The notes under the pieces: generated by a model
Seen by the model: only the letters and a program-made list of their open reading frames with translations
Told to the model about the DNA's origin: nothing
Database searches by the model: none
In this document: piece after piece, positions 1-64,000 of the stretch
Position numbering within the stretch: position 1 is the stretch's first letter
How the letters are laid out: each line of letters begins with the position of its first letter
Origin: a virus
Taxonomy: Duplodnaviria > Caudoviricetes
DNA: 64,000 nt
Direction: 5' to 3' (one strand)
IMG/VR virus record: IMGVR_UViG_3300037602_000018
Span: 1 to 64,000 of that record
Program-made: the position numbers and the translations under genes

Positions 1-1014
1 ATATGTGAATTAGGTGATGTAGCAGATGGAACATTTCTTAAAAATTCTTATGTTTATAATAAGCTTCAAGAATTAAATATTCTTGATAAATGGTGTGATA
101 TTGTAAAAGAATATGAAATAGGTGATTGGGTTGTAGTTAAAAATTATAGACAAGCAAAAATAGGTAATGGAGTAACTACCCCTAATCTAGTCACTAAGTT
201 ATATTCTTCATTAGATAGTTTTGAAACTAACCCAACAGGATTATTTTCTGACCCTAAATGTAATTTTGTAGTTAAAGAACGTAATAGATATTTTGGTATT
301 TTAGATGAACACATTATTAGAAAAGCCACACCAGAAGAAATAGAATCTGTTAATAAACCTAAATTAGAAATAGGTAAATGGTATAAAAATAGTCTAATAG
401 GAGGATCAATATTTTGTATAACACAAATACCTGATGATAGAAATTATGTAGTTGGAGGTTATGGATTTGAATATCTTGATAAAAATCCAAAATGGGTTGA
501 AAACAATGACAATTATTGGGGATTAGGAGATTTAAAACTAGCTACTGAAGAAGAAGTTGAAACTGTTTTAAAAAATGAAGCTAAGAAAAGAGGGTTTAAA
601 GAGGGTGTTACGGTTAAATGTACAATAGATGATAAAGAGGAGAAAATTATAGTCGGTTTTAAATTATCTTATAAAAGCAAGTTTAATGTTTTATCAATTG
701 AAACTAATCAAAGATATTTTGGATTATTTAGTAAAGGCAAATGGGCTGAAATAATTAAATCTGAATTACCTATAATTAATGGTTGTAAAGGTAAAGACCC
801 ACATTCCAATCAAATATATGATTATACGAGTACTGTTGAATATGGTTGTGCTATATTAAATGTTAAATCATTAGAAAAGATTTTAAATGCTTTTAAAAAT
901 TTACCTTTACATGGTTCTGGTAATAGACAATTACAAGCAATTAAATTAAATACTGATGTAGAAATTACTATAGAAGAAATGAAAGAAATAGTAGATTATT
1001 ATAAAAATAAATAA
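1..1014 (+). CDS. 5'-truncated modular hypothetical protein, paralog of 22002..22802
   Basis: Frame 1 is open from base 1 to TAA 1012-1014 (missed by the ORF track). Shares EYEIGDWV, LKNEAKKRG, GKWAEIIKSELP and YGC motifs with 22002..22802. Confidence 0.8.
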   Translation: MCELGDVADGTFLKNSYVYNKLQELNILDKWCDIVKEYEIGDWVVVKNYRQAKIGNGVTTPNLVTKLYSSLDSFETNPTGLFSDPKCNFVVKERNRYFGILDEHIIRKATPEEIESVNKPKLEIGKWYKNSLIGGSIFCITQIPDDRNYVVGGYGFEYLDKNPKWVENNDNYWGLGDLKLATEEEVETVLKNEAKKRGFKEGVTVKCTIDDKEEKIIVGFKLSYKSKFNVLSIETNQRYFGLFSKGKWAEIIKSELPIINGCKGKDPHSNQIYDYTSTVEYGCAILNVKSLEKILNAFKNLPLHGSGNRQLQAIKLNTDVEITIEEMKEIVDYYKNK

Positions 1015-1019
1015 TTTAT

Positions 1020-1027
1020 TATATTTG
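1020..1027 (+). promoter_or_regulatory. Bacteroidota sigma-A -7 element (TAnnTTTG)
   Basis: TATATTTG(TAA) just upstream of the tmRNA acceptor piece. The same motif occurs at 34185 and 35919. Confidence 0.6.
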
Positions 1028-1034
1028 TAAAATA

Positions 1035-1388
1035 ATAATTTGTCGTTTGTATTTGTATTGAGAATTATATTCATACGTGGGTTCGACTCCCACCAGCTCC
1101 ACTAGTTCAATTGTTGTTACCAATAAGTTAGAATAGCATGGTATTCAAAATTATAAGAAGAAATCTGAGGATTCTATTTGACGGTTTTAAACACACAGAA
1201 CGTTGTCCATGTGTATCTTCTTATTTATGGGGCTGACTGGATTCGCTGGTATGATTGAGTAGGTATAAAGAGATGAATTAGTTCAAGTAAACGGAAACGT
1301 TAACTTTTCAGATGCAATCAATATGATTGCTGACAAAGGGATTAACGCTCGCATTTCAAGAAATTGTCTTAGCGTAGTGTAGTCTAAC
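1035..1388 (+). ncRNA. ssrA: Circularly permuted (two-piece) tmRNA
   Basis: The T-arm GTGGG-TTCGACT-CCCAC and acceptor strand CAGCTCC-A (1077-1101) lie upstream of the 5' strand GGGGCTGACTGGATTCG (1229-1245). G3.U70 alanine identity is present. TCATAC (1071-1076) pairs with GTATGA. Tag frame 1293-1382 follows AAGTAAAC. Outer boundaries are approximate. Confidence 0.85.
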
Positions 1389-1427
1389 AATACCACTAGT
1401 GAAGTTTAGTAACTAGTGGTATTTTTT
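1389..1427 (+). terminator. Intrinsic terminator after tmRNA
   Basis: AATACCACTAGT...ACTAGTGGTATT stem followed by a T-tract. Confidence 0.8.
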
Positions 1428-1453
1428 ATTTTAAACAATTAAATAATCTAAAT

Positions 1454-3598
1454 ATGAATGAAGTAGTTTTAGAAGTAACAATGAAGGATGTATCTCAATT
1501 GATACAGAAAAACCTAGATAAAATGGCTAGTACAGGAATGTTATTTAGAAGTAGCATTACTGGTAACGAAGTTTGGGAAATGTATATTAATGGATTTGAA
1601 AATGATCCAGTATTTCGTGATCCTGAAAGTTCAGAGCATAATTGTAATTTATGTAAGAATTTTATTAGAAGATATGGTAATATTGTAACTATTTCTGATA
1701 AAGGAGATATTATTACAATGTTTGATCTTAATAATGTTGGGAATTATCAGAATTCTTTTAATATGATTTCCAGCAGATTAAAATCTGCTGAAATTAAAGA
1801 TGTATTTTTTGAAACATTTAATGAGTTAAATTCATTACCTTATGAATCTTGTAAAAAATCTCAAGATAAATTTAAATTAGGTATTGATAAAAATGTCAAA
1901 AGATATACTAAGGAAGAAGCTGAAAAATTTGGTGTTGTTCAACCTAATGAAGTTAGAACATTTCATCATTTACATGTACATATTCCAAAAGAGTTTGTTG
2001 ATACGACTGGTAAATCTGTAGAAGCTATTATGGCTGAATACAGAGATAAATATTTTGTATTTAAGAGATGTATGCAAGAAATATCTTTAGATATTTTAAA
2101 ATTAGTAAGAGATCTTATTAATCAAGGTTCTTTGTTAGATGGTACATCACATTTAGAAGTATTAGAGCAGATTATTTTTCATAAAACATCTCATGATGAA
2201 GTATTAAACATTACTGATAATTGGTATTGGGAAACTTCTTATACTATGTCTGAAAGATTAGCTAAATTTAAAAATACTCTTATTGGTGTACTTTGTACTG
2301 AATTATCAGAAGGAGAAGATTTAAATAAAGCTTGTCTTAATTGGAATAAAAGAGTTGATCCAGCTAATTATATGAAAGCTACGGCTCCTATTACTAAAAG
2401 ACAAATTGAAGAAGCTAAGAAATTTGTTCAGGAAAATGATTATGAAGAATCATTTAATAGAAGATTTGCTTTATTAGATGATATTAAAGTATCTGAAATT
2501 CTTCATAGTAATGTAGGAGATGGTAAAGTTAAAACAGTATCTATATTTGATAATGTTAAATCAACTACATCTAAGAAACAGAATTTTGAAAACGTAGAAG
2601 AAATAGCTATAGAAAAATTTATGTCTGATGTATTACCAAGTTGTGATTCTATTGAGGCTTATTTAGAAAATAGAATGCAAGGTAATTTAGTTACATTAAC
2701 TACAGCTAACAATCCTGAAAGTAAACCAATATTTAAATGGTCTAATAATTATAGTTGGACTTATAATGGTAATCTTGCAGGTAAATCTTTGATTAAACAA
2801 ACAGTTAAAGATTTAGGAGGTAATGTTGAAGGTGTTCTTAATTTTAGATTAGCTTGGAATGAATCAGGTCAGGATAATTCTGATTTAGATTTATGGGCTA
2901 TTGAACCTAATAATAATAAAATAGGTTTTTCTACTTCATATCGTAAAGATAGAGGTGGTAATATAAGAACTCCTATGTCTGGACAATTAGATGTAGATAT
3001 TACAAGTCCTAGAGGAAAATTAGCTGTTGAAAATATTACATGGACTGATATAAATAAAATGAAAAATGGTATTTATAAAGTCTATGTAAATCCATACAGA
3101 ATTAGTAATACTCAAGGTTTTAAAATGGAGATTGAATTTGATGGAAATACTTATTCTTATTTTTATGATAATCCTGTTAGAGTAAATGTTAATGTAGCAG
3201 AAATTACATTAAATAATGGACAATTTAGTATTAAACATTTAATACCAGAATCAGGAATATCTTCTAAAGAACTTTGGGGATTAAATACAAATCAGTTTCA
3301 TAAAGTAAACTTAGTATGTTTGTCTCCTAACCACTGGGAAGATTCTGTAGGTAATAAACATTATTTCTTTATGTTAGATGGTTGTTATTCTGATGTTTCT
3401 GTCAGAAGTTTTCATAATGAAAATTTAATTCAGGAATTATTAGATCATAGAAAAGTAATGGAAGTATTAGGTAGTACCAATATGCTTGAACCTACTAAAA
3501 ATCAATTAGCGGGATTAGGTTTTAATGCTACTATTAAAGATGAATTAATAGTAAAATGTACAGGTTCTTTTAATAGAATATTAAAAATTAAATTTTAA
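1454..3598 (+). CDS. Conserved phage hypothetical protein with a C-terminal YfaP/DUF2135-like segment
   Basis: 714 aa; HNCNLC near the N-terminus; DLDLW...GQLDVD...AVENITW motifs. Confidence 0.55.
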   Translation: MNEVVLEVTMKDVSQLIQKNLDKMASTGMLFRSSITGNEVWEMYINGFENDPVFRDPESSEHNCNLCKNFIRRYGNIVTISDKGDIITMFDLNNVGNYQNSFNMISSRLKSAEIKDVFFETFNELNSLPYESCKKSQDKFKLGIDKNVKRYTKEEAEKFGVVQPNEVRTFHHLHVHIPKEFVDTTGKSVEAIMAEYRDKYFVFKRCMQEISLDILKLVRDLINQGSLLDGTSHLEVLEQIIFHKTSHDEVLNITDNWYWETSYTMSERLAKFKNTLIGVLCTELSEGEDLNKACLNWNKRVDPANYMKATAPITKRQIEEAKKFVQENDYEESFNRRFALLDDIKVSEILHSNVGDGKVKTVSIFDNVKSTTSKKQNFENVEEIAIEKFMSDVLPSCDSIEAYLENRMQGNLVTLTTANNPESKPIFKWSNNYSWTYNGNLAGKSLIKQTVKDLGGNVEGVLNFRLAWNESGQDNSDLDLWAIEPNNNKIGFSTSYRKDRGGNIRTPMSGQLDVDITSPRGKLAVENITWTDINKMKNGIYKVYVNPYRISNTQGFKMEIEFDGNTYSYFYDNPVRVNVNVAEITLNNGQFSIKHLIPESGISSKELWGLNTNQFHKVNLVCLSPNHWEDSVGNKHYFFMLDGCYSDVSVRSFHNENLIQELLDHRKVMEVLGSTNMLEPTKNQLAGLGFNATIKDELIVKCTGSFNRILKIKF

Positions 3599-3604
3599 AC
3601 TATT

Positions 3605-3682
3605 TTGGATGTAGCTCAATTGGTTAGAGCAGCTCACCTTAAACATAAGAGCAGGTTAGAGGTTCGAATCCTCTCATCCATA
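3605..3682 (+). tRNA. tRNA-like gene with aberrant anticodon arm (identity undetermined)
   Basis: Acceptor TGGATG/CATCCA, D arm GCTC/GAGC and T arm AGAGG-TTCGAAT-CCTCT are canonical. The anticodon stem GCTC/GAGC encloses a 13-nt loop ACCTTAAACATAA. Confidence 0.7.
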
Positions 3683-3697
3683 CTAAATTTTTAAACT

Positions 3698-4072
3698 ATG
3701 AGTGATATATTTAAAACAGCTACTAGAAACAAGCTTAGAGTTTCTACGACAAGAGGAATGTTATCTGTTGAACAACTTTGGGATTTGAATTTATCAGATC
3801 TTGATGAAATTGCAGTAACTCTTGATTCTCAAGTATCTAAGACAGCTACAAAAACTTTTCTTAGTAAAACTACAGAAAAAGATAAAATTACTAAATTAAT
3901 GTTTGATGTAGTATTAGAAATACTTAAAACTAAACAAACTGATCAAGAACGTGCGTTAAAAGCTGCTGAAACTAAACGTCACAATCAGAAGATTAGTGAA
4001 CTTATTGCAGAAAAGCAAGACGAAGAACTTAAAAATATGAGTATTGAAGAGCTTGAGAAAATGATTAAATAA
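3698..4072 (+). CDS. Conserved phage hypothetical coiled-coil protein
   Basis: 124 aa; RGMLSVEQLWDL motif; followed by a terminator. Confidence 0.7.
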   Translation: MSDIFKTATRNKLRVSTTRGMLSVEQLWDLNLSDLDEIAVTLDSQVSKTATKTFLSKTTEKDKITKLMFDVVLEILKTKQTDQERALKAAETKRHNQKISELIAEKQDEELKNMSIEELEKMIK

Positions 4073-4073
4073 T

Positions 4074-4108
4074 AATAAAGCCCCTGACTATTGATTAGGG
4101 GCTTTATT
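4074..4108 (+). terminator. Intrinsic terminator
   Basis: AATAAAGCCCCT...AGGGGCTTTATT hairpin. Confidence 0.75.
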
Positions 4109-4134
4109 TAATTAAACTTAAATTATAAATAAAT

Positions 4135-4302
4135 ATGAATACAAAGAAGCAAGAAAGAAGAAAAAGTGCTTTAAAAAGATTGCAAGCACAGCTTTCAAGT
4201 GGAGTAAAAACAATTAATGACTCAAAAGTAAAAGTTGATCTTACAGAAACTGATAAAGCCAGAATTAAAAATGAAATTCAAACTTTAAAATCCAGAATAT
4301 GA
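4135..4302 (+). CDS. Small basic hypothetical protein
   Basis: ATG 4135 to TGA overlapping the next start (ATGA); MNTKKQERRK... Confidence 0.6.
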   Translation: MNTKKQERRKSALKRLQAQLSSGVKTINDSKVKVDLTETDKARIKNEIQTLKSRI

Positions 4303-4613
4303 GAACAGCTTATACAAAACAGGAAGATAATATAATTTTAGAAAATATTAGACAATATCCTAATAATTTACAATTTGCTTTTGAAAGGTCAAGTGAAGAA
4401 TTAAATAGAACTGCTAGTGCTATATCTAAAAGATATTATAATAAGTTAAGAGATAGTGCTAAAATTGCTGTAGGTAGTAATAAAGGACTAATTTTAAATA
4501 CTAAGAATACTATTAGAGATAATTCTAAGTATAATATGGTATTAGATTTAACAAGTAGTCTTACTTTAAGGGATAAGAAAAATTTAATTAAATATTTATT
4601 TGATGAATTATGA
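4299..4613 (+). CDS. Putative Myb/HTH-like DNA-binding protein
   Basis: YTKQEDNIILE...LNRTASAISKRY resembles a Myb/SANT repeat. Confidence 0.45.
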   Translation: MRTAYTKQEDNIILENIRQYPNNLQFAFERSSEELNRTASAISKRYYNKLRDSAKIAVGSNKGLILNTKNTIRDNSKYNMVLDLTSSLTLRDKKNLIKYLFDEL

Positions 4614-4731
4614 ATTTAGATGATTATTTAACTTCAGAACCTGAATATACTAATTTATGTATTCATTGTGAAGTAAATGAAGCTAAAAGAAATGGTTATT
4701 GTTCAGAAGAATGTTTTAAAGCAGATATGAG

Positions 4732-5046
4732 ATGAATAAATTATGGAATTGGATTTTATTACAATGGAAAAAGTTTACCAGAGATTATAAAATAGAAGTT
4801 AAAAGTTTAAAACTACTTACACCTTATTTGTTATTAATTAATTTTAAAGCAGATGAATGTGAAATGTATTTAACAATTGATGGTAATTATAAAGATCTTT
4901 ATAAAAAACATCATAAAAGGTCTGAAGAAGCAAAACAAAATGATGAAATAATATCATTTGATAATTATATGGAAGAGATAAATTTATTAATTCCTACAGA
5001 AGATATTATTATAATTGAATATAAAAATTGGAAAAGAAAATTATGA
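4732..5046 (+). CDS. Hypothetical protein
   Basis: ORF in a tightly packed operon. Confidence 0.6.
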   Translation: MNKLWNWILLQWKKFTRDYKIEVKSLKLLTPYLLLINFKADECEMYLTIDGNYKDLYKKHHKRSEEAKQNDEIISFDNYMEEINLLIPTEDIIIIEYKNWKRKL

Positions 5047-5498
5047 AAAAATTATTAATTATATTATTACTATTTGTATCTTATAATACTTATAGTCAAG
5101 TAGATAGTTTAGTTACTGAAACTCAAACTGAACGAATAATAGATAAATATGGCGGTAAAATAGTAGAATCTTTTAATAGATTTGCTGATAAAGCACTTCC
5201 TATAGCAGAAGAAAGTTTTAAAATAGTAGTTAAATTACAAATAGCAAAAGGAATAGGATACATGTTTATCCCTTTAATTACTATTATAATAATTTTTACA
5301 GGGTTTATATGTGCTAAAAAATCAAAAACTTTAAATGTAAAAAAATATGAATCTGATCGTTATGAAGTAATTGCTGTTATATGTATGGTATTAAGTATAA
5401 TAGGAATAATAGCTAGTTGTTTTTGTATTTATCACGGATTATTATATTTAATAGCTCCAGAGTGGTTTGCTATTGAAGAAATTTTAAACTTATTTTAA
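5028..5498 (+). CDS. Membrane protein with signal peptide
   Basis: MKKLLIILLLFVS signal-like N-terminus and two hydrophobic helices. Confidence 0.65.
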   Translation: MEKKIMKKLLIILLLFVSYNTYSQVDSLVTETQTERIIDKYGGKIVESFNRFADKALPIAEESFKIVVKLQIAKGIGYMFIPLITIIIIFTGFICAKKSKTLNVKKYESDRYEVIAVICMVLSIIGIIASCFCIYHGLLYLIAPEWFAIEEILNLF

Positions 5499-5500
5499 TT

Positions 5501-5683
5501 ATGAAATTTATATTAAGTTCTTATTTATTATATATCTTATTTTGGGTATATACGGGAATATGTTGGGTAATAAATCTTATTCAATTTTTTAATTGTGATT
5601 TTGCCTCACCTTATAAAGATGAATTAATTCATGGTATAGGAATATTTATGTTCCCAATAGCAGGTATAACAGTTTGGTTTTAA
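5501..5683 (+). CDS. Small membrane protein
   Basis: 60 aa with two hydrophobic segments. Confidence 0.6.
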   Translation: MKFILSSYLLYILFWVYTGICWVINLIQFFNCDFASPYKDELIHGIGIFMFPIAGITVWF

Positions 5684-5695
5684 TTAACCAAATTA

Positions 5696-5769
5696 GGGCC
5701 TTTAACTCAGTTGGTTAGAGTGTCTGACTCATACTCAGAAAGTCGGAGGTTCAAATCCTTCAAGGCCCA
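5696..5769 (+). tRNA. tRNA with CAT anticodon (Ile2 or elongator Met)
   Basis: Complete cloverleaf: GGGCCTT/AAGGCCC acceptor, TCTGA-CTCATAC-TCAGA anticodon arm, GGAGG-TTCAAAT-CCTTC T arm. CCA is not encoded. Confidence 0.93.
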
Positions 5770-5819
5770 CAAACTATAGGATAGTCTTATAGTTTTTTAT
5801 TAATTTAAATTTTTTTATT

Positions 5820-6245
5820 ATGTTTACTTTCAAAAGAAACACAAGAACAAACAATCTCGAAGCACAATTCTCAGCAAAGCTTATTAGCTTAAGTGAAAGT
5901 GTACAACAAAATTCTAATGGTACAGATTATCGTGTTGGTACTATTGAATTTAGTGATGTCAATGGTAATACTCAACGTTCATCAGCATTGATGTATGAGA
6001 GTAATTTTGCTTATATTCAGGATGAATATGAGAAAAATGAAGATACCAAACAACTTGAGTGTGTTAATGGAGTACAGACTTATCTTTGTACTGCTATTAA
6101 TGATGATTCAAGAGATGGTGATAATGTATTAATTACAGTAAGTCACTTGACTGGTGCTGGACGTGCTACTAAAAGCATGTTTGGTTTTGAGAATGCAAAA
6201 GTAGAAGCTCCTGAAGTAGAAGCTACTGAAGAAGTGAAAGCATAG
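5820..6245 (+). CDS. Hypothetical protein, possibly OB-fold ssDNA-binding
   Basis: Beta-rich with an acidic C-terminal tail; has its own terminator. Function is inference. Confidence 0.4.
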   Translation: MFTFKRNTRTNNLEAQFSAKLISLSESVQQNSNGTDYRVGTIEFSDVNGNTQRSSALMYESNFAYIQDEYEKNEDTKQLECVNGVQTYLCTAINDDSRDGDNVLITVSHLTGAGRATKSMFGFENAKVEAPEVEATEEVKA

Positions 6246-6261
6246 TTTAGTTAGATTGATT

Positions 6262-6299
6262 GGATGGGGTGTAGTTAATTCTGCATCTCATCCTTTTTT
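6262..6299 (+). terminator. Intrinsic terminator
   Basis: GGATGGGGTGTAG/CTGCATCTCATCC stem plus T6. Confidence 0.75.
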
Positions 6300-6307
6300 A
6301 AATTATT

Positions 6308-6568
6308 ATGAAAAGAAAAGCAATTAAAACAGAATTAATAGGTGTATCAAATAGTAATGTGAAACATTATGACTATAAGATTACTATTGAAGAAAAAGAT
6401 GGTTCTATTACAGAATTAATAGAACATGGTAAAGATTTACAAGACACTTTATCAAGAGTTATAAAAACTGGTAGAATTAAAAAAATACAACAATCTTTAG
6501 ATAAAATAATTGTACTCCTTATAATTGTAGTAATTGTATTTACAGCAATATTAATTAAAGTATTATGA
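6308..6568 (+). CDS. Hypothetical protein with C-terminal TM helix
   Basis: Hydrophobic C-terminus; overlaps the polA start. Confidence 0.6.
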   Translation: MKRKAIKTELIGVSNSNVKHYDYKITIEEKDGSITELIEHGKDLQDTLSRVIKTGRIKKIQQSLDKIIVLLIIVVIVFTAILIKVL

Positions 6569-8529
6569 ATTTAAATAACATATATTTTATAGGAGATAAT
6601 AACTTGTTTGATGATATAAATTATGCTACTATAGAAGAGTGTTATAATTATTGTAAAGATAAAAAGATATTATCTATTGATATTGAGACTACTAAAAAAT
6701 ATAATAAATATGGAGATTTAGAAGGTTTATCTCCATATTTATCTAATATTGTAATGTTTCAAATAGGTGATGGAAATAAACAGTTTATTATAGACCATAG
6801 AATAGTTAAAATTGATAAATTATTACCATTATTAACTAATAAAGAAATTAAATTAGTTGGTCATAATTTAAAATTTGAATATAGTCATATATTACATAAT
6901 TATAATATTAGAATAAATAATTTATATGATACGCAATTAGCAGAACAGATTTTATATAATGGTTATGATATAGAGTTTAACTTAAAAGCTTTAAATAAAA
7001 AATATTTAGGTAAAGAAGTAGATAAATCTACTAGATTAAATTTTTTAAATATTGGTAGCAGGCCATTTAGTAAAACTGAAATTGTATATGGAGCTGAGGA
7101 TATATTACATCCTTTACAAATAAGAGAATACCAATTAAAGAAATTAAAAGAAGAAAATTTAATTAGTTGTGTAGATCTTGAAATGAAATTTCTACCTGTA
7201 TTAGGAGATATAGAATATAAAGGTATTAATTTTAATAAAGAAATATGGTTAGAAACTTATGAAAAAAATCTTAAACAAGTAATAGAACTTAAAGATAAGT
7301 TAGATAATTATATAATAAAGAATTTTTCAGATACTAAATTTGTTGATAAACAGTTATCTTTATTTGATACTGGAATTAATTGTGCTATTAGTTGGAGTAG
7401 TCCTAAACAGACTATAGCATTTTTTAAGTATTTAAATATTTGTCCTCAAGAAGTATCTAAAACTACTAAAAAGTTAACTTATACTGTTAATGCTAAAGTA
7501 GTTAAAGCATCTTTGTTTAATATTAATAAGGATATTAGTGAAGAAAAAAGAAATTTCATTAATATTTATATCGAATATAAAGAATTAGAACAATCTTGTA
7601 CTACATTTGGTAAGGATTTCTTAAAACATATCAATCCAATTACTAATAGAATTCATAGTAATTACTGGCAATTAAAAGCTACAGGTAGAATTTCATCTAC
7701 TAATCCAAACTTACAAAATATACCTTCAAATAAAAATTTTAGAAGAGCTTTTGATGCTCCAGAAGGTAATAAAATAGTTAATGCAGATTATTCAGGACAA
7801 GAAACTGTAATACTCGCAAATCAATCACAAGAAGAAAATATTATATATCTCATTAATACTGGAGGTGATATGCATAGTTTTGTAACTAAAGCATTATATC
7901 CAGAGTTAAAAGAATTAACAGATGATGAGATTAAAACTCAACATAAAGACAAAAGACAAATAGCTAAAGCTGCTGGATTTGCAATTAATTATGGTGGTAA
8001 TGGGTTTACTATTGCTAAAAATTTAGGTATATCAGAAGAAGAAGGAGATAATGTTTATAATGCATATTTTAAAGCATTTCCTCAATTAAAAACATTCTTT
8101 GATAAAACTATAGCAGAATCTATGAGTCGTGGTTATATTATTATAGATACCTTAACAAATAGAAAGTTCTATTTTAAAGATATGGATAAATTGACTGAAT
8201 TAAAAGAAACTAAACAATGGAAAAGGTACTTTAAATTAAAAGGTAAATACGAGAGATTATGCCTTAACTATATAATTCAGGGAGCAGCAGGGTCTGTAAC
8301 TAAATATGCAGCAGTATTATTTAGAAATTGGATATTAAATAATAAACTAGAAAATAAAGTTTTTATTACTAATCTAATTCATGATGAAATAAATGTTGAA
8401 TGTAAAGGAGATATAGCAGAAATTGTAGCTACTAATTTAGAATTATGTATGAAAAAATCAGGTAATTTATGGTGTAAAACTGTACCATTAGATGCAGAAG
8501 CAGTAATAACAGAATATTGGTCACATTAA
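6565..8529 (+). CDS. polA: DNA polymerase family A with 3'-5' exonuclease
   Basis: Exo motifs DIETT, GHNLKFE and YGAED; TGRISS.NPNLQNIP; motif A ADYSGQE; motif B RQIAKAAGFAINYG; motif C IHDE. Confidence 0.95.
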   Translation: MNLNNIYFIGDNNLFDDINYATIEECYNYCKDKKILSIDIETTKKYNKYGDLEGLSPYLSNIVMFQIGDGNKQFIIDHRIVKIDKLLPLLTNKEIKLVGHNLKFEYSHILHNYNIRINNLYDTQLAEQILYNGYDIEFNLKALNKKYLGKEVDKSTRLNFLNIGSRPFSKTEIVYGAEDILHPLQIREYQLKKLKEENLISCVDLEMKFLPVLGDIEYKGINFNKEIWLETYEKNLKQVIELKDKLDNYIIKNFSDTKFVDKQLSLFDTGINCAISWSSPKQTIAFFKYLNICPQEVSKTTKKLTYTVNAKVVKASLFNINKDISEEKRNFINIYIEYKELEQSCTTFGKDFLKHINPITNRIHSNYWQLKATGRISSTNPNLQNIPSNKNFRRAFDAPEGNKIVNADYSGQETVILANQSQEENIIYLINTGGDMHSFVTKALYPELKELTDDEIKTQHKDKRQIAKAAGFAINYGGNGFTIAKNLGISEEEGDNVYNAYFKAFPQLKTFFDKTIAESMSRGYIIIDTLTNRKFYFKDMDKLTELKETKQWKRYFKLKGKYERLCLNYIIQGAAGSVTKYAAVLFRNWILNNKLENKVFITNLIHDEINVECKGDIAEIVATNLELCMKKSGNLWCKTVPLDAEAVITEYWSH

Positions 8530-8538
8530 AATAAAAAT

Positions 8539-8985
8539 ATGAAAGTAATAATTATGAAGAAGAAAAGTATTCTTCTTGGACAACAAAATGTTACAGAATG
8601 GACATTGTTAGAATATAAAAAGTTTTTTAGTATTAAATTATTTCATTTTCATAAAACAAATGGTTCTCAAGATAGATTTCATACACATGCTTTTAATGCT
8701 TATAGTATTCTTTTAAAAGGAAATTATATAGAAGAAGTGATAAAAGATAATCAAATTATTCCTTTAAATAGAAATAGAAAAATAATTTTATTTATACCTA
8801 AAGATAATTATCATAGGATTACTAAAAGTAAAGGCTGCTGGACATTATTATTTACAGGTTCTTGGGGCAAAACTTTTAAAGAATTAAGAGAAACAGAAAA
8901 TATCAATGAATATGTAGAATATATTTGTGGTGAACATAGAATTGATATAAATAAAGGAAGTACATATTATTTAAAAAACTATTAA
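8539..8985 (+). CDS. Cupin-fold protein
   Basis: FHTHAF...GNYIEE...YHRI...WTLLFTG cupin-like pattern. Confidence 0.55.
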   Translation: MKVIIMKKKSILLGQQNVTEWTLLEYKKFFSIKLFHFHKTNGSQDRFHTHAFNAYSILLKGNYIEEVIKDNQIIPLNRNRKIILFIPKDNYHRITKSKGCWTLLFTGSWGKTFKELRETENINEYVEYICGEHRIDINKGSTYYLKNY

Positions 8986-8995
8986 AACTTACAAA

Positions 8996-9277
8996 ATGAT
9001 TATACTTTTAAATCACGATAACACTACTGTAATAGGAGTATATGATAATTTATTAGAAGCAGTACTTAATAATTTTACATTGGAATTTACTTCTAGCAGA
9101 CAACTTAAAACAACTAGTAAATTATTTGATTCTTATATAAATAAAAATATTATTAGTACTTTTAGTTACGCAGATACATATACTAAAGAAGAAGCTATTA
9201 GGCATTATACTGAAAATTCTTTAAAAAGAGATATAAAAAGATACGGGATAAATATTTATCAAATAAATGAAATTTAA
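8996..9277 (+). CDS. Hypothetical protein
   Basis: ORF with phage-like composition. Confidence 0.6.
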   Translation: MIILLNHDNTTVIGVYDNLLEAVLNNFTLEFTSSRQLKTTSKLFDSYINKNIISTFSYADTYTKEEAIRHYTENSLKRDIKRYGINIYQINEI

Positions 9278-9479
9278 AAATTATGGAAGATACTTATGAA
9301 ATTATAGTTAGTGATTTAGATGAACAAAGTCATATCACGGAAGAATATAATAATTAATAAAATGGAAAAACCACAATTCAAAAGCTTGGAAATTTATTTA
9401 GTCACAATAATATCATTATTAACCTTTATCTGGCTGACTGTATTATTAAAATGAAGCCATACAACCACAGGTAATTATC

Positions 9480-9543
9480 TCCTAACGGTTTGGTTATGCT
9501 GACGTTGTGAGGAACGAGCAATGCAGTATAGGTGTTGTTAGGC
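9480..9543. repeat. attC-like site 0
   Basis: TCCTAAC-ggtttggt-TATGCTG(A)CGTTG...CAATG-CAGTATA-ggtgtt-GTTAGGC; one bulged base and G.T pairs. Confidence 0.75.
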
Positions 9544-9570
9544 TTTCGTTTAATTTTAAAATAGATAAAT

Positions 9571-9834
9571 ATGAAAATAGTAACAGAATTAGGAAACAAG
9601 TACTCTCGTGGAAGTTTTGAAGACTACACAAGGAGAGCAAAAATATGTATGGAGACCAATGAAGGACATACACACCAAATAGATATTTACACAACTGACA
9701 CGAACAAGGAAAGTGTAGAAATGTTTTTGCGAAGCCGAGCAAGTGAAAAAGTAAGTGACTTGAAAATAACCTATTGGGCAACAAGAGAAGCTGATGATAG
9801 TGCTTCAAAACTTATTGAGGATTGGCTTAATTAG
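9571..9834 (+). CDS. Cassette-borne hypothetical protein
   Basis: 87 aa, inside the first GTT...AAC module. Confidence 0.7.
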   Translation: MKIVTELGNKYSRGSFEDYTRRAKICMETNEGHTHQIDIYTTDTNKESVEMFLRSRASEKVSDLKITYWATREADDSASKLIEDWLN

Positions 9835-9860
9835 AAATGCGGGAGCTTAATTTTTAAACT

Positions 9861-10061
9861 ATGGATTATTACAAAGAGACAGTAGATAAGATTCTATCTG
9901 AATTATCAATAGCTGGAAATTTCACAATTTTCATTTGGATATTATTTCAGCGACACAAGTTCAATAAAATACATTCTCTTGTAGAACAAGGCATGGCCGT
10001 GAAATTTGCGTTCAGAGAAGCTAAAAAATTGAAGCGGAGCGTTTCGACCGAAGGCAATTAA
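9861..10061 (+). CDS. Cassette-borne hypothetical protein
   Basis: 66 aa; stop abuts GCCCTAAC. Confidence 0.6.
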   Translation: MDYYKETVDKILSELSIAGNFTIFIWILFQRHKFNKIHSLVEQGMAVKFAFREAKKLKRSVSTEGN

Positions 10062-10062
10062 G

Positions 10063-10157
10063 CCCTAACGTTTTGCGTATATGAGCAGTACGCAAAACAA
10101 GAACTTTAAAATTAAATATAAACCTTAATAGCGTATTGCTTATATACGCTGTTAGCA
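10063..10157. repeat. attC-like site 1
   Basis: CCCTAAC-gtttt-GCGTATATGAGCAGTACGC...GCGTATTGCTTATATACGC-t-GTTAGCA; 19-bp arms with two G.T pairs. Confidence 0.8.
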
Positions 10158-10170
10158 AACGTTTTTAAAT

Positions 10171-10323
10171 ATGGAATTTGATGAATCAAAACAAGAAGAC
10201 CCTAAATACTTGATTGAATATTACAAGTCAAGAATCGAAATATGGAAAAACCATCCCAAGGGGAAGAAGATAGTAGATAGATACAAGAAAGCAGTTGAAA
10301 GACTTTCTGTAAATGTTTGCTAA
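10171..10323 (+). CDS. Cassette-borne 50-aa protein (below ORF-track cutoff)
   Basis: MEFDESKQEDPKYLIEYYKSRIEIW...VNVC; its TAA lies within the GCTAAC box. Confidence 0.7.
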   Translation: MEFDESKQEDPKYLIEYYKSRIEIWKNHPKGKKIVDRYKKAVERLSVNVC

Positions 10324-10439
10324 CGGTTGCGTGTATGAAACGTTGCCAACACAATTGTTAATAAAATGAACAGAATTATAAAATTAGTATAAACTTAAAA
10401 AAGACCACGAAAGGCAATGTTTTATACACGTTGTTATGT
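10318..10439. repeat. attC-like site 2
   Basis: TGCTAAC-ggttg-CGTGTATGAAACGTTGCC...GGCAATGTTTTATACACG-tt-GTTATGT. Confidence 0.8.
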
Positions 10440-10452
10440 GGCGTTAATTATT

Positions 10453-10611
10453 ATGAGAACATTAGTAAATTACATCATACAAATTTTTTGCAAACATGAC
10501 TTTGAAATAGAAGATACGTTTGTAACAACAGATTACGGTAAACAAGGTGGAAAACGATATTTATATTGCAAAAAATGTGGATACCACACTAAACACTGGA
10601 AGCACGTTTAA
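10453..10611 (+). CDS. Cassette-borne small Cys/His (Zn-finger-like) protein
   Basis: MRTLVNYIIQIFCKHDF...YCKKCG; ATG 10453 preferred over 10417. Confidence 0.7.
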   Translation: MRTLVNYIIQIFCKHDFEIEDTFVTTDYGKQGGKRYLYCKKCGYHTKHWKHV

Positions 10612-10615
10612 TGCC

Positions 10616-10817
10616 ACATAACGCCTACGGCTATGTTGTCGTTGCGATTTATTAACAAATAATGATATTGAAATGAAAAACTTTGAAGAACTAAAAGAAG
10701 CTATAAAAAGCAATAGCTTTAATGAAAGCCACCTAAGTAGCACACAAGTAGTTGACTTAGAAACGGTAATTGCATTAATAGAGGATTTTGAGCAATGCAA
10801 TATAGCTAATGTTGTAA
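10616..10817. repeat. attC-like site 3 (ORF start inside loop)
   Basis: ACATAAC-gcctac-GGCTATGTTG(T)CGTTGC...GCAATGCAATATAGCT-aat-GTTGTAA. Confidence 0.75.
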
Positions 10818-10918
10818 AACCGAAGGGAACGTTACCCGTTTCACTGCTTGATATTTCACAAGATGAATGGATTGAAAACTGTGAGCGTATTTTCGGAGGA
10901 AGCCCAAACAAAGGGTAA
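10673..10918 (+). CDS. Cassette ORF reading through the GTT box
   Basis: ...CNIAN-VVKPKGTL...; GTT 10811 is an in-frame Val codon. Confidence 0.7.
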   Translation: MKNFEELKEAIKSNSFNESHLSSTQVVDLETVIALIEDFEQCNIANVVKPKGTLPVSLLDISQDEWIENCERIFGGSPNKG

Positions 10919-10922
10919 TGTT

Positions 10923-11155
10923 TTACAACGGTTTGTGTAAACGTCTGTAAATTAAAATTACTACAATGGATAAAATAGAATTAGCAAAGTGGCTTCACGA
11001 TAACTATGAAGAAGTTGCAAAAGAGCAAAATTGGAACACGCAAGAAAATTGCAAAGTAGAATTTGACACTTTGCCTGACGCTAATAAGCGAACAATGATT
11101 GAAATAGCGGAAAGACTTCTCAATTTTAATTTATTGCGTTTACATTTTGTTGTAG
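10923..11155. repeat. attC-like site 4 (ORF start inside loop)
   Basis: TTACAAC-ggttt-GTGTAAACGTCTGTAAATTAAAATT...AATTTTAATTTATTGCGTTTACAT-ttt-GTTGTAG. Confidence 0.8.
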
Positions 11156-11253
11156 GGCGAAGCGAACAGTTGCCCGAAAGTGAAAAACTATGCAGAAATA
11201 ACCAAAACTTTAAGTGTAATTGTGATTGGCGAAAAGAGTGCCCTAACTTTTAA
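10966..11253 (+). CDS. Cassette ORF reading through the GTT box
   Basis: ...LRLHF-VVGRSEQL... with a Cys-rich tail; GTT 11149 in frame. Confidence 0.75.
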   Translation: MDKIELAKWLHDNYEEVAKEQNWNTQENCKVEFDTLPDANKRTMIEIAERLLNFNLLRLHFVVGRSEQLPESEKLCRNNQNFKCNCDWRKECPNF

Positions 11254-11263
11254 GGGCAATTGC

Positions 11264-11397
11264 CTACAACGGTTAAGTATAAAAATAGTTTATTATGAGA
11301 AGTAAAACAGCAAAAAGAATATTAGAAGAAACTCCGCAAGAAGTAAAAGACAAAGTGCAAGACTATGCTAATAAATTGATTTTATACAATGTTAGCC
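11264..11397. repeat. attC-like site 5 (ORF start at loop edge)
   Basis: CTACAAC-ggttaa-GTATAAAAATAGTTTATTA...TAATAAATTGATTTTATAC-aat-GTTAGCC. Confidence 0.8.
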
Positions 11398-11516
11398 AAC
11401 AACGTGAACTGTTAATTGCGTATGAAAAGAACCATTATACACCACAAGAATGGGCTTTAGCAAGTAAGCAATGTATTGAAGATATAGACAACTTCTTAGC
11501 AATTAATTGTGGCTAA
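11295..11516 (+). CDS. Cassette ORF reading through the GTT box
   Basis: ...LILYN-VSQQRELL...; GTT 11391 in frame; stop TAA inside GGCTAAC. Confidence 0.75.
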   Translation: MRSKTAKRILEETPQEVKDKVQDYANKLILYNVSQQRELLIAYEKNHYTPQEWALASKQCIEDIDNFLAINCG

Positions 11517-11600
11517 CGGTTTGTGTATGTGCCGTGCAAACCACTAAAGATTGAATTACGGCACTAACTTTCGCTGCATGGCATATACACTTTGTTGTGC
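11511..11600. repeat. attC-like site 6
   Basis: GGCTAAC-ggttt-GTGTATGTGCCGTGCA...TGCATGGCATATACAC-ttt-GTTGTGC. Confidence 0.8.
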
Positions 11601-11626
11601 GTATGTGGCGGTTTAAAAGAACGAAA

Positions 11627-11827
11627 ATGAGTTTATTATACAAACCAAAAGAAGAACAGACTACTACTTGCGAAATAAAGCAGGAAGATGGTAGAGTAGT
11701 TTTAGACTTCTACTCTGATTGTGGAAAGTTCGGAACTGATGAAATGCTTGACGGCTACAAATTAACGCCAGAAAGATTGTTGCAGATTTTACAGGATAGG
11801 GATGATTACTCCGAAGACGAATTGTAG
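11627..11827 (+). CDS. Cassette-borne acidic hypothetical protein
   Basis: MSLLYKPKEE...; frame is open back to GTT 11594. Confidence 0.7.
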   Translation: MSLLYKPKEEQTTTCEIKQEDGRVVLDFYSDCGKFGTDEMLDGYKLTPERLLQILQDRDDYSEDEL

Positions 11828-11834
11828 CCATTAC

Positions 11835-11852
11835 GCACAACTTTTGTTGTAG
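11835..11852. repeat. Collapsed attC-like site 7
   Basis: GCACAAC-tttt-GTTGTAG: both boxes kept, internal arms absent. Confidence 0.65.
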
Positions 11853-11871
11853 CATCGTAAAGCGAACGATT

Positions 11872-12006
11872 ATGAAAGAAAAGAGCGGATATAAAAGAGA
11901 ATGTTTAAGTACTCGTTTTGATGAGTGGAGAATGAGATGGGTGAGAAAATGGAAATACACTTGGTCTGATGGCACAATAGAAATTAAACACACTTATAGC
12001 AAGTGA
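11872..12006 (+). CDS. Cassette-borne 44-aa Trp-rich protein (below ORF-track cutoff)
   Basis: MKEKSGYKRECLSTRFDEWRMRWVRKWKYTWSDGTIEIKHTYSK fills the module 11846-12022. Confidence 0.65.
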   Translation: MKEKSGYKRECLSTRFDEWRMRWVRKWKYTWSDGTIEIKHTYSK

Positions 12007-12015
12007 GCGTATGTG

Positions 12016-12143
12016 CTACAACGGTTTGGATAAACAGCGTTTAATTATGAAAAAGAAGAAATTAACAATCATAGCAGCCCATGATAGAGGAAGAACAACG
12101 GTGGCAAAACAAGCCATTAAATGCGGTTTATCTGTTGTTGTAA
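12016..12143. repeat. attC-like site 8 (ORF start at loop edge)
   Basis: CTACAAC-ggttt-GGATAAACAGCGTTTAAT...ATTAAATGCGGTTTATCT-gtt-GTTGTAA. Confidence 0.8.
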
Positions 12144-12229
12144 AATCGGGTTGTCGATATTGTAGTGGAAACAATATTCTCAGCTTCGACAATGATAAGT
12201 ACTGTAAGGATTGTGACAAGATGTTGTAA
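12047..12229 (+). CDS. Cassette ORF reading through the GTT box; C-terminal CxxC...CxxC Zn ribbon
   Basis: MKKKKLTII...GLSV-VVKSGCRYC...CKDC; GTT 12137 in frame. Confidence 0.7.
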   Translation: MKKKKLTIIAAHDRGRTTVAKQAIKCGLSVVVKSGCRYCSGNNILSFDNDKYCKDCDKML

Positions 12230-12240
12230 GGCAAACTGTT

Positions 12241-12382
12241 TTACAACGGTGAAGGTATGGATAGTTATTTACCGATTTAAAAGATAAAATTATGACAAAA
12301 GAACAAGTATTAGATGCAGTAGAAAAAGCAATAGATAAAGCCTTTGAGCGAGGTAAAGAATTATCTATACATAGTGTTAGCG
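12241..12382. repeat. attC-like site 9 (ORF start inside loop)
   Basis: TTACAAC-ggtgaag-GTATGGATAGTT...AATTATCTATAC-atagt-GTTAGCG. Confidence 0.75.
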
Positions 12383-12525
12383 ATTGTTTTTCTTTTGCTA
12401 AATACTTAAATGAAAACTTCCACTACTTTGATAATACAGATGTAGGTGATGTTTACAAAGATAATGATGGGCAAGGACTTTATTCTGAAAAGGACATTTA
12501 TGATGAGTGGTTAAATAATCGCTAA
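12292..12525 (+). CDS. Cassette ORF reading through the GTT box
   Basis: ...LSIHS-VSDCFSF...; GTT 12376 in frame; stop TAA inside CGCTAAC. Confidence 0.75.
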   Translation: MTKEQVLDAVEKAIDKAFERGKELSIHSVSDCFSFAKYLNENFHYFDNTDVGDVYKDNDGQGLYSEKDIYDEWLNNR

Positions 12526-12843
12526 CTACAATATAAACAACGTTTAAAAATACAACCATGCATGTTTATTAAAATTATATTCAAATTATATTCAAATGTT
12601 AAATAAATCAGATGAAGTACCTAAATTAGAATTTTTTACTAAAGACGAACAAATTAAATTTCTTAATTTAAGAATAGAAGCTTTAGAAAAAAGAGTAAAA
12701 ATACTTGAAAATGAAAAAACAAAGAAAGAAATATAAATTTAAAAATCAGATAATTATTGCTGATAATCATTGGGGAGCATGGAATGTAGCTTGTAATATT
12801 AGTAATGAATCAGTTAAATTATGTGATATAAAACTTATAGAAG

Positions 12844-13941
12844 ATGAAGATTCATGAAAAGAAAACTAAAATACAAAATAAAGCTATAGATATATGGTTT
12901 AAAATTAAGAGAGCATGTCTTGTAATGTGTACGGGATCTGGTAAATCTAAGGTTGGTGTGGATATAATTACTAGTGGATATTATAAAAATCCTTTAATAG
13001 TTGTACCTACTGAAAAACTTAGAGACGATAGGTGGCCTGAAGAATTTGCTAAATGGGGACATAAGTCTGATTGGGTAGATAGAGAATGTTATGCTTCTTT
13101 ACACAAAATAGATTTAAATAAGTATGATTTAATTGTTTTTGATGAAGCACATAATTTAACTCCATTAAACAGTCAAAACTTTGATAATTATAAAGGAGAT
13201 ATATTAGGATTAACAGCTACGCCACCTAGAGATGAAAAAAAGAAAGAGATATTTAAAAAATATATACCAATAGTATTTGAATATCATTTAGATGAGGCTG
13301 TAAAAGATGGTGTAGTTGCTCCTTATAAAATAAATGTAGTACAGTTTAACTTAGAATCTAAAGTTAAGACTATTAGAATTAAAACTAAAAAATATGATTT
13401 TATGAGTACTGAAAGACAAAGTTATGAAAGTCTTTCAAGAAAAATAGATCAAATTATATTTGCTGGTAAAGATTCTAAATTTATGGCTTTAGCTAGAATG
13501 AGATTTCTATATAATTTAGAAACTAAAGTAAAATATGGGATTAAAATTCTTAATAAATATATGAAGAATGATAGATCAATCATATTTGCTGGTAGTATTA
13601 AACAAGCTGAGAAATTGTGTAAACATACATTTCATTCAAAAACTACAGATGAGAGTTATAAATTATTTAAATCTGGTAAAATAAATAAAATTGGTACAGT
13701 TAATAAATTAAATGAAGGAGCTGATTTAGAAGGATTAGATTCTGCATTAATATTAGCTACTAACTCTAATCCTATTACTCTTATTCAAAGAATTGGTAGA
13801 ATTGTTCGTATTAGAGATAATCATCAGGCAATTATATGGATTTTATGTGCCAGAAATACACAAGAAGAAAAATGGATTTCTAAAGCTACCAGTCAATTAG
13901 ATAGTGTTAATATTAATTATTTAAATATAGAGGATTTATGA
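12844..13941 (+). CDS. Superfamily 2 helicase
   Basis: TGSGKS, DEAH, GLTATP and QRIGRIVR motifs. Confidence 0.9.
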   Translation: MKIHEKKTKIQNKAIDIWFKIKRACLVMCTGSGKSKVGVDIITSGYYKNPLIVVPTEKLRDDRWPEEFAKWGHKSDWVDRECYASLHKIDLNKYDLIVFDEAHNLTPLNSQNFDNYKGDILGLTATPPRDEKKKEIFKKYIPIVFEYHLDEAVKDGVVAPYKINVVQFNLESKVKTIRIKTKKYDFMSTERQSYESLSRKIDQIIFAGKDSKFMALARMRFLYNLETKVKYGIKILNKYMKNDRSIIFAGSIKQAEKLCKHTFHSKTTDESYKLFKSGKINKIGTVNKLNEGADLEGLDSALILATNSNPITLIQRIGRIVRIRDNHQAIIWILCARNTQEEKWISKATSQLDSVNINYLNIEDL

Positions 13942-14083
13942 AAACAATAACAATTATTTGTGAAATATTAATTATAATCAACATTATTATAAATATTATT
14001 GATTATAAAGATAGTACTAGTATTAGTGCTATTTTAGGATGGTTTTGCGCATTAATATGGTTAATTATAGCAACAAATAAATA

Positions 14084-14284
14084 ATGGAAATACAATATCT
14101 TGTTTCATCTGTTTTAGAATTATACTATGACGATGATATTCAAACTTTAGATGATTTACAATTTTATATTTATGAACAATATGATGAGATGATAGATAAA
14201 GAAATTTTAAAATTATATTTTAATGAGAAAATTAGAATGGATGAGGAAGATATTAAGTTACAATATAAACATATAGGATTATAA
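14084..14284 (+). CDS. Acidic hypothetical protein
   Basis: ORF in operon. Confidence 0.55.
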   Translation: MEIQYLVSSVLELYYDDDIQTLDDLQFYIYEQYDEMIDKEILKLYFNEKIRMDEEDIKLQYKHIGL

Positions 14285-14791
14285 ATGATAATAATAGACG
14301 AGATAGAAGATACTTCTATAAATGAACTATGTCTGTTATATCTGTTGAAACAAAATAAATTAAAAGAAACTATGAAATCTTTATCAGAGAAAGGTTATTT
14401 CAGAAATGGAGTAACCTCATCTGGTGAGATTGAAATGAAGCTAGGTATTAAACACAAAAAAACTGATACAGATACAATAAGAAATTTAGCTTCAAATTAT
14501 AGAAAATTATTTAGAGGTAAGAAACCTGGTGTAATGAGTTCGATGGAGGCTTGTATGTTAGTTTTAAGAGAGTTTAAACAAACTTATGACTATACAGATG
14601 AAGAAATTCTAAAAGCTGCTGAGAACTACGTTAAATCACAAATTAAAAATGGTTATGAATATTTACAAAGAGCAGACAGAGTAGTATATAATGTTGAGAA
14701 TGGAGTACCAGTATCAAAATTATTAGCTTTTTGTGATGAATTAGAATTAGAAAATAATGGAGGAGAAGAAGAATGGACAGACATTATTTAG
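14285..14791 (+). CDS. Hypothetical protein upstream of the replicative helicase
   Basis: 168 aa; overlaps the helicase start. Confidence 0.6.
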   Translation: MIIIDEIEDTSINELCLLYLLKQNKLKETMKSLSEKGYFRNGVTSSGEIEMKLGIKHKKTDTDTIRNLASNYRKLFRGKKPGVMSSMEACMLVLREFKQTYDYTDEEILKAAENYVKSQIKNGYEYLQRADRVVYNVENGVPVSKLLAFCDELELENNGGEEEWTDII

Positions 14792-15947
14792 TAAATTTCT
14801 AAATAAAGTTAAAGATTATAAAAATAATAGGGAGCAAGGTAAATTTAATTGTATTCCACTTCCATTTGAAAGATTAACACAAATAATTCCTGGATTTCAA
14901 CAAGGTACAAATATAATAATAACAGCAAATAGTGGAGTAGGTAAAAGTTTACTTACAAAATATATGACTGTATTCTGGCCTTATATATGGTGTAAAGAAA
15001 ATCCTGAGTCTGGCATTAGTTTTAAATCTATTTATTTTGCTTTAGAAGAATCTAAAGAAGAATTTATAGCTTCAGCAACATCATTTTTTCTACATTATTA
15101 TAAAAATATTAAAGTAAGTCCTGATGATATATTATCAATGCATAAAGATACTATTTTAGATAATAATACTTTACAAGCTATTGAGGAATTAGGGCCTATT
15201 ATGGAAGATTTTTTATCTAAAGTAGATATACAAGATACTATAGGTAATGTTACAGGTGCATACAAATATGTAAGACAATATGCTACAGATAATGGTACAC
15301 ATCATTACAAAACTATAAAAATAGATGGACAAGATGTAGAAGTATATTCTCACTACGAACCTAATGACCCAGACGAATATATGTTTATACAATCAGATCA
15401 TGATAGTTTATGGAATCCAGAATCAGGAGAATCTCTTCATAATACAATGAGTAAATGGTCTGCTACATATGGTAGAAAACAAATAACTAAACATTTCAAT
15501 TATATTTCAGTAAATGTCCAACAACAAAATGCTGCTTCAGAACAACAACAATACGACAATAAGGGAAATCCTATTTTTAATAAATTAAGACCAAGTCTAT
15601 CAGAATTAGCTGATAATAAACTTACTGCCAGAAATGCATTTTTGGTATTTGGATTATTTGCTCCAGACAGATATGAGATTCCTACATATAATGGATATAA
15701 TATCTATAAAATGAAAGATAACTATAGAAGTCTTTCAGTATTAAAAAATAGGAGAGGTAGGTCAAGTATTGAAACATCATTATATTTTGATGGTGCTACT
15801 TGTAATTTTAAAGAATTACCAAGAGTAAGTAAATCTGAATTATCAGCAACAATAGATGGAATGCCTGAAGATAAATGGTATGAATTATTTAAAAAAGATA
15901 AAGATTTCTTTTGGAAAAATAAACAACAAACATTATTTACAACATGA
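14757..15947 (+). CDS. DnaB-like (SF4) replicative helicase
   Basis: Walker A ANSGVGKS, YFALEES, SDH, and C-terminal VLKNRRG. Confidence 0.8.
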   Translation: MEEKKNGQTLFSKFLNKVKDYKNNREQGKFNCIPLPFERLTQIIPGFQQGTNIIITANSGVGKSLLTKYMTVFWPYIWCKENPESGISFKSIYFALEESKEEFIASATSFFLHYYKNIKVSPDDILSMHKDTILDNNTLQAIEELGPIMEDFLSKVDIQDTIGNVTGAYKYVRQYATDNGTHHYKTIKIDGQDVEVYSHYEPNDPDEYMFIQSDHDSLWNPESGESLHNTMSKWSATYGRKQITKHFNYISVNVQQQNAASEQQQYDNKGNPIFNKLRPSLSELADNKLTARNAFLVFGLFAPDRYEIPTYNGYNIYKMKDNYRSLSVLKNRRGRSSIETSLYFDGATCNFKELPRVSKSELSATIDGMPEDKWYELFKKDKDFFWKNKQQTLFTT

Positions 15948-16204
15948 AAGAACATTTAAATAAAGCAATTGGAATATTGGATAGTTATATATCTACAGAG
16001 TCAGAAGGATATATTATTTTATATAAAGGAAAACAAATTAAATTACCTAGTGGTAAGAGTATATGGAGTAAGAAAAATCATGCTAGTGCAGCATTAACTA
16101 ATTCTTTATATGGACATTTTAGTAAATATAGACATGGTATTACTCCTTCAGAAGTTACTAAATTACTTATTAAAGAAGGTTTAATTGAAGTTAAAAAATT
16201 ATGA
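15944..16204 (+). CDS. Hypothetical protein
   Basis: ATGA overlaps at both ends. Confidence 0.65.
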   Translation: MKEHLNKAIGILDSYISTESEGYIILYKGKQIKLPSGKSIWSKKNHASAALTNSLYGHFSKYRHGITPSEVTKLLIKEGLIEVKKL

Positions 16205-17040
16205 AAATAAATAAATATCCAGATGGTAGTAGTTATGTACAAGGAAGTTCACTATTAAGTACAAATCACATTTTTAAAATAAATTCTTATGAAAATTTAT
16301 GGCAATTAAATCAATTTGTAGATTGTTTAAATAATCAAGGAATTACTCCTAATATTACTATTCCAAATCTTATAGATGCTCAAGCAGATAGAAGATTTCA
16401 GTTTAATCAATCTAGTGGTTTAAAATTAGTATGTAAGTTTCTTAATGAAATGAATGCTAAGTTTAAAATATTCCATCCACATAATCCTGAAGTTGTAGAA
16501 GCTTTAATGGATAATGTTGAGATTATTGATAATAATGAATTTATTACTAAGATATTATTAGAAAGTTTAATTAAAGATTGTCCAAGTATTTTACAAAATG
16601 GTATTAAAAATGATAATTTAATTTTAATGTCATCAGATGCAGGTGGGTTTAAACCTTTAATGAAATTATGTGATAAAATTAAATGGCAAGGGGAGACTTT
16701 TAGTGCTAGTAAAGCTAGAATGTCTAAAGGAATGACACAAATGATAGGATGTGAAGATTTTAACGGTAAAGATATTCTCATTATAGATGATATATGCGTT
16801 TACGGAGGTACTTTTAAAGGATTATCTCAGTTACTTAGAGAAAGAAATTGTGGTAAATTATATTTAGCAGTATCACATATGACTGTGCAAAATATAGGAG
16901 AAGACCCTGTAACTAATTACTTTGATAAGGTGTTTACTACTAATAGTAAGTATGATGAATACTTTACATATATTGGACAAGGATACGATGAAATAATGGG
17001 TGTAATACCAGAAAATTTAGAAATAATAAAAATGTTTTAA
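16201..17040 (+). CDS. Ribose-phosphate pyrophosphokinase-like protein (Prs/Adps-like)
   Basis: YPDGS, AQADRRF, HPHN, SDAGG, PRPP-binding loop LIIDDICVYGGTF, LAVSH. Confidence 0.85.
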   Translation: MKINKYPDGSSYVQGSSLLSTNHIFKINSYENLWQLNQFVDCLNNQGITPNITIPNLIDAQADRRFQFNQSSGLKLVCKFLNEMNAKFKIFHPHNPEVVEALMDNVEIIDNNEFITKILLESLIKDCPSILQNGIKNDNLILMSSDAGGFKPLMKLCDKIKWQGETFSASKARMSKGMTQMIGCEDFNGKDILIIDDICVYGGTFKGLSQLLRERNCGKLYLAVSHMTVQNIGEDPVTNYFDKVFTTNSKYDEYFTYIGQGYDEIMGVIPENLEIIKMF

Positions 17041-17041
17041 T

Positions 17042-17308
17042 ATGAAAAATTTACACATTTATGTAGAAGGAGATATTAATGATGGTGATTACATCTCTGA
17101 AGTAACTGATATTAGCGATTTAACTAAAGAAGAAGTTATAGATATTTACAATAAATTAAAAAGTTATAATCCTAGAAAAGGTAAATGTCCTGATGAAATA
17201 ATGGATTATCTTCCTTGGTTGGATAATGAAGAACTTCATACCATAACAGACGTACAATTACAAATCATTGAAAATATAGAATTAAAAGATTTAGAAAAAA
17301 ATGTTTAA
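17042..17308 (+). CDS. Acidic hypothetical protein
   Basis: Lies between the Prs-like and NAMPT-like genes. Confidence 0.6.
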   Translation: MKNLHIYVEGDINDGDYISEVTDISDLTKEEVIDIYNKLKSYNPRKGKCPDEIMDYLPWLDNEELHTITDVQLQIIENIELKDLEKNV

Positions 17309-18932
17309 AATAAATCCACTATATCTATCTGATGGATATAAAATTTCGCACAAAGCCATGTTAGCTAAAGGTACTACTAAATTATATGGAACATGGATTC
17401 CTAGAAGTACTAAACATGCTCCTAAAGGTATTAGTAAAGTAGTATCTTTTGGTCAACAAATGGTATGGCAGTATATTCATGATGCTTTTGAAGATAATTT
17501 CTTTTCTCAACCAAAACATAGAGCTGAAGAATTTCAAAAAGATATTTTAGAATATCTTGGAATGGAATACAATGGTAAACATTTTGAAGAATTATGGGAT
17601 TTAGGTTATTTACCTATTAGAGTTAAATCTTTACCTGAAGGTATTGAAACAGACCCTAATATTCCTCACATGACTTTTGTAAATACAGTAGATGGGTTCG
17701 CATGGTTGACATTATATTTAGAAACTTTAGTTTCTTCATTAGCATGGAAACCAAGTACATCAGCTACAATAGCTTTACAATATCGTAGAAATGTTGAAAA
17801 AGCTTTTAATGAAACTTGTAAAGACCAAAAAGAATTAATTCCATTTATGTGCCATGATTTCTCTGCAAGAGGATTAAATCCACATGATATGATTAGTTCA
17901 GGTTTAGGCCATGCAACTAGTTTTAGAGGTTCTGATACATTATCTGTTATTCCAGCAGCTAGATATTATTATGGTGAAAAAGATGTCTGTATAAACTCTG
18001 TAAATGCTTCTGAACATTCAGTTTCAACTACTAAGATATTTACTGTAGGTGAAAAGCAAATGATATTAGATTGGTGTAAAGAATTTCCTACAGGTATATT
18101 ATCTATTGTAGCTGATACATTTGATTTATGGAAATTAATTACAGAGTATCTTACTGATCCTGAAGTAAAAGAAGCTGTATTAGCTAGAGATGGTAAATTA
18201 GTAATTAGACCTGATTCAGGTGATCCTGTAGATATTGTTTGTGGTAATGCTTGGAGAGTTCAAGGATGCACAGATGCTGTTAGAGAAAAAGTGGGAGAAG
18301 GTGGTATGGTTTATCACTATATAGATAAAAAGTATTATGAAATTTTTACTAATCAAGCTACAGGTAAACCTTATTTTTCAGAACCTAATGATATATTACC
18401 AGAACAAAAAGGAGTAATAGAACTTCTTTGGGATATATTTGGAGGTACTATTAATAAACAAGGTTATAAAGTATTAGATTCTCATATTGGAGCTATTTAT
18501 GGTGATTCAATTACTATTGATAGACAAGTTCAAATCTATGAAAGATTAAAAGCTAAAGGTTTTGCAGCTAGTAATATTGTGCTTGGAATAGGCTCATTTT
18601 CATATGGTTACAATAGTAGAGACACTCTGGGTTGGGCTGCTAAAGGTAGTTGGTTTGAAGTTGAAGAAATTTTTGATACATCGAATAGTTTTTCAAGAGA
18701 AGTTAAATCTTATAATATTTACAAAGACCCAGTAACAGATGATGGTACTAAAAAATCTTTAAAAGGATTGTGTCAAGTATCTCAGGATAAACATGGAGAA
18801 TATGTAGTTTATACAGAATGTTCTAAAGAAGCTGAAGAAGTTGGATTATTACAAACTATTTATGAAGATGGTAAGTTTCATAATCAAACTACTTTAACTG
18901 AAGTTAGAAGGCAAATAAATACAATAGTTTAA
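17301..18932 (+). CDS. nadV: Nicotinamide phosphoribosyltransferase-like protein (NAMPT/Namat)
   Basis: DGYKISH, HDFSARG, ASEHSV, VIRPDSGDP, IYGDSIT and KDPVTDDGTKKSLKG motifs. Confidence 0.9.
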   Translation: MFKINPLYLSDGYKISHKAMLAKGTTKLYGTWIPRSTKHAPKGISKVVSFGQQMVWQYIHDAFEDNFFSQPKHRAEEFQKDILEYLGMEYNGKHFEELWDLGYLPIRVKSLPEGIETDPNIPHMTFVNTVDGFAWLTLYLETLVSSLAWKPSTSATIALQYRRNVEKAFNETCKDQKELIPFMCHDFSARGLNPHDMISSGLGHATSFRGSDTLSVIPAARYYYGEKDVCINSVNASEHSVSTTKIFTVGEKQMILDWCKEFPTGILSIVADTFDLWKLITEYLTDPEVKEAVLARDGKLVIRPDSGDPVDIVCGNAWRVQGCTDAVREKVGEGGMVYHYIDKKYYEIFTNQATGKPYFSEPNDILPEQKGVIELLWDIFGGTINKQGYKVLDSHIGAIYGDSITIDRQVQIYERLKAKGFAASNIVLGIGSFSYGYNSRDTLGWAAKGSWFEVEEIFDTSNSFSREVKSYNIYKDPVTDDGTKKSLKGLCQVSQDKHGEYVVYTECSKEAEEVGLLQTIYEDGKFHNQTTLTEVRRQINTIV

Positions 18933-19351
18933 TGATTAAAAATTCAGCATTATTAAATACTGAATACTTATGTAAATATACAAATCCCTCACCTGTAAAA
19001 TTAAAGCAGGTTGAGGGATTTAAGTTAGTACTATATTTAGGTAATAATTATTATTCTATTGGTACTGGATTACATAGGTATTTAGTAGGTGAATCTACAA
19101 GATTACAAAATAATTATTCTGTTCTTTATAAAAATACACCTTATTGGTGTGAATATATGAAAGATAGAATTGCTATATTTTCAACTATAGAAGATATTAA
19201 TTTATTTTATCCTAATTGGAAAGATACAAATCATGCTTGTGTAATAAATATTGTATTAGAAAAAGAGTTAATGGCTTTAACTGCTGAAAATGAGCATACT
19301 AAATGTAAAGTATATGCAGGTAAAGAAATTGTAAAAATTAAAAAATTATGA
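18932..19351 (+). CDS. Hypothetical protein
   Basis: ORF in operon. Confidence 0.6.
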   Translation: MIKNSALLNTEYLCKYTNPSPVKLKQVEGFKLVLYLGNNYYSIGTGLHRYLVGESTRLQNNYSVLYKNTPYWCEYMKDRIAIFSTIEDINLFYPNWKDTNHACVINIVLEKELMALTAENEHTKCKVYAGKEIVKIKKL

Positions 19352-20265
19352 AAAAATTTAAACTTATAAAAAAATATCCATCTTTATTAAACTGTGTTAA
19401 AATAGGGGATATAATTCAAGATACAAATCTTAATAATGGAGCTAAAGATGGTTGGTTTAGTGAAAATTGGGGTAAATCAAATAGTTGTGGATTTAAATTA
19501 AATAAAAATACTAACCCACAAGATTATCCAGAATTTTGGGAACCTATAGAATATCCTTTAAATTATGAGGATTTAGAATATGATAAATTTTATGCTACTT
19601 ATTATCCAAACCAAGGATTATATATATTTAAACATGGTTGTAAATTATGGAAAGTACCTTCAGGATTTATACATAATACTGACGGAGATTTTACTCCTGA
19701 AAATGGATTCCTTTCATTTAGAGAAGCTACTAAAGAAGAAGAAATAATTGAAAAAAATTATGAAATATTAAGTTTAATAAGTACTATTAGTAATAAAATT
19801 CTTACAGATAAGGATAATATTTATTCTGTCAAACGTCTAAGTGATTCAGAAATCTTTACTATTGGAGATAAAACTAATTCAGGAACTATTGAAAGTTTTA
19901 AAATAGTAGAAAATCGTATTATGGTAAATTTTATTGATAATTTACCATGTTTTCTTGACCCTAAAGGTAATCCATTATTAAAAGAACCAATATTTATTAC
20001 AGAAGATGGAGTAAAATGTTATGACGATACTTATAATTTATTTTCAGTATTAACTAAAGGTACTTGGGAGACTAGAAGAATATTACCCTCAAAAGCTGAA
20101 AATTATCCTAGTTGGAAACATTTCCACACTAAAGAAGCCAGAGAAAATTATATTTTGTATAATAAACCAATACTTAGTTTAAACGAAGTTAATGCTTATT
20201 TATGTAAAATAAATGTTTTTTCATCATTAAGTAAATTAAAAGAATTAGTAAAATCGAGATTATGA
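19348..20265 (+). CDS. Modular hypothetical protein
   Basis: FKLIKKYP, FWEPI and FREATKEE modules. Confidence 0.7.
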   Translation: MKKFKLIKKYPSLLNCVKIGDIIQDTNLNNGAKDGWFSENWGKSNSCGFKLNKNTNPQDYPEFWEPIEYPLNYEDLEYDKFYATYYPNQGLYIFKHGCKLWKVPSGFIHNTDGDFTPENGFLSFREATKEEEIIEKNYEILSLISTISNKILTDKDNIYSVKRLSDSEIFTIGDKTNSGTIESFKIVENRIMVNFIDNLPCFLDPKGNPLLKEPIFITEDGVKCYDDTYNLFSVLTKGTWETRRILPSKAENYPSWKHFHTKEARENYILYNKPILSLNEVNAYLCKINVFSSLSKLKELVKSRL

Positions 20266-20501
20266 CTAGAGAAGAAAAATATGATTTAGTTAATGAATGT
20301 GAAACTTATGATGAGTTAGCAGATGTAATAGAATTTTTTGGAGAAAATGGTGTAATTAAAGGTAGAACAAGAGAATTTTCTAGTATTAAAATGGCTCAAG
20401 CTTGTAGAAATTTTGATTATATGCCAGCTAGTATTTTAACAAGAGAATTTGGCATTAGACAACAAGCAATATATATTAAATATTATTTAAATAAATTATG
20501 A
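20262..20501 (+). CDS. Hypothetical protein
   Basis: ATGA-coupled ORF. Confidence 0.6.
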   Translation: MTREEKYDLVNECETYDELADVIEFFGENGVIKGRTREFSSIKMAQACRNFDYMPASILTREFGIRQQAIYIKYYLNKL

Positions 20502-20561
20502 CAAGTAGTAAAATTGAATGTTTTAAGGAATGGTTAATTTGGTTTAAAACTAATAATAGAA

Positions 20562-20885
20562 ATGACAGAAGAAGATTTTGATAAATTAGTTGATAATAGG
20601 TTAAATAAAATCAGAGAATTATTAATTGTTAAAGGTCGTGAGTATCGCAGGAATAACAACCCATTTCATAATTTTGAGGTGGGTTCTTTTATTTCTAACC
20701 AAACTACTACCAGAGTATTAGATGGATTCATGCTTAAACATTATATTTCTTATAGGGATATATTAAACGATATTGATAAAGGTATATTACCTTCAGATCA
20801 ATTAATTGAAGAAAAATTTACAGACATTATGGTCTATTTAATTTTACAGGAAGCTAATATTAAAAATATGAAAAATGAACTATAA
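20562..20885 (+). CDS. DUF1599-like all-alpha nucleotide hydrolase
   Basis: KGREY...HNF...EKFTDIMVYLIL pattern. Confidence 0.55.
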   Translation: MTEEDFDKLVDNRLNKIRELLIVKGREYRRNNNPFHNFEVGSFISNQTTTRVLDGFMLKHYISYRDILNDIDKGILPSDQLIEEKFTDIMVYLILQEANIKNMKNEL

Positions 20886-22002
20886 ATTTAAAGAAGGTGA
20901 AGTAATACATTGTAAAACTGAAGAAGAAGCTAATAAAATATTAAAAATAGCTCATGAACAAGGTTATAGATGGGGCGATAAGAGAAGTTATTTAGATAGA
21001 AATGATTGGAATTTTTATAAAGAAAATACCTGTTATATTATAACAAATGGTACATATTGTAATAAAAATTATTTTAGACTACATAATTACACTATTATAG
21101 AAGCATCTGATATATTATTTGAATTACCTGAGAAATGGTGTATTAAAGTAACTGATGAAAATAGACATATTTTAAATAATTGGAGAATTAATATTGTTAA
21201 TTATCGTAGTTATGGTATTTCTGATTGTTACCCATACATAGCAAATGATGGTGGTGGTAATAAAACATTATGGGGTAAGGAAATTACATTTGACCAATTC
21301 AAAAAATATGTACTTAAAGAAAATAATATGAAATATACAATTAAAGAAATTATTGAAAATAAAATTGCAATATGGTGTACTACTACAGAACAAGCTAATA
21401 AATTATGGAAAGCTTTTGGTAGAGAAGATGATTGGGGATTAAGAGGTAATCCAAATGGTTTTGAAGTGTATTTATCTGAAAAATGTCCTGAGTGGCAAGA
21501 TGGATATAATAAAAACTACTTTATAAAATATGAAGGAGCTACTAAATGCATAGATTTTAATGAAATAATATTTAATGATATGAGTAAAGAAATAATAGGT
21601 TATAAATTAGTTAAGCCTGAGTATGAAGCTGCTGCGTCAATGATAATTTATGGTAATGATGGTTCATCAGAACAGTTAAAAACTATTGTTAAAGGTTTTA
21701 ATGTAGAAACATTAAAACGAGCAAACGTATTAGATTTATGGTTTGAACCTGTATATGGAGTAAAAGAACAAAAGATTACGTTATCTAATGGTAAAGTTGT
21801 TACTATTAAAAATGATAGAATAATTGGAGCTGATTGTGAATTCTCTTTAAAACAATTAGAACATATTAAAGAAAGTTTTCATTATGCTCATCAAACAGTA
21901 AATTCTTTAAAAATTGCTCAGCAAGATGTAATTTTATCTATTGGTTGTTGGAAAGATATTAAATTATCTGAATTAGAAATGTTAATTGAAATGGCTAAAT
22001 AA
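20875..22002 (+). CDS. Modular hypothetical protein
   Basis: Repeated IHCKTEEEANK / IWCTTTEQANK module; ELPEKWCIKVT; MSKEIIGYKLVK; WFEPVY. Confidence 0.7.
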   Translation: MNYKFKEGEVIHCKTEEEANKILKIAHEQGYRWGDKRSYLDRNDWNFYKENTCYIITNGTYCNKNYFRLHNYTIIEASDILFELPEKWCIKVTDENRHILNNWRINIVNYRSYGISDCYPYIANDGGGNKTLWGKEITFDQFKKYVLKENNMKYTIKEIIENKIAIWCTTTEQANKLWKAFGREDDWGLRGNPNGFEVYLSEKCPEWQDGYNKNYFIKYEGATKCIDFNEIIFNDMSKEIIGYKLVKPEYEAAASMIIYGNDGSSEQLKTIVKGFNVETLKRANVLDLWFEPVYGVKEQKITLSNGKVVTIKNDRIIGADCEFSLKQLEHIKESFHYAHQTVNSLKIAQQDVILSIGCWKDIKLSELEMLIEMAK

Positions 22003-22802
22003 TGAAAAAAGAAATAAGTGGTTATAAATTATTAAAAGATTTACCTAATCTTGAAAAAGGTTCTGTTTTTATCTTAGAAGATGGAGATTATGTAAATAGT
22101 GACTATGTTTATACTCCTAGTGAAATTATGAATCTTACTAATTGGTTTGAACCTATTTATCAAGAAGAATATAAAGTTGGAGATTGGGTAACTAAATTAT
22201 CTTATTTTTCATCTAATGGTTCTATGGGAAATTCTAATTATGGGGGAGCAGGTTTTGATAAGTTACCAAGTACTTTTTTAATTGAAAGAGTTGAAAGTAC
22301 TTCTAGTTTTGTTAAAACACAAGGTTCTCAAGTTTTATGGAGTGATAATCATGGAGTTTATTCTAAATCTGTAAGACATGCAAATAAAGATGAAATTAAA
22401 GATGCGCTATTAAAAGAAGCTAAAAAAAGGTATCCTATTGGTACTAAATTTAAATGTTTACATGATTGTAACAGAGGCCCTATTAAAGAAGAAGATTATA
22501 ATATACAAACATATGATGATATTTATTGTATTAGAGTATTAAATGGAAGTGGATGTATTTATGATAGTGGAAAATGGGCTGAAATTATAGAAAATAAATT
22601 AGAACTTCCTAGAATATATGGTTATAATGGGGTAGAAACATCTAATACTATTCATTATGGTTGCTCTGTATTTTACAAAGAATTTCTATTAGAAATGAAA
22701 AATAATGGAATTAGATCATTTAATATTCAAATTGGTGGTACTAAATATCCTGTCAAGGAAGAACAATTTAATCAAATTATAAATTATATTGAGAATACAT
22801 GA
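22002..22802 (+). CDS. Modular hypothetical protein
   Basis: KEISGYKLLK, WFEPIY, YKVGDWV, LLKEAKKRYP, GKWAEII. Confidence 0.7.
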   Translation: MKKEISGYKLLKDLPNLEKGSVFILEDGDYVNSDYVYTPSEIMNLTNWFEPIYQEEYKVGDWVTKLSYFSSNGSMGNSNYGGAGFDKLPSTFLIERVESTSSFVKTQGSQVLWSDNHGVYSKSVRHANKDEIKDALLKEAKKRYPIGTKFKCLHDCNRGPIKEEDYNIQTYDDIYCIRVLNGSGCIYDSGKWAEIIENKLELPRIYGYNGVETSNTIHYGCSVFYKEFLLEMKNNGIRSFNIQIGGTKYPVKEEQFNQIINYIENT

Positions 22803-25331
22803 TTGTAAAAGAAAATAAAGAACATATTGTTCAGGGAGATACTTTTAAAACTCATAAATCTACTATTAATAGTAAGAAAATGGAGAAACTCTATTATATT
22901 CTTACTAGTTTATATAGTAATGTGATTGGTAGTATTGTTAGAGAATCAGTTAGTAATGCTGCTGACGCTAATACTGCTGCTAAATCAGATGAGCCAATAT
23001 TAGTATCTCTTAAACAACATGAAAGTACATGGAAATTTAGTGTAGAAGACTTTGGTACAGGCATATCTCCTCAAAAAGCTGAGGAGATTGTCTTTAATTT
23101 TCTTGAGTCAGATAAAGAAGAATCTGATGATTATATAGGAGGTTGGGGTTAACTTAGGCCCAGTTAGTTAGGGATAACTAATTAAAAACATTGCTTGAAT
23201 TGCTGGAAAGTTAAGTTAGAAATAATATACTAATCAGCAGCGAAGCTAAGAGTACACTCTTAGAACGTTCAGAGACTAGTGGAGAACTAAAGTGTTCTTA
23301 ATTACCACATTAGCGAGCAACACCTAGAACAGGTGATGATATAGTCCGACACTCTAGGAAACTAGAGATTAACAGAAACCGCTAGGTTTCAAAGTACCAT
23401 TAGCTTATAACACTAAATCTTTTAATATTACTACAAGGTTTGAAGGTATTGAGTATTTGTATATTATGCATATTGGGGAGAATGGTTTTCCTGAATCTGA
23501 ATTAATATTAGAAAAAGATACTGATAAACCTAATGGTACTAAAATAGAAGTTAGTGTAGCTAAAGGAGATGAATATGATTTTTCTCAAGCTATTATTAAT
23601 CAAATAGGCTATTTTAGGAATATTCATGTAGTAGATGATTATAATACTGGATATAGTAATGATTATCGTATTATTGAAGGAGATACTTTTAAATTAAGAT
23701 CTATTGATAGACCATATCATAATATGCATATGTGTATTGGAGATGTTACTTATCCTATAGATTGGAGAGAAATATCTGGATTTGATAGTGTAATACAAAT
23801 GATTCCTGTAGCCATTAAATTTAAAATTGGTGAATTACAACCAACTCCAGCAAGAGAATCTGTAATGTATTCTCCTAAAAGTATTCAAATAATTAAAGAT
23901 AAAATAAATGCTTTTTTAGTAGAAAGAGATAATATTTTTGATGAACAAATTAAACCTGTAAATACTTTAAAAGAATATTTTGATCTTATAAAACAAGGTA
24001 ATACTTATAACCTTACATTTGGAGATATAACAATTCCATCTAGTTTATTTGGTAATAAAGAAACTGTTAGAATTAAAGATTTTCCTGTAAGTATTATAAC
24101 TATTATTAATAATTCTGGATACTATGCTGGATATAATAATAGACTATATACTTTTAATCATTTTTCAGGATCATATTTTAATTTAACAAGTGATTTAGTT
24201 TTATCAACAATTTTATATAAAGATGAGACTCCTGATTACTATAAAGAAAGATATATTCAAGAAGAAACTAAATATCGAGGAACAATTTTTTCTAAAAAAT
24301 TAACTCTTAAAAATTACATAAAACTTCTAAATTTAAAAAACTTTAAAAAAAATCAATGGAGAAGTATAATTAAGAAGTTTCAGGAATTAGAATTTGAATA
24401 TATAAAAGATGTTAAAAAAATATCTGAAGTTATAGTAGATGCTGAATGGTTAAAAGAAGCTAAAGAAGCTAAGAGATTAGCATCTATGTCTGCTAGAGAA
24501 TTAAGAAAACAAAACAAAGAAATCTTAATTTATCAACCTAGAAGTGCAGATAGAGGTGGTGGTAAATCTAATTATGTTTTTGATAAAAATTCTGTCAAAT
24601 ATAAAGATTTAAAAAAATATAAAGGTCTTTATATCTATGGAACTAAACAAGAAGATTTAGTAATTCAATTTAATGAATTATTATTTAGAAATCAGAGATA
24701 TAAGTTTATTCAAATGGGTAAACAGAATTTTAAACATGTAGAAGATTTACCTAATTTTATAACAATTGATGAATTTATGGAAAAAGCTGATAAATTTTTA
24801 AGAGATGCTGCTACTTATTCTTTTATACAAGGCAAGATTAGAAAATTAAAAGAAGATAAAAATGATAGTTTATTTTTAACATTTTTTGAAACTAAATGGT
24901 CAGGAATATCTTATAAAATTAATAGTAATAGATTACTTAATACTGATTCAGAATTTCTTACAGTAAAAGATTTTAGTAGTAATTTATATGATTCTTTTGA
25001 AAATTTTGTATCTTGGTATAAACTTTATTATGAAGATTATGGAGCTAAACGTGACCTTCTTCAAAAACTATTTCAAACTTTAGAAGCTAAATATCAAAAT
25101 AATCTTAATCAGGAAAGAATTGAACAATTTGAATATTTGTTAGAAAGTTTTGAAAAATATAAATTACTTAATGTTATTAATGGTGGATTAAGTTATTTAA
25201 ATCTTAAAAAAAGTGAGTATAAGGATATTTCAAGGTTTCTATCTAAAGTAAAAGGTGAGCGTATTAACAATTACTGGTATTTAAAAGATGAATATAACCC
25301 AGTATTAAAACAATTAATTAATGAAAATTAG
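22799..25331 (+). CDS. rIIA: rIIA-like protein (GHKL ATPase N-terminus), intron-split: exons 22799-23149 and 23382-25331
   Basis: RESVSNAADA and DFGTGIS motifs. Splicing restores IGGWG-LGFKVPLAY (G-loop) in frame with ORF 23457..25331; predicted product 766 aa. Confidence 0.85.
23150..23381 (+). ncRNA. Group I self-splicing intron, no homing ORF (232 nt)
   Basis: 5' splice after U (GGT|TAA) and 3' terminal G (ACCG|CTA). Core elements: P AATTGCTGGAAA, Q AATCAGCAG, R GTTCAGAGACTA, S GATATAGTCC. IGS CTTAGGCCC can pair with both exons. Confidence 0.92.
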
Positions 25332-26568
25332 TAAAAAACGATTAGACAGTACCGCTATTGTAGTAATAGATGGTAAAATTTACAATGGTACAATCTCAGA
25401 TGATTCTGAATGGGATACAATTGTATCTCTTTGTGATAATTTGAAAGAAGAGTTTGATGAAAATGAATTAAGTGAATTATTAGATATTCTTAATCCTGAA
25501 AGAATAGCTCTTAGGAAGTTAGAAGAAGATATGAGATTGCAATCTATTCAGCAATTACAATTAGATTTTGATCCAGCAGTAAGAATGCGTAAAGCTAAGA
25601 GAATTGCAGATATATCTGATTTGTTTGAATATGATGAAGAAGGATTTTGCTACTTGAAAGGATATAATCATCCTATGCCTTCATTATTAGTAGAAGCATT
25701 ACTTGAAGCTAAGTATAATCCTAACAGTAGATATACTCTTAATTCACTTCTAAACTTCTATAAATGTTTACTTCTTAATCCAGATAAGCATGTCAGAGAT
25801 GATGCATTTAAATGGTTTAAAACAGGTAAATTTAGCCTAACAGAAGATGGTTGTATTATAGCTTACAGAAATGTAAATGTAAAAACAGAAGCTAGTTCTG
25901 ATGAATTGAGTGAATTTATTACAGAACAATATTTCAAGATTAAGAGATGGAAAAAAAGCCCTAAGAATTATCATGTATATGAAGAATTAGATAGTAGTGA
26001 AGAATATACTGGAAATTATTGTTTAGGTACTACAGATGCTATGGAGCCTAAATTACAAGAAGATTTTCAAAATTGGGAAAGATTAGGTTCTCTTGCTGAA
26101 ATGTATGCTGATTTGAATACTGATGAAGACCAAACTGTTTATACAGACTGGTATTCTGGTAGTACTGAAATCAGATTAGGTGAAGAAGTTATTATGGATA
26201 GAAGTGAATGTGATAATTCCCCTGATGCAAGTTGTTCCAGAGGATTACATGGTAAATCAGCTTCTCATGCAGGTACTTATGGAGGAGTAACTATTGTAAT
26301 GCTTGTAAATCCTTATAACATTGTAGCTATTCCTAATTATGACCATAGTAAATTCAGGTCTTGTGCTTATTTACCTTTATGTATAGCTGAAACTGAAGGA
26401 AATAAAATTTCTGAATGGGAGGAAGGTACATATGATTTGACTTATTCCAGAAATGTTCTTGAAGAAATTGATTTTTCTGATGATATTAATACAGAACTAT
26501 CTAAAGACGAGTTTGATAGTATTGTAAATATTAAAGAAACTATCAGTAAACGAGTAATAATGGTATGA
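25321..26568 (+). CDS. rIIB: rIIB-like protein
   Basis: LTEDGCIIAYR and MDRSECDNSPDASCSRGLH...VNPYNIVAIP motifs; follows rIIA. Confidence 0.8.
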   Translation: MKISKKRLDSTAIVVIDGKIYNGTISDDSEWDTIVSLCDNLKEEFDENELSELLDILNPERIALRKLEEDMRLQSIQQLQLDFDPAVRMRKAKRIADISDLFEYDEEGFCYLKGYNHPMPSLLVEALLEAKYNPNSRYTLNSLLNFYKCLLLNPDKHVRDDAFKWFKTGKFSLTEDGCIIAYRNVNVKTEASSDELSEFITEQYFKIKRWKKSPKNYHVYEELDSSEEYTGNYCLGTTDAMEPKLQEDFQNWERLGSLAEMYADLNTDEDQTVYTDWYSGSTEIRLGEEVIMDRSECDNSPDASCSRGLHGKSASHAGTYGGVTIVMLVNPYNIVAIPNYDHSKFRSCAYLPLCIAETEGNKISEWEEGTYDLTYSRNVLEEIDFSDDINTELSKDEFDSIVNIKETISKRVIMV

Positions 26569-26855
26569 CACATAAACAGAATTTAGCCAGACGTAGAAAC
26601 TATAATAAAAAACGAATTACAGGTTTTCATTTAGATGAAGGGTTGTTAACAGAACAAGAAAAAAAGCTATTTAAAGAATTTAAAACCTTAATGCTAAAAA
26701 ATTGGGATAAAGGTTATACTGAGTTTGGTCTAAAGTCTGGTAAAAGATATGATGTTTTAACTCCATCTGGTAATATTATAGAACATAATGTGAGCTATAA
26801 ATATGCCAGATGGGTTGAAACTGTTAGTAATAATAAAAAAGTAAGAATAAAATAA
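26565..26855 (+). CDS. Basic hypothetical protein
   Basis: Coupled ORF. Confidence 0.6.
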   Translation: MTHKQNLARRRNYNKKRITGFHLDEGLLTEQEKKLFKEFKTLMLKNWDKGYTEFGLKSGKRYDVLTPSGNIIEHNVSYKYARWVETVSNNKKVRIK

Positions 26856-27055
26856 TGGCACTAATAAAACAAGTAGAAGTAGTAAAAGTAAATACTATGG
26901 CTGATGGAACTATTCGTTTGACTATAGATTTACTTGCAGGAACAGGTGAAGATATGGCAACAGTTTATAATTTCAGAGCAGTTGACACTATGATGCAATT
27001 ATCTACAGTAGAAGAATATGAAGAAGCCGTAAGTGATGGGTCAGACGATAACTAG
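26855..27055 (+). CDS. Hypothetical protein
   Basis: Coupled ORF. Confidence 0.6.
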   Translation: MALIKQVEVVKVNTMADGTIRLTIDLLAGTGEDMATVYNFRAVDTMMQLSTVEEYEEAVSDGSDDN

Positions 27056-27163
27056 GAGAGGCATTGTAAAATATGTTCTTGAGAAATTTTATCTTAGAAG
27101 AACTAATGAAATTAATAAATTAGAAGATAAAATAGTTAAAGAACTAGATGAAAAATACCCTGA

Positions 27164-27448
27164 GTGAAAAGTTATACGAAGGTATATTTTAAAGCATTTG
27201 GATACGTAGAAGATGATTATATTCCTTGTGAAATATGTCAAAAGCAAGCTAATGATATACATCACATTTTTAGTAGAAGTAAAAGAATGGATTTATTAAA
27301 CTCTATTGAGAATTTAATGGCAGTTTGTAGAAAATGTCATAATACTTATGGAGATAAAAAGAAATTCTATGATTATCTAATACGTATCCATTTTGCTTTA
27401 TTAGATAAATTTAATATTAAATATAATAAAGAAATATATGACAGCTGA
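27164..27448 (+). CDS. HNH endonuclease-like protein
   Basis: CEIC...DIHHI...NLMAVCRKCH. Confidence 0.8.
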   Translation: MKSYTKVYFKAFGYVEDDYIPCEICQKQANDIHHIFSRSKRMDLLNSIENLMAVCRKCHNTYGDKKKFYDYLIRIHFALLDKFNIKYNKEIYDS

Positions 27449-27656
27449 AGAATTTTTATGTGAATGGCTTCATTGCGATAAAAGTACATTACAATATACA
27501 ATAAGTGAAAAACCTAGAGAAACTTTACAAGCATTTAGAAAATTTGCACAATTTCATGTAAAAGAAGCTTTAAAACAAGTTCATTATAATTTTCAATTAC
27601 CTGAAGAAGATTTAGAGTTTACATTAAATGCTTATCCAAAAACTAATATAAAATAA
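27438..27656 (+). CDS. Hypothetical protein
   Basis: Overlapping ORF in operon. Confidence 0.6.
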   Translation: MTAEEFLCEWLHCDKSTLQYTISEKPRETLQAFRKFAQFHVKEALKQVHYNFQLPEEDLEFTLNAYPKTNIK

Positions 27657-27833
27657 TATGGAATTTAATACTAGATGGATTGGTAAAAGAATATGTGAAT
27701 TAACTGTAAGAAATTCTGATGCTTATATTAGAGAAGATGTTTGTGATTTTACAACTGGTAAAATAGATGAACATCTTATATATCAGTTAAGACAAATAGC
27801 AGATGAATTTGAAGAACACAATGAGAGTTTAGA

Positions 27834-28544
27834 ATGAGTTATTTACAAGATAGTTTTGGAACATGGTATAATTTTTTACAACCTGTAATAAGTAAACCTG
27901 AATTTGCAGAACTAGGTAAATTCATATCTAAAGTCTATAAAGAAAATATTGTTTATCCAGAAAAAAATTGTATCTTTGAAGCATTCAAACAATGTCCTCG
28001 TAATGAGTTAAAGGTTATTTTTATTGCTCAAGGCCCTTATGAGAATGAGTGTAATAAAAATGAATCTTATGCTACAGGGTTAGCTTTTGCAAATCCAATA
28101 GATGTACCTAAATTAAGTCCTTCTTTACGTATAATTCACGGAGAATTGGAAAATGATTTAAAAAAGTTAGTACTTGATTTTGATACAACTTTGTTAACAT
28201 GGGCTAGTCAAGGAGTATTATTACTTAATACTGCATTAACTGTAGAAAAAGATAAACCTGATTCTCATTCAGAACAATGGAACTGGTTTACTGAAAATGT
28301 AATTAAATACATTAGTGACAATAGTAATGGTATTGTATGGGTATTATTAGGTAAACATGCTCAAAGTTATAAGAAATTTATAAATGAAGATTTTCACCAT
28401 TTTGTAGAAGCAGCTCATCCAGCAGAAGAATTATATAATAAAGATGCTGGTTTTATTGGGAGTAAAATATTCAGTCAAATAGATGAAAAATTGAATTTTA
28501 TGAATGGAGAAACAATACAATGGTTTAGTAAATTTAAAACATGA
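27834..28544 (+). CDS. ung: Family-1 uracil-DNA glycosylase-like protein (divergent active site)
   Basis: VYPE..IFEAF, ATGLAF, PSLR.I and WASQGVLLLNTALTV conserved. AQGPY replaces GQDPY; HPAEEL replaces HPSPLS. Confidence 0.8.
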   Translation: MSYLQDSFGTWYNFLQPVISKPEFAELGKFISKVYKENIVYPEKNCIFEAFKQCPRNELKVIFIAQGPYENECNKNESYATGLAFANPIDVPKLSPSLRIIHGELENDLKKLVLDFDTTLLTWASQGVLLLNTALTVEKDKPDSHSEQWNWFTENVIKYISDNSNGIVWVLLGKHAQSYKKFINEDFHHFVEAAHPAEELYNKDAGFIGSKIFSQIDEKLNFMNGETIQWFSKFKT

Positions 28545-28960
28545 AGAAACAATTAGATCAATTAGAAACATTTCAAGTAGCTTTTAATTCAGAAATTAAT
28601 TATAAACCAACAAATATAAAAGAGGAAGTATATGAGTTAAGACACAAATTATTAGAAGAAGAAAACAGAGAGTATTTAGAAGCATGTAAAGAAAATGATC
28701 TTGTAGAAATAGCAGATGCATTAGGAGACCAACTTTACATAGTATTAGGTACTATAGTATCACATGGTTTACAAAATATTATAAAAGAAGTATTTGAAGA
28801 AATTCATAATTCAAATATGTCAAAATTAGATAATAATGGTAAACCTATAATTAATGGAGAAAATGGAGCTTTTGATTACGATAGACCTCTAGGTAAAGTA
28901 TTGAAAAGTAAAAATTATAAAGCTCCAAACATTAGTAAAATTTTAAAAATTAAACAATGA
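28541..28960 (+). CDS. MazG-like NTP pyrophosphohydrolase
   Basis: LLEEE.REY...EIADALGD...EIHNSNMSK...GKVLK. Confidence 0.85.
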   Translation: MKKQLDQLETFQVAFNSEINYKPTNIKEEVYELRHKLLEEENREYLEACKENDLVEIADALGDQLYIVLGTIVSHGLQNIIKEVFEEIHNSNMSKLDNNGKPIINGENGAFDYDRPLGKVLKSKNYKAPNISKILKIKQ

Positions 28961-29145
28961 GCTTATCAGTAGAAGAAGTATTACAAAATGCTGAATACAA
29001 TGAAGCTGGAGTTTTACCAATCCAAAGAATGTTAGCTAAAGAACAAAGAAGTAATTATGAAATTGCTAAACAATTAGGAGCTAAGGATGAAGATGATTGG
29101 TATGATTGGGAAGATAAAGTAGAAACATTTAAACAAAATAATTAA
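28957..29145 (+). CDS. Hypothetical protein
   Basis: Coupled ORF. Confidence 0.55.
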   Translation: MSLSVEEVLQNAEYNEAGVLPIQRMLAKEQRSNYEIAKQLGAKDEDDWYDWEDKVETFKQNN

Positions 29146-29816
29146 TGGCAATAGGAACATTAGTAATTGGTGACTCAGGTACAGGAAAAAGTACTTCTGT
29201 AGAAACATTAAATCCAGAAGATACCTTTATTATAAATGTACAGGGTAAACCATTACCATTTAAAAATAAATATACAAAAACTACTACTCCTAAAGAGGGT
29301 AATTTGTATGTAACAGATGACGCTAAGATAATAAAGAGTCTTTTACAATTTATTTCAGCGAATAGACCAGAAATTAAACATGTAGTAATTGATGATAATC
29401 AATATGCTTCTGCAAATGAATTTATGAGAAGAGCAGAGGAGAAAGGATTTGATAAATTCACATCTATAGCAAAGAATATATGGTCAACAGCAGAAGTATT
29501 GAAAGAGCTTAGAGATGATTTGATTGTATTTATATTACATCATTCAGAAGAAGCTACAGATTCAGCAGGTAGTCGTTATAAGAAAGCTAAGACTATTGGT
29601 AAACTTGTAGATGATAAAATTACATTAGAAGGTATGTACACTATTGTACTTTATACTGATGTACAAAAAAATGATGATAAACAAATTGAATATAAATTTG
29701 TGACTCAAAATACAGGTAATACAACAGCAAAATCACCAAAAGGTATGTTTGATGAATTATACATACCTAATGATCTGAAATTAGTTTCAGACAAAATCAA
29801 TGAATATTATAATTAA
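29145..29816 (+). CDS. AAA_24/Sak4-like recombination ATPase
   Basis: GDSGTGKS, VVIDD and TAKSPKGMF motifs. Confidence 0.85.
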   Translation: MAIGTLVIGDSGTGKSTSVETLNPEDTFIINVQGKPLPFKNKYTKTTTPKEGNLYVTDDAKIIKSLLQFISANRPEIKHVVIDDNQYASANEFMRRAEEKGFDKFTSIAKNIWSTAEVLKELRDDLIVFILHHSEEATDSAGSRYKKAKTIGKLVDDKITLEGMYTIVLYTDVQKNDDKQIEYKFVTQNTGNTTAKSPKGMFDELYIPNDLKLVSDKINEYYN

Positions 29817-29833
29817 TAAATAAAAGTAGAAAT

Positions 29834-30439
29834 ATGTTTAGTACAGAAAATCAAAGTGTAGAAAGTAAGTATGTTGGATATGGAATCCATGAAGTAACAG
29901 TAGTAGGAATGAGTAAAGCAGAAGATGATAGTGCTTTCTTTCTTGAACTAAAACTTAAAGGCGAAGATGATGAAAATGCATCTAAGTTTAGATTTTCAGT
30001 AACGTCACCTAATGGAGAAGAAAAAGCTAAAAAAGCATTAGACTTCTCTTTGAAAAAAATGAGACACATTCAAGATGTGTTATTGTCACAAGAAGCTATA
30101 ACAAAACTTAATACACCTCCTCCAGCAACTATAGAAGAATTTGTAACACGTAACAATGCTGCATTAAAAGGTAAGTCACTGAGAATGAAATTTGCAGGAA
30201 GACAATATGAATATAATGGTAAAATTGGTTGGAAAACTGAAATTCCATTACCATTTGGAGGCCCATTTGCAGAACCTATGGTAGATAATGGTCAGAAAAA
30301 TCCAGCAGTACTTAATATGGCTGATACTCAATTAGAATTTAATAAAGTACCAGCAGATGATAATTATGATTATGTACCGCTAAAAAATCAACCAAGTAGT
30401 GTATCAGAGTCTAATGATTCAGATACTCCTTGGGAATAA
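29834..30439 (+). CDS. Putative ssDNA-binding protein
   Basis: Follows the Sak4-like gene; acidic tail ending DSDTPWE. Confidence 0.55.
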   Translation: MFSTENQSVESKYVGYGIHEVTVVGMSKAEDDSAFFLELKLKGEDDENASKFRFSVTSPNGEEKAKKALDFSLKKMRHIQDVLLSQEAITKLNTPPPATIEEFVTRNNAALKGKSLRMKFAGRQYEYNGKIGWKTEIPLPFGGPFAEPMVDNGQKNPAVLNMADTQLEFNKVPADDNYDYVPLKNQPSSVSESNDSDTPWE

Positions 30440-30454
30440 TAATCAATTAACTAT

Positions 30455-30484
30455 AGGGGAGTAGGGAAACTTACTCCCCTTTTC
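30455..30484 (+). terminator. Intrinsic terminator
   Basis: AGGGGAGTAG/TTACTCCCCT stem plus T-tract. Confidence 0.75.
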
Positions 30485-30496
30485 TATTTTATTACT

Positions 30497-31009
30497 ATGT
30501 ATAAAGAAATAAAAGGAGATTTAATTACATCAGCTAAAGAAGGAAAATTTGATGTAATAGCTCATGGTTGTAATTGTTTTTGTACTATGGGTGCTGGTAT
30601 TGCTCCTCAAATGGCTAAAGCTTTTGGTTGTGATAAATTTGAAATGGAATCTTATACTGATATAGAAAAATTAGGTCGTATAGATTGGCAAACTTTAGTA
30701 TTAGGTGAAAATGCAATATGGAGTTTATGGGACGCAGATAATAAAAAAAATGAACCTGAATTAGTTGTAATAAATGCTTATACTCAGTATGGTTTTGGTA
30801 AAAATCATCCTAACGGAATAGATGAACCTTTAGATTATGAAGCTCTTACTTTATGTATGAGAAAAATAAATCATATATTTAAAGGTAAACATGTTGGACT
30901 TCCTCAAATAGGTTGTGGTTTAGCTGGAGGAGATTGGAATATTGTTAAAGAAATTATTAAAAAAGAATTATGTGATTGTGATATAACAGTTGTAATTTAT
31001 AATAAATAA
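30497..31009 (+). CDS. Macro-domain (ADP-ribose processing) protein
   Basis: IKGDL, HGCNC..MGAGIA, NAYTQ and LPQIGCGLAGGDW motifs. Confidence 0.9.
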   Translation: MYKEIKGDLITSAKEGKFDVIAHGCNCFCTMGAGIAPQMAKAFGCDKFEMESYTDIEKLGRIDWQTLVLGENAIWSLWDADNKKNEPELVVINAYTQYGFGKNHPNGIDEPLDYEALTLCMRKINHIFKGKHVGLPQIGCGLAGGDWNIVKEIIKKELCDCDITVVIYNK

Positions 31010-31014
31010 ACTTT

Positions 31015-31926
31015 ATGTTTGTTACAATAGATAAAAAAGATTCTATATATCAAAAATATACAGATTATGATTTATTTAAATTTTATATACCTGAAGTAAG
31101 TTTTAAACATAATATTAAAAGTCCTTTAAGAGCAGATGATGATACACCTTCATTTCATTTATATTGGACTAGAAATAATACAGTATGTTTTGTAGATCAT
31201 GGTTTAACTACTGGTAATTTTTGGGAATATCTTAAATTGAAATATGGTTGGACATATCATCAAGCTATAGATGAAGTATATAATAATTTAAATGGTATAA
31301 AATCTTATTCAAAAAGTATTGATTACTCCAAAGTAAATGAAAAAACAAGAATAAGGTTTACAGTAAGAAGTGCTAATGAGGATGATGTAGATTTTTGGAA
31401 TCAATATTTTACTATTGAAACAGTAAAGAAGTTAAAAATTATTCCTATAAAGCATTATTTTACTAATAATTTTAATAAACCTTTAGGAGATTATACTTAT
31501 GCTATGCTTGTAGGCTCCAGAATTAAGATTTACCAGCCTTATTCTAAACCTAAGTACTTTGGTAATACTAATTCAAGTTCTATTCAAGGTTGGCATTTAT
31601 TAGACCCTAATATCAGAGAATGTAAGTTAGTATCTTCTATGAAAGAAATAGGTGTTTTATATGAGCAGGGAATACAAGCTATAGCTCCCAATTCTGAATC
31701 TACAATTATACCACCAAAAATTATGAATTTTTTAAAGTTTTATTGGGATTTAGAGATATTATATGATTGGGATAAAGCAGGTAGATTTCATGCTCAAAAA
31801 CATTCCAACTTGTATAATTTACCAGTAAATAAATTACAATATGAATATTTTGATGTAAAGGATATATCAGATTTTAGAAAGAAATATGGATTTTATAATA
31901 CAAAAGAATTAATTAGAAAAATATGA
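31015..31926 (+). CDS. DNA primase (TOPRIM, crAss-like type)
   Basis: KSPLRADDDTPSF, SSMKE, APNSE, LYDWDKAG and KDISDF motifs. Confidence 0.8.
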   Translation: MFVTIDKKDSIYQKYTDYDLFKFYIPEVSFKHNIKSPLRADDDTPSFHLYWTRNNTVCFVDHGLTTGNFWEYLKLKYGWTYHQAIDEVYNNLNGIKSYSKSIDYSKVNEKTRIRFTVRSANEDDVDFWNQYFTIETVKKLKIIPIKHYFTNNFNKPLGDYTYAMLVGSRIKIYQPYSKPKYFGNTNSSSIQGWHLLDPNIRECKLVSSMKEIGVLYEQGIQAIAPNSESTIIPPKIMNFLKFYWDLEILYDWDKAGRFHAQKHSNLYNLPVNKLQYEYFDVKDISDFRKKYGFYNTKELIRKI

Positions 31927-32159
31927 CACTTGAAAATTATATAAAAGGATTACAACAAGTAATGGAATTTAATCCTAGATTTAAAGATTGTGAAGTAATC
32001 TATTCTGTAGATGATGAAGGCAATGCTTATCATAAAATAGAATTTGGGCCTTCTTTAGCTATTGTAGAAGATTTAGATGAGAGATATTTAGAAGTAGATA
32101 TATCTGATGAAAGCATGGGAGAAGACCTTGATAATGTTAATGCAATTTGCATAAACTAA
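31923..32159 (+). CDS. Acidic hypothetical protein
   Basis: VIYSVDDEGN motif; coupled ORF. Confidence 0.6.
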   Translation: MTLENYIKGLQQVMEFNPRFKDCEVIYSVDDEGNAYHKIEFGPSLAIVEDLDERYLEVDISDESMGEDLDNVNAICIN

Positions 32160-32331
32160 TGGAAGAAATACCAGTATATATATTTTCTTTAATAGGAGAA
32201 GTAAGATTTACAGAAGAAGGAGCTTTAAGATTAGCTCAGGAAAAAGGGTATAAAGATTTAGAACATAGTTATAAGGAAGAATTTCATTATTTTACTGAAA
32301 TGACTCCTGAAGACTTAGATAATTTTATAGA

Positions 32332-32667
32332 ATGAATACAGAAGATATTAATGGTGTAAAACCACAAGAAGGAGATGTAATTGTATATCCAAGATATTCT
32401 GATTTAGAAAAATCTCAAATTATTAGAATAAAAAAGAAAGAAAATTATAGAAATGAGGATTATATAGATTTTAAATTATCTTGTCAGTATCAGTTATGGG
32501 ATAATAGAATTCTATTTAAACAAATATCTACAGATGTTAAAGACCATAACGGGTATTTCTATAAATACTTACCTTCATATTTAATAGTTGGTAGAAATGA
32601 AATTAATCCTAATAATTTGAAGTCAAGAAAACAATTAAAAGAAGAATTAAAGAATGACAAAACGTGA
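32332..32667 (+). CDS. Hypothetical protein
   Basis: Coupled ORF. Confidence 0.6.
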   Translation: MNTEDINGVKPQEGDVIVYPRYSDLEKSQIIRIKKKENYRNEDYIDFKLSCQYQLWDNRILFKQISTDVKDHNGYFYKYLPSYLIVGRNEINPNNLKSRKQLKEELKNDKT

Positions 32668-32941
32668 ATACTTATTAATTAAGTTAGCAGAAGAATGTAA
32701 TGAAGTAGCACAAAGATGCACTAAAGCATTAACATTTGGGTTATATGAAGTACAGGAAGGACAAGAATTAAATAATCAACAAAGAATTGAATATGAATTG
32801 AATGACTTGTTAGGAATGATAGACATTTGTAAAAATGAAGGTATATTAGATAGAGAATTTGAATCTTCAGATGCTATTATAAAGAAAACTAGAAAAGTTG
32901 AACAATTTATGGAATATTCTAAAAGACAAGGGGTATTATGA
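32654..32941 (+). CDS. MazG-like protein
   Basis: LAEECNEVAQ..TKALTFG...ELNDL. Confidence 0.7.
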   Translation: MTKREYLLIKLAEECNEVAQRCTKALTFGLYEVQEGQELNNQQRIEYELNDLLGMIDICKNEGILDREFESSDAIIKKTRKVEQFMEYSKRQGVL

Positions 32942-33210
32942 AAACATATGTAGAAGAATTTATTGATGAAACTGAATTTTCAGAATTAGATTTAGAACAT
33001 CCTTTTTATAATGAAGAAGAGGAGAATGGTAATGATATAAAATATAGCAATAAGGTTCAATGGCAAGATACTGTAAGCATTAAAATAGATACTGTTATTA
33101 ATCATTTAAATAGTATAAAGAAAAAAGGTGCTGATAGAGTGTATATTGTAGCTCATTCTGATCATTATGGTTATATATTTACAGGAGTTAATTTAAAAGA
33201 ATTAAAATGA
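32938..33210 (+). CDS. Acidic hypothetical protein
   Basis: Coupled ORF. Confidence 0.6.
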   Translation: MKTYVEEFIDETEFSELDLEHPFYNEEEENGNDIKYSNKVQWQDTVSIKIDTVINHLNSIKKKGADRVYIVAHSDHYGYIFTGVNLKELK

Positions 33211-34169
33211 CAGTAGAAGATTATAGAAATTTAGATTCAAAATATCTTAATTATTCATTACTATCAGCATTAGATAAAAGTCCAGAAAGTTTAACTTTTG
33301 AAGATAAGGATTTTAGTGATGCTATGAAAATGGGTGATGCAATAGATATATTAATGTTTACTCCAGATGAATTTGATAAAAAATATATTGTAGCAGATGT
33401 AGCTCAACCTACTGGTCAAGTATTAGAATTAGTAAATGAATGCTATACTAAAAACTATTTTACAGATTTTGAAATACAATTAGAAGCTGATTCATTAAAA
33501 GAAGAAGGTAAGTTTAAATATTTCGGAAGTACTAAAAAACCAGATTTAAGAAAAGCTAATTGGGATAATGATTTATTTAAAAACTATTTAAAATTTCTTA
33601 GGGAAACTGAAGATAAAATTGTAATTTCAATTGAGGAAAATGAAGCCATTAGTTTAGCTGTAGAAACATTGAAATCTCATGAGTTTACTAAAGATATATT
33701 TAATCCTGATAGTAAATATGAGGTTCAACGTCAATGGGCTTTAACATTTGATTATGATGAGTTTAGTTATAAAATTTTATTAGATTATGTTTTAATTGAC
33801 CATGAGAATAAAGTAATTAAACCATTTGATTTAAAAATACTTAGTTCTGGAATATGGAACTTTATTAAGCAACATTATAGGTTTAGATATTATATTCAAT
33901 CTAGTTTGTATAGACATGGTTTAATAGTATTATATCCTGATTATACAGTTGAAGATTTTAAAGATATAGTTTATTCTACAGTTAGTAAGAAACCTCTTAT
34001 ATTTAATATGAGTAGTTATCATGAGAAGGCACGAGACGGTTGGACAGATAACAATATTACATATAAAGGTTGGTTGCAATTAAGTAGAGACTTATCTTGG
34101 CATAGAGAAAACAATCTCTGGCAATTTAGTAAAGAAATTTACGATAACAAAGGTGAAATATTATTATAA
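33207..34169 (+). CDS. PD-(D/E)XK exonuclease-like protein
   Basis: LNYSLLS, KILLDY...PFDLK and YYIQSSLY motifs. Confidence 0.7.
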   Translation: MTVEDYRNLDSKYLNYSLLSALDKSPESLTFEDKDFSDAMKMGDAIDILMFTPDEFDKKYIVADVAQPTGQVLELVNECYTKNYFTDFEIQLEADSLKEEGKFKYFGSTKKPDLRKANWDNDLFKNYLKFLRETEDKIVISIEENEAISLAVETLKSHEFTKDIFNPDSKYEVQRQWALTFDYDEFSYKILLDYVLIDHENKVIKPFDLKILSSGIWNFIKQHYRFRYYIQSSLYRHGLIVLYPDYTVEDFKDIVYSTVSKKPLIFNMSSYHEKARDGWTDNNITYKGWLQLSRDLSWHRENNLWQFSKEIYDNKGEILL

Positions 34170-34184
34170 TAAGAAGAAATTTTG

Positions 34185-34192
34185 TAAATTTG
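34185..34192 (+). promoter_or_regulatory. Bacteroidota -7 element
   Basis: TAAATTTG(TAA) upstream of the homing endonuclease. Confidence 0.55.
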
Positions 34193-34210
34193 TAATTAAT
34201 TTTTTTTAAA

Positions 34211-34996
34211 ATGCAAAATTTTCTTATACCTTCTAGATCTTTAGATAAAATAAAAATATATAAATTAATTTGTCCTGATACTAAAAATGTAATATATGTT
34301 GGACAAACAGATTATGATAATCTTTTATTTAGATTAATTGGTCATCTTACTAATTTAAGAAGAGTTGGTAAAAACAATACTAAAAACAAAATATTTTTAA
34401 ATTATTTAGAACAAGGTAAAATTCCTAAAATAGAATTAATTGAAGAAGTGGATAAAAAAGAAGGCTTGAACAGAGAAAAATATTGGATTAATTTTTATTC
34501 TAAAAAATTCGATATTTTAAATATTACATATAATCCAGAAAAACAGCATTTAAAGAATAATCATTTGTGTAAAAAAGTTTATCAATATGATTTAGATGGA
34601 AATTTTATTAAAGAATGGGAATCTAATAAAGAAGCAAGTCAAATTTTAAATATTTCTTCTAATAGTATTTATGGTTCTTGTATTAATGTAAATAGAATTG
34701 CTGGACAATATCAATGGCGATATTTTTATAAGAAAAAGATAAGAAGTCATAGTTATAATAGAATTCCTGCAAAAGAAATTTCAGTTTATTCTCTAGATGG
34801 TAAACTATTAAAAACTTTTGAATCTGCATTTGAAGCCGCTGAGAAATTAAATTTAAAAGTTAGAGCTATTTATAAAGCATTATCAGGCGAAATAAAAACA
34901 CATGCTGATTATAGATTTAACTATGGGAGAGAAAAAGAACTACCAGGGATTTTACCACGTTCTAGGAGATTAGGAAAATGTAATAAAAATTTATGA
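34211..34996 (+). CDS. Free-standing GIY-YIG-like homing endonuclease with NUMOD1 repeats
   Basis: KIYKL...IYVGQT...REKYWI; two VYQYDLDG.FIKEWES / VYSLDGKLLKTFES repeats. Confidence 0.8.
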   Translation: MQNFLIPSRSLDKIKIYKLICPDTKNVIYVGQTDYDNLLFRLIGHLTNLRRVGKNNTKNKIFLNYLEQGKIPKIELIEEVDKKEGLNREKYWINFYSKKFDILNITYNPEKQHLKNNHLCKKVYQYDLDGNFIKEWESNKEASQILNISSNSIYGSCINVNRIAGQYQWRYFYKKKIRSHSYNRIPAKEISVYSLDGKLLKTFESAFEAAEKLNLKVRAIYKALSGEIKTHADYRFNYGREKELPGILPRSRRLGKCNKNL

Positions 34997-35017
34997 AAAT
35001 AATGGAGAAGTAATATT

Positions 35018-35446
35018 ATGAGAGAAATAAAATTTAGAGCATGGGACGGAAAAACAATGTTTTTTAATGTATTAGCTGGAGGCTATGAAGATACTGTACC
35101 TAGTGTACATATTGCTTCAAAAGGTTGGGTTAATGTAGACCCCTACAATCTTATGCAATTCACAGGACTTTTAGATAAGAATAATAAAGAAATTTATGAA
35201 GGAGATATATTAGATTTAGGTCAAACAGTAAATGGATGTAGTAGTTTTATAGTATTTTGGGATAGATTAAATTTAGGATGGAATATTAAATATAATGCAC
35301 CTATGAATAATCCTAGAAGTTACGAATATAATCTACAAGAATTCTTTAAAATAGATTTCAATTGTGATGAAGGAGTAGAAATAGTTGGAAATATTTACCA
35401 AAACCCAGAATTATTAACTAATAAAGATGAAATGAAGAATGAGTGA
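35018..35446 (+). CDS. YopX-family protein
   Basis: MREIKFRAWD...MQFTGLLDKNNKEIYEGDI...EIVGNIYQNPELL. Confidence 0.9.
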   Translation: MREIKFRAWDGKTMFFNVLAGGYEDTVPSVHIASKGWVNVDPYNLMQFTGLLDKNNKEIYEGDILDLGQTVNGCSSFIVFWDRLNLGWNIKYNAPMNNPRSYEYNLQEFFKIDFNCDEGVEIVGNIYQNPELLTNKDEMKNE

Positions 35447-35906
35447 TAATTTGACAAAAACCAGAAGTTATACCTATTTATTACCAGGATTAGCTGCTAA
35501 AATAAATCTGGATAAAGTCAAAATTAAAAACTTATTTCTAGGAATAGAAAACAAAACTAAAGAATTTAACGGTAATGTCTATATATTAGTAGACAAGGAT
35601 ACAGAGTTAGATAAATCTAATTACTGGATTCAAGATCATACAGTTGGAGATGATTTACTTATAGAATATGAATACCCTGATATAGATGTATATATTAAAT
35701 TTATACGGGGTAAATATTCAGAACTTGAAAGAAGTTATAAAGAAACTATATTAAAATACCATAATTTAAATGCTACACATAAAGTAAGTCATATTTTGTA
35801 TAAGAATAAAATCTTAAAAGATGAATTAGAAAACTTATTTGAAGTAGTAATAGATGGTGAGTTAGGAGATATTATAGAATATAATGAAGAATGTTATAAG
35901 TGTTAG
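35439..35906 (+). CDS. Hypothetical protein
   Basis: 155 aa; FIRGKYSE motif. Confidence 0.6.
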   Translation: MSDNLTKTRSYTYLLPGLAAKINLDKVKIKNLFLGIENKTKEFNGNVYILVDKDTELDKSNYWIQDHTVGDDLLIEYEYPDIDVYIKFIRGKYSELERSYKETILKYHNLNATHKVSHILYKNKILKDELENLFEVVIDGELGDIIEYNEECYKC

Positions 35907-35918
35907 AAATTTTATCAT

Positions 35919-35926
35919 TATATTTG
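35919..35926 (+). promoter_or_regulatory. Bacteroidota -7 element
   Basis: TATATTTG(TAA) upstream of nrdJ. Confidence 0.6.
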
Positions 35927-35959
35927 TAACCTTTTTTTAATTAGTAAACTTTATAACAA

Positions 35960-37822
35960 ATGAATGACAATAACAATCTTCTTTCCGAGGTAGTAGTATA
36001 TAATAAATATGCTAAATATATACCTGAAATTAAACGGAGAGAAACATGGGAAGAAATTATTGATAGATATTTAACCATGTTAAAAAATAAATATCCACAA
36101 TTAAAACAAGAAATTACTGATAATGGTAAATTTCTTACAGATAAAAAAGTATTGCCTTCTATGAGGGCTGTTCAATTTGCTGGAAAAGCTATTGAAAAAA
36201 ATGAAGCTAGATTATACAATTGTAGTTATATGCCTATTGATAACTATAAGTGTTTTAATGAATTAATGTTTTTATTACTTGGAGGTACAGGAGTAGGTTA
36301 TTCCGTTCAATTTCATCATATTGATAAATTACCAGAAATTCATAAACCTTTAAAAGAAGCTAAATTTCTTATTGGAGATTCTATAGAAGGATGGGCAGAT
36401 GCTATCAAACAACTTATGAAATCTTATTTTGGAATTACTAAAGTTAAACCAAGATTTGATTTTTCAGATATTAGAGAAAAAGGTACACAATTAATTACTG
36501 CTGGAGGTAAAGCTCCTGGGCCTGAACCACTTAGAGTATGTCTTACAAAAATAGAAGCTTTACTTAATGATGTAGAAGATGGTGAAAAATTAACTTCTTT
36601 ACAAGTACATGATATATGTTGCTTTATTGCAGATGCTGTATTAGCTGGAGGAATTAGAAGAGCTGCGCTAATAGCTTTATTTAGTTTTGACGATAAAGAA
36701 ATGGCTACTTGTAAACATGGAAATTGGTGGGAATTAAATCCTCAAAGAGGTAGAGCTAATAATTCTGCTGTAATTTTAAGAAACAGAGTTCAAAAAGATG
36801 AGTTTAATAGTCTTTGGGAGATGATTAAAGATTCTGGCTCAGGTGAACCTGGACTTTCATTTACTAATGATCCTGAATATGGATTTAATCCTTGTCATGA
36901 AATTTCATTAAGACCTTATACATTTTGTAATCTTACAGAAGTTAATGTAGGTAATATAGAATCTCAGGGAGATTTTAATAAAAGGGTGCAAGTAGCTACA
37001 TTTTTTGGAACGTTACAAGCTGGATTTACAGATTTTCATTATCTTAGAAATATTTGGAAGAAAAATACTGAAAAAGATGCTTTAATAGGTATTGGACAAA
37101 CAGGTATTGCTAATGGAGAAATACAAAAATATAATCTGAATGAAGGAGTACAAATAGTACTAGAAGAAAATGAAAGAGTTGCTAATTTAATAGGTATTAA
37201 TAAAGCTGCAAGAACAACTACAATTAAACCATCAGGAACTACAAGTTGCGTAGTAGGTACTTCTTCTGGAATACATGCTTGGCATGATAAATATTACATC
37301 AGAAATATGCAATGTAAAGTTGGAGATGATTTGTATAATTATTTTGTAACATATGTTCCGAAACTTATTAAAATTATGGACTATGATATTCATTCTGCTG
37401 TAATAGGTATTCCTCAAAAAGCTCCAGATACTGCTATTTTAAGAGAGCATGAAACAGCTATTGAATTACTTGAAAGAGTAAAGAAATTTAATATTGAATG
37501 GGTAATTAAAGGACATAGAAAAGGCCCTAATACTAATAATGTATCTGCAACTATATCTATTAAAGACGATGAATGGGATGAAGTAGGTGAATGGATGTGG
37601 AAAAATAAAAACTACTATAGTGGATTATCAGTATTACCTTATAATGGAGGTACATATAAAGATGCTCCATTTATGACATGTACTGAAGAAAAATACAATG
37701 AATTAATAACATATATACAAGAAAATCCTATTAATTTAACTTTAATTGAAGAAACTGTAGATAATACAGATTTATCAGGTGAAGCTGCTTGTGCTGGAGG
37801 CTCTTGTGAACTTACTTATTAA
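35960..37822 (+). CDS. nrdJ: Class II (B12-dependent) ribonucleotide reductase
   Basis: RRETW, LYNC, GTGVG, GGIRRAA, NPCHEI, TIKPSGT and C-terminal ACAGGSC; no nrdB nearby. Confidence 0.92.
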   Translation: MNDNNNLLSEVVVYNKYAKYIPEIKRRETWEEIIDRYLTMLKNKYPQLKQEITDNGKFLTDKKVLPSMRAVQFAGKAIEKNEARLYNCSYMPIDNYKCFNELMFLLLGGTGVGYSVQFHHIDKLPEIHKPLKEAKFLIGDSIEGWADAIKQLMKSYFGITKVKPRFDFSDIREKGTQLITAGGKAPGPEPLRVCLTKIEALLNDVEDGEKLTSLQVHDICCFIADAVLAGGIRRAALIALFSFDDKEMATCKHGNWWELNPQRGRANNSAVILRNRVQKDEFNSLWEMIKDSGSGEPGLSFTNDPEYGFNPCHEISLRPYTFCNLTEVNVGNIESQGDFNKRVQVATFFGTLQAGFTDFHYLRNIWKKNTEKDALIGIGQTGIANGEIQKYNLNEGVQIVLEENERVANLIGINKAARTTTIKPSGTTSCVVGTSSGIHAWHDKYYIRNMQCKVGDDLYNYFVTYVPKLIKIMDYDIHSAVIGIPQKAPDTAILREHETAIELLERVKKFNIEWVIKGHRKGPNTNNVSATISIKDDEWDEVGEWMWKNKNYYSGLSVLPYNGGTYKDAPFMTCTEEKYNELITYIQENPINLTLIEETVDNTDLSGEAACAGGSCELTY

Positions 37823-37868
37823 TATGTTTACATATTTAGGAAAAGAGTGTTGGATATATAGTTTGTAC

Positions 37869-37900
37869 ATAGAGGGAGCTAAGTCTCCCTCTATTAATTT
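37869..37900 (+). terminator. Intrinsic terminator
   Basis: ATAGAGGGAG/CTCCCTCTAT hairpin. Confidence 0.7.
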
Positions 37901-38031
37901 TAATATAATATGAAAGAAATAAAAATGAAGTTTGAATCTAATGAAGACTATAATGAATTTATAGAAATCTGTAAAGATTCTAAAAATGTAGAGTTATCTG
38001 AAAATGAAATTTTAATCAAGAAACAAGAGGA

Positions 38032-38727
38032 ATGAAAGTAGAATTAATTTCAAGTAGTATAGGAAGAAATTCTTATGACACTTTAAATAATGAAGAGATT
38101 ATTGCTGCTGTTGCTAGACATGGGAAAATTAAGGAAGATAATGGTAAATTAGTAAAATATTTAATGGATAATTCTCATTGGTCACCTCTTCAGCACATAT
38201 TCTTTGGATTTAAAATAGAAACTTCCAGAGCTATATCAGCTCAAATATTTAGACATCGAAGTTTACATTTTCAAGAAACTTCTCAAAGATATGAAGAAAT
38301 TACTGAGTTTGAAGATATTGAACTACGTAAACAACATGCGAAGAATAGACAAAGTAGTACTGAAATTTGTAAATTTACAAATGAAGATACCATTAAAATA
38401 AGTGATGCTAGTTATGGGGCAGGTTCTCATATGTTTGTACAAGATGCTTTAGAAGGTTATTTTAGGTACTCACAAGAATTATATAAAGGATTGTTAAACT
38501 TAGGAGTAGCTAAAGAATGTGCCAGAATGATATTACCTATGTGTAGTAAAACTACTATTCATGTATCTGGTACTCTTAGAGATTTGTTAGCATTTTTGAA
38601 TATAAGATGTGATGAACACGCTCAACTTGAGGTTAGAAATATTGCTACTAAAATGGGTGAGGAACTTGAAAAAGAACTTCCTAATATATTTAGTAATATT
38701 GACTGGAGAAATGGTTTATTTATGTAA
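38032..38727 (+). CDS. thyX: FAD-dependent thymidylate synthase
   Basis: HWSPLQH, RHRSLHFQETSQRY, ECARMILP and HAQLEVR motifs. Confidence 0.93.
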   Translation: MKVELISSSIGRNSYDTLNNEEIIAAVARHGKIKEDNGKLVKYLMDNSHWSPLQHIFFGFKIETSRAISAQIFRHRSLHFQETSQRYEEITEFEDIELRKQHAKNRQSSTEICKFTNEDTIKISDASYGAGSHMFVQDALEGYFRYSQELYKGLLNLGVAKECARMILPMCSKTTIHVSGTLRDLLAFLNIRCDEHAQLEVRNIATKMGEELEKELPNIFSNIDWRNGLFM

Positions 38728-38729
38728 GC

Positions 38730-39008
38730 ATGATAAGAACATCAAATAATAAAGCAAGTTATTATGTAGAAAATCAAATACCTTTTAAAGGAAGTAATAC
38801 ATTTGGAGAATGGAATCATAATTTATATATTGTATATAGTTATGGTAAACATTTCCCAATGTATTTATTTGATGGATTACATTGGTATGGTAACTCTGAC
38901 AAATTTAGTTCTAGCACTAGTAAACAACAAACTCAGTTACATCCAAACAAAACTATAATATGGCTTACTACAGATGAATTAAAAAGAATTATAAATGAAA
39001 GAGGATAA
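38730..39008 (+). CDS. Hypothetical protein
   Basis: YIVYSYG.HFP...SSSTSKQ. Confidence 0.65.
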   Translation: MIRTSNNKASYYVENQIPFKGSNTFGEWNHNLYIVYSYGKHFPMYLFDGLHWYGNSDKFSSSTSKQQTQLHPNKTIIWLTTDELKRIINERG

Positions 39009-39255
39009 TGTAACTTTATTAAGATTAAATGATGGGTTAAAGAAATCTTCTTATGAGTTAAGTTTTATTAAATGGGGAGAAGATGATAGAGCTTCTGACT
39101 TACTTAACAAACCTACTGTAGGAACAAGTGCTATTTTAGCTCCTTATAATAGAAATTATACTTGGTTAACTTCTCCTATTGTAGAAGTTATATCTATTAC
39201 GGAATTTAAAACTAAAAACTCACACTATAAAATAATTAATCTGAAAAAAGGGTAG
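38995..39255 (+). CDS. Hypothetical protein
   Basis: WLTSPI...FKTKNSHY. Confidence 0.65.
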   Translation: MKEDNVTLLRLNDGLKKSSYELSFIKWGEDDRASDLLNKPTVGTSAILAPYNRNYTWLTSPIVEVISITEFKTKNSHYKIINLKKG

Positions 39256-39271
39256 TAGTAAGATTATAATT

Positions 39272-39380
39272 TAAAACCACTCTCAGTACCCTTGCTCAAA
39301 TTAATAAGTAAAATTCTTATTAATCCCTGAAAGACCCGAAGTATATTATTATACAGGTTAAAGCTGTAGGAGTGGTTTTA
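39272..39380. other. Structured intergenic element (candidate ncRNA)
   Basis: Closing helix TAAAACCACTC/GAGTGGTTTTA encloses TTAATAAG/CTTATTAA and CCTG/CAGG hairpins. Confidence 0.45.
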
Positions 39381-39394
39381 TTAATTTAATAAAT

Positions 39395-39748
39395 ATGAAA
39401 AAATATCAATTACCAAAAGAATTTACAAAAAAATGGTTAACTGCTTTAAGAAGTGGAAAATTTAAACAAACTCAAGAAGAGTTATATAATAAAAATACTG
39501 GTGGATTTTGTTGCCTTGGAGTCGCCTGTGTAGTAGCTGGACACACTAAAAATATAAAAAAATATGGTTATGAAGGTTACATATCAGCAAAAACCTCTTC
39601 TGGTTTACCAGTTTTTAGAAAAATACCTGCTCAATTACGAGGAGAAGATAATCGTTTAGCTAAACATTTAGCTAGTTTAAATGATAACGATAATTATGCT
39701 TTTTCAGAGATTGCAGACTGGATTGAAAAAAATGTCAAATTAATATGA
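39395..39748 (+). CDS. Conserved phage hypothetical protein
   Basis: WLTALRSGKFKQ...FCCLGV...LNDN...FSEIADWIE. Confidence 0.7.
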   Translation: MKKYQLPKEFTKKWLTALRSGKFKQTQEELYNKNTGGFCCLGVACVVAGHTKNIKKYGYEGYISAKTSSGLPVFRKIPAQLRGEDNRLAKHLASLNDNDNYAFSEIADWIEKNVKLI

Positions 39749-40077
39749 GAGCAGTAATAACAATATCAGGAGATAGAAGTTATGACAATTACTCTGAATT
39801 AGCTATATTTTGTGACAAAGTATTAGAACAAATAGAAGATGTAACTATAATTACAGGAAGTAATGAAAGTACAGAAACTAATGCACAAATATATGCAGCT
39901 AACAGAGGTTACAGATTAAAAGTAATTGATGGTAATTCTATAGATAGACATCAGGAATTATTATGTGGAAGTGAAATACTAATAGCTTTTTGGGGAGGAA
40001 TAGATTCTGACACTAAATTATTAATTGATAAAGCTTATTGGTATGGTAGAAAAATTAAAGTATTAGGTTATATATGA
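39745..40077 (+). CDS. SLOG/DUF2493 (YspA-like) protein
   Basis: ISGDRSYDNY...IAFWGG...TKLLI. Confidence 0.6.
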   Translation: MRAVITISGDRSYDNYSELAIFCDKVLEQIEDVTIITGSNESTETNAQIYAANRGYRLKVIDGNSIDRHQELLCGSEILIAFWGGIDSDTKLLIDKAYWYGRKIKVLGYI

Positions 40078-40268
40078 GTGAAATTAAATTAACAAAAACA
40101 GGTGAACAAAAATTTACACCTATAAAAGTAAATATAGAATTTACTATTAATTCTCAATTAGAATTAGATGATATAAGAGAAGAATTTATTTCAGGTGAAT
40201 TTGATGAAATTACTACTCAATATTCTAGTAAGTTATATGATATTTTGTATAAATTAAAAGAATTATGA
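40074..40268 (+). CDS. Hypothetical protein
   Basis: Coupled ORF. Confidence 0.55.
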   Translation: MSEIKLTKTGEQKFTPIKVNIEFTINSQLELDDIREEFISGEFDEITTQYSSKLYDILYKLKEL

Positions 40269-40474
40269 ATTTAGAATTTAAAGATTTAGATGAAATTCAA
40301 TTTAAACAATTAAGTAAAGCTTCTGATATGGCAGCTTGTTTATTTGATATTAGAATGAATTTCTATAAAGAATTAATTAAATGGTCTGTACCTCCTTTAA
40401 CTGGAGAAGAAGTACTTCAAAAAGTATTTGATAAAATGGATGAATATGATATTAATGTAGAAGATTTAAACTAA
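40265..40474 (+). CDS. Hypothetical protein
   Basis: Coupled ORF. Confidence 0.55.
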   Translation: MNLEFKDLDEIQFKQLSKASDMAACLFDIRMNFYKELIKWSVPPLTGEEVLQKVFDKMDEYDINVEDLN

Positions 40475-41232
40475 TGCCAATATTAATAGGGAGTTCAGCA
40501 ATTAAACATTGGTATCCAGATTTTCCAAGAGAACCAAATGATACAGACTATGCTATTAGTAGCGATGAGAACTACAAAAGTAATATAAATGTAGAATATT
40601 TGGTTAATGACATTCTCATGCAAGTAGTAAATAAGCCTATACTTGAGCCTCAAATATTATGTACTCTTAAAGCATCTCATTTATTTTGGGATACTAATTG
40701 GGATAAACATATGTTTGATTTTCAATGGTTACAAGATAAAGGTAATACTATTGATGAGAAATTATTTTGGAAATTAGTAAATTATTGGGATGAAGTTTTA
40801 CCTAAGATAAGGAGAAGTAATCTTACTATGAGTAAAGAAGATTTCTTTACAAATGCTATTAATAAGGATACTGATGAACATGATTTTTTACATACTTTAA
40901 TTAATCCTATACCTATGTACACAAAATTATTAAAAGAGAATTCAGAAGTAGAACTGGATGAGAATAAGTGGTGTAAATTAGGTTTAGAAGATAAATTTAA
41001 AGTAATTAGAGAAGAAACATATGTAATGGCATATGAAAGATATTTTGGAAAATTACATTATGCTCATGGTTATTACAGACAACTAAGAGATAATATAATT
41101 AAACATTTCCCAAGATATATAGGATTAGAAGCAATTAAAAATTTTAAATTATTAATCAGACCAGAATTTGATTATTACAAAAAAATAACAGATGGAATCA
41201 ATAGAAGTAAAAGTTTTACAGGAGCTATTTAA
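40474..41232 (+). CDS. Putative nucleotidyltransferase-like phage protein
   Basis: LIGS...DTD (GS + DxD), TLKASH...KHMFD and HDFLH motifs. Confidence 0.55.
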   Translation: MPILIGSSAIKHWYPDFPREPNDTDYAISSDENYKSNINVEYLVNDILMQVVNKPILEPQILCTLKASHLFWDTNWDKHMFDFQWLQDKGNTIDEKLFWKLVNYWDEVLPKIRRSNLTMSKEDFFTNAINKDTDEHDFLHTLINPIPMYTKLLKENSEVELDENKWCKLGLEDKFKVIREETYVMAYERYFGKLHYAHGYYRQLRDNIIKHFPRYIGLEAIKNFKLLIRPEFDYYKKITDGINRSKSFTGAI

Positions 41233-41476
41233 GAATAAGAATAGTTATCTTGTATCAACAAAATCAGGCTATACAGGTGTAACTAATAGTTATGGTAGTG
41301 GTGTACAAGGTGAATGGAATGAAACATTTCATTTTTATAGGCATCCTAAAATGCCTGAGAATTTATTCTTTAGAGAAACCTATCATACAGATAGTTATGG
41401 AGATAATGAATCTATAGTAAGTATAGATTTTGTAGAAGGTAAAGAAAAAACAATAACAGTATTTGAGCCAATATGA
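41192..41476 (+). CDS. Hypothetical protein (paralog of next gene)
   Basis: YGSGVQGE...DSYG...EKTITVFE. Confidence 0.6.
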   Translation: MESIEVKVLQELFKNKNSYLVSTKSGYTGVTNSYGSGVQGEWNETFHFYRHPKMPENLFFRETYHTDSYGDNESIVSIDFVEGKEKTITVFEPI

Positions 41477-41886
41477 ATTACGAAGAAATAATAACAAGGT
41501 TAAAAGAAGGATTTAATAGTGTAGCTGATTTTGCTTATGATGAATACACAGAATTTGATGGGATAGAATTCCCAGATTATCATTTAGACAAATATAAAAT
41601 TACTAAAACCAGAGAAGATGGTACAGAATATGAAACTGTAGATTTTGATCAATACCAGAAAGATTGTGCTAGTTTAATAATTCCTGGAGGTTGGGAAGAA
41701 ATAGATTCTTATGGAGGTGAAGGTCAAGGAGAAACTTGGTATTCAATTAAATATTTCCCTGAACATAATATTTATATTCGTGTAGATGGATTTTATCAAT
41801 CTTATAATGGTACTGAATTCTATGATGGATGGAATTGTTGTAGTGAAGTTAGACCAATAGAAAAAACAATTACTGTATATGAGTAA
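41473..41886 (+). CDS. Hypothetical protein (GGEGQGE type)
   Basis: YGGEGQGE...QSYNG...EKTITVYE. Confidence 0.7.
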   Translation: MNYEEIITRLKEGFNSVADFAYDEYTEFDGIEFPDYHLDKYKITKTREDGTEYETVDFDQYQKDCASLIIPGGWEEIDSYGGEGQGETWYSIKYFPEHNIYIRVDGFYQSYNGTEFYDGWNCCSEVRPIEKTITVYE

Positions 41887-41889
41887 ATA

Positions 41890-41917
41890 ATAAGAGGGGA
41901 TTAATTTCCCCTCTTAT
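41890..41917. terminator. Bidirectional terminator between convergent genome arms
   Basis: Perfect ATAAGAGGGGA/TCCCCTCTTAT hairpin between the last + and last - gene. Confidence 0.8.
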
Positions 41918-41934
41918 AAAAATTTTGACTTTTC

Positions 41935-44900
41935 TTAGTAATAAAATTGCATCTTTTCTCTCACTTTATAATCAGCAAATTTCAATAATGGCACTAAATC
42001 TTGTACATCCTTTTTAAGTTTATATGTACCTTTTCTTATACCTGTTTCATATTGTTGTATTTCAAGATGAAGTAAATCAGAGAATCCTTGTTCAAATACA
42101 TCTACTACATTTTCTAATACACTTAATGATACAGCAGGATTTCTAAGAATTCTAAATGTTTCTCTTGGATTTGCAAAGAAAGCAAGTTCAGAATATAATC
42201 TTCTTGTAAAAAATGCTGACCAGTAAATTCTAGTTTGAAAATCTTCATTAGATTCATCATCTCCTAATTCTTTAAGAGCTAAACTTGCAAATAAAGCTAA
42301 TGCTATAAATCCAAATTCTGTAACAGCTTTCATAACGTTACCTTTCTGATAATCAGATAAACTATCCCATGAACCTTGAGCAGCTTGTAAGTTAAATCCT
42401 AATTCTTTCATGCCTTTATAAACTCCAACAATTAATCTTGTTGTTGAAGTATAATATCCTTCTTTAAATTCCTTAGTTGCTTCAGAATAAAAAGTATTAT
42501 CATCATTATCATCTTTAACATACTTAAAGCTTCTCCAACGTCTATCAAACCCTCTTATAATAAACTTTCTAAACATCATAATAGCTTTACCAAACCAATA
42601 TCTCTGAAGAATAGAATTCATTTCAGAATCATATTGTCCAAATAAATCAGCTTTGGTATCCCCTATTAAATTAGTGATGGATGTTTGACCTTCTATAGAA
42701 TCGTGTGTATTTCTAATATCAAATTCATTATGTTTTACATTAGAATTTAATTCAAGTTTACCATCTTTTACTGTATAGGCTTCTGCTAATGTCATAGCTT
42801 TAGATTTAGAAACTACATTACCTTTACTATCTATATATTCTCTTTTAGCATTCATTACTTTAATACTGGATAATACAGCATACATAACAGAAGCATGTTG
42901 GTAATATTCAGAACCATTCATCATAAACCCTAAATTAGATTTTGATAATAAAGCTTTTAATCTTGAATCTTTTGCAAATTCATTCTGTAGAATTTTAAAA
43001 TCTGAAAGACCTTTAAACTTATCTAAAAGTAATTGAGTTTTACTATTTTGATTTACAGTACCTTGTTCAGTCATTATATTAGTAAAATCTTTCCAAAATA
43101 ACTGTTCTCCTTTAAAGAAATTTTTAAGATATTTATTTCCTGTAGTTTCTATAATTTGAGAAATCTTACCTTGAATGGTGTTCACTATAGCAGCAGGAAA
43201 GTTAAAAGATAACATAAGATTACCAGTATAACCAGCTATGGCTCCAGATAACTTATTTATATCCATTCCTAAAAAGTCTCCAGCCTCAATAGCTTTTATT
43301 CCATAAAGTCTGTTTTCTATAGTAGATTTAAGAGCCTGATACTCATTACCCATATAGAAAGGCTTTTTAAGAGATTTATCACTTCTTAATAAATTAGTAA
43401 TTTTCTCCTTGTTGATACCTTTAGTTTCAAAATATAATTTTTGAGCTGAAGCTTCTAATATTAATTCTACAGTAGGAGCAACATTCTTCATGTTGTAGTA
43501 ATTAGTAGAAGTATAATTATTCATTAAGAATATAGTTCCTAAATCTAATGATTGATCTTTAGGATTTACTTTACCTCTGTAATATATAGGTACATCTCTC
43601 TGAATATGATTGGAGGCATCTCCTTTCATCATAGTGCTTCCAAATTCTGTATCATCAGCTTGTTTTTTAGTATATTTATCAAGCTTCATCAGCTCTTTAA
43701 CTTTACCTTCAGACATCATTTCAAAAGTAGATTTAGTTACAGAAGGTAGTTTTACAAAATAAGTACCATCTAAATCTTTATTTAATCTACTTCCTTTAGG
43801 TAATTTACCATCCTGAGCTAACACATCATTACGTAAGAAAGCTATAAATTTAAGTTGAAATTTATTTAATTTACTAAATGCAGGATTTTTCCATTTATCT
43901 ATAGGTTTACCTGCTTTAACATTAGCTTTTCTCCATGCTTTAAATTTATTATTAGCTTCTTTATATTCTTTTGAATCTAATCCGTATTCTCTCTCAGCTT
44001 CTAATTGAGCTAAGTACAATTCAGTATTTTGATTATAATATTCTGCTTTATATGGGCTTGTTAAATAATAATTACCATCTTCATCCTGTTGATATAAACC
44101 TTTATACATTTGTTCAGGATTTATACCAGAATTAGCTTTTTTAAATTCTAAAAACTCATCAATAAAATTCTTACGAGAATTCATAAATTGATTACGAGTT
44201 TTTTGTTGTCCTTCATCAAGTATTACAGATACTAACTGAATTACTTGAGAATTTAAACTTTTAGGGTCTTTAAGACTAGCCGTAGCATAACCCATATCAA
44301 AAGCTCCTTCTTCAAAATATTCATTCCATATATTAATTTCTTCCTGTAAAATATTATTTTTATTTTCTAATAGTTTTTCTATAATATATTTATCTTTTTC
44401 TTCGCCTTTTAAACCTAAGTTATTAGCTTCTTTTTGAAAATTATTTCTATATTTAGATTCTACTTTAGTAGATTTTTGAGCCATTCTTTTAGAGAACTCA
44501 GATTTAATAATTTTATTTCTCTCTTTAATTAATTGATTTAATACATTACTTGCTTCAGTAAAAGCTTTTTGTATTTCAGAATCATTAAGAATTTCATTAG
44601 CTTTATCAGCTACATTTTCAAAAGCTCCAAAATAATTATCAATAGCCATAAGATATTCTGAAGTAACAGTTCCTTCAGCTATTTTTTCTTTTAGTCTTAT
44701 TAAACTATGTTCAGAACTATTTAATACATAATCAGCAAATTTTAACATTGCTAATTTAGCATCTTTATCCTGTAAATCTTTTAATTCTGTATGTAAAGAT
44801 TCTAATTCATTTTCATAAGATTTACCTTCTTCAGTAGCTTTTTTACCCATTCTTGAGTTAAACCTTTTCTGAGAACCTAATCTTAATTCTACTATACTGG

Positions 44901-45939
44901 CAGCTTCATTAACTAATTGCTCCTGAGTTTTGATTTTTTCATCAAGTTTAACCTTTTTAGATTGTACATAATCAGATATTTCACCTTGAACTATTTGTTC
45001 ACTAATTAAATCCTTGGCTAAACTTTTAAGCTCATTTCTACTTTGACCTGTTAATTTTTCTATAAATTCAAAGAACCATTCAGTAAATCTATTCCACCAT
45101 GATTGTTTTTCAGTATTGTTCCATATTTGAGAACCTTCTAAACCTAATGCAGTAGCTACAATTTCTTTATCTAATCTTTCTCCATCTAATTCAGGATATA
45201 GTTCTATAATATCAGATTCTATCTTAGAGCCATTTAACTTAGCTCTAGCAGCTTTAATTCTTGTATTGGACATACCACCTATCATATCAATAAAGATGTG
45301 TCCAAACTCATGTATTACAGTGTCAGAGAATAATTTATTAGGATTAATCTTAATTACTGGTTTACCATATTGTTTAGTTAATGGGTCTGACTTAGCTAAT
45401 ACTTTACCAGATTCTTCCATAGTGTTATCTTCTAATACTACAGCATTAAATTTAGCTTTTAAAAATTCTATTTGATCTTGTACTTCATCTAAACTTCTTA
45501 AATCTCCTTCAGAAAAATTTTGACTTTCCTCCTGCTCCATAAGAGCTTGGTCTCCATTGTAATAATTTATATCTCTTTTAAATTCTATATCAGAATTATC
45601 GAATAAAGATTCAGATTCTTTCTTATCTACTATATATAACATAGCAGACTTACTATCAGAAGTTAATTTGTAAATAATTTTTTTATCTAAGAAATTTTTA
45701 TTTACTTCTCTAATATCTCTACGAAGATTTTGTAATGTACCTCCATCTTTGCCTAAAGGAATAAACTTACCTTTCTGAGCATTATAAAGTTTAAGTAATC
45801 TTTTAAGTGCTTTATTAGGATTGGTCTTAGATTCACTCCAATTATATCTTTTATTCCATTCAAGCATTATTCTAGATTCACCTACTTCAGCAAGTAAATC
45901 TTTATATTCCTTAGAATTTTTGTTTGGACAAGCTATCAT
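41935..45939 (-). CDS. Large virion/ejection protein with zincin-like HExxH
   Basis: 1334 aa; MIACPNKNS N-terminus; VIHEFGH; adjacent to the virion RNAP. Confidence 0.7.
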   Translation of the reverse strand: MIACPNKNSKEYKDLLAEVGESRIMLEWNKRYNWSESKTNPNKALKRLLKLYNAQKGKFIPLGKDGGTLQNLRRDIREVNKNFLDKKIIYKLTSDSKSAMLYIVDKKESESLFDNSDIEFKRDINYYNGDQALMEQEESQNFSEGDLRSLDEVQDQIEFLKAKFNAVVLEDNTMEESGKVLAKSDPLTKQYGKPVIKINPNKLFSDTVIHEFGHIFIDMIGGMSNTRIKAARAKLNGSKIESDIIELYPELDGERLDKEIVATALGLEGSQIWNNTEKQSWWNRFTEWFFEFIEKLTGQSRNELKSLAKDLISEQIVQGEISDYVQSKKVKLDEKIKTQEQLVNEAASIVELRLGSQKRFNSRMGKKATEEGKSYENELESLHTELKDLQDKDAKLAMLKFADYVLNSSEHSLIRLKEKIAEGTVTSEYLMAIDNYFGAFENVADKANEILNDSEIQKAFTEASNVLNQLIKERNKIIKSEFSKRMAQKSTKVESKYRNNFQKEANNLGLKGEEKDKYIIEKLLENKNNILQEEINIWNEYFEEGAFDMGYATASLKDPKSLNSQVIQLVSVILDEGQQKTRNQFMNSRKNFIDEFLEFKKANSGINPEQMYKGLYQQDEDGNYYLTSPYKAEYYNQNTELYLAQLEAEREYGLDSKEYKEANNKFKAWRKANVKAGKPIDKWKNPAFSKLNKFQLKFIAFLRNDVLAQDGKLPKGSRLNKDLDGTYFVKLPSVTKSTFEMMSEGKVKELMKLDKYTKKQADDTEFGSTMMKGDASNHIQRDVPIYYRGKVNPKDQSLDLGTIFLMNNYTSTNYYNMKNVAPTVELILEASAQKLYFETKGINKEKITNLLRSDKSLKKPFYMGNEYQALKSTIENRLYGIKAIEAGDFLGMDINKLSGAIAGYTGNLMLSFNFPAAIVNTIQGKISQIIETTGNKYLKNFFKGEQLFWKDFTNIMTEQGTVNQNSKTQLLLDKFKGLSDFKILQNEFAKDSRLKALLSKSNLGFMMNGSEYYQHASVMYAVLSSIKVMNAKREYIDSKGNVVSKSKAMTLAEAYTVKDGKLELNSNVKHNEFDIRNTHDSIEGQTSITNLIGDTKADLFGQYDSEMNSILQRYWFGKAIMMFRKFIIRGFDRRWRSFKYVKDDNDDNTFYSEATKEFKEGYYTSTTRLIVGVYKGMKELGFNLQAAQGSWDSLSDYQKGNVMKAVTEFGFIALALFASLALKELGDDESNEDFQTRIYWSAFFTRRLYSELAFFANPRETFRILRNPAVSLSVLENVVDVFEQGFSDLLHLEIQQYETGIRKGTYKLKKDVQDLVPLLKFADYKVREKMQFYY

Positions 45940-48900
45940 TAATTACAATATTTTTTTATAAATTCATTTAATGCTGAGAAAGTATTAATACTTTCAAGTT
46001 CTTTTAATAATTCTGAAGAATTTTTAAGTTCACTAATATCTTCTATTACTAAATTTTTTAACTCATTTAATTCTTCTGGAGTACCTTCAGATTGTGTTAA
46101 TCTATTTTCTGAAGTTTCATCTTTATTCAACCATTCATCTAAAGTTTTATCTTTAATTCTTTTAGCTACTGGTAATTTAGGAGAATTCATTTTAGGTAAT
46201 ACAAAGTCTAATTGTTCTGTATTAAATATACTTTCTGGTGTATATTCATTAATTTTTAATCCTCCAGGTTGTTGAATACCTAACGGATTAACTCTGACAT
46301 ATACTCCGTTTTCCTGATTATCATTACCTACCCATTTATATAAATTAAATTTATTTTTAGAACCTGTTTTTAAATAAGGATAATAAATTTTAGCTTTATC
46401 TAAAGAATCAATTCTGTAATTTTCTGAGTCTATAGAAAATACATCTTTAATATTAAAATTTTTACCTTCTGTATTAACTACAGGTCTTTTTTTAATTCGA
46501 TCTGCTAATTTAGGAATAATTTTATTATCTGCAATCTTTTGTTTATAATAAACATCTAAAGCATTATCTAATAAATTTATATTGTTAGACTCCTCTATTT
46601 GTCTTATAAATCCTGATTCATACATCCATTCATGTGGGATATAAGGGACTAAAGACATAATAGCATTTTGAAAACCTGTAGAATAAAACGCATGTTTAAC
46701 TAATTTATCAGCTAAATCTGGGTGTGTTTGCATTAATTCTTTCCAACCCTGATACATCATATCATTAAAGTATTCAGAATCAGCTCTTAATTGATTAACT
46801 CCTATAAAAGAATATTCTCCAAAATTAAATTCCAGATTGTCTATGAATTCATTAGTACCTCTTAATTTATAAATTTGTTGAGGTAAGTCTGTAAATAAAG
46901 ATTTAATATCAGTTTCTCTTAATACTGGAATCTGACTATAGAATATAGAATAAGTGTCTTTAATTATATCTCTTAATAACTTATGATTAGTTAAAGAGTT
47001 ATCTGTTTGTAAAGCAATAATATCCATAAATTCTGACTGTCTATAGATATTTTGAAATAACTCTTTAGTAATTTCATCTATTAAATCAATGGAATTTCTA
47101 TAGTAAGCTCCCATAAAAGTATTATCAAACTTAGCTAAGAAATTCTCAACTAATCCTTCAGTAACTACTTTACCAAATAATTTTTTAGAAGCTATTAAAG
47201 TTGCTAAGTCATTACCAGCTCCATTAGTGTCTACCTTACTTGCTACTACAGAATCTCTTAATGCTTTAGAAGCATCTTGAAGTTTAAGAAAAGTTTTAAG
47301 TATTTGAAGTTGATATTCTTTAGATTCTTCTAATGTTATAGTAGCTTCATTTGAAAATTCAAATTTTAATGCCTTTTCAAAACTTTCAGTACTAAAATTA
47401 CTTATAGGTTCTAATTCTTTAAATAATTTATCATTAGCACCATACTTAGCTAATACTTTATCTATAGGCTTAATTAATTTCCCATTAACATATTGTTTTT
47501 CATATACTTTACTTTCTTGTTTGTTAGTTTCTTTAACATAATCTACAAGAATAGGTTGCATTAAAAAACCATTAATCTGATCTATAGGTACTCCAGCTCT
47601 TGCTAATAAGAAAGCAACATTAGCTGTTAATGTATTATGATTACCTTTAGTAATATAGTTATCTTTAGCAATATCCACATAAGCGTTCAAAAATGCAGAT
47701 AGTACCTGACTAATTTTTTGTTTACCATCAGTAGTATATTCCTGAGATAAATCTATTAATCCATTTAACTCATGTCCTACCTGATAATCTGTAGCTAACA
47801 TAATCTCAGCTAATTGACTTAATGGATGGTCTACCACATGGTTAGCAGTTTGTCCTACACCAGCTTTACCACCCATGTAAGCAAACTTAATGTTTAACTG
47901 ATTTACTCCATCAAAGAAATTTAATTGAGTTTGTTCAGATTGTGGTCTTAATGCATCTAATCTTTCAATAGAATCCTTTAAGAAGTTAGCATCTAAAGGA
48001 GTCATTTTATCTATATATGATTTAGGGTCATTAAGAATATCTATATAAGCCTGTATTAATTTATTCTTAATTCCTTTACTTCCTTGTTCAGCATATTGTA
48101 TATTTTTAAATATCATTTCATCTGAATGAAATTCAGTCATGTATTTAAATACAATTTTACTATATTCTGATTGACTGTATTTTTTATTAAAATCCTCTAC
48201 AGTAAATAACTTATCATCTGGAATAAATCCTTCATTTATATACCAATTTTCATCTACTTCATATATACTATTAAGCATATCATCAGCAGATAAATTATAA
48301 GTATCTATAATATTTAAAGCTGTATTATACCATGATAAGTCTGGAACTGTATTAAATTCAGGCATCATTACATACATCTTATCAATATCAAAGTCACTAC
48401 CTGTTTTAGTAGTAATTTCTGAATAAGGTACAATTGTATCTCCCATTAAGTCAGGTAGTATTCCAACAACTCTTAAATTATCATTAGAACTCATACCTTG
48501 GTTAGGAATACGATACCCCACTATATCAAATATTCTGGAGTCCACTACTTCCATTAACTCATTATAAGGTATTTCTCTCCAGTTAGGTATATATTTACTT
48601 AACCATCCACCAGATATTAATACTTCACCTGGTTTACCTTCTAATGGAGGAGCTAAACCTTTATCAGCTAATCTTTCAATTTCATCAGTTAACCAATAAA
48701 TACCTTCTTTTTCAGTAGTAGTTAATTTATCTAATCCAAAACTAGACATCTGAATTAATCCACCACCATTAGTAGTTATCTTAGTAGTTCTTTTATTAAC
48801 CCATGAGAAAATTAAATTCTGAATTCTATTTAAATGTTGAGGTAAAGCTTCGTAACTAATACCTTTCTTTAAAGCTTCTATAATATTATTACCAGCTTTT

Positions 48901-51900
48901 CTATCTTCTAGTTCTCTGATAATTATATCATTAAGTACAGCTATATCTAATTTAGAATCTAATTTTAATATTTTTCTAATTTCCTGAGCTTGCTCATTAG
49001 ACAACTCTGAAATGTAATTATGAATATCCTGAACCAAATCACTGCCTAATCTTCCATTATAATCTTCATCTAATTTAATATTAGCTAAAATATTCTTTTG
49101 AATCTGAGAAGCTATAGCAGTTTGTTTAATTCCCTTAGTAGGTAAATCCTGTTGTAATCTCCAATTTCTATTATCAAGTTCAAATGAATCTAAAGTAAAC
49201 TGTCCTTTAAGTTCACCATCTTTTGAAATTTCAGAAGGAGTAAATGCACCTACTTTAACACCATCTAAAGTGATAACTTCATCTACATTATCTATATCCA
49301 TTCTAACGGCTAATTGAGCTAACTCTGTATCAGCAATCATTTGAGGAAGTAATACTCCTAATGAATATTTAAGATAAGTAGGTTTACCATCAACAAGACC
49401 ATAATAAACCCCTTTAATAGGTTGGGTAGATTGAGTAAGAACTTTAAATTCTTCTTGGCTTATTAAATCTTCTTTAGATAACTTTTGGTCTTTTTTAACT
49501 TTCTCAAAACCACTTTCTATCTTTTTATAAATTACATCAAGATCGCTATTCCATCTACCTAATCTTTCTATAATGAATTTCCATCTCTTATGACTAGCCA
49601 ATGCCTGAGCGTCAGTTCTGTTTACATTCTTATATTCCTGAACTACTTCATTATCACCAAAGGCTTTTTCAAGTTGTTCATAATATAGACTTTGAAATAT
49701 AGCATTATTAATTACAGAAGCATTAAACTTGTGATCATTTTTAGTTTCACCTAATGATAATCTAAGTCCATCTATTCTAGCTGCTTGCGCTCTTTTATTA
49801 ACATCAATAAGGTCTTTAAAATAAGACATATCACCATATATAGTGTTAGTCTGTTCATAATTCCCTATAATTGTATTAATAGTATAATCAGCTAATGCAG
49901 ATTCAAATGAAGAATATTTATTTAAAATTGCTTTATCTATTACACTTCTTGTAATACCTTTATTTTCATTAACTACATGTTCTACTATACCTTGTTCTTT
50001 AATAGTATTTACAGAAGTTTGAATATCTTGTTTTAACTTTTCTCTTATATAATCTTTTAAATTATCAAGCTTTTTAGGGTCTAACTTAGAAAAAGGTTTA
50101 CCTGATTTACCATATAAGCCTAGTCTATTATTAAGTTCTTCTGAAATAACATAAGGACTTAATTCTGAATATAAATGAGATTTAAAAGCATTTCCTACTA
50201 ACTGACCTGCTTCATTAGTTATGTTACCTCTTTTATCTGTATGATAATACATTACTCTGTCTTTTTCAGAGATAGGATTTTCTTTAAGTTCCATCCATGT
50301 ATTATACATTCTTTTATATTCATCCTGAAAATGCCCTAATAGAATATTAACAGGTTCTTCTGAAAGATTAATTTTCCCATTATTGAATTCTACTTTACCT
50401 TCTACAAATGGTAAACCTTCTAAAAACGTAATAGTAGATTTATCACCCATAGTTAAAGTAGGATGCATAGTTTTTTGACCTCTCTTACTTCCTAATAATG
50501 CATTAATCTGAAAAGCTAATAAATCAGCAGGTTTAATATTTTTAGGGTCAGCAGCTAAATCTCCTACTTCATCTAGTCTTATAGATGAGAATATTCTTGT
50601 ACGTATTTCTGGAGAATCTAAAAGATATTGTACCCATTTAGAATTAGGATGTTTAACAACTAATTCAGTTAATTGAGATATATCTCCTTCTGCTATTCTT
50701 GTAAAGAAATCTGTAATCATTGAAGGACTACCATATTCCCAATATTGTTTATTATTTACAGTAACATTAGCTTCTGTTAATGAACCATTTAAATCTGATT
50801 CAGCTAAAGCTAATTCAGTTATTAAAGTTTCATTTGCAAAAGGATTATTAAACTTATTATTTACAAATAAAGGTTTTCTCAAACTAGTAAATAAATAAGT
50901 CTTTCCAGAGATAATATTTCTTATAGTTTCTTTCTCTCCATTTGTATTTCTTATATTCCTTAAAGATTCTTCTGTAACATCAATACCTATTTTACCTAAT
51001 AAAGCCTTAAATTTTACTAAAGCCTCATCAGGTTGTTTTAATACAATTTCTTTTATTTCATTGTATTCATTAACAAGATTATCTACTTTATCTGTAGATA
51101 TTTCATTTTTAACTACTAAGTCTGAATATAATAAATTATTACCCCATTTAGCAATTAATTTATCAGAAGGAGATATTCTTTGTGTATCAAATACTTTAAA
51201 GTTTTCTTTTCTTTTATTTAAAGTAGCACTAACATAATTAGACTGTTCTTTATCAAAAGCTAGTTTAAACTGTCTTTGAATATGTTTAGGGGCCTTATCA
51301 AGAGTATTTAACAACTGGTTCATCCAAGGTTTGTTACTCTCATAAGACTTCATTACATTAATCATTTTAGGTAAGACATCTACTATCTCACCATTAACTA
51401 ATGTACTACTAAAACCAGCTAATTTAGGTTCAAGAAAACCCCATATTTCATCAAAAGGTACAAAAGAATATCCTATAGTGGAAGGTTTTTCAGAAGGTAT
51501 AAAAGACAACATTAATTTAATATTAAATGTAGCTTTGTCTTTACCGCTACTTTCAAAAGAAGATTTAATATTTAATGGGTCAGTTCTATCTTCTTCATCT
51601 ACAGCTTCTAAATCATCATTAATTGTTATACCTCTTTCTTTGTAAAACTTAAATACATTCTGATAGAAATCATTTTTAGCATTAGCTACTATTACAAGCA
51701 TAGAAGCTTTTTCTCTATCATTAGATTCTTTAGCTTTTTGAAATTCCTGTTTAAGAAAATTATCTAAGATAGTATAGATATTCTTATCAGCATTAAACTT
51801 TTCAAAGTCTTCTCTGGTTAATAAATTTTCTCCAGAAATTTCATTATATAAAGCATAAGCTAAGTTAGCAGTTACATCATTTACTTGCTTTGCAGATAAA

Positions 51901-52211
51901 TTAGCAAACTTACCATCTATATAAAATCTATCTCCCTTTAGATTTTTAAAGAAATGATAACCATTTTCTTCAAATAATTCAGGTTCACCATTAACATCAG
52001 TAATGCCTTTTTCTTTAAACTCAAGATTATTTTCTTTATGAGCTTTTACAAAGTCACCAAAAAATCTTTTAAATCTTTCTGTATGAATTACATTATAGAT
52101 TCTTTTAACAGTTTCTTCAGGAACTTTACTTCTTTTACTTAATGCTTCATCTATTTTAGGAGCTAGTAAAGAAGGATTATTATTAGTATGGGTATCGTAA
52201 TTACATCTCAT
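45939..52211 (-). CDS. Virion-packaged two-barrel RNA polymerase (crAss-like)
   Basis: 2090 aa; TDAQ, YLKYS, GYRIPNQG.SS and catalytic GSDFDIDK, as in Cellulophaga phage phi14:2 gp66-type RNAPs. Confidence 0.9.
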   Translation of the reverse strand: MRCNYDTHTNNNPSLLAPKIDEALSKRSKVPEETVKRIYNVIHTERFKRFFGDFVKAHKENNLEFKEKGITDVNGEPELFEENGYHFFKNLKGDRFYIDGKFANLSAKQVNDVTANLAYALYNEISGENLLTREDFEKFNADKNIYTILDNFLKQEFQKAKESNDREKASMLVIVANAKNDFYQNVFKFYKERGITINDDLEAVDEEDRTDPLNIKSSFESSGKDKATFNIKLMLSFIPSEKPSTIGYSFVPFDEIWGFLEPKLAGFSSTLVNGEIVDVLPKMINVMKSYESNKPWMNQLLNTLDKAPKHIQRQFKLAFDKEQSNYVSATLNKRKENFKVFDTQRISPSDKLIAKWGNNLLYSDLVVKNEISTDKVDNLVNEYNEIKEIVLKQPDEALVKFKALLGKIGIDVTEESLRNIRNTNGEKETIRNIISGKTYLFTSLRKPLFVNNKFNNPFANETLITELALAESDLNGSLTEANVTVNNKQYWEYGSPSMITDFFTRIAEGDISQLTELVVKHPNSKWVQYLLDSPEIRTRIFSSIRLDEVGDLAADPKNIKPADLLAFQINALLGSKRGQKTMHPTLTMGDKSTITFLEGLPFVEGKVEFNNGKINLSEEPVNILLGHFQDEYKRMYNTWMELKENPISEKDRVMYYHTDKRGNITNEAGQLVGNAFKSHLYSELSPYVISEELNNRLGLYGKSGKPFSKLDPKKLDNLKDYIREKLKQDIQTSVNTIKEQGIVEHVVNENKGITRSVIDKAILNKYSSFESALADYTINTIIGNYEQTNTIYGDMSYFKDLIDVNKRAQAARIDGLRLSLGETKNDHKFNASVINNAIFQSLYYEQLEKAFGDNEVVQEYKNVNRTDAQALASHKRWKFIIERLGRWNSDLDVIYKKIESGFEKVKKDQKLSKEDLISQEEFKVLTQSTQPIKGVYYGLVDGKPTYLKYSLGVLLPQMIADTELAQLAVRMDIDNVDEVITLDGVKVGAFTPSEISKDGELKGQFTLDSFELDNRNWRLQQDLPTKGIKQTAIASQIQKNILANIKLDEDYNGRLGSDLVQDIHNYISELSNEQAQEIRKILKLDSKLDIAVLNDIIIRELEDRKAGNNIIEALKKGISYEALPQHLNRIQNLIFSWVNKRTTKITTNGGGLIQMSSFGLDKLTTTEKEGIYWLTDEIERLADKGLAPPLEGKPGEVLISGGWLSKYIPNWREIPYNELMEVVDSRIFDIVGYRIPNQGMSSNDNLRVVGILPDLMGDTIVPYSEITTKTGSDFDIDKMYVMMPEFNTVPDLSWYNTALNIIDTYNLSADDMLNSIYEVDENWYINEGFIPDDKLFTVEDFNKKYSQSEYSKIVFKYMTEFHSDEMIFKNIQYAEQGSKGIKNKLIQAYIDILNDPKSYIDKMTPLDANFLKDSIERLDALRPQSEQTQLNFFDGVNQLNIKFAYMGGKAGVGQTANHVVDHPLSQLAEIMLATDYQVGHELNGLIDLSQEYTTDGKQKISQVLSAFLNAYVDIAKDNYITKGNHNTLTANVAFLLARAGVPIDQINGFLMQPILVDYVKETNKQESKVYEKQYVNGKLIKPIDKVLAKYGANDKLFKELEPISNFSTESFEKALKFEFSNEATITLEESKEYQLQILKTFLKLQDASKALRDSVVASKVDTNGAGNDLATLIASKKLFGKVVTEGLVENFLAKFDNTFMGAYYRNSIDLIDEITKELFQNIYRQSEFMDIIALQTDNSLTNHKLLRDIIKDTYSIFYSQIPVLRETDIKSLFTDLPQQIYKLRGTNEFIDNLEFNFGEYSFIGVNQLRADSEYFNDMMYQGWKELMQTHPDLADKLVKHAFYSTGFQNAIMSLVPYIPHEWMYESGFIRQIEESNNINLLDNALDVYYKQKIADNKIIPKLADRIKKRPVVNTEGKNFNIKDVFSIDSENYRIDSLDKAKIYYPYLKTGSKNKFNLYKWVGNDNQENGVYVRVNPLGIQQPGGLKINEYTPESIFNTEQLDFVLPKMNSPKLPVAKRIKDKTLDEWLNKDETSENRLTQSEGTPEELNELKNLVIEDISELKNSSELLKELESINTFSALNEFIKKYCN

Positions 52212-52214
52212 TTA

Positions 52215-55200
52215 TTAACACCTTTCATTATTTTGATTATCATCCTTAGCCTTATTAGCTTCTTTATTCTTCCTAGTATCTAAATCCATATTAGATTTAC
52301 CACTTAATCCTTGATTAAATGAGGCCTCTAACTCATCCATAGATTCTTCTGTTTTAAAATCTTCGTTCATGTCGTAATTACTTACTTGTTCTTTAAATAA
52401 ATCTGCTACAGATTCTTTATTATCTAAACCTTCATTATCTGAAGTAATACCAGCTTTTTTAAGGACTTCAGTTCTATCTCCATTATTTTCTTTCCATTTC
52501 ATCTCAGCACCTGTAGTAACTGAGATTATTTGTCCCTTATTATTTACTACAAATTTTCTTCCTTTATGTTCTACAACTTTAGCTCTACCTTGTTGTACTG
52601 CAAAGTTAGCAAATATTTTTCTTCTATCTACAGTATCTTTACTAAAAACTTCTTTACCTTTACTATTAAATATTTTACTTCCTTTAATAGTATATGTTTG
52701 CTTAGATTTTCCTTTAGGGGTATAATTAATAGTGTTGAAAGGTTCATTATATAAATCATTAACAGATACTGCATTATCTAATCCTTCTTCTTTACTTACT
52801 TTTAATTCAGGTTGTTTAGTTTCTGTAATTGGTTTTAAAAACATACTACCGCTATAAATACCTTGTCCTTGTTTAAAAGGTAAATCAACATCTACATCTG
52901 TAGTAAGTATATTTGAATTAACTATATGTTCCCTATATGCTTTATTTTTAAATTTAGAAGCTTTTATTTGATACCTTTTTTTAGTTTTTAAATATTCTAC
53001 TACAGATTCAAAATCTGATCCAGTTGCTAAAGTATTGTTATTTCCTCCGTAATATAGTTTTCCTTTACTTAAATATAACTCAGATTGTAAACCAGCAGTT
53101 TTATTTCCAAAATAAACAAAATAATCTATTACTTCATTATAAGTAGGAGAAGTATTGATTAATTCTTTATAATCAGGAAGTATTGTCTGTAATTGAGATA
53201 ACAGATTGTCAGGCATTAAAGTATTCCAATTTACTTTATTCTGAAGTATACTTTGAAATACAGTTGCTACAAATCTTGCATCTTCATCACTTAAAGTTTT
53301 AACATTAAGTTTAATAGGAATTTTAACTCCTTTATTATTAGTTGCTTTATAAAATATTAAACCTGAACCTGCAACTACTTCGTTACCTGATTTATAAGTT
53401 ACTTCAGGTAAATCATTAAAGTCTTTATCATAATTTCTATTTTTAACAGACCAATCAAATCTAACATATCTTCCTTCAACATTAGTCATAACAAAGTCTG
53501 ATTCTTTTATAGAACCAAATACTTGTTCAATGTTATTATCTTGACGTACATTATTGATTTCTAAAGGATAATATCCTTCTACTTCACTTATTACTTCGTT
53601 ACCTTGTTTAAGTTGGTTAAGAATATTTTTCCTAAACTCTGGATTTAATTCATTTTTACCAGATCTTATTGTATATAAATAAGTAAATACTTCCTGACCA
53701 TTAATAGTAATAGGTTCTCCATCCTTTAAAAAAGTAACTTTTAAAGCTACATTATTTACAAAGTCTGTAAGTTCAGTAGGAGTAATAGTATCATTTAAAA
53801 ACTTTTCAATTAACTGATTATATCTTTCTGTAACTTCTTCTCCACTAGCAAAATGTCTATCTCCAAAAGTTATTTTTACTTTAGTACCTATTTTATCTAC
53901 AGGACTATAATACCATTCTTTAAACGCAGGTTTATCTTCTAAATAACTAGTAGCTATTTGTACACCTGTTTGATTAGTTTGTACAGACTTAGCTTTCTCT
54001 TTAATCTCATTAATTTCATTACCTGACTTAGTTTCAATATTATCTAGTTCAGAAGTAACATTTTCTACAGGCTCTACTTTACTGGTTTCTTCTTTATTTA
54101 AAGTTTCAGCTAAAGCTTCTTTAACTTCTATATTTTCTTCACTAACTTGTTCTTCACCAGTTCTTCTAGATAATTCTTCTTTATCATCTTCTGTTTGAGC
54201 AGCTTTATCAGCTTGTTCTTTAGCTTGATTTTCTAAGCTTTCTCTTTTATTACTAACAACTTCTTTTAGTTGAGATAAATTACCAGATTGTTCAAGTTCA
54301 TCTTCAAGAGCATCTAAAGAATCTAAAGATTTAATACTATTAATATTATTAGTTAATTTAGTATTTTCAGCTTCTCTCTGATATTCAGGTGAAGTTAATT
54401 TACTAAATTCTTTCTCAAGCTTTTTAATGTTAAGTTCTGCTTGTCTTTTAGAAGCTAAAGCATTAGTTAATTCAGGATGATTAGGTAAAGTACTTATAAT
54501 ACTTTTATCATTGTCTATAATATCTTTAGAAGTACCTTCAGGATATTCAATTTTATCTTTTAGCTTGGTTAATGTTTTATCAATTTTTTCTAAAGTTTCT
54601 TTATAACTATCATCTCCAGCAACATCAGCTTGCATTTGTGTTAACACTTTAGCTGATTCTAAAGCTACTCTTTGAGAATCTCTTTCAAATATTTCAAGAC
54701 CTACAGCACTTAAATCTTCTATTTGAGGATATTCAGCTTTAGCTTTACTTAACTTAGAATCAGATTCTTGTCTAATTCTAACCATATTTTCTAAGTTATG
54801 TCTATTAACTGCAAGTAATCCCGCAGTAGAACCATACTTATTAGCATACTTTAAATATTGATTTCTAATCTTAACAGCATCTTCTTTTAACTTCGGAGCT
54901 ATTTCTTTAGCCCAATCTACAGACATATCTTCTATACCATATTTTTCTTTATATTCCTGTAAATCTTGTTCTTTAAGGTTTTCAAGATTATCAAAAAATT
55001 CTATATGGTTATCAAACGTATCTGTTTGTACTGCCTCTAAAGTCATAGCTAAATTCCATGCTTTTCTAGCTTCTAATGAAGCAGATAGATTTCCTTCAGC
55101 ATCAGCCTTTTTAATATTTTCATGTAAAACAGCAAAATGAGTACCTCTCTTATTAATTACATCTTGTTGTTTTTCTAAGAAAGCTTTTCTTTTTTTATTA

Positions 55201-56357
55201 TTTATAAGATTATTCAAGCCTTTACCAGCCATTTGAAAAACAGCTCCACCAGCAGCTCCAGCAGTAACTGAATTCCAGAATTCTGTATCTCCAAGATAAC
55301 CTTGCATTCTTTCTGTAAATGCAGATTCATCTATAAGTCCAGCATTCATTTTTATATTATATGCAGATTCTTCAGCAGATACAAACTGATAAGCTTCTTC
55401 TAAACCTTCATAAGCAGATTGTTTTGCTAATTCTTTAGCTTTACCATATTTACCTAACTTCTTAGCATTACGTCCTGACTTAGATACAAATTGTCCAGTC
55501 ATAGGATTAAATAATTTACCTATAGCTAAGTATTGAGGAATATCCTGAGCTAACATAGCCCATCCTTTTATATAAGTACTCTTAGCTCCTTCCAAAGCTA
55601 ATTCTTCTATTTCTTCTGGACTATATAATTCTCCAGTATCTTTATTAACTTGTCCTTCTAACTCTTGCTTTAATTGTTCATAGGTTCCATAAGCTTCTAA
55701 GTTATTTTCAATTTGTCTGGATATAGTAGCTTGTCCAATACCATTTAAAGTATATTGAGTTCCTTTAGATAACTTTCCAAGAACTGAAGCACCTCTACTC
55801 ATACCAGCAGCCTTACCTAACATAGATAAAGCTTTCATTGTACCAGTAGCAGGTATTAACATACTTAATGTACTACCTATAGACACCATGTTAGCAAAGA
55901 AGTTCTCAGAATTTCCTAACATAAATCCATCTGGATTACCTTGATAAATAGGGTTAGATTCTCTTGAACCTTCTTTAATACTTCTACCTAAGTCTAATAA
56001 AATATTTTCCTGATCTACAGCAAGTAAATTACCTTTAGCTAATTCTCCTAAATAACCAAATCCTTCTATAGTACCACCTACTACTTCACCTGCTAATTGT
56101 ACAGCAAAGTTACCTAGTTCATGATGAAAAGGTTGATTAGTTGCTCTAATCTGATTTAATTCTCCAGCGTCTAAAGAAGTCTTAGGAATATTAATATCAA
56201 ATTGAGAACTACCTAATCTATCTCCAGCAAACGTAGTATTGCTATCAGAGGTAAAATTAGTATCGAGAATTTTATTTAAATATTTACTTTGATATTTAGG
56301 CTTTTCTATTTCAGGAGATTGTTTATTATCAAAGTACTCTGTTAAAGTCTTAGCCAT
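52215..56357 (-). CDS. Large virion/ejection protein
   Basis: 1380 aa; Gly/Ala-rich N-terminal region and coiled coils; in the RNAP operon. Confidence 0.65.
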   Translation of the reverse strand: MAKTLTEYFDNKQSPEIEKPKYQSKYLNKILDTNFTSDSNTTFAGDRLGSSQFDINIPKTSLDAGELNQIRATNQPFHHELGNFAVQLAGEVVGGTIEGFGYLGELAKGNLLAVDQENILLDLGRSIKEGSRESNPIYQGNPDGFMLGNSENFFANMVSIGSTLSMLIPATGTMKALSMLGKAAGMSRGASVLGKLSKGTQYTLNGIGQATISRQIENNLEAYGTYEQLKQELEGQVNKDTGELYSPEEIEELALEGAKSTYIKGWAMLAQDIPQYLAIGKLFNPMTGQFVSKSGRNAKKLGKYGKAKELAKQSAYEGLEEAYQFVSAEESAYNIKMNAGLIDESAFTERMQGYLGDTEFWNSVTAGAAGGAVFQMAGKGLNNLINNKKRKAFLEKQQDVINKRGTHFAVLHENIKKADAEGNLSASLEARKAWNLAMTLEAVQTDTFDNHIEFFDNLENLKEQDLQEYKEKYGIEDMSVDWAKEIAPKLKEDAVKIRNQYLKYANKYGSTAGLLAVNRHNLENMVRIRQESDSKLSKAKAEYPQIEDLSAVGLEIFERDSQRVALESAKVLTQMQADVAGDDSYKETLEKIDKTLTKLKDKIEYPEGTSKDIIDNDKSIISTLPNHPELTNALASKRQAELNIKKLEKEFSKLTSPEYQREAENTKLTNNINSIKSLDSLDALEDELEQSGNLSQLKEVVSNKRESLENQAKEQADKAAQTEDDKEELSRRTGEEQVSEENIEVKEALAETLNKEETSKVEPVENVTSELDNIETKSGNEINEIKEKAKSVQTNQTGVQIATSYLEDKPAFKEWYYSPVDKIGTKVKITFGDRHFASGEEVTERYNQLIEKFLNDTITPTELTDFVNNVALKVTFLKDGEPITINGQEVFTYLYTIRSGKNELNPEFRKNILNQLKQGNEVISEVEGYYPLEINNVRQDNNIEQVFGSIKESDFVMTNVEGRYVRFDWSVKNRNYDKDFNDLPEVTYKSGNEVVAGSGLIFYKATNNKGVKIPIKLNVKTLSDEDARFVATVFQSILQNKVNWNTLMPDNLLSQLQTILPDYKELINTSPTYNEVIDYFVYFGNKTAGLQSELYLSKGKLYYGGNNNTLATGSDFESVVEYLKTKKRYQIKASKFKNKAYREHIVNSNILTTDVDVDLPFKQGQGIYSGSMFLKPITETKQPELKVSKEEGLDNAVSVNDLYNEPFNTINYTPKGKSKQTYTIKGSKIFNSKGKEVFSKDTVDRRKIFANFAVQQGRAKVVEHKGRKFVVNNKGQIISVTTGAEMKWKENNGDRTEVLKKAGITSDNEGLDNKESVADLFKEQVSNYDMNEDFKTEESMDELEASFNQGLSGKSNMDLDTRKNKEANKAKDDNQNNERC

Positions 56358-58192
56358 TATTTTTGTTTATTATCTAAAAACATAGGTGTATAATAAGATT
56401 TAACTTTATTCATTTCTCTTTGTTGAATTTCGTTTAAACCTACTTTTTGTTTTTCTTCTTTAGGTAGATTTAAGACCTGATTTTTAGATAAACCTGATTT
56501 TGCTTCTACTACATAAGGTACATATTCATAAGTTCCGTCTGAAGCAGGATTAAGTTCATTTACATAATACAAAGATACTCCTCTTTGATTAGTAGGTTCT
56601 TCTTCAAATCTCTTACCTTGTAAAGTATTCTGTAATAGTTTATGACTTAATGATGTATTAGTTTTAATATTATCATCATTCTCAATAAATACTGTAGATA
56701 ACTCTCCATCACTATTTTTAAGATTAGCTACATAACTTCCTGGAGTTGGGCCTATCATAGTAATACCAGCAATCTGTCCAGTTTCCTGTAAAGCAGCATA
56801 AAGCTCTGAAGCATCATCATAACCTAATTCTTCAGCAGCCTGATCTATATTTGTAGGAGAATATTTTTTACCATTAACTGAAATTGATCTCATTGATATA
56901 TCACCTACTTTACCATCTTTAGTACCTAATATTCTTTCAGTTTCATATTCCATATTAGAATTAGTAGGTCTCCATACCTGACCATAACCCTGAGTTAATT
57001 TTTGTTCAGCTTGACTAATAGCATTCCATACTTCCTGATCTGATTTACCTCGTAATATAGGATCTGAATTCCTAACTTGATTAATCATTTGTCTTTGCTG
57101 TTTGAACTTATCTTTAGCTTTTACTAATCCTTTATCAGTAGTCGCCCCAGGTAAACCAGCAGTAAAACTTTCAGACATTTTTCCTACAGGGTCTTTTGAA
57201 ACAATAGGTTCAACTAGTTGACCATTTATAAATTCAGGAGAATCTAAAGTATTCATAGTTTGACTAGCAGGTAATGGTACATTACTCATTGTTAATGGTG
57301 ACCATCCCTGAGCCTTTAAAGCTTCTTCACGTTTCATCATATCAACAAAGAAAGGACTGCCTTGAAATCTCATATCCCTGTCTAAAGAAACAGATTTAGG
57401 ACTGTTACGTACAAGAGCTGTATTTACAGCATTTTGTAACTGACTATTCATATATTGTTCTGGATCAGTGCCTCTTAAATAAGCACTATCTCTTAAATAT
57501 GAAACTACTTCTGGACTATTTTGTAGATAATTCTTTACTACAAAATCTGTAACTTCACTAGGAATTCCTTTAACTGTTTGACCATTTTTATACCAAATAT
57601 AATCACCTGTAGTAGGATCAATTTGTTCAGTTCTTTCCCAACCTGTAGAAGTCTCTATAGATTGTTGTGGAATATCTTTAGCTAAGTCTAATGCAATTTT
57701 TTGTACATCTTGATAATCTGAAGGAGTAAATCCATTAAAATTACCAGATTCATAACCTTTATAATCCTGTAAAGACTTTTGTAAAGCTAATTGTCTATCA
57801 TCTCTTAGAATTTTGTCATTAGACATTAATTCTTTAGCATAATTATTATATGCTTGATAGTTCTGGCCTATTTGATATAATGCTCCACCAGGATTCATTA
57901 AATCATCTCTCTTACGTTTAAGATCAATTAATTGATTTCTTAAAGATGAATTATATCCTTTTCTATTTAATTCATCTGTAATAGCATTAATACCTTGATT
58001 AATTTCTGTTTGATATTTATCTCTTGCAGCTATGTCTTTAGTTAAAGCATCCTGATAAACTTGTTGACTTTGAGCTGCTGTATATAATTGATCCTCTGCT
58101 TGTTGATAAGCTAAAGGTAAATAAGCATATTCTTCAAATGAAGTAGGTTGAAATTGAGGATAAATTCTACGTTGACTGTATCTATTTATCAT
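56357..58192 (-). CDS. Putative virion cargo protein
   Basis: 611 aa, Gln-rich, in the structural operon. Confidence 0.55.
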   Translation of the reverse strand: MINRYSQRRIYPQFQPTSFEEYAYLPLAYQQAEDQLYTAAQSQQVYQDALTKDIAARDKYQTEINQGINAITDELNRKGYNSSLRNQLIDLKRKRDDLMNPGGALYQIGQNYQAYNNYAKELMSNDKILRDDRQLALQKSLQDYKGYESGNFNGFTPSDYQDVQKIALDLAKDIPQQSIETSTGWERTEQIDPTTGDYIWYKNGQTVKGIPSEVTDFVVKNYLQNSPEVVSYLRDSAYLRGTDPEQYMNSQLQNAVNTALVRNSPKSVSLDRDMRFQGSPFFVDMMKREEALKAQGWSPLTMSNVPLPASQTMNTLDSPEFINGQLVEPIVSKDPVGKMSESFTAGLPGATTDKGLVKAKDKFKQQRQMINQVRNSDPILRGKSDQEVWNAISQAEQKLTQGYGQVWRPTNSNMEYETERILGTKDGKVGDISMRSISVNGKKYSPTNIDQAAEELGYDDASELYAALQETGQIAGITMIGPTPGSYVANLKNSDGELSTVFIENDDNIKTNTSLSHKLLQNTLQGKRFEEEPTNQRGVSLYYVNELNPASDGTYEYVPYVVEAKSGLSKNQVLNLPKEEKQKVGLNEIQQREMNKVKSYYTPMFLDNKQK

Positions 58193-58194
58193 TC

Positions 58195-60042
58195 TTAATT
58201 ATTCTTTATGAGATTACCTTGTTTATCATAAACATTACCAAATCTATCTATAGTATATCCTACTGGTAATTGATTAACCATTTGTAAGTTTCTTTCATCT
58301 TGCCCAATAGCTCCTATATTTTGTCCTAAATTAGAAGTAGAATCCATAAGTAATGAACTATATTGGCCTTGGTCTCTATCATTCATATCAGACACCTGCA
58401 TTCTCATACCTTGATTACGAGCATTTTGTTGGTAATTCATTTCTTCTACTCTGGCTCTTTCTCTGGCGTCTAATTCATCAGATTGCATATTAGCATTAGC
58501 TAAAGCTTTTTGAGTATTTAGATTTATTCCTAATAAATTACTCATTAATGCTCCTGAGTTACCTTGAGAAGTATTTACTAATTGTCTATTGATAGCTCCT
58601 TCTTGAGATTCAATATCTCGTTTAATTTGGTCTCTATTTACAAGATTAGCTTTAAACTTATTTCTTGTATTAAACATATTCAAATCTTTACCTTCTGGTT
58701 TATTAGCCAATATCATAGCTAAGTTACCTAATTCAGCAACTGCTGGAGCATATCTTAAATAACTTCCATAAACATCTGAACTTTTATTTACAGGTGGAGT
58801 TATTTGTTCTATTTGATTATAAGAGGGGTCTTGAGTTATATCGTTACTAAAGTCAATATTACCAGTCTTTAATACTGGTTGACCTGTAGCATACTCATTT
58901 CCAAATGAAGGGTCTGAAGTTATAGGTAATTGATAATCATTTCCATATAAAGAATTAATAGGTAAATAAGTATCATTGTTAAATATACCAGAGTTATTAA
59001 ATTCATCTGGGTCATGCATGGGGCCTCCTAAAGCATATATATTTTTACTACCATATTTTCTAGCTCCTTTATCTAATTGATAATTTTTTTGCATTGGGTT
59101 TTCACCTCTTTGATAAGATTCTAATGCTCTACGTGAATACTCAGCTTTAGTTTTAGAATCTAAACTATCGTACATAGAATAAACACTATCTGAAGTATCT
59201 CCTACGTTTGCTAAATTTTTCATAGACTGAGCAAGATAAGGTAACATAAAAGATTCTTTACGAACCATTTCTTCTCTGGAAGTGTATTTAGGGCCACCCA
59301 TAGCCATTTGTTGTTGAGGTTGATCTATATTATGTACTTTTTTATAAGATTCCTGAGCATCTATAAGATTCTTAGTTTCTTTCTTTAACATATTTTTAGC
59401 ATAAGGGTCATTAGGTCTTTCTTTATCATTCATCATTTTAGATACATCTGCAAAAGATTTCCCAATAGCTTTTTTAGGTAAACCATATTCTTCAGCTAAT
59501 TTTTTATTAACTTTTAGTCTATCTGAAAATACATAATTGTCAGACATAGTTTCTCCTTCTTCTACACTAGCATTAGAGCCAATGGGGATACCCCCAAGTT
59601 TGTTTTGCTCGTGAGTACCCCCTTCAGTAAATTCAGTTAACTTACCTCCATTGGCATAGATATATCCCCCATTTTTAAATACTTTATTCTCATCTATCAG
59701 GCCCCATGTAGAAGAAGTGAGTAATTGTCTACCTGTTCCTTCCCAAAAACCATGTTCATCTATATTAGATGTTAAACTTTTATGACTAAAATTACCAGCA
59801 GCTCCTTTAGCCATTCTTTCACCTAAATCATCTCCTTTATCTACAGTATAATCTCCACCAGTTAAAGCATCCGCACCTGTATTAGACATTTGTATAAAGG
59901 GAGCAGCCATAGGAATCATTGAACCTACACTATTTGCAAGTTGATCACTGGTTTGACTTAATTGCCCATAGCTATCTATATCCTCTTGGGTAAGTCCACC
60001 ATAGGCTTTTTTATATTTAGATTTAGAGTTTTTATATTTCAT
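58195..60042 (-). CDS. Putative virion cargo protein with repeated xxGG motifs
   Basis: 615 aa; GGTHEQ..GGI...VEEGE...YVFSDRL domain. Confidence 0.6.
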   Translation of the reverse strand: MKYKNSKSKYKKAYGGLTQEDIDSYGQLSQTSDQLANSVGSMIPMAAPFIQMSNTGADALTGGDYTVDKGDDLGERMAKGAAGNFSHKSLTSNIDEHGFWEGTGRQLLTSSTWGLIDENKVFKNGGYIYANGGKLTEFTEGGTHEQNKLGGIPIGSNASVEEGETMSDNYVFSDRLKVNKKLAEEYGLPKKAIGKSFADVSKMMNDKERPNDPYAKNMLKKETKNLIDAQESYKKVHNIDQPQQQMAMGGPKYTSREEMVRKESFMLPYLAQSMKNLANVGDTSDSVYSMYDSLDSKTKAEYSRRALESYQRGENPMQKNYQLDKGARKYGSKNIYALGGPMHDPDEFNNSGIFNNDTYLPINSLYGNDYQLPITSDPSFGNEYATGQPVLKTGNIDFSNDITQDPSYNQIEQITPPVNKSSDVYGSYLRYAPAVAELGNLAMILANKPEGKDLNMFNTRNKFKANLVNRDQIKRDIESQEGAINRQLVNTSQGNSGALMSNLLGINLNTQKALANANMQSDELDARERARVEEMNYQQNARNQGMRMQVSDMNDRDQGQYSSLLMDSTSNLGQNIGAIGQDERNLQMVNQLPVGYTIDRFGNVYDKQGNLIKNN

Positions 60043-60127
60043 GTTTACAAAACTATTTTAAAAAGTTAGTACGTACAAATAAAATGGGGGATAATATCTA
60101 TACGTACTTTATTAAGGATATATATAT

Positions 60128-63100
60128 TTATATAAAACTAGCAGGTAAAACATTATACGATATAATTATATCTTGTAATTCTAATTTAGAAACTCCATCG
60201 TTTTGAAATTCTAATGTAAGATATAAGTATTGAGATCTTAACCTATTTCTAGTGTTATTTTGTCTTGGTAAATTAATTCTCCATTCTCTGAATTTTCTAA
60301 TAACATTTTCACCTACAGTAAGCTCTATATCAGCATTTTGATAATCATTATAAGCCTTTAATGAAGTTATAGTTTCTAAAGGAATATCTGTTTCATTCCT
60401 TATAACTTTAGAATTATATAATAAGTTATTAAATACTTTAGTAACATCTACATCAGGATTTAATATAAATGTAACATAAGATTTAATTGGAGCTTGGTCA
60501 AAATAAATTCCATAGTTATTAGTTTTATTGAGGTATAAAGAAGTTAAACTATCATTTACACTAAATGAATTTTTTCCATTTATAAAATTTAAAGAAGATT
60601 TTATAGGATGAAAATTATGAAATCCGTTAGTAAGATTATTAAATGTAATAGTATAATTATCTGAGGTTTCTAATTCAGCTTGTAATATGGTAATATATAC
60701 TTCTTGTAATTCATTATCAAAATAACCTGTTATGCCTTTTTTAATTAAAGGATTATCTGATTTAAGAATATCATAGTTTAATCTCTTTCTAAAAAAAGAA
60801 TGCATACCTTCTATATCAGATACAGGCTTTACATTATTATTTACTAACATTAATTTTTTATTATTTAAGTCAATATAATATAAACCATAAGGAGATTTAA
60901 TAACTCCAAATTGATTTATACTTCCACTAGAAGTACTTAAATATTTATAATCTTGTAATGTTTCTCCAGAACCAATTAATACAGAGACTCCATCAGATGA
61001 TTGTTGATATACTCTAGGATTTATAATTAATCTTGCTACAGCTTCTGATTGTAAAGTATATAATTCATCAGCAAATTCATAAACACCTGTAATAGCTCCA
61101 TATTTAGCATTTAAGTCTTTATAATTATTAGTTCCAAATCTCAACCAATTGTCAACTAATTCTCCATTTATTTTAGTATCTGATATTATAACACGAGTAT
61201 CAAATTCTGAAATTTCAGTAAAGTTAAATGGTTTAGGAGTACCTTGATCATATTTCTTCTGAAGACTATATACGTTATTGTATTCATAAAAATCATCAAA
61301 AGTATAACCTACTCTGGATAATGGATAATCATTACTATTATTTCTATCAGTTCTTAAATCTAAATTAATAGATGTTTCTACTGGAAATATAATAGATTCT
61401 CTCCATGAAGTATTAAATATAAAAGATTCAGGAGAATACGCTGTAGTCCTTGCTAAATTAAAATAAGATACATAAGTATCTCCATTAAATACTTCAACTG
61501 TATTTTGAGATTTAGGCACATGGTCACTTACTACAACAGGGTTACCTCTACTTATAGCTTCATAAGTATCTCCTCCATATTGATTTTGTACAATTCTTTT
61601 ATGGTCTACTAAAGGAAAAACTTCAATAGGAGTTTTAGGAATTACATTACTTTGTGTTAAAACAGTACCTAAACCTTTTTGATAAAACCCTATTTGCATA
61701 GTAAGGTTTTTAGAATTATAAGATCTTAATTTATGTCTGTTATTTCCTTGATTTCTTTGGACATAAATACTATCCATAAATTCAACATTCTGTCCTATAA
61801 TATCTGTATAAGATTGTAATGTATCATCACTATTATCAACTAATAAGTGTCCATTATTTTTAAGTAAAGCAGAACCATTAGAGGTCATTACAGTAGCTTT
61901 CCTTATAATAGACCTATAGTTTTTTTCATCTCCTGAATTATCAGAAAGAATTATAGAACCTACATTATAACCACCAAAGTTTTTACCATCTCCTTCTCTA
62001 ACCCATAATCCTAAAGAAGGGTCAAAAATAGTACTTTCAGCATAAGACCTGCTTACTCCATTATATTTAGGCCCTACAACATCATCAAAATTATTTCTAT
62101 ATCTCCATGTTTTATTCCATGTATTTGCAACTCCTCCTACTAATATCATATAATCTGTAGAACTTGCTGAATATTCATTGAATATAATTTCAGGAGAAAA
62201 CAATTGTACTATATGACTATTCATTTTATAATGAGAGCCATTTTCTGAAAATACTTCTAAATTTAAATCTACTTCATCTTCTATAGGATGATTAACTGTA
62301 AGAGAAGGAGTTTTACTATGCCATGTTCTAAATAAATAAGAAGGTTGTAATTTTTCAGCGTATTCAGGACTACCAGCAGCATTTTCATTAGGAGAAGCTA
62401 CCATAGGATTTATAATACCTTGAGATACAATAGTTTTATCACTATCTGTTCTTTCTGACCTTAGTATCTCGTAAGACACTACATCTGAAGGTAAATTATT
62501 TACTGTAACTTCTACATATAAAGCAGAGAAAAATACATCTAAATTTTTTTGTACAGTAATAGGAAATTCATCCTGATTAGGCATTCTTAAATCACAAATC
62601 CATTTAACAAAACTATGTTGTCCTTTTATATTAGTAGTCCTTAAATAAAATCTGTAAACTTCATCTCTTTTAAGAGATTTAGGAGTTCTTGGGTCTATAT
62701 AAGAATTATCTTTATTTAAAGTAATATTAGCTTTTGTATAAGTATCTTCAGGCTTAAATAATTTTCTTTTAATCTGTATTTTAACATTTTTACCTTGTGC
62801 ACCTAATGTAGTACCATCTCCTTGATAAATATATTTATTAAAATTAGGGTCTTGAGTTTCTCCTACATTTAAATAAGTTAAGCTTTGTTCAGCTTTATTT
62901 GAAGGATTAATACAATCCCATGTTTCATCAATAGTTTGAGAATTTAAATTACTTATATTAAATGTTAAATCTCCCCTAGTATTATCTCTTAATAAAGTGT
63001 CTCCGTTAGAATCAAATCTAAAAGCTCTGGCATCAAAGTCTATATCATACTTTTGGTATTTTATATTAACAGGAAATAAAATATTATCCTTGGTTTCTAA

Positions 63101-64000
63101 GTCCTTAATGATCATAGGGTCATTTCCTAGAAATAATATTTCTTCTAATGTAATTGCTCCTACATCAAGATTACCATCGTCTAAAAAAGTATAAGTATTA
63201 GTACTTATTTCTTCTTCTATAATAATTTTTACTTCTGGAACATTATTTATATTAGACCAAAATAATCTATACACCTTTAGATAAGTCATATCTTCAGGTA
63301 TATTACTTAATTCTATTTCATAACTTTTTCTAATAATTTCTCCTTCAGGTAAACCTTTACCTTCATTAACTGTAATTAAATCAGAGAATGGAGAAATTTT
63401 AGTTTCTGCTCCATTCTTATTGTAAGTGTTATAAGCATATTGAATAACACCTGCTGTAAAATTCCCACCTTCTTTAATATTAATTAATTTAGGTTTAGAA
63501 TAAAACATATTAGGAGAAGTCTCTAATTCATCAATATCAATATTAATTAAATTTTCATCTGCTACATTAGCAAATTTAAAAAGAGTAGTATTATCTGTAA
63601 AATAGATTTTTTTAATTAAAGAATTTTCATACCTACCTAATGCTTTTCTTATAGGAGTATTTATAGAATATCCTAAATCATCTACATATTTTAAACTTAA
63701 ATTATTATTTATGGGATTATATAAAAATATAGCCCCATAACCAACATTGATTAAATCTGAAGTAAAAATTACTATTTCTTCTCTAATGTTAACAGCATAA
63801 TTAAATCTAAGATTATTTAAATCAGGTACATTATTTTTATTAGGATTTGTATAAATTACAGTTTCTAAAGTTGTACCAGTATTAAAATCTTTAACTTCAA
63901 AATTACCTCCTGATGCACCTTGTACATTAATAATTTTAGGTAACCTTTTTTTAAAAGTATTACCTTTTTCATTAGTAAAGGCAAAACCAGATTGAGAATC
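60128..64000 (-). CDS. Tail stabilisation/muzzle-type structural protein, 5'-truncated by window end
   Basis: The frame continues upstream of ATG 63508 (...YENSLIKKIYFTD...). SLKRDEVYRF, FNGDTYV and RLRSQY motifs. Confidence 0.7.
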   Translation of the reverse strand, partial: DSQSGFAFTNEKGNTFKKRLPKIINVQGASGGNFEVKDFNTGTTLETVIYTNPNKNNVPDLNNLRFNYAVNIREEIVIFTSDLINVGYGAIFLYNPINNNLSLKYVDDLGYSINTPIRKALGRYENSLIKKIYFTDNTTLFKFANVADENLINIDIDELETSPNMFYSKPKLINIKEGGNFTAGVIQYAYNTYNKNGAETKISPFSDLITVNEGKGLPEGEIIRKSYEIELSNIPEDMTYLKVYRLFWSNINNVPEVKIIIEEEISTNTYTFLDDGNLDVGAITLEEILFLGNDPMIIKDLETKDNILFPVNIKYQKYDIDFDARAFRFDSNGDTLLRDNTRGDLTFNISNLNSQTIDETWDCINPSNKAEQSLTYLNVGETQDPNFNKYIYQGDGTTLGAQGKNVKIQIKRKLFKPEDTYTKANITLNKDNSYIDPRTPKSLKRDEVYRFYLRTTNIKGQHSFVKWICDLRMPNQDEFPITVQKNLDVFFSALYVEVTVNNLPSDVVSYEILRSERTDSDKTIVSQGIINPMVASPNENAAGSPEYAEKLQPSYLFRTWHSKTPSLTVNHPIEDEVDLNLEVFSENGSHYKMNSHIVQLFSPEIIFNEYSASSTDYMILVGGVANTWNKTWRYRNNFDDVVGPKYNGVSRSYAESTIFDPSLGLWVREGDGKNFGGYNVGSIILSDNSGDEKNYRSIIRKATVMTSNGSALLKNNGHLLVDNSDDTLQSYTDIIGQNVEFMDSIYVQRNQGNNRHKLRSYNSKNLTMQIGFYQKGLGTVLTQSNVIPKTPIEVFPLVDHKRIVQNQYGGDTYEAISRGNPVVVSDHVPKSQNTVEVFNGDTYVSYFNLARTTAYSPESFIFNTSWRESIIFPVETSINLDLRTDRNNSNDYPLSRVGYTFDDFYEYNNVYSLQKKYDQGTPKPFNFTEISEFDTRVIISDTKINGELVDNWLRFGTNNYKDLNAKYGAITGVYEFADELYTLQSEAVARLIINPRVYQQSSDGVSVLIGSGETLQDYKYLSTSSGSINQFGVIKSPYGLYYIDLNNKKLMLVNNNVKPVSDIEGMHSFFRKRLNYDILKSDNPLIKKGITGYFDNELQEVYITILQAELETSDNYTITFNNLTNGFHNFHPIKSSLNFINGKNSFSVNDSLTSLYLNKTNNYGIYFDQAPIKSYVTFILNPDVDVTKVFNNLLYNSKVIRNETDIPLETITSLKAYNDYQNADIELTVGENVIRKFREWRINLPRQNNTRNRLRSQYLYLTLEFQNDGVSKLELQDIIISYNVLPASFI

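Follow-up and report, generated by a model that had tools for sequence, protein, structure and literature searches.

Organization of the array

The window (the whole stretch of phage DNA analysed, 64,000 nt) belongs to a complete, 103-kb, crAss-like phage genome. Between a family A DNA polymerase gene (polA) and an SF2 helicase gene lies an array region (positions 9480 to 12526) in which nine hairpins plus one 10-nt stub (A modules) alternate with ten bodies (B modules), the two ends of each body pairing with each other (Table 1). The original prediction, made from the sequence alone, had anticipated this location, the presence of 11 ORFs, three ORF stops inside TAAC boxes (10323, 11516, and 12525), and B segments whose two ends are reverse complements of each other; all of these, including the ten end pairs, were found. 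It had also described ten palindromes alternating with ten B segments; the alternation stands, but only nine A modules are palindromic, the tenth (11839 to 11848) being the stub.

Contiguous pairing between the body's own ends extended over 6, 10, 10, 10, 8, 8, 10, 9, 9, and 10 nt in B1 to B10, compared with 6, 5, 4, 3, 6, 3, 3, 5, 6, and 3 nt, in the same order, within the same hairpin; all other pairs averaged 4.1 nt. B1 is the weak case, its 6 nt not exceeding the pairing of the R boxes in hairpin A0. The array region scored 120 (19 modules) in the chain parser, the maximum among 200 dinucleotide shuffles being 5.7, and the parser found no second chain of alternating modules elsewhere in the 103-kb genome. 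Taken singly, most hairpins were not significant by folding z-score, and the evidence therefore lies in the chained pattern; the array is confirmed as real. In all nine hairpins the base after AAC is G, matching canonical bottom strands, and A1, A2, A6, and A8 have no bulge. Pfam, PHROGs, and protein atlas searches gave no function for the cassette ORFs scanned, all but the one at 11872 to 12006. With nine hairpins and no recombinase, the window array meets the CALIN criterion of at least two attC-like sites without an integron integrase nearby.

Table 1. Array features and flanking genes (positions in the window)
Feature	Position	Strand	Remarks
Family A DNA polymerase, left context	6565..8529	+	PF01612, PF00476
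A0, attC-like hairpin, left (oldest) array end	9484..9539	-	
Cassette 1 (A0+B1), possibly a fused or eroded unit	9486..10068	-	B ends pair over only 6 nt
Cassette 1 ORFs, 87 aa and 66 aa	9571-9834, 9861-10061	+	
Cassette 2 (hairpin A1 10067-10153 + B2)	10069..10323	-	ORF 10171-10323 (50 aa) on +
Cassette 3 (A2 10322-10435 + B3)	10324..10621	-	ORF end 10611, on +
Cassette 4 (A3 10620-10813 + B4)	10622..10928	-	ORF 10673-10918, start in hairpin loop, GTT crossed in frame 0
Cassette 5 (A4 10927-11151 + B5)	10929..11269	-	ORF 10966-11253, 61-aa hairpin-encoded front + 34-aa tail
Cassette 6 (A5 11268-11393 + B6)	11270..11516	-	ORF 11295-11516, 32-aa front + 41-aa tail, both with other partners elsewhere
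Cassette 7 (A6 11515-11596 + B7)	11517..11840	-	ORF 11627-11827
A7, collapsed stemless site of 10 nt with both cores	11839..11848	-	
Cassette 8 (A7 stub + B8)	11841..12021	-	ORF 11872-12006 (44 aa)
Cassette 9 (A8 12020-12139 + B9)	12022..12246	-	ORF 12047-12229, GTT crossed in frame 0
Cassette 10, newest position (A9 12245-12378 + B10)	12247..12525	-	ORF 12292-12525, GTT crossed in frame 0
Degenerate attI-like core, array terminus, no recombinase gene after	12524..12537	-	4.5 bits
SF2 helicase, right context	12844..13941	+	

Orientation of the sites and the cassette unit

Under neutral scoring, G.T wobbles in the stems favoured the + strand, both across loci (615 versus 64) and in the window (11 versus 0). 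Near-identical bodies retained their upstream hairpin and broke at AAC (L116/L147, L102/L114, L007/L179, L130/L140, and P12002S/L), and the one-sided linkage of A4 homologues was downstream in eight cases and upstream in none. A body plus its downstream hairpin was rejected as the main cassette unit (0 of 8 one-sided pairs). Since the main cut is at the AAC end, the comparison of loci indicates that a cassette consists of a hairpin A and the body B to its right, with the sites and the array facing the minus strand. By comparison alone, the sites pass the integron test of preferential folding on one strand with crossover at that strand's AAC. The R'/R'' offset had been offered as an integron signature; the pattern is present, but the offset is symmetric and does not fix the orientation.

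The folded (+) strand carries all 11 ORFs, and five of them start inside a hairpin loop. Being antisense to the cassettes, they are co-oriented with the recombinase gene (see below) and the surrounding phage genes. We infer that the A7 stub probably holds B7 and B8 as a locked pair. At another locus (L023), a body under a different hairpin is 91% identical to B7. Hairpin families recur with unrelated bodies.

A recombinase gene beside homologous arrays

Arrays were present in 56 of 80 related phage loci, all on the strand of a tyrosine recombinase gene (∼265 aa) and mostly just upstream of it; 13 of the 24 array-negative loci have less than 900 nt upstream of that gene. Homologues of A1 were found in the recombinase-adjacent arrays L098, L116, L127, and L138, and those of A2 in L127, L152, L158, and L002. 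Thirty-two distinct arrays terminate 20 to 120 nt before the recombinase gene, at a shared core. In these relatives the test of an attI-like site next to the recombinase, the putative entry point of new cassettes, is met, and in the window the site is degenerate, its core ranking fifth among the 1463 AAC sites of the genome with a score of 4.5 bits (internal junctions score −2 to −23).

The recombinases have a PF13495 plus PF00589 architecture. They lack ∼45 residues at the IntI4 insertion, 30 residues spanning what takes 75 in IntI4 (2a3v alignment), and their match to TIGR02249 is split in two and scores 145 to 158 against a cut-off of 265. The best NCBIfam match was NF040815 (167 to 181 bits; cut-off, 220), and plasmid homologues (40 to 46%) carry the name of that family or TnpF.

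A site-specific, integron-like array served by a recombinase in trans had been predicted, to be refuted if homologous sites never adjoined a recombinase; the dedicated enzyme beside the arrays of other phages supports the former and contradicts the latter. The enzyme next to homologous arrays has no IntI insertion. No tyrosine recombinase was found in the complete genome of the window phage with PF00589 or with the family HMM, run with filters off; a search of the rest of the genome had been proposed as a check.

The genome carrying the array

The assignment to a crAss-like phage was borne out, on best matches and without a formal tree, by capsid and replication genes of crAss type and a terminally repeated genome of ∼100 kb: the major capsid protein shares 45% identity with its counterpart in Cellulophaga phage phi14:2 and 42% with those of crAss phages, which also gave the best DnaB matches. 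The CpG observed/expected ratio is 1.06 in the array versus 0.32 and 0.19 in its flanks, and no array was present beside relatives of the helicase (29 to 59%; some contigs were short), from which a foreign origin is inferred. A search with polA gave no close loci. The array was 100% identical across all assemblies compared, about a dozen, and current activity is not shown. The phage, we infer, acquired the array as a block; it has no recombinase of its own, and reshuffling would occur only if a co-infecting phage, a prophage, or the host supplied the enzyme.

Gain and loss of cassettes in cultured phages

Module gain and loss among related phages, which had been proposed as a check, was seen in the cultured Polaribacter phage Freya series. 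In the stretches that were compared, these isolates match at ∼100%, apart from gains and losses of AAC-bounded cassettes beside the recombinase. Lengths relative to Freya_10 differ by 307, 902, 3198, 4100, and 4942 bp, all AAC-bounded blocks, four of which end at the attI-like core, where Freya_6 carries one additional unit. Across the phages compared, modules move with breakpoints at the AAC/GTT boxes; none of the Freya differences has a GTT breakpoint. Part of the length variation could reflect assembly choices from mixed lysates. Freya also encodes a gene annotated as RecT. With the series (MT732463 to MT732472) and its host in culture, recombinase, crossover, and circles are directly testable.

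Exchange of partners at the GTT core

The front half encoded by A4 was joined to 93 tail clusters in 113 proteins and the A5 front to 4 tail types, and the B6 tail (77 to 100% identical) was paired with 22 unrelated fronts. In five genomes B6 itself is 94 to 97% identical and flanked on both sides by different hairpins. Reading frames crossed in frame 0 at 125 of 341 junctions, versus 6 and 25 in the other frames. These comparisons show bodies and hairpins exchanging partners exactly at the GTT core, in-frame crossing being predicted to give natural chimeric proteins. The tiny unrelated ORFs predicted to be captured between sites do exist, but they are not simple cargo, given the starts within hairpins and the halves swapped at this core.

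Short-homology recombination could account for some of the swapping on the GTT side. The most serious alternative, which we consider unlikely yet still viable, accepts that movement at AAC is driven by the recombinase and attributes the chimeras to homologous or illegitimate phage recombination in short, conserved, GTT-flanking motifs, or to a cassette-building process that reuses templates, rather than to other-strand cleavage. A4 is strongly biased to one body-start family, about half of its partners carrying one ∼23-nt body-start motif that none of 297 bodies from recombinase-adjacent arrays contains; the pair L028/L069 also breaks inside a hairpin loop, and Freya, with its RecT-annotated gene, never differs at GTT. 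Nevertheless, 13 different body-start 10-mers are found joined to A4 across 32 loci, and own-end pairing of 8 to 9 nt is intact in about half of these bodies. Across families only four bases are common at the junction, too little for homology, and the codon before Val stays with the hairpin while varying freely among B6 partners.

Proposed mechanism and remaining alternatives

Our preferred reading, which we regard as probable, is that the array in the window is an orphan belonging to an integron-like system found in Bacteroidota phages; it includes the proposed recombinase action and the GTT route, for which there are no biochemical data. The comparisons show each A module to be an attC-like hairpin folding on the + strand, and the hairpin and its right-hand body to move as a unit cut at AAC and to stack at the attI-like site, ∼50 nt upstream of the recombinase gene. 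The adjacent insert-less enzyme is inferred to catalyse both this movement and the exchange at GTT. Strand choice would be relaxed, because the sites are without extrahelical bases and the enzyme is without the I2 insertion. Occasional excision on the other strand, for which there are no circle data, would release a body with its downstream hairpin; once circularised, this would be an ordinary cassette carrying a new hairpin, and an in-frame hybrid ORF would be left behind. Removal of extrahelical bases partly depolarises attC and shifts top-strand crossover to R'' (PMC2727003). In the IntI system, however, their loss at both sites abolishes attC × attC excision (PMC2727003), and the inferred other-strand route therefore needs different enzyme behaviour.

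That the array is an ordinary CALIN, with classical attC sites used by a host IntI and the short recombinase unconnected with it (a neighbouring prophage integrase, for example), seems very improbable. Virulent phages are known to carry CALINs, Polaribacter phage P12002L among them (PMC9892861), and the Freya and Ingeline recombinase genes have been interpreted as lysogeny integrases (PMC8776804). Yet the ∼50-nt spacing and the orientation are fixed in dozens of unrelated phages, the Freya variants end exactly at the attI-like site, and the sites have no extrahelical bases and 2 to 4 extra bases on the other arm; moreover, P12002L attC1 is the sole complete site of this type to have been tested, and it alone among six sites was not recombined by IntI1 (PMC9892861). 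Miniature transposons with terminal inverted repeats (the B segments do have inverted ends of 8 to 10 nt), or hairpins that are RNA elements or terminators in incidental alternation, can practically be discarded, since the ends vary between bodies outside a 3-nt core, end pairing of 9 to 11 nt is usual in integron cassettes (PMC2727003), A and B alternate strictly and move together, and an Rfam search gave no match.

Comparison with known systems

Like integrons (IntI1 and VchIntIA), the phage system has hairpin sites whose cores are AAC/GTT, preferential folding of one strand with putative crossover at its AAC, 8- to 10-nt cassette-end pairing, attI-like stacking, a recombinase divergent from the cassette direction, and the same two domains; the test of R''/R' cores with AAC/GTT and cassette-end complementarity is met. 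The tests of an insertion-bearing integrase, of extrahelical bases on the R''-L'' arm with canonical spacer geometry, of a recombinase gene in the element (absent in the window phage, present beside homologous arrays elsewhere), and of ORFs in attC top-strand sense outside the site are not. In 338 of 431 hairpins the first 16 bp need no bulge (58 bulges lie on the left and 35 on the right), and spacer asymmetry is 2 to 4 nt; sites reach 225 nt, start codons lie in the loop, and partner exchange at the second core is frequent. The system works like an integron, yet it fails two defining tests, the insertion and the extrahelical bases.

The I2 insertion and extrahelical bases are held to make single-strand cassette recombination work. 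Cassette stacking apparently without either bears on integron origins. A second, independent kind of integron in Bacteroidota phages, with an insert-less Xer-like recombinase cutting both cores for gene capture and programmed in-frame protein shuffling, is a possibility that we advance only tentatively; if true, this system would represent a surviving form of the pre-I2 ancestor that has been suggested for integrons, and it is open to testing in cultured Freya. Escudero et al. (2016) speculated that a Xer-like phage system preceded integrons (PMC4792948). CTXphi and other XerCD users on folded single strands likewise have a recombinase without the insertion and a stem free of extrahelical bases, whereas here the recombinase is phage encoded, with its own attI-like site and multicassette arrays. 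For NF040815 (XerA, or "site-specific tyrosine recombinase/integron integrase"), an array-linked role is not in the annotation.

The integron-like system is widespread in Bacteroidota phages and apparently undescribed; a literature search covering few subscription papers found published phage CALINs and no recombinase-array link. Lytic crAss-like phages use a cassette pool common to unrelated phages, and the combination of two DNA modules explains a large class of very small phage proteins with no known function. Qi et al. (2023; PMC9892861) described clusters of attC sites without an integrase in lytic phages and called two P12002L sites; long arrays, a cognate recombinase, antisense ORFs, and chimeras are not described there. 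P12002L/S share body B6 (92 to 93%) and the site type with the window array.

Structure and setting of the array

All AAC and GTT boxes lay where the original prediction had placed them, and each body was confirmed to pair with itself, the ends of B1 to B10 being complementary over 6 to 10 nt (median, 9.5) versus about 4 nt for other combinations. The chained pattern of hairpins and bodies scored 120 versus a shuffle maximum of 5.7. Ten palindromic A modules had been proposed; nine are hairpins, the exception being A7 (see table). Just upstream of A0, a second AAC box (9445 to 9465) forms an inverted repeat (I18) with 9534 to 9554, which has a tandem GTT at position 9534; there may thus be a nested or older site at the left boundary.

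The phage genome is complete (103 kb, terminal repeats, 28% GC), the window being its first 64 kb. Because its capsid protein matches Cellulophaga phage phi14:2 (45% identity) and crAss phages (42%), we classify it on protein similarity as crAss-like, with a Bacteroidota host by inference. This classification and the placement between polA and a helicase agree with the prediction: polA and two small genes lie to the left and an SF2 helicase gene to the right. No array was seen in the phages with the closest helicases. The array is compositionally foreign to the phage genome, with a CpG observed/expected ratio of 1.06 versus 0.32 and 0.19 in the flanks. Strong depletion extends over the rest of the window (1 to 9483 and 12527 to 64000), which suggests avoidance of host restriction sites; the genome regions at 70 to 78 kb and 80 to 84 kb are richer in CpG again, yet no array was found in either. 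At 16201 to 18932, a phosphoribosyltransferase-domain gene adjoins a nicotinate/nicotinamide phosphoribosyltransferase gene, presumably an NAD salvage pair that possibly counters NAD-depleting defenses. The array was identical in all assemblies compared, which are probably samples of one population, and for this reason it looks frozen.

The associated recombinase

No tyrosine recombinase was found in the 103-kb genome. The expectation that the enzyme is supplied in trans is supported, such an enzyme lying beside homologous arrays in other phages. When the B5 body motif was used as the query, 66 viral stretches were retrieved; in several of them, the last body is immediately followed by a gene for a tyrosine recombinase of 263 to 273 amino acids. 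Conversely, 56 of 80 loci fetched with the recombinase protein alone (some duplicates) contained arrays, all on the strand of the recombinase gene. Thirty-two distinct arrays stop 20 to 120 nt before this gene, at a common AT-rich core, a degenerate version of which ends the window array; these recombinase-adjacent arrays contain direct homologues of window hairpins A1 and A2. Array-bearing homologues of the recombinase were also present in genome assemblies, the majority from Bacteroidota.

The recombinase contains domains PF13495 and PF00589 with the catalytic motifs. It lacks ∼45 residues at the position of the insertion in IntI4, contrary to the predicted partner enzyme, and the sites have no conserved extrahelical bases. 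Because both tests fail, the system falls outside the integron family in its defined sense, yet it behaves like an integron and satisfies the CALIN definition in its loose form; the proposed integron-like character holds to that extent. Phage CALINs have been published, including two sites in Polaribacter phage P12002L, whose one complete site of this array's type was the only site not recombined by IntI1 (PMC9892861). Escudero et al. speculated that integrons arose from a Xer-like phage system without the insertion (PMC4792948).

A frameshifted recombinase gene adjoins an array in a 334-kb phage (L074:1153-1815), and a solitary decayed A2-like site occurs in the 462-kb phage LR756500 (L002:5001-5113); these cases indicate that arrays decay once the enzyme is lost. 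Acinetobacter plasmids (hits H36 to H60) carry recombinase homologues with 46% identity, one named TnpF.

Orientation and the mobile unit

Because cutting at either core would yield the same end-pairing signature, orientation was tested separately. G.T mismatches in the window stems occurred 11 times on the + strand and never on the - strand (615 versus 64 over all loci), and the first non-Watson-Crick pair past the body stems was G.T or T.G on the + strand in 323 of 485 cases. Given this bias, the + strand takes the role of the recombined bottom strand; like published bottom strands, it starts AAC-G at the sites. Near-identical bodies in different arrays retained the upstream hairpin and broke at AAC, and A4 homologues were linked downstream eight times and upstream never. 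On this evidence the cassette is a hairpin plus the following body, with the array facing left and all ORFs antisense to it, so that junction-spanning ORFs stay whole in normal movement.

The recombinase is also encoded by the cultured Polaribacter phages Freya_1 to Freya_10 (MT732463 to MT732472; loci L248 to L256) and Cellulophaga phage Ingeline. The length differences of Freya isolates 1, 2, 5, 8, and 9 from Freya_10 equal AAC-bounded blocks, bearing out the anticipated gain and loss of modules at AAC boxes.

A modules of the window and Freya isolate differences relative to Freya_10
Feature	Size	Boundaries or remarks
A-module hairpins (n = 9)	56-225 nt
A7	10 nt	Stub
Freya_9	307 bp shorter	AAC-bounded block, ends 46 nt before recombinase
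Freya_8	902 bp shorter	AAC-bounded block, not ending at 46-nt site; one side of join inferred(a)
Freya_5	3198 bp shorter	AAC-bounded block, ends 46 nt before recombinase
Freya_2	4100 bp shorter	AAC-bounded block, ends 46 nt before recombinase; one side of join inferred(a)
Freya_1	4942 bp shorter	AAC-bounded block, ends 46 nt before recombinase; one side of join inferred(a)
Freya_6	472-bp unit	At site 46 nt before recombinase; missing from Freya_10
(a) From record length and gene position.

The unit absent from Freya_9 contains an ORF whose start lies within the hairpin and which reads through GTT in frame; this unit moves whole. In the source paper, the recombinase gene was interpreted as indicating lysogeny, and integrons are not mentioned (PMC8776804). 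Because cassettes have been precisely gained or lost next to their insert-less recombinase, these isolates constitute a natural series that is a ready experimental model.

A second exchange point at GTT

In five window ORFs, translation would start within a hairpin loop and continue through the GTT core, which is read as Val in every case and hence in a single frame; over all loci, 125 of 341 junctions were crossed in this frame versus 6 and 25 in the others. Among database proteins, 113 share the 61-amino-acid front encoded by A4, and their 93 different tails do not resemble the window tail; the 41-amino-acid B6 tail is joined to 22 unrelated fronts, and the A5-encoded front has four tail types. 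In these comparisons, similarity changes over at the Val. Each window protein is the sole member of its 90% cluster, and clustering therefore does not hide these combinations. At the DNA level, B6 is 94 to 97% identical in five genomes with differing hairpins on both sides, and a body matching B7 at 91% is located under another hairpin.

Exchange at GTT is slower than at AAC, because close pairs retain the link and no Freya event uses GTT, yet it is fast enough that four of five pairs of hairpins with 97 to 98% identity already have different bodies. Swaps within one body-start family may represent short-homology recombination, an explanation that fails for joins between families with only four bases in common. 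For such exchange at the GTT core, we infer, without demonstration, that occasional excision on the other strand would free a body plus its downstream hairpin. The resulting circle would be equivalent to an ordinary cassette that has acquired a new hairpin, and the donor array would be left with an in-frame hybrid ORF. Deletion of the extrahelical bases from a Vibrio site raised top-strand recombination 50-fold and shifted the top-strand crossover to R'', so that strand choice was partly lost (PMC2727003).

B5-type bodies (loci L004 to L069) are 116 to 134 nt long and contain a 10-nt bulge that is fixed and a second stem that covaries; the hypervariable interior enclosed by this stem often encodes CxxC peptides. 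Loci L104, L116, L118, L119, L130, L140, L141, L148, and L150 share an identical 40-nt hairpin core, which, like Vibrio repeats, is combined with many unrelated bodies and is a clue to the origin of new cassettes.

What the first reader, a model, noticed from the sequence alone, without database searches (positions are those of the whole stretch)
10616..12525. ORFs begin inside the attC-like loops and cross the GTT box in one frame: possible combinatorial protein shuffling
Seen: five ORFs (10673, 10966, 11295, 12047, 12292) start within module A. All read the GTT box as an in-frame Val codon (10811, 11149, 11391, 12137, 12376) and end at or near the far end of module B. A sixth B-module ORF is also open in that frame from GTT 11594. 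Where B has its own gene, this frame often stops after 4-5 codons just before that ATG (GTT AGC AAA CGT TTT TAA; GTT ATG TGG CGT TAA; GTT GTA GCA TCG TAA). B halves look self-contained (a CRYC...CKDC ribbon; a Cys-rich tail after VVGRSEQL). Canonical attC sites are about 60-140 bp and generally non-coding, whereas these reach ~230 bp and encode N-termini. Inference: if exchange happens at G|TT, each rearrangement fuses a new N-half to a new C-half in frame, making a microprotein diversifier. Caveat: TAG/TAA within the boxes in other frames partly forces the frame.
Basis: partly seen in the sequence, partly recalled or inferred. Interest (0 to 1): 0.88.

Follow-up and report, generated by a model that had tools for sequence, protein, structure and literature searches.

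The report
Phage cassettes that shuffle protein halves
A crAss-like phage stores small genes as swappable integron-like cassettes whose recombination hairpin encodes the front half of the protein; cassettes normally move whole, but across related phages the front and back halves have been re-paired many times at one fixed codon, giving a very large mix-and-match library of tiny proteins.

Summary
Observation confirmed: five ORFs start in the hairpin (module A) and read GTT as Val in frame (5 observed; at most 1 in 5,000 shuffles). The halves do switch partners at that Val. One N-half has about 89 C-half families among 120 homologs. One C-half, up to 41/41 identical, has about 25 different N-halves. 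Halves tested are under purifying selection in that frame (pN/pS 0.04-0.22). But routine exchange is not at G|TT: all 10 cassette indels between near-identical phages, including cultured Polaribacter phages Freya and Danklef, end at AA|C, and a fused gene moves intact. The hairpins are attC-like sites reversed relative to the genes. Related phages put a 267-aa tyrosine recombinase lacking the IntI-specific insertion right after the array (array upstream in 51/53 loci), behind a conserved attI-like site. This genome keeps that site (~12524) but no recombinase. Best reading: a reversed-polarity integron-like array with a second, rarer exchange at GTT, mechanism inferred, that builds new in-frame chimeras. 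Protein functions unknown; expression untested. I found no paper describing it; this scan noted the same system on other phages.

The parts
9487..9536 (+). A0, 50-nt hairpin, leftmost (probably oldest) site
   Evidence: fold and boxes
9537..10069 (+). B0, decayed module with ORFs 9571-9834 and 9861-10061; head and tail match with one indel
10070..10150 (+). A1, 81-nt non-coding hairpin
10151..10324 (+). B1 with own gene 10171-10323
10325..10432 (+). A2, 108-nt hairpin
10433..10622 (+). B2 with own Cys/His gene 10453-10611
10623..10929 (+). Cassette A3 (10623-10810) + B3 (10811-10929): fused ORF 10673-10918, 46+35 aa
   Evidence: each half found with other partners
10930..11270 (+). Cassette A4 (10930-11148, 219 nt) + B4 (11149-11270): fused ORF 10966-11253, 61+34 aa; N-half predicted as two helices
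11271..11517 (+). Cassette A5 (11271-11390) + B5 (11391-11517): fused ORF 11295-11516, 32+41 aa; B5 92% identical in Polaribacter phage P12002L behind another N-half
11518..11841 (+). A6 (76 nt) + B6 (11594-11841): ORF open from GTT, own ATG at 11627; B6 92% identical in L107 with both neighbours different
11842..11845 (+). A7, collapsed 4-nt site between AAC and GTT
11846..12022 (+). B7 with own gene 11872-12006
12023..12247 (+). Cassette A8 (12023-12136) + B8 (12137-12247): fused ORF 12047-12229, 30+30 aa, C-half with two CxxC; partner switching not shown
12248..12526 (+). Cassette A9 (12248-12375) + B9 (12376-12526): fused ORF 12292-12525, 28+49 aa; next to the attI-like site, found intact in other phages and also re-paired
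12524..12557 (+). attI-like docking site (AAC then TACAATATAAAC); in relatives the recombinase gene starts 26-46 nt after the AAC; no recombinase here

Best explanation
A phage-borne, integron-like cassette array with reversed polarity that has lost its recombinase. Module A is an attC-like hairpin whose recombining strand is the gene-sense strand, so the normal crossover is AA|C at its 5' end and the mobile cassette is hairpin + downstream cargo (A+B), added at an attI-like site at the 3' end of the array (shown by indels). The enzyme is most likely the short tyrosine recombinase that sits behind that site in related phages, with a longer relative heading similar arrays in Flavobacteriaceae chromosomes; for this phage it would have to act in trans (inferred). 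Because the hairpin precedes its cargo, its loop can hold the start codon and a 28-61 aa N-half read through GTT as Val into a start-less C-half (shown). A second, much rarer exchange at G|TT re-pairs hairpins with cargo (outcome shown). Most likely the same enzyme occasionally uses the other strand of two hairpins (inferred). Since the break always falls at the same codon phase, the products are in-frame chimeras, and selection keeps the halves as protein (shown for three modules). Net effect: slow combinatorial generation of microproteins on top of fast whole-gene gain and loss. I infer they act in host takeover or counter-defence, from the cargo of these arrays (DNA methyltransferases, a Lockin-family gene), not from the proteins themselves.
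For: 10/10 cassette indels at AAC, most Freya ones at the site before the recombinase. One-side-conserved B pairs keep the upstream A 9 times and the downstream A 0 times. Gene-sense strand folds better in 173 of 196 hairpins, median -2.0 kcal/mol, matching the 2.12 kcal/mol bottom-strand bias in PMC5027507. Recombinase: 210 IMG/VR matches; array upstream in 51/53 loci, all one polarity, 45 within 150 nt; downstream 1/77; conserved attI-like motif. Host arrays with the same hairpins and oppositely facing genes follow a related recombinase in 5 of 9 loci fetched. Partner switching at Val; sharp DNA break at GTT. pN/pS 0.22, 0.04, 0.10. Top-strand attC recombination cuts at the other box, 1,000-10,000 times less often, for IntI1 (PMC5027507).
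Against: No GTT-bounded indel was found between near-identical genomes, so the second exchange is inferred from mosaics only. No recombinase in this genome. The enzyme-site link is by adjacency, not assay. Cargo bodies also vary inside conserved heads and tails, which a crossover at GTT does not explain. pN/pS rests on 9, 4 and 2 sequences; a fourth module (2 sequences) gave 0.66.
Confidence: 0.68

Rival explanations
1. Chimeras arise when cassettes are built: an unknown capture process attaches cargo to a hairpin at GTT, as one attC family is joined to many genes in chromosomal integrons. No exchange between existing cassettes is needed.
For: One N-half with about 89 C-half families, and one head family with 72 N-half clusters and 75 bodies. 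Empty 29-nt B and 39-40-nt A modules share one loop and lengths are quantised. No GTT-bounded indels.
Against: Whole B modules 94-97% identical sit behind four unrelated hairpins, and 8 C-half bodies recur behind other N-halves, so existing cargo is re-attached, not only newly captured.
Confidence: 0.17
2. Chimeras come from short-homology recombination by phage annealing proteins using the shared arms and boxes, independent of the site-specific enzyme.
For: Arms and heads are shared among modules; Sak-type genes lie near some arrays. Some homologs share only the last residues of the N-half, i.e. the right arm.
Against: In the clearest mosaics identity stops within 0-1 nt of GTT and the other side shares no usable homology; 115 of 120 switches fall on Val.
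Confidence: 0.08
3. One reading: G|TT is the normal crossover, so every rearrangement makes a new fusion.
For: Abundant partner switching at Val.
Against: 10/10 indels at AAC, a fused gene moving whole in Freya, strand bias, position of the attI-like site.
Confidence: 0.04
4. N-halves are only translation leaders or neutral filler; fused products have no joint function.
For: Promiscuous pairing suggests little co-adaptation; the C-half was not modelled with confidence (pLDDT under 55); no fold match.
Against: The 61-aa N-half shows pN/pS 0.22 in the loop and 24 invariant columns and is predicted as two helices at pLDDT 72-90.
Confidence: 0.15

Closest known systems
Integrons (IntI, attI, attC cassettes; VchIntIA PDB 2A3V)
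   Same: Hairpin sites with AAC/GTT boxes, one strand more stable, cassettes gained and lost at one crossover, docking site beside a tyrosine recombinase whose N-terminal part aligns with IntI.
   Different: Recombinase lacks the IntI-specific insertion (27 residues where IntIA has 70) and scores under the TIGR02249 cut-off. Genes face the docking site, so the hairpin precedes its cargo. Hairpins reach 219 nt or more and encode N-termini. Cargo can be a start-less half gene.
Phage CALINs (Qi et al. 2023, PMC9892861), including Polaribacter phage P12002L
   Same: Cluster of attC-like sites without an integrase in a lytic phage; P12002L shares module B5 at 92%; one of its two tested sites recombined with IntI1.
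   Different: That paper does not describe reversed polarity as a rule, the short recombinase and its site, coding hairpins or partner switching.
Fused integron cassettes and attI1 ORF-11/ORF-18 leaders (review PMC8876359)
   Same: Recombination-site DNA can supply translation starts or create fusions.
   Different: Those fusions come from loss of an attC or from the single attI; here intact hairpins carry many different N-halves joined at one codon phase.
Shufflons (R64 pilV/Rci) - from my own knowledge
   Same: Site-specific recombination gives proteins with exchangeable C-termini in a fixed frame.
   Different: Shufflons invert a few resident segments behind one constant N-terminus; here nothing is inverted, both halves vary, and the pool is spread across many phages.

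Membership tests
Integron | IntI integrase with the IntI-specific insertion | tested here: not met
   No PF00589 match in this genome. Associated recombinases score 150-203 bits against a TIGR02249 cut-off of 265; the host version lacks about 43 residues relative to 2A3V and the phage versions align with it without that insertion.
Integron | attI site next to the recombinase where cassettes are added | tested here: met
   Conserved site 26-46 nt before the gene in relatives; Freya isolates differ by cassettes at that site; similar site at 12524 here.
Integron | attC hairpins with AAC/GTT boxes, asymmetric spacer, one strand more stable | tested here: met
   spacer 2-4 nt longer on the AAC side of the gene-sense strand; 173/196 sense-strand bias.
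Integron | Canonical extrahelical bases and L-box geometry | not tested
   Bulges seen in folds but not compared with attC models.
Integron | Cassette = gene followed by its attC, genes facing away from attI | tested here: not met
   In phage arrays 159 of 168 long cargo genes lie on the recombining strand and the unit is A+B. Host arrays examined have the canonical polarity.
Integron | Cassette gain and loss at a single crossover in the AAC triplet | tested here: met
   10/10 indels.
Integron | Single-strand hairpin recombination with replicative resolution | not testable with these tools
   Needs biochemistry; a P12002L site recombined with IntI1 in PMC9892861, one did not.
CALIN | Two or more attC-like sites with no integrase nearby | tested here: met
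   Ten sites; no recombinase in a complete 103-kb genome.
Shufflon | Invertible segments changing a C-terminus | tested here: not met
   All modules co-oriented here; differences among isolates are indels, not inversions.

The most novel reading that the evidence does not exclude
Bacteroidota phages run a two-junction recombination system with a non-IntI recombinase: one junction moves whole genes, the other is used and kept by selection to join hairpin-encoded N-halves to cargo C-halves in frame. That would be a dedicated, population-wide microprotein-assembly machine and a visible route by which new cassettes and new small genes are born.
Probability: 0.35. Interest if true: 0.92.

Novelty: new variant of a known kind. 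Interest (0 to 1): 0.78.

Why it matters
How integron cassettes are created is a long-standing open question, and the origin of the many tiny orphan phage genes is another. Here recombination sites and cargo visibly re-pair at a fixed codon, many times over, and cultured phages (Freya, Danklef, P12002) with a candidate enzyme make it directly testable. It also points to an integron-like platform run by an enzyme without the insertion thought to be needed for attC chemistry, which IntI-based screens would miss.

Tried and rejected
No tyrosine recombinase in the own genome. No IntI above cut-off in four MAGs with the hairpin or at E 1e-40 in 151 Flavobacterium genomes (its control did not ring, so that blank is weak). 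PHROGs gave only unknown-function families for the small ORFs. Atlas hits for the N-half were unnamed viral clusters; fold search against BFVD gave nothing at E 0.001. Helicase relatives were too distant to show an empty site. The metagenome pattern scan gave one locus. ORF 12047 gave one weak hit. An early idea that A and B move equally independently was dropped after the indels. An integrase plus IS91-type element beside hairpins in two hosts was set aside as the cognate enzyme because the single-copy recombinase is the one that heads arrays. Six literature searches on this system found only PMC9892861 as a close description; the library lacks most subscription papers.

Full report
Setting. 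The window is the first 64 kb of a complete 103-kb phage genome with direct terminal repeats. Its DNA polymerase matches crAss-like phages cr108_1, IAS and crAss001 among its best hits, and it has portal, terminase and 500-aa major head genes, so I call it crAss-like. The array (9487-12526, higher G+C) lies between the polymerase and a helicase. No tyrosine recombinase is encoded.

Observation. Modules alternate: B runs from GTT to AAC with 8-13 complementary terminal bases; A runs from AAC to GTT and is a hairpin. The five ORFs and their in-frame GTT codons are as reported. With boxes and arms fixed and interiors shuffled, at most 1 unit passes in 5,000 trials against 5 observed. The same frame bias holds in hundreds of modules from other phages, with the antisense strand as a control that has the same boxes: 181/286 against 44 for short B; 56/82 against 5 or fewer for long A.

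Partner switching is real. The N-half of ORF 10966 has 120 listed homologs; 115 have Val at the junction and the C-halves fall into about 89 families. The C-half of ORF 11295, up to 41/41 identical, occurs behind about 25 other N-halves, one in the cultured phage P12002L; its N-half occurs with at least four other C-halves. ORF 12292 has 9 intact, 15 N-only and 15 C-only homologs, two of the C-only class being diverged intact forms. ORF 10673 shows the same pattern. At DNA level identity stops within one base of GTT. For one B-head family, 81 of 82 modules have an ATG-initiated N-half upstream, in 72 clusters, with 75 different bodies. Selection acts in this frame: pN/pS 0.22 for the 10966 N-half loop (9 sequences), 0.04 for the 11295 C-half (4 sequences, all 11 variable sites at third positions, each behind a different partner) and 0.10 for B6 (2 sequences); the 11295 N-half (2 sequences) was uninformative at 0.66.

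But the routine crossover is AA|C. Two assemblies of one phage differ by a 779-nt hairpin-plus-methyltransferase unit bounded by TAAC. Cultured Freya isolates give six differences against Freya_10, all AAC-bounded: five at the site before the recombinase (several nested) and one internal. Freya_10 and _9 differ by exactly one 307-nt fused N+C gene. Two more IMG/VR pairs and the Danklef isolates add three. None is bounded by GTT. Where a shared B keeps only one neighbour it is the upstream A, 9 to 0. The window's last unit A9+B9 is intact in another phage with both outer neighbours changed. The gene-sense strand folds better in 173/196 hairpins, median 2.0 kcal/mol, like the recombining bottom strand of attC (PMC5027507). 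So A is an attC-like site facing the other way, and the cassette is A+B.

The enzyme. In Flavobacteriaceae and Bacteroidales genomes a 375-550 aa tyrosine recombinase precedes long arrays of the same hairpins, with genes in canonical polarity, in 5 of 9 loci fetched. Phages carry a 267-aa version with the catalytic R-K-H-R-H-Y residues: 210 IMG/VR matches; array upstream in 51/53 loci with enough sequence, downstream in 1/77; a conserved AAC-TATnATATATA site mostly 36-37 or 45-46 nt before the start. It lacks the IntI-specific insertion and stays below the IntI cut-off. The window's array ends in a similar site at 12524 with no gene behind it. Danklef, whose recombinase is annotated as a fragment, still shows an AAC-bounded difference, which fits activity in trans or an older polymorphism.

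Mechanism. Shown: unit, crossover, docking site, polarity, in-frame mosaics, selection. Inferred: that this enzyme does it; that G|TT exchange comes from occasional use of the opposite strand, which IntI1 does 1,000-10,000 times less often, cutting at the other box (PMC5027507); that two such events keep orientation and give in-frame products. B+A units made that way would soon be split by the faster AA|C exchange, which would explain why none was seen, but this is also why the step is unproven. Variation of bodies inside conserved heads and tails, and quantised module lengths with shared empty loops, suggest a further capture step that I cannot explain. Function of the products is unknown: the 10966 N-half is predicted as two helices and the C-half is not modelled, with no family or fold match.

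Known and new. It works like an integron but fails two defining features (IntI, polarity). As an array without enzyme it meets the CALIN definition; phage CALINs are published, including P12002L (PMC9892861). The Freya and Danklef paper read the recombinase as a sign of temperate lifestyle and does not mention integrons (PMC8776804). I found no paper on coding hairpins, reversed polarity, the short recombinase or partner switching. This scan has noted the platform and the fusions on other phages; two of those notes gave me leads, and every claim above was tested here. Interest 0.78.

Noticed in passing
phage arrays in L009-L185: Module lengths are quantised (A about 40, 50, 80, 118, 184 nt; many B about 120-128 nt). 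Empty 29-nt B and 39-40-nt A modules share the loop CGTTTTAATG, as if both module types grow from one minimal hairpin.
   Followed up: partly
window 11149-11270 and homologs: B modules have a second, inner inverted repeat about 18 nt after GTT; bodies vary freely inside a conserved 23-nt head and 13-nt tail, and many are Cys-rich (12% Cys).
   Followed up: partly
window 11839-11848: Collapsed site with only TTTT between AAC and GTT; the same B6 is followed by a full hairpin in L107.
   Followed up: partly
L034 9644-9892: A Lockin-family gene (PF26760; an anti-defence family by my recall) lies in the hairpin-flanked block just upstream of the 10966 homolog.
   Followed up: no
L207 160-2258 and L208 9029-9790: A tyrosine recombinase (with an IS91-type transposase in L207) begins right after a hairpin with the same head GTTGAACTAAACC in two hosts: possibly an element that targets these sites.
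   Followed up: partly
L225, L226, L228, L229, L233: Bacteroidota chromosomes carry long cassette arrays downstream of, and co-directional with, a non-IntI recombinase with a 110-aa or longer N-terminal extension; genes are in canonical polarity.
   Followed up: partly
MT732463-MT732472 and MT732458-MT732462 (L316-L334): Length differences among Freya isolates (44.0-48.9 kb) are stepwise cassette gains or losses at the docking site; Danklef has a truncated recombinase and a polymorphic methyltransferase cassette.
   Followed up: yes
L056 vs L029/L300, L017 vs L058, L058 vs L277: Cargo interiors are replaced between otherwise similar cassettes at positions that are neither AAC nor GTT.
   Followed up: no
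window 17301-18932: NAPRTase-family gene (PF04095), preceded by a PRPP-synthetase-like ORF at 16201-17040 by my reading: possible NAD-rebuilding pair.
   Followed up: no
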